Below, piece by piece: positions 1-37,085 of a stretch of DNA of 37,085 bases (its first letter is position 1; each line of letters starts with the position of its first letter). A program made the translations under genes and the position numbers. This DNA comes from Chromatiales bacterium (lineage in GTDB: Bacteria > Pseudomonadota > Gammaproteobacteria > SZUA-152). Under the pieces are notes generated by a model. That model ran no database searches, had not been told where the DNA came from, and saw only the letters and a list, made by a program, of their open reading frames with translations. Location of the stretch: the NCBI GenBank assembly GCA_026999335.1, contig JALTPW010000085.1, forward strand, positions 1 through 37,085, in the 5' to 3' direction.

Positions 1-237
1 CACCTCACGGCCCAGGCTGTCATAGATGCGCAGACTGACTCTGCCAGGCTGCTCCAGCGTGAAGCTGATCGAGGTTGAGGGATTGAACGGATTGGGATAG
101 TTCTGCTGCAACGTAAAGCCCCCGGGTGTTGCGGTGCTGCCCCTGCGATCGACACTGGTCACCACGGCGAAATTAAAGCCGCGCACAATAAAAACGCTAA
201 CAATGACACAATAATAGGCAAAAAAAAACTTTGACAT
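1..237 (-). pseudogene. Partial ORF encoding a T9SS-type C-terminal sorting domain (Por secretion tail / FlgD-Ig-like); probable host gene fragment truncated by the prophage end
   Basis: My minus-strand translation reads ...VVTSVDRRGSTATPGGFTLQQNYPNPFNPSTSISFTLEQPGRVSLRIYDSLGREV and runs off the window. NYPNPFNPST..ISF.L......L.IYD..GREV is the classic T9SS CTD signature. The apparent N-terminus (MSKFFFAYYCVIVSVFIV, ATG at 237..235) is encoded by the AT-rich inverted-repeat/terminator sequence and is probably fortuitous. Confidence 0.5.
182..237 (+). repeat. Left terminal inverted repeat (putative transposase-binding end)
   Basis: cgcacaataaaaacgctaacaatgacacaataataggcaaaaaaaaactttgacat aligns with the reverse complement of 37019..37074. 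Shared blocks are GCACAATAA at offset 2, ACACAATAA at offset about 24, GCAAAAAA at offset 37 and GACAT at offset 52. Confidence 0.55.
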
Positions 238-252
238 AGTCAAAGTTTTTTT
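220..252 (-). terminator. Bidirectional A/T-flanked hairpin ending the late operon
   Basis: aaaaaaaaactttgac-ata-gtcaaagttttttt. The stem core is ctttgac/gtcaaag, extended by A/T pairs, and a U-run follows on the minus strand. It lies 17 nt downstream of the last late-gene stop (269). The stem is GC-poor, so the call is moderate. Confidence 0.45.
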
Positions 253-268
253 GAAAAAACAATCGTTT

Positions 269-1024
269 CTATTCTCCCGCAAGCAAAAAATACCCTATAT
301 GTACATAAGCCTGCGTCGAAGTGCGTGTCTGCACTCTAAAATGCGGCTTCATGAATGAAGTGGTGATATCGTTCATAGAGAATAAATAAACCATGCCGTC
401 AAGATTTCTGCTTGCATAAACTTCAATCCTACTATCCCTAATGTAAAATGCGAGATTTATATATTTTACCGCAGCTGTAATGTTTAACGATTTTGTTGTC
501 CTAACTGATGCCTTCTCGGTGGTAATCTGCCAGGACGTAGAACTGTCAGGGTCGAACCAAAAGTATACTGCGTCTGTTGGGTAATCAACGTTCGTCCCAG
601 CCGCCACATTGTTTGCGACTCCGGCAGAAATAATAACATTCGATACTTGCGCTGGTTTTAGCCTGGCAAAAAAGACAAAACGTGAAAAGTTGTCCAGCTG
701 TAGGCCTTCTACAAATATAGCTTGACCGCCACCAGATGTTATACCAGAAGAAAGGCGAAAACTATAAAAAGGTTCGCCTGATGAATAGCTATAAGAATCT
801 GAAAACCCAGAACCAGAGTTGACTGTAGATTTCCCCCAATCGAGCTGACCAATCGCGTTACTCCCAATAGAATTCCCTGTAAATTCATCTGTTGCAAGGG
901 CCATTTTACCCAATTTGAACGGGAAAAATTTTTCGAATCGTGTGCCTGTTGTATTTATAGCCCAATTTTGGGCTACACACGGCTGCCACAGCGCAAGTAA
1001 AAAAATAACTTTTTTGACCATCAT
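269..1024 (-). CDS. Signal-peptide-bearing protein of unknown function, last gene of the tail/late operon (possible receptor-binding or lectin-like)
   Basis: ORF 269..1057 trimmed to ATG 1024, which forms an ATGA overlap with the upstream stop at 1021..1023. The N-terminus MMVKKVIFLLALWQPCVAQ looks like a Sec signal peptide. No family recognised. Confidence 0.6.
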   Translation of the reverse strand: MMVKKVIFLLALWQPCVAQNWAINTTGTRFEKFFPFKLGKMALATDEFTGNSIGSNAIGQLDWGKSTVNSGSGFSDSYSYSSGEPFYSFRLSSGITSGGGQAIFVEGLQLDNFSRFVFFARLKPAQVSNVIISAGVANNVAAGTNVDYPTDAVYFWFDPDSSTSWQITTEKASVRTTKSLNITAAVKYINLAFYIRDSRIEVYASRNLDGMVYLFSMNDITTSFMKPHFRVQTRTSTQAYVHIGYFLLAGE

Positions 1025-3570
1025 CTTACATCCATGCTCCTTGAAGTTTCTACCCAATTAGAACCATCAAAAGTAAAAGTGAAAATATCCGCGCTATTTG
1101 CAGTTGTTGTCAATGCCGGCGCAGAACCACCAACAAACTTCATATTTACCGGCCACGAAAATGTTCTGCTTCCCGTCGCATCTTGAATAAGATGTATTTC
1201 AATTCTTTGGTTTGCAAGTGCATTTATTAGGCTGCTTGACGTTACATTTCCAGCCAAAGTTATAGAAAAAACGTTCCCTAACGATGCATCAATTGTAATA
1301 GAAGCAGAATACGATACATCCACTTTTGTAGAATAAAATGCGCGATTTGCATTGACAACATTAAGCCCAGCGTCACCCACCTCGAGCCCGGCTGATGCAC
1401 GGAATTCATCGCCAGATGCAGTCCCTAATAGATCGCCGGCTATTCTTTTTAAGGCTAAATCAAACGTAGCCCCATCTGGCGCCCATCGCAATACACCATC
1501 GCCGGTAATAAAAAAACGTGGTGAGCTCCCGGTAACCTCCATAAATTCTATAGCTGTCTCACCAGCGCCAGCAAGATAGCGATATGCAGCATTTGTGCCG
1601 TATCGACGTACTCGATAATCTTTTTGTTCTGTTATCGCAGCATTGTTTGCACCCGTTGTATCTACTTGCGTAGTGATATTCCCGTTATAGTTTGGGTTGA
1701 TGATATTTACAAATTCGACATAATCTTCAACCGCGAACGCAGTCGCACCTGTCACGCTTGCATCAAAGACACCACCAATCCACGTTACGTGTCCAACTGT
1801 ACCATTTGTTGATGAAGTGCCACCCAACCAGACTGATTTCACTGGTTTTGGCGTGCCGGAATTATCTGATTGTTGCGACCTACACCCAACTGCAGTAACA
1901 GTTCTGGCGCTTTCTATCCTGTAGTTTGCTGTTGCGTTATGTTCTCCCACTGAATTAAACAGATTCACCGTCATCGTCGCATTTGACGATGACGAAACTT
2001 TGTACGTATGATGTCCATATCGCCCATTCCCCCCAATGAAATTATTTTGACTCGTAAGATACCAGACGAAAAGATTAAAGCCATCGCGTCCATTATCTGC
2101 TATCTGAGTGTTTTCGATGAGGATATTATCGATCGGCTCAAACGTTCCGTCTGAAGTAATCCCATCTGAACCATTTTGTTCAATTTGGCAACCAATGACC
2201 CTTGTCAAAAGAGCATGATCGTCTCGCCCCCCAACTACAAAATTATCTCTTTGTAAACGGATGCCATGCCTGCCAAATCCCTTTATCCAAACAGACTTTA
2301 ACTCAAACAGTATCCATGTTCGCACATAAATCCCATCATTGTTCCCAGAACCCATTCCCCGCCCAAAAAGGCCTAAATTATGAATTTTTATATTTTGTAA
2401 GTGACCGTCGAAATTGTCAGTTGTTTCCCTATCTAAACCCTGAAATTTCAACAAACTTCCAGATGAATCACGCTTAAATATACGGCTTTTGTTCATACCG
2501 TCGCCAAAGACCTGAATCCCCTGCTTCAAAGAAGACGTGTCTGTAATCACATAGAGTAATGAATCAACGAAATAATCACCTGGAGGAATATAAATTGGCG
2601 CATTCGCTTCGCCTGCGGCATCTATAGCCGCTTGGAATGCAGGTGTATCATTTGTTGCACTGTCCCCCTTTGCACCAAACCATCTTACATTTATAAATTT
2701 TGTTGTCCCCGGCGCAAACTCCAAGCTATCAATATTCCCGAATACCCATTGCACAGGCCCCGGATCAACTACAGCGGCCTCAATACGCAGTTTTCTGGTA
2801 ACCTGCAAGCCACCCCCTCGAACAGGGCGTAATGTTACCGCTGCTGGGATCGTATCCCGTGCCGCGGCGGCGATTGCAAACTTTTGCGTCAAATCGAGAG
2901 TATGCCCACCACGGGCAACGGCCGTATCAATAGCAGCCTCAACGCTAACAAAATTAGCCGGGTTCAGACCACGTTCATCAAATTCGTCCTGAATGGCCTT
3001 CATTGACCCGCCATATTTCATATCGATCTCAACATTTCCGTTATTTTTCACCGTCATGCGAGTAGCGCCTTTGGTCTGCAGAGCTATCTCGCCAACCCCA
3101 TTAAGATCAGTGTCAGCTCCGATAGTCGTTGAGCCGGCGTTTGTGACGCCACCAGTACCGGATGCAATCCCTGTAAGACCAGAGCCGTCTCCGATAAACG
3201 TCGTCGCTTGTATCTGGCCGGCGAGCTTTAGTGTATCACTGCTCCCGGTTGAGCTGATGCTCGTAAACTTATCTGCAATGATGGATAATTTATTTGAACC
3301 AATCCAAACGCCAGTTTTCCAGGATAACCCATCAACATAAATATCATATTCACCGTTCGCAACGGCGTTATGATAATAGACGCCAGGCGTCGTCGAGCTC
3401 TCAGTCAGATCATACGCTTTTGATCCGTTTTGATACAAATCTACATCTTTACCTGGTACCAGTTTCCCGGTTGCCTGGCTGCGGAGTTTTACCTCCCAGT
3501 ACGATGTCAGCACTTGCGCAACCAACAGGGCAGGCAAAAAAAGAAGCAGAACAGAAATCGCTTTTCTCAT
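1021..3570 (-). CDS. Tailspike-like right-handed beta-helix protein (pectate-lyase superfamily depolymerase) with a signal-peptide-like N-terminus
   Basis: FINVRWFGAKGDSATNDTPAFQAAIDAAGEANAPIYIPPGDYFV is typical of the start of Pectate_lyase_3-type beta-helix domains, and later degenerate beta-helix turns follow. ATG 3570 has an AGGTG RBS 6 nt upstream; a GTG at 3579 is the alternative start. The N-terminus is MRKAISVLLLFLPALLVAQ. Confidence 0.75.
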   Translation of the reverse strand: MRKAISVLLLFLPALLVAQVLTSYWEVKLRSQATGKLVPGKDVDLYQNGSKAYDLTESSTTPGVYYHNAVANGEYDIYVDGLSWKTGVWIGSNKLSIIADKFTSISSTGSSDTLKLAGQIQATTFIGDGSGLTGIASGTGGVTNAGSTTIGADTDLNGVGEIALQTKGATRMTVKNNGNVEIDMKYGGSMKAIQDEFDERGLNPANFVSVEAAIDTAVARGGHTLDLTQKFAIAAAARDTIPAAVTLRPVRGGGLQVTRKLRIEAAVVDPGPVQWVFGNIDSLEFAPGTTKFINVRWFGAKGDSATNDTPAFQAAIDAAGEANAPIYIPPGDYFVDSLLYVITDTSSLKQGIQVFGDGMNKSRIFKRDSSGSLLKFQGLDRETTDNFDGHLQNIKIHNLGLFGRGMGSGNNDGIYVRTWILFELKSVWIKGFGRHGIRLQRDNFVVGGRDDHALLTRVIGCQIEQNGSDGITSDGTFEPIDNILIENTQIADNGRDGFNLFVWYLTSQNNFIGGNGRYGHHTYKVSSSSNATMTVNLFNSVGEHNATANYRIESARTVTAVGCRSQQSDNSGTPKPVKSVWLGGTSSTNGTVGHVTWIGGVFDASVTGATAFAVEDYVEFVNIINPNYNGNITTQVDTTGANNAAITEQKDYRVRRYGTNAAYRYLAGAGETAIEFMEVTGSSPRFFITGDGVLRWAPDGATFDLALKRIAGDLLGTASGDEFRASAGLEVGDAGLNVVNANRAFYSTKVDVSYSASITIDASLGNVFSITLAGNVTSSSLINALANQRIEIHLIQDATGSRTFSWPVNMKFVGGSAPALTTTANSADIFTFTFDGSNWVETSRSMDVR

Positions 3571-3575
3571 TGTGG

Positions 3576-4055
3576 TCACCTGATCCGGTAATGATGAACC
3601 CAGAAAACATAATGATTTGATTGCGAACCGTTTTCAGAAACCCTGATTTTAAACTGACTGAACGGGCGCTCCGCCGCCCAGCTGAAATTTGGCAAAAAGA
3701 CACTCGTCTCGCTATCTGTCGTAAAAGTCGTCAAAGTTTGCCAGTCATAACCGTTTGTACCAAGTCCGGCACCGCGAAAAATACCGATTTCAATTTTCGC
3801 ATTCAACGTACCGGAAATATTGATCGCGCGCATGTCAATCGCAATATCCCCACCGCCGGCGACGACAGGAACAGCCCGGGTTTCAAAAGTATCTGCGCTT
3901 GCCGTCGATGTGACCGTTTTGAACGTACTATCTGTAGGCACAGCAACCCAAGTTTCATAAGTCGTCGTTTTATACAGAAAATCAACGCCGAGATTGATGA
4001 CCCCCTGCGCCGGCAGAATCGCGGGCAGGATGAAAAACAACAAAAGCTTTTTCAT
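3576..4055 (-). CDS. Small secreted protein, unknown function
   Basis: 159-aa ORF whose stop overlaps the next gene's start region. The N-terminus MKKLLLFFILPAILPAQG is a typical Sec signal peptide. It lies 10 nt downstream of the preceding gene. Confidence 0.6.
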   Translation of the reverse strand: MKKLLLFFILPAILPAQGVINLGVDFLYKTTTYETWVAVPTDSTFKTVTSTASADTFETRAVPVVAGGGDIAIDMRAINISGTLNAKIEIGIFRGAGLGTNGYDWQTLTTFTTDSETSVFLPNFSWAAERPFSQFKIRVSENGSQSNHYVFWVHHYRIR

Positions 4056-4064
4056 AGAGTGCTC

Positions 4065-5033
4065 CTATATCTCGAGAATAAACGAATCGTTATTTTGCTC
4101 CGCGATAAACTCTTCTGTTTCGAAGCTATATTCTGTAAGCGAATCTATGATTTCGACGGGCAGTTCAGGAAGGAGCTCTGTCCCGCGCAAGCTGACATTA
4201 CCTTCATGCCCCCATGCGGCGACGCCAAAGGCCCAATTCCGCTCATAATCGTCATCCCACTCACAGAAATAGCATGTGCTTGCATCCTTGTGCGGGAAAA
4301 AAAGGATATCATATGTCGTAGAAATCAGTTTGCTCTTCAGCGTTTCCTCAGCGGCCGTCAGGCGCTCATATTGCGCCTCATAAAAATAGCGTATCCCTTT
4401 TTTATAACTCTTCTGTGTCCCATCGATAAGCTCATTCTTTGCCTGGTATTCTTTCCGCCACATCTGACGTTCGTTGCCACGAGCGGGGAGCGGTAATGTA
4501 AACTCATCCTCAATCTTTCTCACCCTGAAATTATCCACGCGTATTTTACCCTGTCCCGCATTCCCTTCGGATTTCCCAAAGGGATAAATGCGATACACAA
4601 GGCTGTTCCCGGTTGCATCCGCCGGTACCGCAACTTCGTGCACGATCACTTGCCACCAAAGTTGATCAAGGACAAATTGTTTTTCATGCGTCCCGGATAG
4701 CCCCTGGAAAACACACCATATTGGTTGATCCCCTTCTGCAGCATCATTTCTTGCATTTGCCAACACAATAAACTTTTTCCCAGCAATCGCTTCCCCCGTG
4801 TCTATCGTAATTTCAGCATATTCCATATCCACGTCCTGATTGTCCTCGATTGTCAGAACGTAGTCCATGTATGGTGTTGTAGAGTCAAAAACACGCGCAT
4901 ACGAGCCCGAAGAACCACTAACGCCGGACAAATCTTCCTCAAAAGATTTGTTGGGACTGAGCTCAGGCCCCATGAGCAAAAATCGAGGTTCATCGACACC
5001 GCCAATAACATGATGCGCATACTTAAAAGCCAT
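4065..5033 (-). CDS. Hypothetical tail-associated protein
   Basis: 322-aa ORF in the late operon with a TAATG overlap to the upstream gene. No motif recognised. Confidence 0.6.
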   Translation of the reverse strand: MAFKYAHHVIGGVDEPRFLLMGPELSPNKSFEEDLSGVSGSSGSYARVFDSTTPYMDYVLTIEDNQDVDMEYAEITIDTGEAIAGKKFIVLANARNDAAEGDQPIWCVFQGLSGTHEKQFVLDQLWWQVIVHEVAVPADATGNSLVYRIYPFGKSEGNAGQGKIRVDNFRVRKIEDEFTLPLPARGNERQMWRKEYQAKNELIDGTQKSYKKGIRYFYEAQYERLTAAEETLKSKLISTTYDILFFPHKDASTCYFCEWDDDYERNWAFGVAAWGHEGNVSLRGTELLPELPVEIIDSLTEYSFETEEFIAEQNNDSFILEI

Positions 5034-5278
5034 TATTCTGCTTTATCCTCCCCGCCGAGTTTTGCACCGATAAAGGCCAGCGACAGCATTTGCAAAAACC
5101 GTTCTGCAAGAGGACTCAAACCGCTGACAGCCTCGCGGCTGAAATCGTATCTTATAGACCCCTCTTTTGCCATTCTCTTTGCAAGACCATTTAAGAGCGC
5201 GGAAAATTCTGTCGGAGTTATTTTATCAACGATTTCTCCAGCGTCAATCGGGATGACGATTTGTTTTTTAACTTCCAT
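5033..5278 (-). CDS. Hypothetical small protein (tail module)
   Basis: 81-aa ORF, co-oriented and tightly packed between two tail genes. Confidence 0.5.
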   Translation of the reverse strand: MEVKKQIVIPIDAGEIVDKITPTEFSALLNGLAKRMAKEGSIRYDFSREAVSGLSPLAERFLQMLSLAFIGAKLGGEDKAE

Positions 5279-5311
5279 TTCTCGGCTCTATATATAATAG
5301 GAAAGAAGATT

Positions 5312-8300
5312 TTATTGCAGCCCTTGTATTTGCAACGTCATTGCTTCAGTGTCCAACTCTAAAAGCATTAACTTGAACCAGTCATTCCTACTGATATCTG
5401 TATCCGCCGTATTCAAATAGAAACGCACTCTATCATATTCCTCGAGCTCAAGCTGCAGCGCCAAAACTGCAGATACAATGTCGCGTTGCGCATTAAAGTA
5501 TGTAAAAAAATCTTCCGCAACAATACCGGCTAATTGGCTCGACTGGATCAACCCATTTTGAATAGTCAAAATGCGACGCTCCCATCCGTCATCGCCATAA
5601 GCTGCCGTGCCGCTTTGATCCGTACGCTTATTTTGCCATGCGACCTCGACGCGGTCGTAGAAGTGTTGCCATTTTTGCAACGGTTCCACAGATAGGACGT
5701 GTGTATCAGCAAAAAGAGACTTCTCTCCGTCATGCTGATCTCTACTCACAACTCGTATTTTCCTGTTTGCCCGCACCTGTATCGTCCTGTTTACGACCTG
5801 CGAGCAGTCCGTCATCACTTCACGTAGATTCTTGCCCGTCAAGTCAGCGACAGCTATACGCGGGTAAAACGTACTGTCATATTGCCATAGCGCATTTTGC
5901 AGGTTGCCGGAGACCCCATAAATACGGCCTCCACTCCCAAGAACAAGACCTGTTTTTAGTCTTGTTTCACCAGGGGCTATTTCCATCAACTTACTAAGAA
6001 CAATCTCACTACCGGCACTACGCGAACTGTCAAAATCACCTGCAATCAGATAGGCAGTCAGGTCATTGTATCGTCGATCTTGAGCAACAGCATAGACCTT
6101 CTGGTCGTTCGAATTATAAACAAACCCTGCGAGCTGCATCCCCTCATTGTAGTCGAACCCGGACCCGGTTTGTGTACTATACAGCTTATCCGCCGTGATA
6201 TCATACACAAACCAGTGGTGCTGCAGCGTATATCTGTCAAGGATGCAGCCATGCAGGGTGTTTTCAGCAGAATTGAAGCATAAGTCGGTGACCGTACACG
6301 AACGGAGCTTAGGCCAGGCATCGTTGTTGCCGCTCAGGCTTTGGCCAGACTCAACGCTATCCGTCGCAAAATCAAACACGGCTGTATAGCTGCCGCTCAG
6401 GCTCATATCTACCTTTACGATTCTGCAGTCAGAGAGGTCAGCCGGGAATGTCCCCCCGCTGTTGTCCCAGGTCATTTCGGCGAGATACGCATTGCCTGCC
6501 CCATCATCGCAGGCAGCGAGTATCTGCCTATCATCATTATTTACAGTTAAATGTGTCGCATATGTCCCTGTATAATCGACGAAACGCAATTGATTCGAAT
6601 TCAGCTCCCAGTACATAAAAAACCAGCGGTCACCTTCTTCATCCCACAGGCAGAAACCGGGCTGCCCTAATTCAAACCGGGCAGCACTTGCCGATGACGA
6701 CGCCGAGCTGAGAAACCACCAGCCGAATGGTCTCAATCCATCATCAGTGTTCGCTGTCGTTGTGGACAGAGAAGATGTCAGGTTTTGTACTTTATACGCG
6801 CTGGGGAATTCCGTCGTGCTGCTGAAAAAAAGCAACAATTCTGGATAAGGCGTCGTAACGTTTTCACCTGCCTGTTCAGTCGATCCCTGGCCTAACACAC
6901 GCCCGCCGGAGCCGGCTGCTTTCGTGTTGCGATAACAAACTTCCCCGGAATAAAACCGGCTTGAAATTAGCGCCGATTCCGTAATTGTAACCTTATCCGT
7001 GCTGCGGAATACAACAGCCGGAGTTGTTCGTTTTGCATCGAGATTACTGCCGACCAGAACGCGGTCGTAACGTTTTCTCGCTACTCCATGCAGATACCCG
7101 TTCCCATCAATAGCCAGACGGAAGATTTCGAGCTCATAATCCCCGTTCCCGGGGATGCGATCGAGATACTGGAACCCGGTTTTTTCTGTAACCTTCCACA
7201 ACTCATCACCGACCCCGAGATAAAGCGTTTCCGGGCTCGTGCTGGTATCTATTACAATCGCTGTACACGGCTTTTTATAACCCGGTACAGGCGCTTGAAA
7301 CCAGCTCGAAATCGCCGGAGATGAGAGGCTGTATTCCAGGGCATCTACAGTTCTTTTGGCAAATGTATAGTTCGCCGCATCGAGAATATTTTTTAGTAGC
7401 AAATCGACCGGGATATTGTTTTGCCAATTCGCTGCTGAAATTGTACCCCCGGAAGATGTGATAAGGATATCCTCCTCAAAACGTACTGGTTGCAAACTTT
7501 GTAAATTTGTTTTCAGGTCTAGGGAAATACCTTCGTCGCTCGTTACGCGTAGAGCTCGACGGGCGAAAGTAACCGTCGAGCTGCCGGACGTATAGCTTGA
7601 CATGCGAATGCGCAAAACATAGACATCCTGTATTGTGCCTATGCTGCCGCCCAGTTCGAGATCGGTTTGATGCCAGTCTGCGGGAACATTCCAACTTATG
7701 CGTCCGGAAGTGATCAGCCCGCTGGTGGCGTCTGTAACCGAAATGGTGGCCCAGGCCGAGAAACCTTGGCTATACTCAAAAACCAGCGTCCCGACGAGAT
7801 CGCTGGTTTTAACGGTAAAATCTATCGCATCAAACTTTGTCGGACTTATGAAGTAAAGCACATCAGAGCCACTGTTCAAAAGCGTCTCACCGACATTATA
7901 GTCATTACTCAGTTTGAATGTAATGTCGGAATATGTGCTACCATCATAATCGAGGATATGAGAGAAATCGAAAAGCAAATCCTGTTTCGGGCCATTGCCG
8001 AACTCCAGGGTCGCCGTACCGCGGTCTGTAACTTTCCCCATCTGCTCGTCGTTTTCAACGGAAAAAAGTAGATACCTTGGGACAACATCAAAATCACGCG
8101 GTACATTAAAGGTGACCGTATGCCCATCTGCTGCTGTCAAAGTTTGATCCTCTGCCGCAAGTGTCATCGCAGTCCATGTACCATAATCATATTGAAATAA
8201 ATCAGGTGGTCTGAATTTGATGACATGCAGGCCGGCTTTAGTCTCTTTGCTCACAGCAGTTATAACCAGGCCGGAGAGAAAATCCTTATCCGGCCAGTTC

Positions 8301-9061
8301 ATTTTTAGTTTGCGTATGCCATCCTGTACAGTCCCGGTGGCTGTTACAGCGAGAATATCAAAACCGCGGGCAGCGAGGAGTTGCAAACTGGTGTCCGATA
8401 TTGCCCAACCAGGATAGCGCTCTAGCTCTTTTAGGTGCCCCTGCGCGACAAAGGAAAATGTTTTCTCTGCCCTATTATCGACAATACTTTCTCTGTCAAC
8501 TGTTCCCCCAAACCAAAGAAGGCGATCGCTAGCCTTCTTGAAACCGAGAAAAATTCGCACCCAGAAAATATCGCTATTGTCGAACAACCCTGTTGCGCCC
8601 GAATTAGCAAAATAGCCGTCGCCGTTCTCGAAAACGAATTCAACGTCAGATGCAAGCCACTCGGTCAGCGTCTCCCCTTCGACCTGGTAGCGAATCGGGG
8701 ACATCTCAATAAGCCGTTCAGTATTGCCATAGCTGACGATAATTTTTTTTGCAACATACAAATTCGCAACGGTCGTGCTGAAATTACTCGCGGATGCGGA
8801 AAGCAATGTATAATCCAGCGCAGCGAAATAAGACAGACTGGTGATAACGTGTTCAATTTCAAAATCGTCCAGAGGAATGACAAACGTATCTCCGACGCTG
8901 AGAATTGAGCTTGCATTGCCTGCCATGGTGATTTGTGTCGCAGAGTCGCGGGAAAGAATTTTACCACCATACTGGTGTAACAACTCAACGCGTTGCACCA
9001 GCGTTGCATTATGTTTCGCTTCTTGCTGCAGTTTTGTGTTAATGTCCGCAAAAGTTTTCAT
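5312..9061 (-). CDS. Large tail-tip / host-specificity-like protein
   Basis: ORF 5312..9109 trimmed to ATG 9061 (MKTFADINTK...), which forms an ATGA overlap with the stop of 9058..9258. At 1249 aa and shortly downstream of the tape measure, it sits where Dit/Tal or gpJ-like proteins lie in siphoviruses. Function is inferred from position and size only. Confidence 0.6.
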   Translation of the reverse strand: MKTFADINTKLQQEAKHNATLVQRVELLHQYGGKILSRDSATQITMAGNASSILSVGDTFVIPLDDFEIEHVITSLSYFAALDYTLLSASASNFSTTVANLYVAKKIIVSYGNTERLIEMSPIRYQVEGETLTEWLASDVEFVFENGDGYFANSGATGLFDNSDIFWVRIFLGFKKASDRLLWFGGTVDRESIVDNRAEKTFSFVAQGHLKELERYPGWAISDTSLQLLAARGFDILAVTATGTVQDGIRKLKMNWPDKDFLSGLVITAVSKETKAGLHVIKFRPPDLFQYDYGTWTAMTLAAEDQTLTAADGHTVTFNVPRDFDVVPRYLLFSVENDEQMGKVTDRGTATLEFGNGPKQDLLFDFSHILDYDGSTYSDITFKLSNDYNVGETLLNSGSDVLYFISPTKFDAIDFTVKTSDLVGTLVFEYSQGFSAWATISVTDATSGLITSGRISWNVPADWHQTDLELGGSIGTIQDVYVLRIRMSSYTSGSSTVTFARRALRVTSDEGISLDLKTNLQSLQPVRFEEDILITSSGGTISAANWQNNIPVDLLLKNILDAANYTFAKRTVDALEYSLSSPAISSWFQAPVPGYKKPCTAIVIDTSTSPETLYLGVGDELWKVTEKTGFQYLDRIPGNGDYELEIFRLAIDGNGYLHGVARKRYDRVLVGSNLDAKRTTPAVVFRSTDKVTITESALISSRFYSGEVCYRNTKAAGSGGRVLGQGSTEQAGENVTTPYPELLLFFSSTTEFPSAYKVQNLTSSLSTTTANTDDGLRPFGWWFLSSASSSASAARFELGQPGFCLWDEEGDRWFFMYWELNSNQLRFVDYTGTYATHLTVNNDDRQILAACDDGAGNAYLAEMTWDNSGGTFPADLSDCRIVKVDMSLSGSYTAVFDFATDSVESGQSLSGNNDAWPKLRSCTVTDLCFNSAENTLHGCILDRYTLQHHWFVYDITADKLYSTQTGSGFDYNEGMQLAGFVYNSNDQKVYAVAQDRRYNDLTAYLIAGDFDSSRSAGSEIVLSKLMEIAPGETRLKTGLVLGSGGRIYGVSGNLQNALWQYDSTFYPRIAVADLTGKNLREVMTDCSQVVNRTIQVRANRKIRVVSRDQHDGEKSLFADTHVLSVEPLQKWQHFYDRVEVAWQNKRTDQSGTAAYGDDGWERRILTIQNGLIQSSQLAGIVAEDFFTYFNAQRDIVSAVLALQLELEEYDRVRFYLNTADTDISRNDWFKLMLLELDTEAMTLQIQGLQ

Positions 9062-9258
9062 AATATACGCGAAAGAATAATCCCAATACCCAACAGAAAG
9101 AAAAAACACAGGAGAGCCAACTGTATCCAGGCGCCCTGAGCATACACGACTACATCACGAAAGTCCCCTAAAATTAACATGATCAGCATATGCCAGCCCA
9201 ACATCAGACCTGAAAAAAATGCCAGCGTCATCCCAAAAATAATTTGTGCGAGCTTCAT
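9058..9258 (-). CDS. Small two-pass membrane protein
   Basis: 66 aa with two hydrophobic segments (IIFGMTLAFFSGLMLGWHMLIMLILG and WIQLALLCFFFLLGIGIIL). ATGA overlaps on both sides link it to the tape-measure stop and the next gene's start. Confidence 0.5.
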   Translation of the reverse strand: MKLAQIIFGMTLAFFSGLMLGWHMLIMLILGDFRDVVVYAQGAWIQLALLCFFFLLGIGIILSRIL

Positions 9259-11426
9259 GATAGAACCTTTTTGTTGATAAACCGGCCGGCACGTTTACGC
9301 TCACGACGAATTTCCGGTTTAAGAACCTGCTCCGCCATCGCTCTGGCTGCGCGCCTGTCCTGCAAAGGCGTCTGAAAATTCTGCACGATTTGCACATCGC
9401 CTTTACCGCGTCCACCTCCCAGAACCTCATCGATGAGCTGCCGGCTGTAAGAAAGAAAATCTTGCTTCGGCGCGACGATCTCGGGCGATGTGCGTGGATT
9501 CTCGCCGATGAGCGCCAGGGTCGGGCGTGTTACAATGCCGCCATCCGCCATAGCGGCAATTTGCCCGCGTGCGGCGGTCAGGAGTCCAGAAGCAACAGCA
9601 AGAGGGGCAGCCTTTGCAAGAGCTTCCCCAAGTCCGAACACCCCTTTCATAACCGCATCAAGTATTGTCTTGATTTTCGCAAGAACTATATACCTGTTCA
9701 GGGCGTCGACCACTGTCAGCAGGATTTCTTTCATTGCGGCCCGCAGGCGAGTCGTTCCTTCCGCCACCGGATCAAAAGCATCTGTAAAATAAAAAGCAAT
9801 GTTTTCTGTCGCGTTTCTAATAAAACTAACTATATCTGTAACTGTGTAGCGAAGTTGACTCATTCTTTCTTCAAAATCGTCGAAGAATTCTGCTCTTTCC
9901 AGTTGTTGCGGAAGTATTTTTTTTACGTCAGTACGGATTTTTATACTGTGTTTTTCAGTTTGGGCAGCAGCTCTTTCGCGTTCTGCATTTAATAGAGATT
10001 CCTGCCTCAAAAGTTCCTTATGTAAATTCAGCCACTCGTTGGACCATTTTGTAAAATCGTTTCGCCTTTGACGTAGGTAAGCAATATACTGTTCCCGACT
10101 TATTTTATTCGTTTCAAACTGAAAACGGATATGGTTATCTGCTCGCTCTTTTGCAGCCCTAGTTTCTTGCCTAGCTGCGGCTTCAAATTTCTCAGCATTT
10201 TGCTTTTGATGTTTTTGGATCATATCGCCAGTTAATTCGAGCTGGCGGGCCAACTCGGCTAATCGAGCGCGACGAAAAGCACTACGCTGTGATGCCATAC
10301 GTAAAGCGAGCAGCTCTTCCTCTGTTGCCTGGCCTTCAAGGGCTCTTTTCCTGCGTTGTGCAATTCTATCTTCCTCTTGCTGCAACCTTTGTTGTTCTAT
10401 AGTCAGTTCAAGCCATTGTTTTTGCAGTTGTTGTAGATTCATCTGCGCAGCTTCTTCGCGAAATTTTTTTAAAGAGTCTGTAGCATCGCTAGTAACGCTC
10501 TGGAATAACCCAAATGCACTAATAACAAGGGTTATCCCCGCGACAATCCAGCCTACAGGCCCCATGGCTGGTTTAAGTGCTGTAAGTGCCCCGCCAAAAA
10601 GTTTTAATGCTGCTGCAGCTACTATAACTGCAGCAGCAAAATTTCGAACGTGTGGCGGGGATTCCGCAAAAAACTTTGCTAATAGTGTCAATTTTGAAAT
10701 AACCGGGCCCACGAGTTCCTGGAAAAGCTTCCCGAAGGCAACGGACAAACTCCTTGTCTGTGCAGCCAGTTTAGCCTGCTGACCGGCTGCTGAATTGGCG
10801 AGCTTGGTCAGATCGCCAACCTGGCCCTGGGTTTCGCGCATCAGACCGTTAACTTCGGCCTGAATTTTTTCCTGCAGAGTGAGTTGCTTAACACCTTTGC
10901 CGATCTGCTTCGCGTACTCTGCCCACATGACCGATACATTTTTGGTTACACCGGCATTGTCCACCAGGATTGAGTTCTCATTTTTCAATCCCTCGCTCGC
11001 AGACTTAACCGCTTCCCCGAGACTGAGAGAAGACTGCCGTCCAAAAGCTGCAGCATTCGACAGACGATTTAAAGCTTGTACTGCCTGTTCTAAATTATAG
11101 CCACGGGCGAGCAGATTTTTCAACGCCATGCTTGCATCCGAAACATCCAGCAGGCCGAGCTTGACAGCCTCGAGTTCTCGCACGGCTTTGTCCGCCCCCT
11201 GGATGCCTTTAAATTCTGCAACAGACTGCAAACCCATCAAGCCACTGGTTGCCTGGTTCGCGGCTTCGTTTATGCGTTTCAGAAACAGGGTTATCCCTGC
11301 GCCGGCGATCGCGTTGTTGATCGTTAGAAAGGCCTTTTTCACTTCCTGCGCTTTGCTGCGCAGTTGTCGTGAAAACTGCTCTCCACCTTTGAGGCGTAAA
11401 TAGCCAACCAGTTCTTGCTGTGCCAT
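9255..11426 (-). CDS. Tail tape measure protein (TP901-family core)
   Basis: 723 aa. The N-terminal region (...AFGRQSSLSLGEAVKSASEGLKNENSILVDNAGVTKNVSVMWAEYAKQIGK...) matches the TP901-type TMP core pattern. It also has central hydrophobic segments and a long coiled-coil Q/E/R-rich stretch. It lies downstream of the chaperone pair. Confidence 0.85.
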   Translation of the reverse strand: MAQQELVGYLRLKGGEQFSRQLRSKAQEVKKAFLTINNAIAGAGITLFLKRINEAANQATSGLMGLQSVAEFKGIQGADKAVRELEAVKLGLLDVSDASMALKNLLARGYNLEQAVQALNRLSNAAAFGRQSSLSLGEAVKSASEGLKNENSILVDNAGVTKNVSVMWAEYAKQIGKGVKQLTLQEKIQAEVNGLMRETQGQVGDLTKLANSAAGQQAKLAAQTRSLSVAFGKLFQELVGPVISKLTLLAKFFAESPPHVRNFAAAVIVAAAALKLFGGALTALKPAMGPVGWIVAGITLVISAFGLFQSVTSDATDSLKKFREEAAQMNLQQLQKQWLELTIEQQRLQQEEDRIAQRRKRALEGQATEEELLALRMASQRSAFRRARLAELARQLELTGDMIQKHQKQNAEKFEAAARQETRAAKERADNHIRFQFETNKISREQYIAYLRQRRNDFTKWSNEWLNLHKELLRQESLLNAERERAAAQTEKHSIKIRTDVKKILPQQLERAEFFDDFEERMSQLRYTVTDIVSFIRNATENIAFYFTDAFDPVAEGTTRLRAAMKEILLTVVDALNRYIVLAKIKTILDAVMKGVFGLGEALAKAAPLAVASGLLTAARGQIAAMADGGIVTRPTLALIGENPRTSPEIVAPKQDFLSYSRQLIDEVLGGGRGKGDVQIVQNFQTPLQDRRAARAMAEQVLKPEIRRERKRAGRFINKKVLS

Positions 11427-11427
11427 A

Positions 11428-11718
11428 TCAGCCTTTGTCTTTTTGTTCTCTCCGGCGTAATTCCTCCGGAGAAACTTTTACTTTCTGCACACTAAATCCA
11501 CCCGGTACGGCAGCAGCCGCAACCGGTGCAGAAACGGTTTGCTGTTCTTTTTGTGCCGGCGTTTCCTGCAGCTCAGCACCATGCAGTGCTGCCAGTATGC
11601 GCAACTCATTTTCCTGCTTTTCGCGCGCCAGAAAAACCCACTCAAGAGCGTCGCGAATACGCATTTTCATCGCCACCGGAATCGCGGTTATATCTCCTTG
11701 CGTTAGTTCGAAAATCAA
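11428..11718 (-). CDS. Tail assembly chaperone, T-like part (possibly expressed as a -1 frameshift extension of the upstream ORF)
   Basis: It lies in the -1 frame relative to 11715..12116. The annotated start is TTG. That frame stays open from the A-run at 11745..11750 through to this ORF. The position between tail tube and tape measure is canonical. Confidence 0.5.
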   Translation of the reverse strand: MIFELTQGDITAIPVAMKMRIRDALEWVFLAREKQENELRILAALHGAELQETPAQKEQQTVSAPVAAAAVPGGFSVQKVKVSPEELRRREQKDKG

Positions 11719-12116
11719 CCTTTTGTGGAGGCTGACTCGGCGGCTTTTTTGTCCGTTTCCGCCGGCTGTTCTGGTGGCAGGAAATAACTGTATAGCTTTT
11801 GCATCCAGCCGGCGTTTTTGTGCAAAAAATCCTCAATCACCTCCATTACTGCAGATGATTTAACCATCGCGACCTGCTGTTCGATTTCTTTGCATTTACT
11901 TTCGTCGAATTCCTCTCCAGCCGGCACCAGGACGACAGAGAGAAAGCGGCGCAACAATTTTTTTTCACCAAGGCTTTTAGCCAATGAGAAAACATTTATC
12001 TCGCCACCGAGCAAAACAGCATCACTTTCCAACAAAGCGATAATTTCCGCTATGAGCTCATCCTGAGCAACCGTCAATTCATCAACAACATATTCTTGCC
12101 CGTTTATTTTGACCAT
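11715..12116 (-). CDS. Tail assembly chaperone, G-like
   Basis: 133-aa acidic protein directly between the tail tube gene and the tape measure gene, with a 1-nt overlap with the tube stop. Confidence 0.55.
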   Translation of the reverse strand: MVKINGQEYVVDELTVAQDELIAEIIALLESDAVLLGGEINVFSLAKSLGEKKLLRRFLSVVLVPAGEEFDESKCKEIEQQVAMVKSSAVMEVIEDFLHKNAGWMQKLYSYFLPPEQPAETDKKAAESASTKG

Positions 12117-12673
12117 TATGCTGATGCTCCTTCAATCTCGATTTTTCCGTATTTATTTGAGTTGGCCGGGTCTTGCACACATTGAAATTCAACTGGAATA
12201 TAGCGCTCATTTTTATATGTGAATGTTTGCTGATAAGCCGCGCGAACCTTGACTTTATAGAAAGTGAAGATGTCATAAAGCGTCGCGGTGGTAACCTGTG
12301 GTACTTTCAGCCGCAAAGCCTTATATACGGGTGCCCGGTATCCACCAATGTCCACCTGCAGATTCGGTGGGGTGGCGGTTGTGTTGTCGGTCACGTCTGT
12401 CGTGTCTTGCCCAAAGGCGAGCGCCAAATGCGTCGCTTTCATTTCCTGCAGGGCACACTTAATCGTTAACCGCTGTGGGCCAATATCGAAAATCTCATCA
12501 ATAGTCGGCTCCTGGGCGTTACCGATCTCTTTCTCAGTCGTTTCATACGAGATCTCAATGCCATCCTCAGAAGTTTTCCCCAGATCGGTCGGGCTTGAAA
12601 AATTACCCCCGACAGCATCAAGTTCGACATTTGCTGCGCGGATGCGAATTCTGTTGGAAATGGTCGTTGCCAT
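12116..12673 (-). CDS. Major tail tube protein (siphovirus-type)
   Basis: 185 aa, immediately upstream of the chaperone pair and tape measure. Composition and size are typical. The call is positional. Confidence 0.6.
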   Translation of the reverse strand: MATTISNRIRIRAANVELDAVGGNFSSPTDLGKTSEDGIEISYETTEKEIGNAQEPTIDEIFDIGPQRLTIKCALQEMKATHLALAFGQDTTDVTDNTTATPPNLQVDIGGYRAPVYKALRLKVPQVTTATLYDIFTFYKVKVRAAYQQTFTYKNERYIPVEFQCVQDPANSNKYGKIEIEGASA

Positions 12674-12676
12674 CTG

Positions 12677-12877
12677 TTAATCCTCCAATATTTTCAGGTA
12701 TGGCTGGTTTTTCTGTAGCTCTGTGAGATGGGCACGCGCGACGAGTACAGGCTCGTCAAGGCGGAGGTCATACCTGACTCCGTCGACCTCGTGGATGGCA
12801 CGACCATACTCATTGTTTCGTCCGAGCACCACACGGACGAATTCTGCCTTTGTCTGCTCTTTTTTCTTTTCTTTCAT
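12677..12877 (-). CDS. Hypothetical small protein
   Basis: 66-aa ORF packed between the tail-completion and tube genes. Confidence 0.45.
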   Translation of the reverse strand: MKEKKKEQTKAEFVRVVLGRNNEYGRAIHEVDGVRYDLRLDEPVLVARAHLTELQKNQPYLKILED

Positions 12878-12886
12878 TATAGTGCC

Positions 12887-13369
12887 CTATTTTAAGGTCA
12901 GCATGTTATCGTGGAACTGCACCATTACACGCAAGGTGAGCCTCTCTCCAACGTACCATGTCGAGTTCCCCACAATCCCCTCAACATGCTCATACTTCTC
13001 AATCTCTGTGTCCTCTCCATACCCGGTTATGCCACTTGGGTAAGATGTACAGACCAATTCCGGATTGCGTAAGATGACCTGTTCTACCAGCCGCGCCTTT
13101 TTGTCGGCTACCTCTTCCGCCGTCCGCCAAACGTTACTTGTGCCGGGACGATTTGAAACCTGCACTAGAACGACCAGGTCGGCACGGGCGATAAAGGCAC
13201 CGTAGCGTTCGTTCTGCTGAATTGTCTCCCGGCCTTTTCGCTTTAGAACAACACAGGGACTCTTCATGCCCTCATGTTCGTTACAAAGAACAGTCACCCC
13301 CTCAAGCAATTTCCCTGTACCGGTCTCTGCCGTCAGGATTTCATCCAGAGCCGTGATCAGTTCGTTCAT
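12887..13369 (-). CDS. Tail terminator / tail completion protein (positional)
   Basis: 160 aa, following the HK97 gp10-like gene with a 4-nt overlap, at the usual position of a gpU/gp11-like terminator. Confidence 0.45.
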   Translation of the reverse strand: MNELITALDEILTAETGTGKLLEGVTVLCNEHEGMKSPCVVLKRKGRETIQQNERYGAFIARADLVVLVQVSNRPGTSNVWRTAEEVADKKARLVEQVILRNPELVCTSYPSGITGYGEDTEIEKYEHVEGIVGNSTWYVGERLTLRVMVQFHDNMLTLK

Positions 13370-13815
13370 TCGAAAATTCTCTTCGCCAGTTTGGGCTGTT
13401 CTTCCTCAAACGCCGCTTTTAAGAAAGGTCGGCCGCGTATTCCTTTTTGCCGTACGCGCTTAACCGGATGTGCCGCTCCTGGCCAGAACAACGCCTTTTT
13501 CCCCCTCGGGAATATCTCAATCTCGCGCTGTTCCGGGCCGAAAATGCCGGTGCCTTCATGGACGAAAATCGCGTATTTCGCCGTAAATTTGACCTCGCCG
13601 ACAATGTTAAACCCGGAACCGGAAAAACCGGATGTCCCTGAGTTTTGCAAGTTTCCAGTTTTTCGCGGCGCTTTGCGTACAGCGGCTGCCTCGATGAGCA
13701 GCGTAGTCTGTTTAACCGCCTTCTCAGCCTTTTTCTCAACCCGAGCAGGCAAACGCCGAAAATCCCGGTCGTCCAAATCCAGAAAAACGACCGGGAAAGC
13801 CTCTTTTTTGGCCAT
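13366..13815 (-). CDS. Head-tail joining protein, HK97 gp10-like
   Basis: ORF 13366..14013 trimmed to ATG 13815 (MAKKEAF...), which forms a TAATG overlap with the upstream stop. The sequence ...VKFTAKYAIFVHEGTGIFGP...GRPFLKAAFEE resembles the HK97 gp10 family signature (YA..vE.GT ... PFl..A). Confidence 0.6.
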   Translation of the reverse strand: MAKKEAFPVVFLDLDDRDFRRLPARVEKKAEKAVKQTTLLIEAAAVRKAPRKTGNLQNSGTSGFSGSGFNIVGEVKFTAKYAIFVHEGTGIFGPEQREIEIFPRGKKALFWPGAAHPVKRVRQKGIRGRPFLKAAFEEEQPKLAKRIFE

Positions 13816-14153
13816 TATGTTTCCTGGGACCAAATAGGTTTCCAGAACATGCGATACGCAACCTGACTTGCTGCAAAAGCAGTAGTGATAAATGGCACAA
13901 GGTCTGTGTATGATACACCTGCATAAAGAGCACCACCTGCGCCTGTTATGGCTGAAGCCAGCATAGCGATAGCAAAACGCATCGTCTCGCTCTTCACTTT
14001 TGTTTTCAACCATTTCAGGCTGTATGGCAAGACCGCGCTCAGGACGGTTACCAGGCTGACCGGGAAAAAAGTGTCAGTGCCTGCGCTTCCTTGTGCCAGC
14101 GCCAGACCAGGAACTGCGAAAAAAAGCAGAAACAGAAAAATATAGCGTTGCAT
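13815..14153 (-). CDS. Multi-pass membrane protein with signal-like N-terminus (holin candidate or moron)
   Basis: 112 aa. MQRYIFLFLLFFAVPGLALAQG is followed by three further hydrophobic segments. This is unusual inside the connector gene block. Confidence 0.5.
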   Translation of the reverse strand: MQRYIFLFLLFFAVPGLALAQGSAGTDTFFPVSLVTVLSAVLPYSLKWLKTKVKSETMRFAIAMLASAITGAGGALYAGVSYTDLVPFITTAFAASQVAYRMFWKPIWSQET

Positions 14154-14164
14154 ACCATCACCTC

Positions 14165-14677
14165 TTAAGGTTTGTTTTCTGGATAATTATCATCGATCGC
14201 GTCGCCATCATCATCGTAGGCGAAACTGCGCCCAGGCCCGGGAGACCCGAAACCGTTGTCTCCCGTAAGCCATTCCGCAACAGCTTTTTCAGCCATTTGG
14301 ACATAAAGCGTCTGCGCCTGTTCCAGCTGGTCAGGACGCAGATACCGATAGGTCGTTTCGCCGATGGTGCCCTCCTGGGTTACGCCCGCCGCGTTTGAGC
14401 CATATACCTGCATAACGGTATTCCAACTCTGCATGCCGGCGGCAAGAGTCAGATACGCCTCCGCATCAGCCATAGCCGCGGTTTCCTCTTGCGCAGTGGA
14501 ATAGTCTCTCGGAGAACCGAGAGTTGCGGCTTCTGTTTCTGCGGTGGTATAGGCAGTATCACCGACCCAGTTTTTCAGTCGTGCTTTTGCCGTACGTAAG
14601 TGCGGCGTGATCGCGGCATCACCAAGAGCAGCAGGCAAATTCCCGACAGTGCGGACATGGGCTTCATCAGCGATCAT
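14165..14677 (-). CDS. Head-tail connector / adaptor protein (gp6-like, positional)
   Basis: 170-aa alanine-rich protein downstream of the capsid gene, at the typical position and size for a head completion adaptor. Confidence 0.45.
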   Translation of the reverse strand: MIADEAHVRTVGNLPAALGDAAITPHLRTAKARLKNWVGDTAYTTAETEAATLGSPRDYSTAQEETAAMADAEAYLTLAAGMQSWNTVMQVYGSNAAGVTQEGTIGETTYRYLRPDQLEQAQTLYVQMAEKAVAEWLTGDNGFGSPGPGRSFAYDDDGDAIDDNYPENKP

Positions 14678-14680
14678 GGT

Positions 14681-14935
14681 TTATTTTTGCTCCGGTTTTT
14701 CTTGTCCTGTCCCCTCGCCTTGTGTGTCATTTGCCCTTTGTCCTTGCGCTTTCACTTCGACCAAGTCTCCGCCGCTGATGAGCGCCTCGACAAAACCTGT
14801 ACGAGGTACTTCGAGGTATTTTTTGCCTTTCGGATACTTTGCCGCGGAAATCATCACGCCGCTTTCCCGATCGACAAATCCCAAATTCCCTCTGATCAGC
14901 TCAGGCTTTAAGCTGACTTTAATTTTTTTCGCCAT
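14681..14935 (-). CDS. Hypothetical small protein
   Basis: 84-aa ORF, the first gene after the capsid-proximal stem-loop. Confidence 0.45.
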   Translation of the reverse strand: MAKKIKVSLKPELIRGNLGFVDRESGVMISAAKYPKGKKYLEVPRTGFVEALISGGDLVEVKAQGQRANDTQGEGTGQEKPEQK

Positions 14936-14957
14936 TGCTTGTTTCCTCCATATTTAG

Positions 14958-14985
14958 TTCAGAGCCGGCCCGGGCCAGCCCTGAA
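14958..14985 (-). promoter_or_regulatory. GC-rich stem-loop just downstream of the major capsid gene (attenuator or mRNA-stabilising hairpin)
   Basis: ttcagagccggcc-cgg-gccagccctgaa gives about 12 bp of pairing on the minus-strand RNA, including two G-U pairs. No U-tract follows, so it is not a classic terminator. Confidence 0.4.
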
Positions 14986-15017
14986 CCTTATTTATGCGCT
15001 TCCGGTTGGTTTTTCTT

Positions 15018-16151
15018 TTAGCTGTAATCCCACACTCCGGCGGCATCGGCGATGATCTTCGCATATCCGACTACGGTTGAGATAGCAAGCTCTTCCCACT
15101 GGCCGTCGATCACTTTGTCCGTCTCCGTAAGTGTTGCGCCGGACTGAACGATACGTTCAAGAGCGAATCGCTCATCCACACCAACCATTTTGCTGGCCAA
15201 TACGGATGCTGTTTCCGGATCATGTCGCTTCATCGTAGCTCCCATCGGCGAAATTAGCCGGCCCTCAGTCAGAAACTCCGAGAAAATGCGGCTGTCTTTG
15301 AACTCCGAAAGCTTCAATACGGCGCCGAGACCGGCCTCCGGCAGGATGACAACGCGGAAAGAATACGGGTCGAATTTCAGGAAGAAATCAACCATATTAT
15401 TATAGGTCAAACCCGTGGCGGCAAAAGTGAATGCCGGATTGCTTTGTCCAGTGTTGCCGTTCATCAGAATGTCGAGCGCATCAGCAGCTTTGTCCTGTGC
15501 CATTTTCCAGCCCACGAGGCGCAGGAAAACAGCCATTTTGTTTACGCGAATGCCGCGCAAATGCTCATACGTTTGCGAGATCAGGATAGCGTGTTTGCGC
15601 AACGTGACCGTTTTATCCGAAAGCGTGATGCTCACGCGCGGGAATTTTGTTCCTTGCGGCACGATCTTCATATTCACGTCGCTGGTCAGATCGACGATCG
15701 CGTTCTCGTACGTCATGGAATCGATCTCCGTTTCTGTCGCGATGATATCATCATCCCGCAGAGTCACATCGCTGAGCAGTTCCCCCATGCGCACCTGCCG
15801 ATCAATAAATTCAGGGAAAAGTACGGAACTGTCCGGTGTGTCGTAAAACTCTTCCAATTTTACGGCGGCTCGGCCGGCGACGCTGAGTCCGCGTGCGGCG
15901 AGTTGGCGCTCGAAGGCATCCAGACCAACACCGGGGTAGTTTTCAGATGGGTCTTCGCGCTCGAGAATTTCCGTCAGGCTGACTCCTTCTTTTGCGGCCT
16001 GCTTATACATGCCGCGCTCTACGTTCAAGCGTTTGAAGGTGGTTTTCTTAACGCCGGGAAAAGCCTGTCGGTTGACCTCTGCCGCCAGAGCACGCAGGTC
16101 AATCCCAGCCGCCTGGGCATGAGCAAGCAACTGTTCAATTGTATAAGGCAT
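15018..16151 (-). CDS. Major capsid protein
   Basis: 377 aa, following the protease/scaffold and a small decoration-like gene in the lambda-like order portal-protease-D-E, and followed by a strong hairpin. The family assignment (lambda gpE-like or HK97-fold) is not verified. Confidence 0.7.
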   Translation of the reverse strand: MPYTIEQLLAHAQAAGIDLRALAAEVNRQAFPGVKKTTFKRLNVERGMYKQAAKEGVSLTEILEREDPSENYPGVGLDAFERQLAARGLSVAGRAAVKLEEFYDTPDSSVLFPEFIDRQVRMGELLSDVTLRDDDIIATETEIDSMTYENAIVDLTSDVNMKIVPQGTKFPRVSITLSDKTVTLRKHAILISQTYEHLRGIRVNKMAVFLRLVGWKMAQDKAADALDILMNGNTGQSNPAFTFAATGLTYNNMVDFFLKFDPYSFRVVILPEAGLGAVLKLSEFKDSRIFSEFLTEGRLISPMGATMKRHDPETASVLASKMVGVDERFALERIVQSGATLTETDKVIDGQWEELAISTVVGYAKIIADAAGVWDYS

Positions 16152-16213
16152 CGTGCTACTCCTTTGAAGTTTCTGGTTTTCTTTGCTTTGGCTCTTCCCG
16201 TTACTCTTTTCAG

Positions 16214-16582
16214 TCAGCCGAGATCAATCACGCATGTGCTCGCGCTGGTATCGACACTTTCAACAAAATATTCGTGTCCATTTGTCGCATCGACTTGTAC
16301 TGCACCACCTGCGCCACATTCGAGCTTATTCCATGCTCCTGCCGTCGGCGCCGTCCCGGTGTATGTAACAGTTACTAGGCCGCGTACCTGTACCGTTATA
16401 TCCGTCCCGGAAATCGCCTTGATGACACCGCGCAACACTTCATTTGCAGCACCGACCTTGATTTTTCCAGCTGTCATTGATGCGGCTTTGCCTTCGTCGG
16501 TACCCTTCGTAAAGGTGCCGGAACCCTCATAGCCGAGTAGTTCGCTCAGTTGCCCGGAACGATCAAATTTGTTCCATCCCAT
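16214..16582 (-). CDS. Head decoration-like / DUF2190-like small protein
   Basis: 122 aa, Gly/Thr/Val-rich and beta-rich, immediately upstream of the capsid gene, like lambda gpD or DUF2190 proteins. Confidence 0.45.
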   Translation of the reverse strand: MGWNKFDRSGQLSELLGYEGSGTFTKGTDEGKAASMTAGKIKVGAANEVLRGVIKAISGTDITVQVRGLVTVTYTGTAPTAGAWNKLECGAGGAVQVDATNGHEYFVESVDTSASTCVIDLG

Positions 16583-16638
16583 TTTTTACCTCCAGTTTTA
16601 TGGCAGAATTTATTTACATTACAAGTTACAGGGCGACA

Positions 16639-17883
16639 TTAGCCGGCGATGCGGAAATTCCCCGGCTTGATGGCTACGCCATTTTCATGCCCGGCTGGAT
16701 TAGGCTGTTTTTCCACAGACGACCGGCGTTCGACTGATCTGGAACCACAGTCAGCACACCGCAAAGGAAAGGCTTTTTCCAGGCGTTCCCGATATTCTGC
16801 ATCCAGCTCATCGATCTCTGCAAGACCGAATTTTTCCACCATGCCGATCAATTTCGATTCCGGTTCCAACTTCGCGATAGTGGCCTGTAACGCTTCCCGC
16901 CTGGACTTCAGAAACGCATCGAACTGTTTCTCACGCTCTGCCGCTGCCCTCTTTGCCTCGCGCAGTTCCCGGTTTGAGGCCACCAGGCCCTCGACAGCGC
17001 CGGCAAGGCCCTGTTCCGTCAGCTCGTCCTCATCCAGCCCGAGCAGCTCGCGAAGCGTCGCACAGTGTTCTGCATTCAGGATCAGCTTCATGCTGTCACC
17101 TCCATTGTGTTGTTTGCCCGCCTGACCGCTGCTCGATCCCGGCGGTGGATTGTTTTGGTGTAAATTTTGACTGTTAATAAAGTTCTGGTTCATGCGCTCG
17201 ATGATATCCGCCTCTTCATCTGCCCCTTCTGTCACTAGCCCAACATGCCGGTAATCAAGAATCTTCGAGACGATAATGCGTACAATCTCGCCATCAACCT
17301 CCCGGCCGAGCATGTCGAAGAAAGTCCAGGACGGCAAGTCAGGGTGAGATCGTTCGAATTCGAAAATCACTGCAACGCTTACGCTGTCGATCAGTGGCGG
17401 ATCGCTCATTAATTGCCTGGCCTCGTTCGGCGCGAGCTTCCAGTCCAGCAGAACGTCGATGTTGATTCCTGGATAGTTTTGGTCGCCGGTGGCATCTCCC
17501 CACTCCGCACCGGTAACAAAGCCGATCCGGGCCTCAATCTCCTCGGAATGGTTGCGATGGAATTTCAGCATTGTCCGCCGGCTGCCGCCTTTGTCTTTCG
17601 GCAACATAAGGGGAATAGACGCCTGCAGAACACCCGGCCTGGAGAAATCGAGATAATATCCAAATTCCCCAAGATAAGCTGCAGACAGGGCGCGGAATTT
17701 TAGTTTGAGATAATCCTCCGGTTTTGGTTGCAGTTCATCCAGGCTTTGGCACCCCGGCAAATCTTGTTTTGCCTGGGTGCCAAAGATAATCTTTTCCGGC
17801 TGCAGCCGGCCATAAAACAAAGCCTTATTCCCGGCATGCAGGCGAAGATATGCCGGCAAATTGATCCGGTCGCGTTTTTTCAT
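16639..17883 (-). CDS. Prohead protease fused to a scaffold-like coiled-coil C-terminus
   Basis: LKFHRNHSEEIEARIGFVTGAEWGD resembles the HK97-type (S78) protease motif (nH....iG). The C-terminal half is a charged coiled coil (ELREAKRAAAEREKQFDAFLKSRREALQ...). It lies between the portal and capsid genes. Confidence 0.6.
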   Translation of the reverse strand: MKKRDRINLPAYLRLHAGNKALFYGRLQPEKIIFGTQAKQDLPGCQSLDELQPKPEDYLKLKFRALSAAYLGEFGYYLDFSRPGVLQASIPLMLPKDKGGSRRTMLKFHRNHSEEIEARIGFVTGAEWGDATGDQNYPGINIDVLLDWKLAPNEARQLMSDPPLIDSVSVAVIFEFERSHPDLPSWTFFDMLGREVDGEIVRIIVSKILDYRHVGLVTEGADEEADIIERMNQNFINSQNLHQNNPPPGSSSGQAGKQHNGGDSMKLILNAEHCATLRELLGLDEDELTEQGLAGAVEGLVASNRELREAKRAAAEREKQFDAFLKSRREALQATIAKLEPESKLIGMVEKFGLAEIDELDAEYRERLEKAFPLRCADCGSRSVERRSSVEKQPNPAGHENGVAIKPGNFRIAG

Positions 17884-18001
17884 AGGGTTTCCCTTTGTGA
17901 TAAATCAAATCCGGACGCGGCCGCTTGCGCCGATTTCCACAATCACACCGCACCCTGCGTCTTCAGACGTACTGTATTGAGATCGTAGCTCTCAGCGCGT
18001 T

Positions 18002-18457
18002 TTAGCGCGCCATAATTTTTATAGTAATGTTATACCTCCTCGTCTCTCGATCCCCCGCCGGCGGGTTTTCAGGAGCGAAAATAAATTCCGCATACGGTGC
18101 CCCGGGACTGCAAAATACACCTGCATTGTTTACCCGACATGCCCAGACTGTTAGTCTGTATTCTCCCGGCTCGAGCTGTATAGTGCGTGTGATGATCTGC
18201 GATGTATCAGAAGGAATTGCCATTACCACCGGACGCCATGTTTCAGCATAGGGCGCCTTTTTAACGGCAACATCGAACTGAATTTCACTCCAGGGAATGA
18301 CATTCCCGAGTGTATCGATATTTTCCTGCTGCCACGATACAAATAATGTATCCTGAACCACCGGAACCGGAAGAAGCAAGCTGTCCGGGCGCTGTGTGGG
18401 TTCCTGTGCCGCCACGGCGCAGCTTGTCAAAACAACCAATAAAATCAAATTTCGCAT
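18002..18457 (-). CDS. Secreted or lipoprotein moron of unknown function
   Basis: 151 aa. The N-terminus MRNLILLVVLTSCAVAAQEP fits both a lipobox-like LTSC and an AxA-type cleavage site. It sits between the portal-MuF and protease genes, and a 118-bp non-coding gap follows it. Confidence 0.55.
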   Translation of the reverse strand: MRNLILLVVLTSCAVAAQEPTQRPDSLLLPVPVVQDTLFVSWQQENIDTLGNVIPWSEIQFDVAVKKAPYAETWRPVVMAIPSDTSQIITRTIQLEPGEYRLTVWACRVNNAGVFCSPGAPYAEFIFAPENPPAGDRETRRYNITIKIMAR

Positions 18458-20877
18458 GCGTGTACCTCAGTGCCTATGCGTGCAAGATAGTCCTCAATTT
18501 GTTTGTTTGTCAGAGCGCGCAAGCCTTCCTGGGCGTCCTCTGGCTTCTTATCCGTTGCAATAAGACGGGTTTTACAGTTCGGATGGTAAGGTGGGAAGCC
18601 TTCGCCTGCTGCTACGGCAGAGGCAACACCCTGTGCCTGTATGCGCGCCGGCGTAATCGGTTTTAGCCCGGCGGCAAACTGTTCAGGGCTCTGTGACGCC
18701 AGTTTGGAGACAGCCTGTGCTGCAGTGCTGACCGGTATCAGCCGCCCGGACATATAGATGCAGATTTCCGCGACGGGGCTTGGATTCCAGACCTGCGCAT
18801 ACTCAAAACCGGCATCTTCCATTTGGAAGATGTTCGCCCAGGAACGCATACGCTGCACACTGGTAGTGATAATGCGCTTCGCCTCGAACCCGGAGAGTGG
18901 CTCGAGAGTGTCGCCGGCGAGTTGTATAAAACGCTCCAGCATTTCGGCAGACGTTCGGTCAAAAATCCCCTCGCCATTCTCGATAAACTCTTTTTTCAGG
19001 AAGTCCAGAATCGTACTTTCCGTACTTTCGTTGAAAATATATTTCGAGAGATAAAAACGATCGATTCGGCGCATGAAGTCCATAACACGGCGATCCTCTG
19101 CCGTCATGCTGAATCGGACCCCGGACGCGCTTACCGCTTCATCATCCTCAATGCGATAGTATTCGTAGATTTTTTTTACCTGTGCCTGCAGTGCGCGCCG
19201 CGCCTTTGTCGGGCGGAAGGCATCGACATAAACTTCAGAGATCAGATTGAAGGCCTGTTGCGCAAAATCATCCGCATCACGGAACTGCGAAAGCCGGCTA
19301 CGACGGATAAACCCCTCAAGCACAGCGAGGGATTCCTGCACGGAATTTTTCAGGAACGGTTCAATAGCCTGCAGGTACTCCTGCCCGAATTTTTCGAGCA
19401 GCCGGCGGATAGTACGTTCCGAAGCCAACTCCTCACTACCGCGCTGCAAAGATATCATCCCGAGCCGCGGACGCGAATACAAATACCGCCCGCTGTTTTG
19501 GTCATAGGTGAATTTGCGGCGCTGCGGCTGTACATCACCCCCAACAAAACCGCTATTCCCCGCTGCATCAAGGCGCGCGGGATCGTACCAGGCCGAATAC
19601 CCCATTTCTTGCGCTGCCGTGTCCGGATCGATGACGCCGAACTGTGCTTTCTTCAAAATTGCCGCCTCTCGTTGGGCCTGTGCCTGGGCCTCATCGAGCG
19701 GTTTTCGCGCAGGGTTCTCGTTGAAACGAAAAGAGATATCCATAACAGGAATGCCCTGCAAGGCCAGGTCCAGCCGATAGGTTTTTTCCATCCGGCGCTT
19801 GGCGAGCTGGCGCACATTGTTTGCCTGCCGAGTGATGAACATATATGTCACATTCGCGAAAGTCTCTGTGCTGTTCGTCTCGCCATTGACCATTACCCCG
19901 TCCGTCTGCATACCACTCGCAATTGCCTGCTCGTTCATCTTCCAGATTTCTTTTACCCCCTGCGCCTGTGCGGTAATGTTGAAGTGCTCTATCGTCTGGT
20001 CGTCGAACTTCACCATAAGGCCCTGCATATAGTTTGCTTTTAGAGCAAACAGGACCTTGTTCAGGTACTCATTTTTGCTTTTTGCATATTCTGTTTCTGT
20101 CTCGTTCGGTGCCCGCCGGCGGTATTTCAGCGTCATTGCAACGAGCCCAAGGAGACCAAATTTACGCATGATATACTTGAAGTTCTTCTGCATATCACGC
20201 TGTGTCAGGATCGAGTCCATAGCAGCCATGTAAAGCGGGATACCGTAAGGGCTGTTGCCGCTCGTGCGGAAAGCATAGTAGTTATATGTTCGCGGGTTCA
20301 GCTCCACCAAATCGCCCGTGCTGACCTGTTGGTATGGTATATACTGGCCATCCTTATATTTGAACCTGATCTTATGTGTCGGGACAATCGCGATTCGTTC
20401 AACACCATCCAGAGCCGGCGTGACAACATCTTCAGAACTTATTGCGCCGGTCAAAGCAACCTGTTCGATATAATGATTGATCAGTCCATCGATACCGGAA
20501 GAGAGCGGATACAACCGATATGCTTGTTCGTTCAAGCGCTTATATGCGCGCTCGACGATTCCGTCGTTTGCCGCGTCGATATTGACATGATGCCCGTTGT
20601 TCGCCATGCTGACCAGGTTCGACAAGGCGTGGGAGATGTTCGGGTTCACCAGAGCCAGGCGCTGTATAAACTCAACCCACTCAAACGGGATATCCGGATT
20701 CAATCCGGAAAATTCCTGCATCAGGGCGCCTGCTCTTGTGGTCAGGTCGTCACGCTCCTCGACAGAGCTTCGCCCCTTCGGCGGCAGTGGGGCCTCATCT
20801 GCAGCAAGATCGAGCAACAGTGTTTCAGTCTGCGGTTTCGCCAGGAGTTTCTGTAGCAGACGCGTCAACCAATTCAT
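18445..20877 (-). CDS. Portal protein fused to a MuF/SPP1 gp7-like minor head protein domain
   Basis: 810 aa, downstream of the large terminase. The C-terminal ...GEGFPPYHPNCKTRLIA matches the PP.HPNCRC motif that ends Phage_Mu_F-family domains. The N-terminal roughly 500 aa is portal-sized. Confidence 0.7.
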   Translation of the reverse strand: MNWLTRLLQKLLAKPQTETLLLDLAADEAPLPPKGRSSVEERDDLTTRAGALMQEFSGLNPDIPFEWVEFIQRLALVNPNISHALSNLVSMANNGHHVNIDAANDGIVERAYKRLNEQAYRLYPLSSGIDGLINHYIEQVALTGAISSEDVVTPALDGVERIAIVPTHKIRFKYKDGQYIPYQQVSTGDLVELNPRTYNYYAFRTSGNSPYGIPLYMAAMDSILTQRDMQKNFKYIMRKFGLLGLVAMTLKYRRRAPNETETEYAKSKNEYLNKVLFALKANYMQGLMVKFDDQTIEHFNITAQAQGVKEIWKMNEQAIASGMQTDGVMVNGETNSTETFANVTYMFITRQANNVRQLAKRRMEKTYRLDLALQGIPVMDISFRFNENPARKPLDEAQAQAQREAAILKKAQFGVIDPDTAAQEMGYSAWYDPARLDAAGNSGFVGGDVQPQRRKFTYDQNSGRYLYSRPRLGMISLQRGSEELASERTIRRLLEKFGQEYLQAIEPFLKNSVQESLAVLEGFIRRSRLSQFRDADDFAQQAFNLISEVYVDAFRPTKARRALQAQVKKIYEYYRIEDDEAVSASGVRFSMTAEDRRVMDFMRRIDRFYLSKYIFNESTESTILDFLKKEFIENGEGIFDRTSAEMLERFIQLAGDTLEPLSGFEAKRIITTSVQRMRSWANIFQMEDAGFEYAQVWNPSPVAEICIYMSGRLIPVSTAAQAVSKLASQSPEQFAAGLKPITPARIQAQGVASAVAAGEGFPPYHPNCKTRLIATDKKPEDAQEGLRALTNKQIEDYLARIGTEVHACEI

Positions 20878-21043
20878 TCAGATTGTCCCAGGTTTTTATT
20901 TCCTGTGCGATTTGTGAAAGCGCTGTTTGCGCTTCGCAACACATCTCATCAGGTACGGCAATAGTCAGGGCACGGATTGCTTCCAGCGTGTCGATTGCAC
21001 GCCAGAGCTCGGTTCGCAATACGTCCGGGTCGTCCGGAATCAT
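20825..21043 (-). CDS. Small protein at the gpW (head-tail joining) position
   Basis: 72-aa acidic helical ORF between the GpA-type terminase and the portal. It overlaps the annotated portal start by 53 nt, so one of the two starts may be wrong. Confidence 0.4.
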   Translation of the reverse strand: MIPDDPDVLRTELWRAIDTLEAIRALTIAVPDEMCCEAQTALSQIAQEIKTWDNLNELVDASATETPGETAD

Positions 21044-21312
21044 TTTTTTGCTTTCAGCGCTACAAGCGGCGCAAGAATTTGTGCCAGCAATTTGAGCCAG
21101 CGATACAAAATTTTCCTTTTTGGCTCGCGCCGGCGATACATTTCCAGCAGCTCCAGCAGAAGAGCGAACCAGAATCGAATACGTTCTGCCAGTTGCAGGT
21201 CTTTTAAGCGTTGCGGTAGCTCGACTTTTTCCAACTCCGGCGGCAGGACAAGTCCTATACCCTTGTCGCGAATGTACAGCACGATGCGTTTCGGTCTGAT
21301 TTCTTCAGTCAC
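21040..21312 (-). CDS. Hypothetical small protein
   Basis: ORF 21040..21531 trimmed to GTG 21312 (VTEEIRPKR...), just upstream of the terminase stop (21305..21307). It fills an otherwise non-coding 265 nt. Confidence 0.35.
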   Translation of the reverse strand: MTEEIRPKRIVLYIRDKGIGLVLPPELEKVELPQRLKDLQLAERIRFWFALLLELLEMYRRREPKRKILYRWLKLLAQILAPLVALKAKK

Positions 21313-23014
21313 GTGCAAAACTCCCAAATATCGGCACGACGCCGTGGAATTCACCTTCATCCCGCGCCAGCAGAGCCATCGCCGTGGCAAGGTAGTTCCC
21401 TGCATGGAAAAAGTGGTTCGGGATGTGTTTTTTGAATTTATACACCTTTTTCCCCAGGCGTGGGTCGTCAGTTTCGTCTTTTTGACTGCCGCGCATATGG
21501 TGCATTGCAAACGTCGAATCTTCAAAATCAACCTCGCGGCCGTCTGCTTCTACGACCCGAGCAGGAAAGACGATGCGCGGTGCCTCCGGAACAAACAAAT
21601 CGCAGTAGGAATCCAGAGCATTTTCCCTGTCCTGCGTGATCACCCGGTATTGATTGCCGAGGTGGTCTGCTTCCTTTTCCTTCAGCTCGTCTCCTTTATA
21701 GTAGTTCAATACCACGACATCCGGGAAGAGATAAGCCAGCTTGCGTGCCTCAGGCGTCAATGGTAGCGCGTCTATGACAAACTTCATGCAGTTCATGTCG
21801 CGAATCAATTTTGCGACCACATCGACGACTTCGTCGGAATCCACTTCCTGCCACCAGATCGTCTGGAGCACGTCGTCTGCAAAATCCGCAAAAACCGGAT
21901 AACAGACATTGCCCATATCCATACCGCCGATACTCCAGTCCGCCCTGTTGCGCATCCGATAAGGCCGCTTGAGTTGCGCGAGAACATCCTTGCTGATACG
22001 CTGCAAATCACCTGCATCCGGGATGGCGAGAGCGGCGCTATGGAGTTTGGCCCGGTGGCTTTTTTTCTTCGCCGTGCGACGCCACTTGCGCATAAACCGG
22101 TCGAGGGGTTTCGATTCAAAGATCACCTGCGGCACCCGGTAGCTTTGCACTTCTCTATCCGGATGCCGTGCGACCCACTGACCGGTATTTTTACGGCTGT
22201 AGGCTTTGCCACATTGCACGCAGCAGATTGACCATCCTTGCGCCGTGCGTGTGATGCAACTCGGAATTTCAAGACGGTTTAAGCTGGATTCGTAGATCAG
22301 TTCTTCCAGGTTTTGCCAATGTCCACAGGCAGGACATTTGAACAGATATACATTCTGCCTGCCGTCCTGAAAGCCCTGGTCTGCCGGGCCGCCGGGATAG
22401 ATTTCCCTGGCAAAGCCATTCAACTGCCCAAACTCAGCTGCGTCCAGTCGTTCCTGGATGAGTTCGATCGCATCGCGCTTGATGATCGTCACCTCGTCAA
22501 GCGAGAGCTGCTCCATAGGCCGCGAAAGCGCCTCGCTCAGCACGTTTGCGCCAAGGAAGTAGATATAGTTTGCGCCGCAGTCAAAGTATAGATCACTCTC
22601 ATGCAGCCGATAATGTGCCTTCAAAACCTTGTTCTGCCGGATTTGCTCCTGCGAAAATCGCGTCTTCATGAATGGCTTGATCATTACCTTATTTGGCAAC
22701 GCATAACCACAGTCCAGGCCGCGCCAGTAGGGCAGATACAGATTCCACCCTATCATCAGCGTTGAAAAACCGATCTGTGCGCCTTTCAGAACCCAGTGTT
22801 CTTGTTCCTTGTGCATGTTTTGGACGATTTGCCGATAGGGCTCGAAGCCTTCCAGAGACCACGGACGGATTTTACCGCCCTGTTTCACTCGGATATGTTT
22901 GTACAACCAGTTTGCAAAATCCCATTTTTCCGGATTAAACCGGGTGGCCCGTACGGAAAAACGCTCCAGTTCTTTTTCCGTCTGTTTGAGGATTTTGGTT
23001 GTTGCCGTGTTCAC
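21305..23014 (-). CDS. Terminase large subunit, lambda GpA family
   Basis: WVLKGAQIGFSTLMIGW parallels the lambda gpA P-loop-like VVKSARVGYSKMLLG. Paired Cys motifs FKCPACGHWQ...CVQCGKAY parallel the gpA zinc-ribbon region. The 569-aa size fits. Confidence 0.8.
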   Translation of the reverse strand: MNTATTKILKQTEKELERFSVRATRFNPEKWDFANWLYKHIRVKQGGKIRPWSLEGFEPYRQIVQNMHKEQEHWVLKGAQIGFSTLMIGWNLYLPYWRGLDCGYALPNKVMIKPFMKTRFSQEQIRQNKVLKAHYRLHESDLYFDCGANYIYFLGANVLSEALSRPMEQLSLDEVTIIKRDAIELIQERLDAAEFGQLNGFAREIYPGGPADQGFQDGRQNVYLFKCPACGHWQNLEELIYESSLNRLEIPSCITRTAQGWSICCVQCGKAYSRKNTGQWVARHPDREVQSYRVPQVIFESKPLDRFMRKWRRTAKKKSHRAKLHSAALAIPDAGDLQRISKDVLAQLKRPYRMRNRADWSIGGMDMGNVCYPVFADFADDVLQTIWWQEVDSDEVVDVVAKLIRDMNCMKFVIDALPLTPEARKLAYLFPDVVVLNYYKGDELKEKEADHLGNQYRVITQDRENALDSYCDLFVPEAPRIVFPARVVEADGREVDFEDSTFAMHHMRGSQKDETDDPRLGKKVYKFKKHIPNHFFHAGNYLATAMALLARDEGEFHGVVPIFGSFARD

Positions 23015-23538
23015 TTCTGTTCCTCGATTTGTGCCAATTTCTCCCGGATATGTTGCAGCAGGATTTCCTGCCGGCCGGCGAGCAACTGGGCGGCCTTTTC
23101 GTCCTCGCTCAGAGCCTGAAATATAACCGTGATCATCTGCTCGATTTGTACCGTACCAGTTGTTTTTGTCCCGGAAAGTTCCTGTATTTTTGAGATGATG
23201 GTATTGAGGGAATTTATCCCGCCTTCGAGACTGCGCGGTTGCAGGTCATCGTTTTTCAGCTCCAGCACGAGACGATCATAAATTTGTCGCAGATCGCCCA
23301 GCATCTTTTGCCGCTCTGAGACGATCTCTGCATTGGTTGCCTGGGCGATCTCCGCCTTAATTTTTTCCAGGCGCTCACGCCAGCCCAGTCTGGAATACCA
23401 CTTTTTTATCGTTTGCCGGCGCATCCGCGCGCAATCTGCAGGATAACGTTGCCGCATCTGGCGAGCCGTTTCCTCATAGCTTTCGCAAACGGCAAAAATT
23501 TTGAAAGCCGCCTCCTTTGTCTTTTGCGAATACGCCAT
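23011..23538 (-). CDS. Terminase small subunit (putative)
   Basis: 175 aa with an N-terminal HTH-like region and a C-terminal coiled coil. A 4-nt overlap links it to the large terminase start. Confidence 0.55.
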   Translation of the reverse strand: MAYSQKTKEAAFKIFAVCESYEETARQMRQRYPADCARMRRQTIKKWYSRLGWRERLEKIKAEIAQATNAEIVSERQKMLGDLRQIYDRLVLELKNDDLQPRSLEGGINSLNTIISKIQELSGTKTTGTVQIEQMITVIFQALSEDEKAAQLLAGRQEILLQHIREKLAQIEEQK

Positions 23539-23763
23539 CTACTTCACCAGCCAATCTGTTATGACCTTGATGTAGATGCCGGCAATCATACCGATGAGAA
23601 ACCAGTTCTGCTTTCTGATTGAGTTTACGATGTATTCGATTTTGTCCACGCGACGAATCAGACCGATCTCGCCGTTTCCATCACCATACAGACTGCGACG
23701 GATATTCGTGACATCTTTCTCTAACTTTTCAACACGCAGAACAAAAGCATCGAGGTTGGGCAT
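23539..23763 (-). CDS. Small protein with C-terminal transmembrane helix (holin-like or other lysis/assembly factor)
   Basis: ORF 23539..23964 trimmed to ATG 23763 (MPNLDAFVLRVEKLEK...), with a GGAG 5 nt upstream. The C-terminus NWFLIGMIAGIYIKVITDWLV is hydrophobic. It is the first gene of the late operon. Confidence 0.45.
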   Translation of the reverse strand: MPNLDAFVLRVEKLEKDVTNIRRSLYGDGNGEIGLIRRVDKIEYIVNSIRKQNWFLIGMIAGIYIKVITDWLVK

Positions 23764-23962
23764 AGAGGCTCCGGGACAGTTCAGAATTTTAAAAATAGCG
23801 CGGGTGGCCCGGGAAGAGAAAACCACCCGCCGCAGGGCAAAGAGGCAGGAGACGACCCCTTGCCGCTCTTTGCACACGTCTGGGGGGAAAATACGGTATA
23901 ACTCCTTGTTTTTGCGCCGGATGGTGAACAAACATGAACAAAGAGCGAAGATAATAGAAGGC

Positions 23963-24001
23963 ATAAAAAAGGCGCAAATCCTTAATTTAGAAGTGCGCCT
24001 T
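23963..24001 (-). terminator. Rho-independent terminator after the TcmP/DUF5131 cassette
   Basis: The minus strand reads aaggcgca-(17 nt loop)-tgcgcctt followed by TTTTTTAT, starting about 30 nt after the DUF5131 stop (24034). Confidence 0.55.
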
Positions 24002-24033
24002 ATTGAGGGGAAGAAGTTGAAGTAATCTATGAG

Positions 24034-24759
24034 CTATGCAACCACTGCATGTTTATTCGGCATTTGGTCCCAGGTGCGGCCGTCGAGATGTCTGCCCGTT
24101 TTCTTTTTTTGTACGCCGCCCCATTGCTTAAAGAAAAAAGGAACACCTGCTCTTGTGCACTGGTCGCGCAAATCACGTACCCAGGAAGGAGACATTGGAC
24201 GAGCATGAGGGCCGGATTCCCCGCCAACAATAACCCAGGATATTCCACTCAAATTGATAACACCGAGCGACTCAAGCAGTGGCTCGACTGACAAAAAACG
24301 GACAGCAGCAGAAACAGTACGTAAGTGGTCAATACGGTATAAAGACTTGCGGTCTTCCACAGACACGCCTACCCATATATTGGGATACCATTCCAGAATA
24401 TTCGACAGTTCCAGCAGTCTGGCAGAACGCTTGGTTAAAATCTGAAAATTATGCCAATAAGCCCGACACATCGTATCAAAGACTGCTCTGATAAAAGCAT
24501 CAGGAACGTCTTTATGGAACAGATCGCTCATGGAGTTAACGAAAATAGTCCGTGGTTTTTTCCAGCGCAGAGGTAATTCGATGAGATCCTCATGTAGCGT
24601 GACTGAAAAACCATTTCTATAACGAGGGTTCCTCATGGCATATAGGCGTTTTGCCATGGTTTCAGCATAACAATGCTTGCAACCCTGGCTGACTTTATCA
24701 CATCCAGTCACTGGGTTCCAGGTCGATTCAGTCCACTCGATTTTACTGTTTCCCGCCAT
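24034..24759 (-). CDS. Three-Cys-motif protein, DUF5131 / phage Gp37-Gp68 family
   Basis: The N-terminus [33 protein letters not shown] (KIEWT..TWNP..GC......GC..CYA) is the family hallmark, with Cys20-x6-Cys27-x2-Cys30. The 241-aa size is typical. It overlaps the 3' end of the TcmP gene by 17 nt. Confidence 0.8.
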
Positions 24760-25861
24760 TTTGTTCTCCTTTCAGGATTAGCAATGGATTAGCTTTTTTG
24801 CTGAATCTTCCTGAATATTCTTCGGCAGAAATAAGGCCGTCTTTCCTGTACCTTCTTATGATTTGAGCAAGATGCTTGGGCAGCCAGAGTTCACTGAGCA
24901 ATCGTTGATCGAGTTCCTGCCAGCGCTCAGAACTATCCTTTAGTTGGTTATGTAGCCATGTTTCAAGCGGTTTCAAATCTGGTTCCGGGGTAATCAATAC
25001 AGCCTGTTGTGGGTCATCAGAACTGCGAGCATAAAAACCGCCATCCGGGCAGATTTTCCAGATAACATTTTTCATTACATCCCTGCCCTTATCACTGTCA
25101 GTAAAGTGTGCTAGAATATAACGCTCTCTATTATTCTTCCCGAGCATTTTTATTGATGTTACCCATTTTGCGCCGTAAACATCTTTCAGCAATGTGATTG
25201 CTTTTTCCGCGCGCTCACCATAGTCAAGGCTTCTATCAATATCCCGCCACCTTTCTCCATTGAACACACTGTCCAGAGTTGATGAACTGACACCTCTTTT
25301 AAGGACATTAGCCATTTGCATATCCATTTCACGCCACATGATATTGACAAATAGCTCAACCCGGCCCGCTTTAAAAAGCTGAGAGAGAATGTCGCCCGGA
25401 ATAGTAAAACCAAAAGGATCAACAAAAACAAAAGCAGTTGCAAGCCGGCTGCTTGTTTTCTCCAGATGCGACAATATGCTCTTTAATGTCTTGAAACAAT
25501 CATCTGCACTGACAGATGCATAGACGCCTTTTGGAATATCATCTTTTAAAGATTTTATGTGTTTTATCAAAAGATCAGCATTCGTTTGATCTTTTTCCAT
25601 AAAAATAAAACGGACTTCGCTGTTTCCCAAAATGTTGTGAAGATGGCTATGAGATAAAAGAGTTTTTATCGCCACGAGTGGAGAAGCGTCTTCACCTGTC
25701 GTGAACTTCCCCCGGCCGGCATGGGTTTCAAGATATAAGATACGGTCGTAAGAAAAGCCCAGTATGGGGAACCAGGCCTTTAAATATTCGCGGACAATTT
25801 TGTGTTTTGCATACTGGAGAGGAAGAGGCCTCGCCCAATGTTTCTCATTTGCATCCTGCAT
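24743..25861 (-). CDS. tcmP: Three-Cys-motif partner protein TcmP-like (RlmJ-like methyltransferase-fold candidate)
   Basis: It lies immediately upstream of the DUF5131 gene and overlaps it. Motifs [27 protein letters not shown] and FVFVDPFGF parallel E. coli RlmJ motifs (HADVLKH, LYLDTHAGAGRY, SPLIA, ILIDPPYE). The start was chosen at ATG 25861 (GGGGA 7 nt upstream); ATG 25879 and 25963 are alternatives. Confidence 0.7.
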
Positions 25862-26014
25862 GGTAATATCCCCTTTCATCCTGAAGTTAATCATCAATAA
25901 ATACGTCGTTCCTAACGCCTTCCTGTACAACCTAAAATGGGCGAATGCAGATATATATTTCACTGCTTATGCTTATATCACCAGCATAAGGACGGCACAG
26001 CCATCGCTTTTTTC

Positions 26015-26038
26015 AAAAACGACACCGGTGTCGTTTTT
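26015..26038. repeat. Palindrome A of a CACCGGTG-centred family (terminator-like)
   Basis: aaaaacgacaccggtgtcgttttt is a perfect 24-bp palindrome. It is preceded by cgcttttttcaaa, as is copy D. Confidence 0.6.
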
Positions 26039-26044
26039 ACATCC

Positions 26045-26130
26045 CCTTACGCTCAAATCGGCCACCGGTGGGCGATTTGACAGTTTCGTCATATTTTCTT
26101 TTTTCTCTCTTCTATTTCCGCCGCGATCAG
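26045..26130. repeat. Direct repeat copy 1 (duplicate of the repressor gene 3' end plus downstream palindrome)
   Basis: It aligns with 26243..26328 at an offset of 198 bp, with about five mismatches by eye. It contains palindrome B, caaatcggccaccggtgggcgatttg (26054..26079). Confidence 0.7.
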
Positions 26131-26150
26131 TTTGCCAACCAGCCGGCTGA
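26089..26150 (-). pseudogene. Remnant of a repressor C-terminus (..LSRLVGKLIAAEIEERKKKI*)
   Basis: My translation of the minus strand gives LSRLVGKLIAAEIEERKKKI-stop, against LELVGKLIAAEIEERKKKI-stop in the intact repressor. There is no credible upstream start: an in-frame TAG lies upstream and the only ATG is the M in ILMLSR. Confidence 0.55.
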
Positions 26151-26242
26151 GCATCAGAATGTAAAAACCCGCCAACCCGATGAAGTCTTGCTTTTCACTA
26201 AATAGCCATATTTTTTGAGCATATTTAGCATTTTTCGCAATG

Positions 26243-26328
26243 CCCTACGCTCAAATCGGCCACCGGTGGCCGATTTGACAATTTCGTCATATTTTCTTTT
26301 TTCTCTCCTCTATCTCCGCCGCGATCAG
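26243..26328. repeat. Direct repeat copy 2 (true repressor 3' end plus palindrome C)
   Basis: It contains the perfect 26-bp palindrome caaatcggccaccggtggccgatttg (26252..26277), 10 nt downstream of the repressor stop. Confidence 0.7.
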
Positions 26329-26823
26329 CTTACCCACGAGCTCCAGCTCTTTTGTATCCAGCCGGTTAAGTATCCGGATAAATGCCACCACCTCATCCCC
26401 GCCCTGTCGTACAAAGCCGGGCGGCTGCATTTTGTATGACGACAACTCGCTACTGTAAACCATACGCTCGCCCTGCGCTGCATCCCGAACCTGCATGTTC
26501 TCAGCAGCCGGGGGCGTGGCCCCCTCGCTTTTTTCAAATCGGACACCGGTAGCCGATTTGGATTCGTCCTCACGCGCAAGCAATGGCTCGCCTTCGCCGG
26601 TCAGAAGCCAGTCCACGTTGATTCCCATCGCTTCAAGTTTAGCTCGGGTTTTGGCTGTAGGCCTTCTGTTGTTCTTTATAATCGTATATAGTGTCCCCTT
26701 TTTTATACCTGACGTGGATAGGAAGTCAATTTTTCTTGTGTAGCCCATTTTTTTGATCAAAAATTCTAATCTTTGGCCAATATTTTTATCATCAACTATC
26801 ATTTTTAATCTTTTTCTTGACAT
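26287..26823 (-). CDS. CI-type phage repressor (XRE-family HTH, Phage_CI_repr-like)
   Basis: IGQRLEFLIKKMGYTRKIDFLSTSGIKKGTLYTII...AKLEAMGINVDWLLTGEGEP: the ..vs.dWLLtGeG ending of the HTH domain is the CI-repressor family hallmark. The gene is divergent from a Cro/Ner-like gene. Confidence 0.8.
   Translation of the reverse strand: MSRKRLKMIVDDKNIGQRLEFLIKKMGYTRKIDFLSTSGIKKGTLYTIIKNNRRPTAKTRAKLEAMGINVDWLLTGEGEPLLAREDESKSATGVRFEKSEGATPPAAENMQVRDAAQGERMVYSSELSSYKMQPPGFVRQGGDEVVAFIRILNRLDTKELELVGKLIAAEIEERKKKI
26535..26560. repeat. Palindrome D (degenerate copy inside the repressor CDS)
   Basis: caaatcggacaccggtagccgatttg has two arm mismatches and shares its left context, tcgcttttttcaaa, with palindrome A. 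Confidence 0.5.
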
Positions 26824-26890
26824 TAAAAGTTTAAAGGTTTATTTTAACGCCGTCGATGTTTAAAATATAGAACAAAAAAATGGAGACGGT
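26824..26890. promoter_or_regulatory. Divergent immunity/early promoter-operator region
   Basis: 67-bp AT-rich gap between the repressor (-) and the Cro/Ner-like gene (+). It contains a TTGACA overlapping the repressor start, a TAAAAT at 26861..26866, two gtttaaa repeats 29 bp apart, and a GGAG RBS before ATG 26891. Promoter assignment is tentative because the host sigma specificity is unknown. Confidence 0.4.
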
Positions 26891-27118
26891 ATGTGCAAAA
26901 TTAAACCTGTAATTCGCGTCAGTAAGCCTGAATATAGAACAATTATCAGGAGGCGCATGGGTTTAACGCAATCAGATTTAGCGGCTATTTTAGGCTTTAG
27001 TCATCGCTATGTGACGTACCTTGAACGTGGTACAAGAAACAGCAAAAACTACGATCGCAAGCTCGAAAAGCTTTACGAACAGTACCGCAAACAATCCGCG
27101 CAGCGCAGGGCTGCATAA
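26891..27118 (+). CDS. Cro/Ner-like XRE-family HTH regulator
   Basis: 75 aa. RRRMGLTQSDLAAILGFSHRYVTYLERG is a canonical XRE HTH. It is the first gene of the early operon, divergent from the repressor. Confidence 0.75.
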   Translation: MCKIKPVIRVSKPEYRTIIRRRMGLTQSDLAAILGFSHRYVTYLERGTRNSKNYDRKLEKLYEQYRKQSAQRRAA

Positions 27119-27230
27119 CAATCTAACCCACCAACAAACGCAGGGCAAGGAAGAAATGACCGTTAAAATCATTTTAACAGCTTTGATCTGCAGCGTCTTC
27201 TGCGTGCATATCCCCAGGAAAGGAGATATC

Positions 27231-27689
27231 ATGCTGAACCTGACCGAGGCCATCGCAGGCACCGTCCGCCAATCCGGTTTCAACATCAAACAACTCGCCG
27301 ACAAAACCGGGTTCTCGGAAAACTATCTCTACCGCATTTCTACTCCCGGGGCTTCCGGCTGCGACCTGACTATTCCGCGCGCCGGCAAGCTTATGCAGAT
27401 CACCCGCAACTACAGCATTCTCGATGTGCAGAACCGGCAACACGGCTTTTTGCGTGTGCGCCCGCCGCGCAGCCGTGTTAACCATCTCGGCCAGGGCGAA
27501 ATTCTCGATCGCCTGCACATTCTGCATCTCGAACTGGTGCACAACCTGCGCCTGTTTTTTCCCAAACCAACAGAAAAAAACCGCGATGCCGCAACGCAAT
27601 CTCTCTACGAACTCGCATGTTTCGTCGAGGGCTTGCGCAAGCGCGTCAACTCGGACTGGCGTCAGCTCGAACTCGATCTCGGCGCCTGA
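27231..27689 (+). CDS. HTH DNA-binding protein (CII-like early regulator candidate)
   Basis: ORF 27021..27689 trimmed to ATG 27231 (AAGGAG 5 nt upstream); ATG 27156 is the alternative. FNIKQLADKTGFSENYLYRIS is HTH-like. Confidence 0.55.
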   Translation: MLNLTEAIAGTVRQSGFNIKQLADKTGFSENYLYRISTPGASGCDLTIPRAGKLMQITRNYSILDVQNRQHGFLRVRPPRSRVNHLGQGEILDRLHILHLELVHNLRLFFPKPTEKNRDAATQSLYELACFVEGLRKRVNSDWRQLELDLGA

Positions 27690-27711
27690 ACCAAAAAACG
27701 GGAGACGACCC

Positions 27712-28152
27712 ATGCAAAACACGATGCAAACCCTGTACACGTACCTGCCCAAGCCCGGCGACGGTATCGATGATCTCATGCTTATTCTTATCATCACGCT
27801 GTCCGTTCTCGGGCTGGCCGTCTGGGCCGCGGGGCGGCTGAGTGCTTATCTCTTCGACCGCCAAATCGGTATCATCATCGGCCCGGATGACCCGGAGAAG
27901 AAACGCGCCTTTGTGCGCCGCACCGGGCGCGACCTGAACAAACAAATGCGCTGGGTACGTCGCCGCGTCGGGCGCACGCACAGTTTTACTTTTGCCGGCA
28001 AAAGGTGGCACCTGCCACGCCTGCAACCCTTTATGGGGCTCGCACACAAAGACATCTCCGTCCGTGCCGTGCCTGGACGAAATGACATCGTGCACATCCT
28101 CGTCAACGATATGATCTTCGAGATCACTCAGCGCGGTGAGCTGCGCAGTTAA
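27712..28152 (+). CDS. Single-pass membrane protein, unknown function
   Basis: ORF 27424..28152 trimmed to ATG 27712 (GGAGA upstream). It has a TM segment LMLILIITLSVLGLAVWAAG followed by a basic region. Confidence 0.5.
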   Translation: MQNTMQTLYTYLPKPGDGIDDLMLILIITLSVLGLAVWAAGRLSAYLFDRQIGIIIGPDDPEKKRAFVRRTGRDLNKQMRWVRRRVGRTHSFTFAGKRWHLPRLQPFMGLAHKDISVRAVPGRNDIVHILVNDMIFEITQRGELRS

Positions 28153-28162
28153 GGGGGAGGAT

Positions 28163-28606
28163 ATGATCGCTGAACAAATCAGGAAAATTGTTGCCGCCCG
28201 GGCCGGCCTGCGGGAAAGTGACAGGCGCGTTGAGACTTTCATGAATCTGCTTGCTGACCTCGTCGAGGCCGGCACCAGGGCAGATCAGCGTACCGCCTTC
28301 GACGCCATCCTGCGCTACGGCCGGCTTTACGGTTTCTGCACAACTCAGGAAGAAGTCTTCAGCTTGTTCGAAGACCCGCACAGCACAACACAGGAGAAAG
28401 CCATGACACCGACCAACGCAGAACGCGAACTCAAAAATATGCGCAAAAGCTTGTGTACGCATATCGTCATTCTGAACAACTTTTCCCTCGTTTCCCATCG
28501 CGGCTGGCGCATTACCAAGGACGGCCGCATGACTCCCAGGGAAATTTCAGATGCGTTGTTTGAGCTGGAAGAAATCGCAACCAGAAACGGCGGGAGGGCG
28601 AATTGA
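28163..28606 (+). CDS. Hypothetical early protein
   Basis: ORF 28136..28606 trimmed to ATG 28163 (GGGGGAGG RBS). No motif recognised. Confidence 0.5.
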   Translation: MIAEQIRKIVAARAGLRESDRRVETFMNLLADLVEAGTRADQRTAFDAILRYGRLYGFCTTQEEVFSLFEDPHSTTQEKAMTPTNAERELKNMRKSLCTHIVILNNFSLVSHRGWRITKDGRMTPREISDALFELEEIATRNGGRAN

Positions 28607-28938
28607 CGGCAGCAGACGACAAATATATCATCCGCGCCCTGGCCGATGGGCTTGAATGCATTAACTCCATCATCGCCCACACCACCCCGCTGCAGATGTA
28701 TAGCATCGCCGAGCTGGCGGATATTTGCAACCTCGATTACAACAAAACATTTCGCGTTTGCAAAACCATCGCCGCCAGCGGCTGGATGGAGATCAGCGCC
28801 GACGGCAAAAAATTCGCGCTCAGCAGGAAGTTTTTTGCCCTGCCAGGGCGCTATCTCAACAAACTGAAAAAACTGCACTATGACCTCGCTGCCGAGGTCT
28901 CAGCATTCAACGATGAGGTGTTCGATGTCCAAAAATAA
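28603..28938 (+). CDS. Winged-helix DNA-binding protein (putative)
   Basis: 111 aa with a TTG start in a TTGA overlap and a GGGAGGG RBS. MYSIAELADICNLDYNKTFRVCKTIAASGWMEISADGKKFAL resembles an IclR/MarR-type wHTH. Confidence 0.5.
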   Translation: MTAADDKYIIRALADGLECINSIIAHTTPLQMYSIAELADICNLDYNKTFRVCKTIAASGWMEISADGKKFALSRKFFALPGRYLNKLKKLHYDLAAEVSAFNDEVFDVQK

Positions 28939-29866
28939 CGACAAAACAAGACCAAATCCAGATGCACAGAAAAAAGCGAAAGACGCTATTCAACTCTATG
29001 ACAAAGCCAAAGCGTTGCAGCAGAAGCGGTATCAGGAAGTCGCGGTTTTTGCCGACGGGCAGGACTATAACAGAGACCGCTATATCCGTCGTCTGCGCAA
29101 AGCCGCGCAGACCGCCGTGTTCGCCAACCTGGAAGTCGGCCGTTGTCTCATCGTTCTCAAACAAATGGAAGGACACGGCGATTTCCTCGCCGCTCTGGAA
29201 CAGGTTGGCATCACTGAAAGAACAGCGCGACGATACATCGCCGTCACCAAGCAGTTTTATGGGTTTGACGATGACTTTGTCCGCGAAATGGGCACGACAA
29301 AGCTCTATACCCTGCTAGCGGCCCCGCAAGCTGAGGTGGAGAATTTAAAACAAGATGGCGAGTTCATGGGCAAAGATAAAGAGGAACTCGTCGCCATGAG
29401 CAAGCGCGATCTCGAGGAATACATCAAGCGCGAGAAGGAAAAGCTCAAGTTTAAGTTGCAGCAGGAAAAGGATGCCAAGGAGAAACTGCTGGATGAACGC
29501 ACTGCCCTGAAAAAGGAACGCGATGACCTGCAAAAACGCGTTCGCCAGTTGGCGACAGGCGAAAAGCCGGCGGACCCGCTGCCGAGCTGGTGGGGCGAAT
29601 ATAACAACTTCATCGGCGCGACAGAGGCTTTTGCGCACAAGCTGGCAAAAGACCCGCCGAACCTGGATGACGAACTGATGCTGGCAAGATGCCAGTTCCT
29701 GCAGCAACGCATCGAACGCGAGCTTGCGTTCGTCTGGCGCTGGCTGAGGAAAAATGTCGTTGACCCGGTAGAATTCAAAGACCGGACGCGTGAAAAACTC
29801 GCTGAAATCGAAAACTCCGGGAAGTTCGACTTCTCCGCTTTTGACCAGGATTTTGACGAAGACTGA
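28925..29866 (+). CDS. DUF3102-like protein with long coiled coil
   Basis: ORF 28880..29866 trimmed to ATG 28925 (MSKNNDK...). VGRCLIVLKQMEGHGDFLAALEQVGITERTARRYIAVTKQF resembles the DUF3102 core (iG..L...K....HG.w..wl...g.s.rtA.r.m). Confidence 0.55.
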   Translation: MSKNNDKTRPNPDAQKKAKDAIQLYDKAKALQQKRYQEVAVFADGQDYNRDRYIRRLRKAAQTAVFANLEVGRCLIVLKQMEGHGDFLAALEQVGITERTARRYIAVTKQFYGFDDDFVREMGTTKLYTLLAAPQAEVENLKQDGEFMGKDKEELVAMSKRDLEEYIKREKEKLKFKLQQEKDAKEKLLDERTALKKERDDLQKRVRQLATGEKPADPLPSWWGEYNNFIGATEAFAHKLAKDPPNLDDELMLARCQFLQQRIERELAFVWRWLRKNVVDPVEFKDRTREKLAEIENSGKFDFSAFDQDFDED

Positions 29867-29889
29867 CACATCTCACCCCCCGATAAGGT

Positions 29890-31503
29890 ATGAAATTGGA
29901 CAAAGAACACATCGACATCATCAGGGAAGAGATGGCGGGTTTGACAGGGAAATACGCAAGGAGAAAAGCACGGATGCTGGCGGAACAGTTCGGTTGTGAT
30001 GTTACGCGTGTGTACCACCATAGCCGGGACGTGCGCCCACGGCGCAGTCGCCGCGCGGACAAAGGCGCCATGAAAGCGATAGAGGAAGATGCATTCACCT
30101 CGCTTTCGTGGTACACCGTGCGCGGAGATTTCAGCGCACCAACGATTTGCGAGGTAGCACGGGCGAACAATCTCGGTTCCGTTAACCCGGCGACATACAA
30201 CAGGCATCTGCGGCAAAAAGGAATCAGCCGAAGCAGAAATAAAAAAGACCTGCGACCATACGTGAGTTTTGAAGCGAAATACCCGAACCAGCTTCATCAA
30301 ATCGATTCCACCGTAGCACAACAGTTCTACCTGGATGATGACGGGACTATCGGATATGAAGGGCCGCATCAACGCTATAAAAACAAACCCGGTAACAAAA
30401 AACCGCGCATCACACTGTTGGCCCTGCGGGATGATTATAGTCGCGCGCTCTATGCACGCTTTTATCTCGGCAACCATACCTACGCGTGGATGGATTTTCT
30501 TTATCACGCCTGGCGCGCGAAGGATGATATCCCCGGGTTCCCATTTCGCGGTATGCCACACTTCATTTACACAGATAACGACTCCGTTGTAAAGTCAAAA
30601 AAGTTCACCAACGCGATGCGGATTCTGGATGTAAAAATCATCAAGCACGAAGTCGGCAATTCGCGCGCAAAAGGGAAAGTCGAAAACTCCTTCAAATTTC
30701 TGCAGGAATTCGAGAAGAATACCAAATTCGGCAAGTGGAAATCGCTGGAGCAGGCGAACGCTGACCTCGCTGATTATCTCTACTACGTCAACAATCGCCC
30801 GCACAGCACGACCGGGGTGGCGCCTTTCGAGCGCTGGGTCAGTATCCCTGCAAAACGCTTAATCGATGTGCCGGACGAAGACATTATGCGCCTGTTGCAT
30901 ATGGATACCATCCGGCGCAAGATCAACCGCGACATGTGCGTTAAGATCGATGGCAGAGCGTGGCAACTCCCCTTCCGTGAGCCCTTTCTGAAATTCATCG
31001 ACGAGATGGTGGAAATCTACCGCATGCCGGGTGAGCGGGAAAAAATATGGGTTGTACTCAACGACAAAGAGTACGAAGTCCAATACACCGAAAAAGGATT
31101 GCGCGGGCTCGGCCGGCACGAGGCCCCGCCGGAGCCGGAATTTGTCAAACACAAACGGGAAATCGAAGCACAGGAAAACCCCGGTTTGCGCATCCGGGGA
31201 ATTTACAAAGAAGCGTGGCGGCGCCCCTATATCTCGCAACAGGGGCAGCCCTTCGACGAGAGTCGCGTCCCCGGGGATGGTGTGAAAATCGACCAGGTTA
31301 TGCGTAGCAGAACGTGGTTCGTCCTGGAGCTGCAGGCAGAGGGTTGGTGCAGTGCACCGCCGACAGCAGAAGAAACAGCCTGGATCGAAACGATCATGGC
31401 TGGAAAAACAGAGCATCCGGAAAGTTATTTCCGCGATGTGTTGCAGCAGCTCAAAAACGGCGACATGGCGATAAACCAACGTCGTGTCGCCGGGCAGGCA
31501 TAA
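29890..31503 (+). CDS. DDE transposase, Mu A-type (rve integrase core)
   Basis: The catalytic triad context is HQIDST (D), IYTDNDS (D) and AKGKVENSF (E), with retroviral-integrase-like spacing. It has an N-terminal HTH-like region, is 537 aa, and is followed by an AAA+ partner gene. Confidence 0.85.
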   Translation: MKLDKEHIDIIREEMAGLTGKYARRKARMLAEQFGCDVTRVYHHSRDVRPRRSRRADKGAMKAIEEDAFTSLSWYTVRGDFSAPTICEVARANNLGSVNPATYNRHLRQKGISRSRNKKDLRPYVSFEAKYPNQLHQIDSTVAQQFYLDDDGTIGYEGPHQRYKNKPGNKKPRITLLALRDDYSRALYARFYLGNHTYAWMDFLYHAWRAKDDIPGFPFRGMPHFIYTDNDSVVKSKKFTNAMRILDVKIIKHEVGNSRAKGKVENSFKFLQEFEKNTKFGKWKSLEQANADLADYLYYVNNRPHSTTGVAPFERWVSIPAKRLIDVPDEDIMRLLHMDTIRRKINRDMCVKIDGRAWQLPFREPFLKFIDEMVEIYRMPGEREKIWVVLNDKEYEVQYTEKGLRGLGRHEAPPEPEFVKHKREIEAQENPGLRIRGIYKEAWRRPYISQQGQPFDESRVPGDGVKIDQVMRSRTWFVLELQAEGWCSAPPTAEETAWIETIMAGKTEHPESYFRDVLQQLKNGDMAINQRRVAGQA

Positions 31504-31521
31504 TACGAAGGAAACGGGAAG

Positions 31522-32679
31522 ATGAAAGGAGAAAACAAAAGATACCGGCTGCACGAGATACTCGTAACCTGTGGGGTGTCGTATCGACTTCTCGCACAGG
31601 AAGCGGGGATCGCGCGCACGGTACTGTACGAAATCGTCCGCTGGCAGCGGTTCCCAAAACGGCAGAATCGCGCAACAGTCATTGCGAACATAGAAAACGC
31701 ATTACGCCGGCAGGGCATCGCCGCGGAAACAATTCAGACGTGCTGGGAACTTGTCCCGGTCACGACCACCAGCCCGCTGAAAAAAACCGGGCTTGCACAC
31801 GTACTCAAAGGAGGCGCACAAGTGATACCTCAGGAGATTTTGCGCGAGTTGGGTCTGAACAAAGACCCTTTTACAAACGAGCTGGAAAGCATCGCAGACG
31901 TATTTGCGACGCCGCAACACAACCATGCCCTCAGCAAGATGCTTGATGCGGCAAAGAACTGCAAATTCATCGGGCTTTGGGGCAAGGTAGGCAGTGGTAA
32001 GACAGTGCTAAAAACTCTCTTCGAAGAGCGGCTCGGAATGGAGAAAAACTACCTCATCTCCGAACCATTTATCAACCAGAAAAACCGGCTGAAACCCAGC
32101 TCTCTGGCGGACGCCATGATCCAGGACTTCCTCTTTCTGCGCGGCGGTACCGGGACGAACGGCCAGCTTACAGCCCCACAGAATCTTGAAGCGAAAAACC
32201 GCTGGCTCAAGCGCATTATGCGTGAAAAAAGCCGGGATGGGAAAAAGCTGATCCTGATGATCGACGAAGCTCACGATCTGACTCTCGATACTTTGAAAGC
32301 GCTGAAACGCTTTCACGAGCTGCAGGACGGTTTCCGCAAACAGCTCGCGATTATCCTGCTTGGGCAGGAAGAACTCTATCATAAGATGGGTGACCCGCGC
32401 ATTCGCGAAGTCGCCGCGCGGATAGACCTGGTACAGTTGCAACCGATCCCCAGACAGACACAGAAATACCTCGAATATAAAATTACCAGGGCGGGAGGCG
32501 AGCTGGAACGTGTGTTGACCTCAGACGCTATCAAAACTATCACTCGGCTGCTGCCGCAGGCAAACCCGCTTGAGATCAACGTCCTCGCCAGTTCTGCCAT
32601 TATCACCGCCTGGCGATCCGGCAGTATGCCGGCAACCGGCGAAGCGGTCGAGCTGGCTTATAAGGAGATCGGCACATGA
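31522..32679 (+). CDS. MuB-like AAA+ transposition ATPase (target DNA activator)
   Basis: Walker A is GLWGKVGSGKT and Walker B is LILMIDEAHDL. It has an N-terminal HTH (LLAQEAGIARTVLYEIV) and lies immediately downstream of the transposase. Confidence 0.8.
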   Translation: MKGENKRYRLHEILVTCGVSYRLLAQEAGIARTVLYEIVRWQRFPKRQNRATVIANIENALRRQGIAAETIQTCWELVPVTTTSPLKKTGLAHVLKGGAQVIPQEILRELGLNKDPFTNELESIADVFATPQHNHALSKMLDAAKNCKFIGLWGKVGSGKTVLKTLFEERLGMEKNYLISEPFINQKNRLKPSSLADAMIQDFLFLRGGTGTNGQLTAPQNLEAKNRWLKRIMREKSRDGKKLILMIDEAHDLTLDTLKALKRFHELQDGFRKQLAIILLGQEELYHKMGDPRIREVAARIDLVQLQPIPRQTQKYLEYKITRAGGELERVLTSDAIKTITRLLPQANPLEINVLASSAIITAWRSGSMPATGEAVELAYKEIGT

Positions 32680-32894
32680 ACTATTTATGCCTGACCCTCA
32701 GAAGTGGTGAGAAAGTCATCTTCGAAGGGCTCGACATTGAAATCGAGTTTGTCCCTGAAAAAAACCGGTTGCGGATTAGCGTCCCGCCGGAAATCTTTGT
32801 ATATCGCGATAGTTTGAATGAAAAAGACATCGCACGGATGCGCAAGATACACCGGGAGCGCGAGTGTATGCGCGGTAAGGATGCCGCCAAATAA
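32676..32894 (+). CDS. CsrA-like small RNA-binding regulator (candidate)
   Basis: LCLTLRSGEKVIFEGLDIEIEFVPEKNRLRISVPPEIFVYRD aligns by eye with E. coli CsrA [44 protein letters not shown], at roughly 30 percent identity with one short gap. An ATGA overlap links it to the MuB-like stop. Confidence 0.5.
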   Translation: MNYLCLTLRSGEKVIFEGLDIEIEFVPEKNRLRISVPPEIFVYRDSLNEKDIARMRKIHRERECMRGKDAAK

Positions 32895-32957
32895 AGGAAG
32901 ACACGCCAGGGACGGCGTCTCTTCCTTATTGTATATAGTAGCCTTGAAAGGAACAAC

Positions 32958-33425
32958 ATGGTACGCAGCAATTATGATCGCAAACAACTGCATCCGTCTG
33001 AAAAAGACGAGATAGTCAGGATGGCGCAGGATGGCGCGTCCGCGCAGGAAATAGCATGCGCGCTGTCACGACCGGAAAGCACAATAAGAACCTACCTCAG
33101 CAGGAACGGCATTAAGGTACATAGAAACAACAAAATATACACCGAACGCATGATGCAACAGGTGCATCAAATTCTCGAATCCGGCGCGACAATGCGCATT
33201 GCTGCGGAGGCAATCGGTGTCAATCTGAATTATCTACGACAAGCCTACAACGCCTATCACATAGGCTTGCTTCAGAAAAAATCTCTGATCCATTTCGACA
33301 AAACAGACCCACGCTCTGCCGTATGTCAGACGATAGAATATTGTTCACACAAAACCTGCCACATGCATGAAAAGTGCCCATCATACCTTGCATACCAGGA
33401 GAAAAATAATGCAAACACAAAATGA
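32958..33425 (+). CDS. DNA-binding protein with two HTH-like segments
   Basis: DEIVRMAQDGASAQEIACALSRPESTIRTYLSRNG and ILESGATMRIAAEAIGVNLNYLRQAY resemble sigma-70 region 4 or resolvase-type HTHs. Confidence 0.5.
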   Translation: MVRSNYDRKQLHPSEKDEIVRMAQDGASAQEIACALSRPESTIRTYLSRNGIKVHRNNKIYTERMMQQVHQILESGATMRIAAEAIGVNLNYLRQAYNAYHIGLLQKKSLIHFDKTDPRSAVCQTIEYCSHKTCHMHEKCPSYLAYQEKNNANTK

Positions 33426-33699
33426 TAATGCTTTAAAAGGTTGGGAGTACAGAGTGGTTGAAGTTGATGATATGTACACAATCTATGAGGTGAAGTTTAA
33501 TACCAAGGGTGAAGTTGTATCCTGGATTGAATACGGTGCAGAACCTATCGGCGACAGCTTGACCGCTCTACGGGAAGACCTCGAAATGATGCTGGCGGCA
33601 ATGGACAAGGGGGTGCTCAGGCTCCAGAGGACGGGGAAACAAGAAATAATGAGCATGCTCGTCGTTCAGGGAAGGGATGGAAATGGGAAAGCTGCCTGA
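33409..33699 (+). CDS. Hypothetical early protein
   Basis: ORF 33367..33699 trimmed to ATG 33409 (AGGAG RBS). Confidence 0.45.
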   Translation: MQTQNDNALKGWEYRVVEVDDMYTIYEVKFNTKGEVVSWIEYGAEPIGDSLTALREDLEMMLAAMDKGVLRLQRTGKQEIMSMLVVQGRDGNGKAA

Positions 33700-34342
33700 G
33701 ATCGTGAAACAGTTATACCACGAAGAACGCTGGCCGGAATTGGTCTGGTACTTCCGCTCCTTATGGGATAAATCGGCGTGGTTGGCTCTGAAGCGCAATA
33801 AAAACGCTGTCGAACGCATTCGGCAGGAATTCACCAGGTTGACCGGCCGGCAGCCTTTCGCGGCAGGAACGGGCGAAAAATACTGGAACGAGCAAATAGC
33901 AAAGTACGTCCAGCGGCTCGGGGTGGCGGCTCTGATTCGCGATTTGCAGGAAGCTGTGCCGAAGTACAAGCCCAAATCGCTTGTGTATTTTTTATCCGGC
34001 AACAATGGGCTCGCCAGCCGCTGGGAGATGTTGCTCATGAAGAAACTCAGCGAAGATATCGTTCAACAAAAACAGCAGGACGATGATGCTTACAAACTGC
34101 TCGGCGAACTGATCAATCTCCCCGTCCTGAAAACCCAGCCGGTCGAGCCGGAATGGGTCGTCGGCGCCAGAAAAAACCTGGCTATTTACAGAAAACAACT
34201 TGAGAATATTACCAGTGGCCCTGATTACATCAGGTTGCATAGGGAAATCAAAAGAATTGTCAGCAATCTAAAAAACAGCGGGTTCCCCGTTGAGAAAGAA
34301 GGAGACAATGGCTCTGAGAAACGCAAAAGGCGAATGGCTTGA
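33677..34342 (+). CDS. Hypothetical early protein
   Basis: 221-aa ORF; ATG 33683 is the alternative start. No motif recognised. Confidence 0.5.
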   Translation: MEMGKLPEIVKQLYHEERWPELVWYFRSLWDKSAWLALKRNKNAVERIRQEFTRLTGRQPFAAGTGEKYWNEQIAKYVQRLGVAALIRDLQEAVPKYKPKSLVYFLSGNNGLASRWEMLLMKKLSEDIVQQKQQDDDAYKLLGELINLPVLKTQPVEPEWVVGARKNLAIYRKQLENITSGPDYIRLHREIKRIVSNLKNSGFPVEKEGDNGSEKRKRRMA

Positions 34343-34919
34343 CCCGCGCGGGAAAGCCTATCCTGCAAGTATGGTTCACCCCCTGGACAAAAACAGGGAT
34401 CAGACGGTAGAAGCGATCGTAAGAAATGCGCTGGCCCTGCAGGAACGTATGAAGAAGGAAAAAGAGCGCTACCATAAAAGAATAGCAAAACACATTGCCT
34501 ATATGGAGAAAAAGCTCCAGGGCGAGCGTACAGGGAAAGGAAACATCAAGCTGACCAACTTCTCCGGGGACAAGCAGGTCGAGATCAAAATCAACGATGT
34601 ACAGGAGTTTGACGAGCGCTTGCAAATCGCCAAGGCAATTATCGACGACTGCTTCAAACGCTGGTCCAAAGGAGCGAATCAAAATCTCATCGTTGCAGTG
34701 AATGAGGCCTTCGATGTTGATCGCTCCGGGAATGTCAACAAGAATCGCATCCTGGGCCTGCGGCGCTGGAAAATAAACGACCCGGAATGGAAGCGCGCAA
34801 TGGATATCATTTCGGACAGCTTGAATACTACCGGGACAAAGCAGTATCTCGCAATTCGCGTCCGGGATGGGGCCGAAGGGGCATGGAAGACGGTTAATTT
34901 GAATTTTTCTACATTGTGA
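34308..34919 (+). CDS. DUF3164-like protein (conserved in Mu/B3/D3112-type early regions)
   Basis: ORF 34290..34919 trimmed to ATG 34308 (AAGGAG RBS). KGNIKLTNFSGDKQVEIKINDVQEFDERLQIAKAIIDDCFKRWSKG...RILGLRRWKINDPEWKRAMDIISDS fits my recollection of the DUF3164 pattern. Confidence 0.6.
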   Translation: MALRNAKGEWLDPRGKAYPASMVHPLDKNRDQTVEAIVRNALALQERMKKEKERYHKRIAKHIAYMEKKLQGERTGKGNIKLTNFSGDKQVEIKINDVQEFDERLQIAKAIIDDCFKRWSKGANQNLIVAVNEAFDVDRSGNVNKNRILGLRRWKINDPEWKRAMDIISDSLNTTGTKQYLAIRVRDGAEGAWKTVNLNFSTL

Positions 34920-34943
34920 AACGCAACTTAGGATAATATCGCG

Positions 34944-35159
34944 ATGAGAACAGAAAAAAATGAGCGGGCAAAATTTGACAAACTTTATATCACAGAAGTG
35001 CTTAACGATCTATACAGGAATGGTTTTGTTCGCGGTGGTAAAGCAGAATCTCTGCTGAGAGATTGGGCTATAGAACTTAGAAAAGAAAGCCGCCCTGTAT
35101 TGCCAGCGAGCCGCCTTAAAAAGGTTTTTGTTAGTACAGTTGGAAGGAATAATTGGTGA
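34944..35159 (+). CDS. Hypothetical small protein
   Basis: 71-aa ORF in the co-oriented early operon. Confidence 0.4.
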   Translation: MRTEKNERAKFDKLYITEVLNDLYRNGFVRGGKAESLLRDWAIELRKESRPVLPASRLKKVFVSTVGRNNW

Positions 35160-35359
35160 TAACCAATACACATAATAACACATGGGGGTTCGTATTATGC
35201 CCCAATGGGTATTTTTTCGTCGAACCTCCTGCGGTTATAAAAGCGGGTGATATGATACTTGACCCGGTCAAGCGCTGTTGGATTATGGTTGATGAAAATT
35301 CGTCTCTTGTTAACGAAGAAATCGTTACAGAAATTGTTGTAAGGAGAGTTGGCCAATGA
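35153..35359 (+). CDS. Hypothetical small protein
   Basis: 68-aa ORF with a TTG (35153) or GTG (35156) start overlapping the upstream stop. Confidence 0.4.
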   Translation: MVITNTHNNTWGFVLCPNGYFFVEPPAVIKAGDMILDPVKRCWIMVDENSSLVNEEIVTEIVVRRVGQ

Positions 35360-35589
35360 CAATAAAAGTAGGTGATTCTGTCGTTATAAAGAAGGAGCAG
35401 CCGCGTTATCTCGGCGGGCCGAAATGCCCGGGAAGGAGTGGGAAAATAATCCGCATTTTGGGTCGCGACCAGAATAATAAGACTGACGGGACGGATGAGG
35501 ATTTATACTACGTAGAGTTAAAACCAACAAAACGTTCACGTCGTAAAACAGAACTGTTTTTCGGCTGGCAGATGACAGTGGACAAATGA
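35356..35589 (+). CDS. Hypothetical small protein (SH3/Tudor-like beta-barrel guess)
   Basis: 77 aa with an ATGA overlap. The MTIKVGDSVVIKK...GKIIRILG pattern is typical of small beta-barrel domains. This is a weak call. Confidence 0.4.
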   Translation: MTIKVGDSVVIKKEQPRYLGGPKCPGRSGKIIRILGRDQNNKTDGTDEDLYYVELKPTKRSRRKTELFFGWQMTVDK

Positions 35590-35653
35590 CACCGCTGGTT
35601 GCGCGAACAGGGTAAAAGAAGAACCATCTTTGTTTTAGCAATGGAGCAATAAA

Positions 35654-36010
35654 ATGCCTAGAAATATGTCATTTAGTATGACTACCAAGCAAATACGCAC
35701 GCACACAAAAACAGTAACACGCCGCCTTGGATGGTGGTTCTTGCGCCCAGGTGTCCGTGTTTGGGCAGTCGAACAGGCAATGGGATTAAAAAAGGGCGAG
35801 CATGTAAGACGGATTTGCCTGCTTGAAATCGTTTCAATATGTGCTATGCCGCTGAACGCCATTACGGCTGATGACTGTGCCAGAGAAGGCTTCCCAAATA
35901 TGTCGCCAGCGGATTTTGTGAGTATGTTTTGCGCTCATCACGATTGCTCCGAAGACGCAATGGTCAATCGCATCGAGTTCCGTTATGTTGACGACTCTGC
36001 AGGTATTTAA
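35654..36010 (+). CDS. ASCH (PUA-like) domain protein
   Basis: MSFSMTTKQIRTHTKTVTRRLGW...PGVRVWAV...LLEIVSICAMPLNAITADDCAREGF...NRIEFRYV matches the ASCH layout (G.KT.T.R ... l.i..v....l..i....A..EG ... F). Confidence 0.6.
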   Translation: MPRNMSFSMTTKQIRTHTKTVTRRLGWWFLRPGVRVWAVEQAMGLKKGEHVRRICLLEIVSICAMPLNAITADDCAREGFPNMSPADFVSMFCAHHDCSEDAMVNRIEFRYVDDSAGI

Positions 36011-36046
36011 TAGAAAACGAAAATAACTGTTTTTTTATTTTAACTT

Positions 36047-36460
36047 ATGCCACATTCCTATAAAAAACTCTTTGGCCTGGCAAAAGAGCTGGGTATGTCT
36101 CAGGACGATTTAAGAGCAGGAGCCGCGTCATATACTGGCGTGGCTTCTTTACGTAGTTTGAATAGGGAGCAGTTGCGCAACTACGAAAAAAAACTCGCAT
36201 CAATTGCCCGTGGCAATTGGCGCCGGCAGCGGGAAAATATCAAAAAGGGATTTAAGCCGCATGAGACCCTCGGCGTGGAACAATACGAATTCGTTCTTGA
36301 TCTTGTCACAACGATTTTTTCAGATATTGCTGCATTCCGTGCCTGGCTTCGGCGTTATTATAAAAGAAGCCACGAGAGTTTTGTCGACGTAGATGAAATG
36401 AGGGGGATCATAGTCGCAATGGAAGAAATGAGGGCCAGAGGATACAAATGCAAAAAATAG
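36047..36460 (+). CDS. gemA: GemA-like protein (Mu gp16 / DUF1018)
   Basis: YKKLFGLAKELGMSQDDLRAGAASYTGVASLRSLNREQLRNYEKKL resembles the GemA N-terminus (iH.ak..LglddD.YR..l....G..S...L...el..v). It lies late in the early arm, as in Mu. Confidence 0.55.
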   Translation: MPHSYKKLFGLAKELGMSQDDLRAGAASYTGVASLRSLNREQLRNYEKKLASIARGNWRRQRENIKKGFKPHETLGVEQYEFVLDLVTTIFSDIAAFRAWLRRYYKRSHESFVDVDEMRGIIVAMEEMRARGYKCKK

Positions 36461-36942
36461 TTATTCCAGGGCGCTTCAGGCAGGAAAGAGTCCTCGAAAA
36501 CGGAGAAATTATCGATGCCCGATTTGTCCAGGGCATAGACCCGTTTTTTCGCTATAGCTCAGCAGATGTGGCAAAATTCTTTACTATCAGCTTGGAAAGT
36601 GTTTCAAAACTTTGCGAGCGCAAAAATGCCCCCAAAAAGCTCGATTCGAGGCACTGGCAGGACATCAAAAAGGACAGAACCTATACCAGCCAGGAAGTTG
36701 CAAATCTCTTCAACTGCAGCCGTAACCTTATATATAAACTTCGTTTCTCTGGCCATTTCGAGCAAATCCGCATCAGAAATACATGGCGTATCCCCGGCTG
36801 GAGCCTTATCGACTATATCCAAGAAAATGCCGCCGGTGTCCCCTCAGATAACCGCCTCGATTTCCTCTCAGTCGGGAAATTGCTCCGTATCCCAGGCTGG
36901 AGCCTCATCGACTATATCGAAAAAAACTGCACCACTCTGTAA
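36448..36942 (+). CDS. Tandem excisionase-type (HTH_17) DNA-binding protein; Mor-like middle/late activator candidate
   Basis: YTSQEVANLFNCSRNLIYKLRFSGHFEQIRIRNTWRIPGWSLIDYIQEN is a typical excisionase-family HTH, with a weaker copy upstream (SSADVAKFFTISLESVSKL). It is the last gene before the right end and follows the GemA-like gene, where mor lies in Mu. Confidence 0.5.
   Translation: MQKIVIPGRFRQERVLENGEIIDARFVQGIDPFFRYSSADVAKFFTISLESVSKLCERKNAPKKLDSRHWQDIKKDRTYTSQEVANLFNCSRNLIYKLRFSGHFEQIRIRNTWRIPGWSLIDYIQENAAGVPSDNRLDFLSVGKLLRIPGWSLIDYIEKNCTTL
36787..36930 (+). repeat. In-frame 99-bp-spaced direct repeat inside the last early gene
   Basis: cgtatccccggctggagccttatcgactatatccaagaaaatgc (36787..36830) matches cgtatcccaggctggagcctcatcgactatatcgaaaaaaactgc (36886..36930). 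Both encode RIPGWSLIDYI(Q/E)(E/K)N. Confidence 0.7.
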
Positions 36943-37018
36943 AAATCACCCCTTTAAAATTTTCAAAGTTTTTTTTAAATAGTCAAAAACCCTGTCACCA
37001 AAACGCCGCTGAAAAGTT

Positions 37019-37074
37019 ATGTCTTTTTACTTTTTTGCTGTGTTATTGTGTTTTCTCCCCTATATTATTGTGCA
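37019..37074 (-). repeat. Right terminal inverted repeat (putative transposase-binding end, ends ...TGCA)
   Basis: The reverse complement is tgcacaataatataggggagaaaacacaataacacagcaaaaaagtaaaaagacat. It has the same block structure as 182..237. Confidence 0.55.
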
Positions 37075-37085
37075 CTGTTTTAGGT

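Follow-up and report, generated by a model that had tools for sequence, protein, structure and literature searches.

The window analysed here, a stretch of 37,085 nucleotides, carries genes of a Mu-like temperate phage and, between the immunity repressor and the late operon, a cassette of two overlapping genes encoding TcmP, a three-Cys-motif partner protein, and a DUF5131 protein. The features of the locus are as follows.

23539..23763, minus strand: first late-operon gene, 74 aa, from gene calls on contigs L001 and L003
23963..24001, minus strand: intrinsic-terminator-like hairpin, AAGGCGCA...UGCGCCUU followed by U6 (fold dG -15.1 kcal/mol, z -2.6)
24034..24759, minus strand: gene of the DUF5131 / phage Gp37-Gp68 family, 241 aa, PF07505 match
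24743..24775, minus strand: overlap of tcmP and the DUF5131 gene with the Shine-Dalgarno sequence GGAG of the latter, by direct sequence reading
24743..25861, minus strand: tcmP (three-Cys-motif partner protein), 372 aa, TIGR04474 match
25862..26033, minus strand: tcmP upstream region with a ribosome-binding site (AAGGGG, 25870-25875), leader and hairpin
26034..26143, minus strand: direct duplicate, 110 nt, of 26232-26341 (87% identity), from a repeat search
26287..26823, minus strand: CI-type immunity repressor (HTH_19, Phage_CI_repr and PHROG)
26891..27118, strand opposite to the repressor: divergent cro-like gene (HTH_3)

Both genes of the cassette lie on the minus strand and share 17 nt (24743-24759), the overlap that the original prediction had described. 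The GGAG is found 7 nt 5' of the DUF5131 ATG, within the 3' end of tcmP, and translational coupling from tcmP to DUF5131 is plausible. The list of open reading frames gave the upstream frame as 24743..25963, with a GTG start and 406 aa. The true tcmP start is the ATG at 25861, yielding a product of 372 aa, because homologues measure 366-372 aa, because identical and near-identical contigs carry 372-aa gene calls and because the AAGGGG Shine-Dalgarno sequence stands 8 nt upstream. Profile searches placed both proteins above the curated cut-offs of the families proposed for them. TcmP matched TIGR04474 with 144.3 bits (cut-off 53; residues 51-304 of the 406-aa frame, profile 4-262 of 263), and residues 4-234 of DUF5131 covered PF07505 over its full length (profile 1-243 of 243; E 5.7e-104, 347.3 bits against a gathering threshold of 28.9). 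DUF5131 also matched phrog_2045 (4e-101). Every peptide string quoted in support of these assignments, FVFVDPFGF included, was found in the translations. The two genes are almost certainly a genuine TcmP-DUF5131 pair. In thresholds, adjacency and three-Cys motif the window copy resembles other TIGR04474 and PF07505 partners, with no difference in kind; it departs from the typical pair in its location in a Mu-like phage, its TcmP-then-DUF5131 order and its 17-nt overlap.

The terminator-like hairpin (stem 24001..23969, U6 at 23968..23963) ends the cassette before the late operon, which shares the cassette's strand and comprises the 74-aa gene, a 175-aa gene in the small-terminase position without a family match, TerL (phrog_675, 6e-75) and the portal gene. 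The 74-aa gene is kept in three relatives (L084-L086). TerL is at most 24% identical to that of any cultured phage, and megablast of the region against cultured phages gave no match. A search of Rfam over 23.4-27.3 kb matched no RNA family, and a circularity check found no terminal overlap between the contig ends. Upstream of the cassette and co-oriented with it, the repressor gene matched Pfam HTH_19 and Phage_CI_repr, both under their gathering cut-offs, and the PHROG transcriptional repressor families 8, 4 and 2328. The genes flanking the cassette are phage genes, and no DISARM genes were found among them.

The region between the repressor and tcmP is rich in repeats. The 110-nt duplicate reproduces the 3' end of the repressor gene together with a 28-nt palindrome, TCAAATCGGCCACCGGTGGCCGATTTGA, which is thus present at 26251-26278 and again at 26053-26080; its motif gave 6 matches against 0.02 expected. 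The same duplicate structure is present in the near-identical contig L001, and it is likely to represent a recombination scar at the cassette junction. A further hairpin, AAAAACGACACCGGTGTCGTTTTT, lies at about 26010-26033 with A- and T-runs on its flanks. It is probably a terminator of repressor read-through, in which case the cassette promoter should lie downstream. The tcmP leader is 100% conserved and identical in four contigs. No sigma-70 consensus was found on the minus strand 5' of tcmP, and this lack of a detectable sigma-70-type promoter was counted against a functional reading of the pair. The terminator, the hairpin palindromes between repressor and TcmP and the co-orientation with the repressor had all been predicted and were all recovered. 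The claim that the cassette is clearly more AT-rich than its surroundings needs tempering: its GC content is indeed lower (44.3%, with 42.5% for TcmP and 47.0% for DUF5131, against 49.3% for the contig) and within the lowest 7% of equal-sized windows, but the difference is a modest 5 percentage points.

Comparison with the near-identical phage contig L001 showed that 82 of 91 mismatches fall within the cassette, whose divergence among near-identical phage contigs is about 30-fold that of its flanks. The dN/dS of the cassette is 0.05-0.15. High divergence combined with such a ratio points to a functional module swapped by recombination. A different open reading frame occupies the position upstream of the late operon in the relative L085. 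In agreement with the moron-like layout first proposed, the cassette has its own terminator, a lower GC content and alleles that are exchanged among near-identical phages.

Sequence searches of the PDB with both proteins and both profiles returned nothing significant, so that fold comparison alone was informative on structure. The AF2 model of TcmP (pLDDT 83) retrieved RlmJ first in a Foldseek search of the PDB (6qe5_A, E 5.5e-7; TM 0.41 on the query and 0.53 on the target over 332 columns). Further neighbours were Trm5a, METTL16, the cap methyltransferase Abd1 and RlmKL. All of these best neighbours are RNA, not DNA, methyltransferases, a point counted against a functional reading of the pair. 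A BFVD fold search gave generic class I methyltransferases and nothing else. In the window protein motif I reads LETHAGRG and motif IV VDPFGF; D-P-(Y/F)-G-F is invariant across the TcmP family, the window copy having DPFGF. RlmJ carries YLDTHAGAGRY and GSPLIA, so that TcmP shares with the E. coli enzyme, the 23S rRNA m6A2030 methyltransferase, a DTHAG-x-G motif I, a GSPL loop and a DP-x-aromatic-type motif IV. Unlike RlmJ, TcmP has no inserted helical subdomain in the alignment and carries about 180 additional residues, including a winged helix-turn-helix (wHTH). This C-terminal domain (PF22560) was detected by Pfam in 28 of 38 family members, whereas the methyltransferase domain matched no Pfam entry in any of the 38, even at E <= 1. 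TcmP is therefore predicted by modelling to be an RlmJ-like class I SAM-methyltransferase fold followed by a C-terminal wHTH. Membership of the RlmJ family itself was rejected, since it fails at the HMM level: the TcmP profile gave E 1.3 against the RlmJ chains in the PDB, with the DTHAGxG segment alone aligning. The resemblance to RlmJ put forward originally thus stood for the fold and the local motifs; it did not extend to a significant sequence match or to RlmJ's helical insert.

Both proteins of the cassette are basic (pI 9.1 for TcmP and 9.6 for DUF5131). The TcmP homologue of Gordonia phage BaxterFox has a degenerate motif I (IDLMSGQP) and a degenerate motif IV (FLDQQG, with DQQG in place of DP-F-G), which suggests that methyl transfer may not be essential everywhere. 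These degenerate motifs were likewise counted against a functional reading.

The DUF5131 protein carries the predicted three-Cys motif near its N-terminus as C20-x6-C27-x2-C30. The three residues are invariant in 38 close homologues and 93-100% conserved over 75 sequences of 31-97% identity; across the same 75 sequences the GGESG motif (G179-G-E-S-G183) is invariant and C201 is also conserved. RadicalSAM.org places DUF5131 in megacluster 5-2, adjoining spore photoproduct lyase (SPL), and the protein matched TIGR04471 (radical SAM mobile pair protein A) with 83 bits, under the model cut-off. The AF2 model (pLDDT 79) shows strands alternating with helices. Its Foldseek matches in the PDB to SPL, MiaB, NifB and LipA/LIAS were weak (E 1e-3 to 1e-2, best E 1.6e-3; TM <= 0.51), the top query TM, 0.51, being that of SPL (4fhg, E 6.5e-3). 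Together with the invariant GGESG, the database placement, the sub-cut-off match and these weak folds agree with the radical-SAM-like reading offered at the outset. Like SPL and other radical-SAM enzymes, DUF5131 has a three-Cys cluster; its GGESG may correspond to their GGE-type motif, and its model possibly to part of a TIM barrel. It differs from them in its much smaller size (241 aa), its weak fold match and its Cx6Cx2C spacing in place of the canonical CX3CX2C. Accepted radical-SAM members with non-canonical Cys spacing exist, and the spacing lowers the case for membership without ruling it out. The spacing and the weak fold matches were both entered on the negative side of a functional reading.

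Linkage of the two families was examined across genomes. DUF5131 adjoins TcmP in 72 of 80 TcmP-carrying species genomes, as expected from the proposed partnership. Among these 72 loci, 57 have DUF5131 followed by TcmP and 4 are convergent; the order of the window, TcmP followed by DUF5131, is a minority arrangement (11/72). Actinobacterial plasmids carry one convergent and one divergent pair, annotated there by PGAP as the same pair. Apart from shared synteny and DISARM genes, the search revealed no third gene conserved around the pair. Sequence varies far more in TcmP than in DUF5131. The latter is about 70% identical across phyla, with more than 8,000 clusters at 90% identity scored in one search, and TcmP forms about 5,000 clusters at 50% identity. 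The TcmP partners of DUF5131 proteins 67-70% identical to that of the window are remote homologues of the window TcmP (profile E 1e-9 to 1e-12). Neither the profile nor the single protein found a TcmP in scans of IMG/VR; the peptide patterns were perhaps too strict, and absence does not follow.

The adjacent window genes matched both component HMMs of two PADLOC entries (PDC-M30A 3.3e-24 and PDC-M30B 4.5e-114; PDC-M41A 7.7e-11 and PDC-M41B 1.4e-118). PDC-M30 and PDC-M41 are among the 145 PDCs of Payne et al. (2024, bioRxiv 10.1101/2024.01.29.577857), defence candidates predicted by a guilt-by-embedding approach from genes lying within BREX, DISARM and type I R-M systems. The window pair is a further member of a candidate kind already listed by PADLOC as PDC-M30/PDC-M41. 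A literature search of limited reach found no anti-phage test of PDC-M30 or PDC-M41. The statement that the pair is known from bioinformatics alone agreed with that search, but it had missed the PADLOC candidate listing.

The DISARM embedding behind such candidates was recovered independently here. Eight genomes (L008, L009, L027, L054, L058, L060, L061 and L079) have DrmA no more than 10 kb from the pair. L008 has the pair inside a class-1 DISARM operon, in the order DrmD-DrmMI-[DUF5131-TcmP]-DrmA-DrmB-DrmC. In L009 it stands directly 5' of DrmA, the position held by DrmMI in L008, and no DrmM was found within 4.2 kb upstream. Five of the eight (L054, L058, L060, L061 and L079) have the pair on the strand opposite to the DISARM genes. 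A hot spot for insertion, and not a common function, could account for the embedding, and this possibility was counted against a functional reading. Among the genes immediately next to the pair are DrmA, DrmMI, type I and type II R-M components, HEC-01 and PDC-S36, and TcmP genes without DUF5131 adjoin a Dam-class methyltransferase, a type I S subunit and an HSDR_N protein. The window copy differs from the embedded candidates in lying outside a defence system, as temperate-phage cargo beside a repressor.

A repressor-adjacent pair was also found in unrelated phages. Gordonia phage Easley has a repressor gene (gp40) that is followed after 3 nt by a TcmP-like gene (gp39), with DUF5131 (gp38) convergent to it. 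Jablanski and BaxterFox have similar layouts, and in all three phages the pair is flanked by the integrase on one side and the immunity region on the other. Together with the DISARM link, this agreed with the suggested occurrence in prophage slots or defence islands. In actinobacteriophages, cassettes for prophage-mediated defence have reportedly been described next to the immunity repressor by SEA-PHAGES and the Hatfull laboratory; the three Gordonia pairs occupy the same genomic slot. The window phage is unrelated to these phages, being Mu-like with a TerL so distant from those of cultured phages.

At blast sensitivity, 176 of 181 phage records have DUF5131 without TcmP, a frequency that was counted against a functional reading of the pair. 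Because so many phages carry it without TcmP, DUF5131, a putative radical-SAM enzyme, appears to have a role on its own. Partnerless phage copies sit among early and DNA-metabolism genes (RuvC, DNA polymerase, Bet), and certain phage annotators name the protein 'RNA methyltransferase'. In Gordonia phage Bakery a C5-cytosine DNA methyltransferase gene has its stop codon overlapped by a partnerless DUF5131 gene; an orthologue of this methyltransferase lies 1.1 kb from DUF5131 in TChen. The coupling to a C5 methyltransferase was counted for a functional reading, as were family identity, the fold matches to RlmJ and SPL, the conserved Cys triad, GGESG and C201, the basic pI of both proteins, the linkage of the two genes, the dN/dS, the DISARM and R-M neighbours and the position beside the repressor.

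Our interpretation is based on the folds, the linkage, the purifying selection, the allele exchange, the defence-island context and the repressor adjacency in unrelated phages; from these we infer the substrate, chemistry, lysogen expression and phenotype of the pair. We tentatively favour, as a reading that falls a little short of an even chance, a SAM-dependent two-enzyme modification of nucleic-acid bases, probably in DNA, serving conflict between phages, hosts and mobile elements. TcmP, with its RlmJ-like fold and winged helix, would bind a polynucleotide and N-methylate a base, or at least pocket one. DUF5131 would hold a [4Fe-4S] cluster on C20, C27 and C30 and bind SAM at GGESG, make a 5'-deoxyadenosyl radical and act at the site chosen by TcmP, for example on the fresh methyl group. 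Such an order, DUF5131 after TcmP, can be likened to TYW1 acting after Trm5. Expression in the lysogen would come from a promoter of the cassette itself or from repressor read-through, and the prophage-borne protection might consist in excluding or damaging incoming phage DNA or in marking resident DNA as self. The interpretation first made of the locus was supported, in that all its testable parts held.

The first alternative, which we consider distinctly unlikely, is an anti-restriction role resembling that of phage Mu Mom, in which the pair would modify phage and lysogen DNA so that progeny escape restriction or modification-dependent defences. A methyltransferase fold joined to a wHTH in TcmP suits such a function, as do the wide distribution of DUF5131 in phages and plasmids, elements that need to evade restriction, its coupling to the C5 DNA methyltransferase in Bakery and the pair found at the DrmMI position in L009, where DrmM was missing from the 4.2 kb upstream. 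A slot beside the repressor and outside the late operon is, however, better suited to a gene expressed in the lysogen than to one modifying phage DNA as it replicates, and most pairs are chromosomal and lie in defence islands, not on mobile elements. Mom is an acetyltransferase-fold enzyme, late-expressed and encoded at the right end of the Mu genome. The window pair is likewise an accessory element carried by a transposable phage, and DNA bases might be its target too, but it lies between repressor and late operon and its chemistry would be SAM-based. Both homology to Mom and Mom's regulatory features are absent, and Mom-like membership was rejected for want of homology.

Somewhat less likely again is a defence of the R-M or toxin-sensor kind, with DUF5131 as an effector whose radical chemistry would damage DNA that is invading or unmarked, and TcmP as a protective methyltransferase or sensor. 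The PADLOC candidate listing, the DISARM embedding and the R-M neighbours argue for it; SPL, the nearest solved relative of DUF5131, acts directly on DNA, and the much greater variability of TcmP is what one would expect of a subunit for specificity or sensing. If a toxic effector depended on a cognate protective methyltransferase it should seldom stand alone, whereas partnerless DUF5131 is common in phages, and BaxterFox retains TcmP with DUF5131 despite its degenerate methyltransferase motifs.

We regard it as improbable that the pair modifies RNA, TcmP methylating rRNA or tRNA in the manner of RlmJ or Trm5 and DUF5131 elaborating the product, so that translation is altered or RNAs are shielded from ribotoxins or anticodon nucleases. 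This idea is in line with the leading structural matches of TcmP and with the label given to DUF5131 by some phage annotators, and the Trm5-then-TYW1 pathway, a methyltransferase step followed by a radical-SAM enzyme, is a precedent for it. The genomic associations are nevertheless DNA-directed (DISARM, type I and type II R-M, Dam- and Dcm-type methyltransferases), TcmP has a wHTH domain, and the closest radical-SAM structure is SPL, not RlmN or Cfr.

A role in DNA repair, in which DUF5131 would be an SPL-like lyase acting on a DNA lesion and TcmP its accessory DNA-binding subunit, seems very improbable. SPL gave the top query TM for the DUF5131 model and occupies the neighbouring RadicalSAM.org cluster, and partnerless phage copies sit beside RuvC, DNA polymerase and Bet; on the other side, SPL is a weak hit in Foldseek (E 6.5e-3, TM 0.51), and neither an obligate methyltransferase-fold partner nor placement in defence islands would be expected of a repair enzyme. 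That the cassette is a decaying or selfish passenger without current function in the phage, as its composition unlike that of the flanks, its recombinational exchange and the family members broken by insertions in L075 and L021 might suggest, is already disfavoured and hardly credible, given two intact frames, a full set of family-invariant residues, the dN/dS of 0.05-0.15 and conserved ribosome-binding sites and terminator.

Returning to base modification by two SAM-dependent enzymes, radical-SAM attack on DNA, or its modification, would if true be a new enzymatic principle in phage-host conflict and would explain a component repeatedly embedded in DISARM. A bolder form of this proposal is possible but on balance unlikely: TcmP-DUF5131, or DUF5131 with other DNA methyltransferases, would be the first radical-SAM system acting on DNA bases for self/non-self discrimination, converting a methyl mark into a hypermodified base or a lesion. 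This would provide phages, plasmids and DISARM-type islands with a new epigenetic mark or restriction chemistry. Both families are abundant and DUF5131 is highly conserved. The window cassette is a good experimental handle, being compact (1.9 kb), clearly bounded and under purifying selection, and natural allelic variants of it occur in otherwise identical phage backbones, which also aids experiments.

The cassette between the CI-type repressor gene and the late operon consists of two minus-strand ORFs that overlap by 17 nt, as anticipated in the original prediction. The proposed terminator was found exactly at 23963..24001, and the interval between the repressor and the cassette holds several palindromic hairpins, also as described. 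The elements of the cassette are as follows.

24743..25861, minus strand: tcmP gene, 372 aa, ATG start at 25861
24034..24759, minus strand: DUF5131 gene, 241 aa, downstream member of the pair
24001..23963: hairpin followed by a U6 tract, dG -15.1 kcal/mol, z -2.6

The ORF tool placed the start of the upstream ORF at a GTG at 25963. The lengths of homologues (366-372 aa), the 372 aa called for this gene on the same contig and on near-identical ones, and an AAGGGG ribosome-binding site 8 nt upstream all indicated that the true start of tcmP is ATG 25861 rather than this GTG. The ATG of the DUF5131 gene is preceded at 7 nt by GGAG which, together with the overlap, makes translational coupling of the two genes plausible. 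The cassette had been called clearly more AT-rich than its surroundings; the difference is real but modest (44.3% GC for the cassette versus 49.3% for the contig). The only other stretch as AT-rich is 1-2800 in the window (GC 0.40-0.45), at the distal end of the late operon, which covers 852-aa and 262-aa ORFs.

HMM searches confirmed both family assignments. The DUF5131 protein matched PF07505 (DUF5131/Gp37-Gp68) over its full length (E 5.7e-104), and TcmP scored 144 bits with TIGR04474 (cut-off 53). The AF2 model of DUF5131 (pLDDT 79) weakly resembled TIM-barrel and radical-SAM proteins, with the highest query TM-score (0.51) for spore photoproduct lyase (SPL). In agreement with this match, RadicalSAM.org places DUF5131 in megacluster 5-2, adjoining SPL in 5-3, and a sub-cut-off match of 83 bits was obtained with "radical SAM mobile pair protein A". 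The radical-SAM resemblance initially read from the three-cysteine cluster is supported by these matches, although they are weak in fold and sub-cut-off in sequence. Across 75 sequences sharing 31-97% identity, C20, C30 and G-G-E-S-G were conserved at 100%, C27 at 93% and a fourth cysteine, C201, at 96%. The protein is basic (pI 9.6).

The TcmP model (AF2, pLDDT 83) had E. coli RlmJ as its top match among solved structures (E 5.5e-7), followed by other RNA methyltransferases. Sequence-level alignment with RlmJ was confined to the short motifs YLDTHAGAGRY and GSPLIA. In this alignment, TcmP is without the helical insert that RlmJ carries between these motifs. At its C-terminus it has an additional region containing a winged helix (PF22560), present in 28/38 members. 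The model and the alignment therefore indicated that TcmP is RlmJ-like in fold and motif logic, as the RlmJ-type landmarks had suggested, but membership of the RlmJ family was rejected. The window TcmP keeps every residue that is invariant in the family, among them a K-H close to the N-terminus, THAGRG, SP, an acidic residue past strand 2 and D-P-(Y/F)-G-F. It is also basic (pI 9.1), and its family comprises ~5,000 clusters at 50% identity.

The expected co-occurrence of the two genes was confirmed in a linkage scan of one genome per species, which returned 80 TcmP loci spanning Acidobacteriota, Planctomycetota, Gemmatimonadota, Myxococcota, Chloroflexota and other phyla. DUF5131 was found less than 400 nt from TcmP in 72/80 loci, arranged as DUF5131-TcmP (57), TcmP-DUF5131 as in the window (11) or convergently (4). 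Two loci stop at a contig edge, and in two more the DUF5131 gene is interrupted by an insertion.

L075, 9391-12039: split DUF5131 next to TcmP, the insert being an IS21-like element (IstA/IstB)
L021, 8567-9754: split DUF5131 next to TcmP, the insert being a 393-aa ORF with no Pfam match

Actinobacterial plasmids contributed one convergent and one divergent pair. No third conserved gene was found around the pair in the genome loci. DUF5131 proteins 67-70% identical to that of the window (from Paenibacillus, Sorangium and a cyanobacterium) were paired with very divergent TcmP homologues, two of them short (~300 aa), indicating by sequence comparison that DUF5131 is highly constrained and its TcmP partner variable. 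In Paenibacillus sp. GXUN7292 (L088, 8688-20747), an integrative element encoding an integrase, HTH regulators and a D5_N primase has a divergently oriented TcmP-DUF5131 pair at its cargo end; DUF5131 is directly followed by a NYN-domain gene.

Several genomic copies lie in or beside defence systems. In locus L008 (1760-17103), the pair sits between DrmMI and DrmA of a class-1 DISARM system, in the order DrmD-DrmMI-DUF5131-TcmP-DrmA-DrmB-DrmC, on a single strand and with short gaps. Eight loci (L008, L009, L027, L054, L058, L060, L061 and L079) have DrmA less than 10 kb from the pair; they belong to Gemmatimonadaceae, several Acidobacteriota lineages, Thermoanaerobaculia and Candidatus Multivorans. 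In L009, the pair is accompanied by DrmA, DrmB and DrmC only, with a transposase gene nearby; a search of the 4.2 kb upstream of the pair revealed no DrmM. Comparison of 119 immediate neighbours with PADLOC families (E <= 1e-10) gave matches that include DrmA, DrmMI, type II methyltransferases, type I R and S subunits, HEC-01A and PDC-S36. Partnerless TcmP genes adjoin a Dam-class methyltransferase, a type I S subunit or an HSDR_N protein.

The PADLOC library already includes both proteins in the candidate systems PDC-M30 and PDC-M41, with TcmP as component A and DUF5131 as component B. These entries stem from work by Payne et al., who used guilt-by-embedding to screen for genes nested within BREX, DISARM and type I R-M systems and who describe the resulting 145 PDCs as predictions. 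Our literature search on DUF5131 and TcmP returned passing mentions only: a single one for DUF5131, in the RadicalSAM.org subgroup table, and two S. meliloti papers for TcmP, one of which names it as a neighbour of the Hna defence gene. The pair would be recognisable to a specialist from NCBIfam and PADLOC, and the cassette is a genuine, well-delimited example of this known, uncharacterised pair.

Overall, the original description and its cautious interpretation were supported. The best-supported reading of the sequences and models is that the pair would act as a SAM-dependent two-enzyme nucleic-acid modification module serving genetic conflict, carried in the window phage as an accessory cassette of the immunity region. 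The structural neighbours of TcmP resemble RNA methyltransferases, and RNA is a rival target; the associations with DISARM, R-M and DNA methyltransferase genes, the TcmP winged helix and the kinship of DUF5131 to SPL nevertheless favour DNA as the probable substrate. The outcome of such a modification may be defence or exclusion, or shielding of the element's own DNA. That the pair carries out DNA-directed radical-SAM modification or restriction chemistry is a tentative idea, which we consider rather doubtful; if true, it would be a notable discovery.

DUF5131 was found in 181 phage records and the window TcmP in only 5 (tblastn). A more sensitive search revealed a TcmP-like partner at every DUF5131 with 50-58% identity to that of the window (Easley, Jablanski, BaxterFox and Synechococcus phage Ssp-JY39) and none within 3 kb of DUF5131 at 33-44% identity (TChen, phi1026b, PhiCh1, Bakery and Enterocloster CB457P2). 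The numerous partnerless DUF5131 genes weaken a strict restriction-modification-like model in which DUF5131 would be a toxic effector. In Gordonia phage Bakery (L100, 1421-3975), the TcmP-less DUF5131 gene overlaps the stop codon of a HaeIII/HhaI-like C5-cytosine DNA methyltransferase gene; in Mycobacterium phage TChen (L096, 3001-6588), an orthologous methyltransferase (70.5% identical) is encoded 1.1 kb downstream of DUF5131. DUF5131 may work with any DNA methyltransferase encoded beside it. In the three Gordonia temperate phages Easley, Jablanski and BaxterFox, the pair lies within the lysogeny module, and in Easley 3 nt separate the end of the immunity repressor gene from the TcmP start. 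BaxterFox (L092, NC_031226, 4001-5733) contains an intact plus-strand DUF5131 ORF that is missing from the annotation, genes 40 and 41 being called across it on the other strand. The adjacent gene, gp42, directly follows the immunity repressor and encodes a short homologue of TcmP whose SAM and catalytic motifs are degenerate (IDLMSGQP, FLDQQG); this degeneration weakens a purely catalytic role for TcmP.

The host of the cassette is a Mu-like transposable phage whose genome makes up the entire 37,085-nt contig.

29890-31503: transposase (phrog_310, 5e-37)
31522-32679: MuB-like ATPase
36047-36460: GemA
23539..23763: 74-aa protein gene, from gene calls on near-identical contigs and homologues in other phages
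26034-26143 and 26232-26341: direct duplicate of 110 nt, 87% identity

A DUF3102 protein is also encoded. Late genes run leftward from ~23.8 kb and early genes rightward from 26.9 kb, so that the two arms (26891-37085 and 269-23763) diverge from a central immunity region, whereas the Mu order is co-linear. Against near-identical contigs, the cassette (region 24000-25750) carries 82/91 mismatches over 8.36 kb, a divergence of ~4.5% versus ~0.13% in the flanks. Its dS is 0.10-0.22 in comparisons of the window with these contigs (L001, L002 and L003). Identity in the same comparisons is 99.8-100% for TerL, a 175-aa gene and the 74-aa gene, and 100% for the 183 nt preceding tcmP. The dN/dS of 0.05-0.15 for both cassette genes and the concentration of mismatches indicated that both are functional and that the allele was swapped by recombination in a phage backbone that is clonal elsewhere. 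The 74-aa and 175-aa genes, TerL and portal are all retained in more distant relatives, whose TerL is 60-64% identical; upstream of the 74-aa gene, these relatives have a contig end at ~120 nt (L084, L086) or a different ORF. A 141-aa ORF (23539-23964), with its ATG inside the terminator T-run, is probably an artefact, gene calls and homologues favouring 74 aa. With the shorter call, ~270 nt remain non-coding; they contain an imperfect inverted repeat of 19 nt (23864-23882/23929-23947) and could be the late promoter region.

The 110-nt duplicate upstream of the cassette repeats the repressor gene's 3' end together with a 28-nt perfect palindrome, TCAAATCGGCCACCGGTGGCCGATTTGA, and looks like a scar of cassette exchange by recombination. 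A third related copy lies within the repressor coding sequence (region 26531-26560) and a fourth forms a variant hairpin at ~26010-26033. The motif is absent from the rest of the contig (6 matches versus 0.02 expected), and could represent a recombination scar or a set of protein-binding sites.
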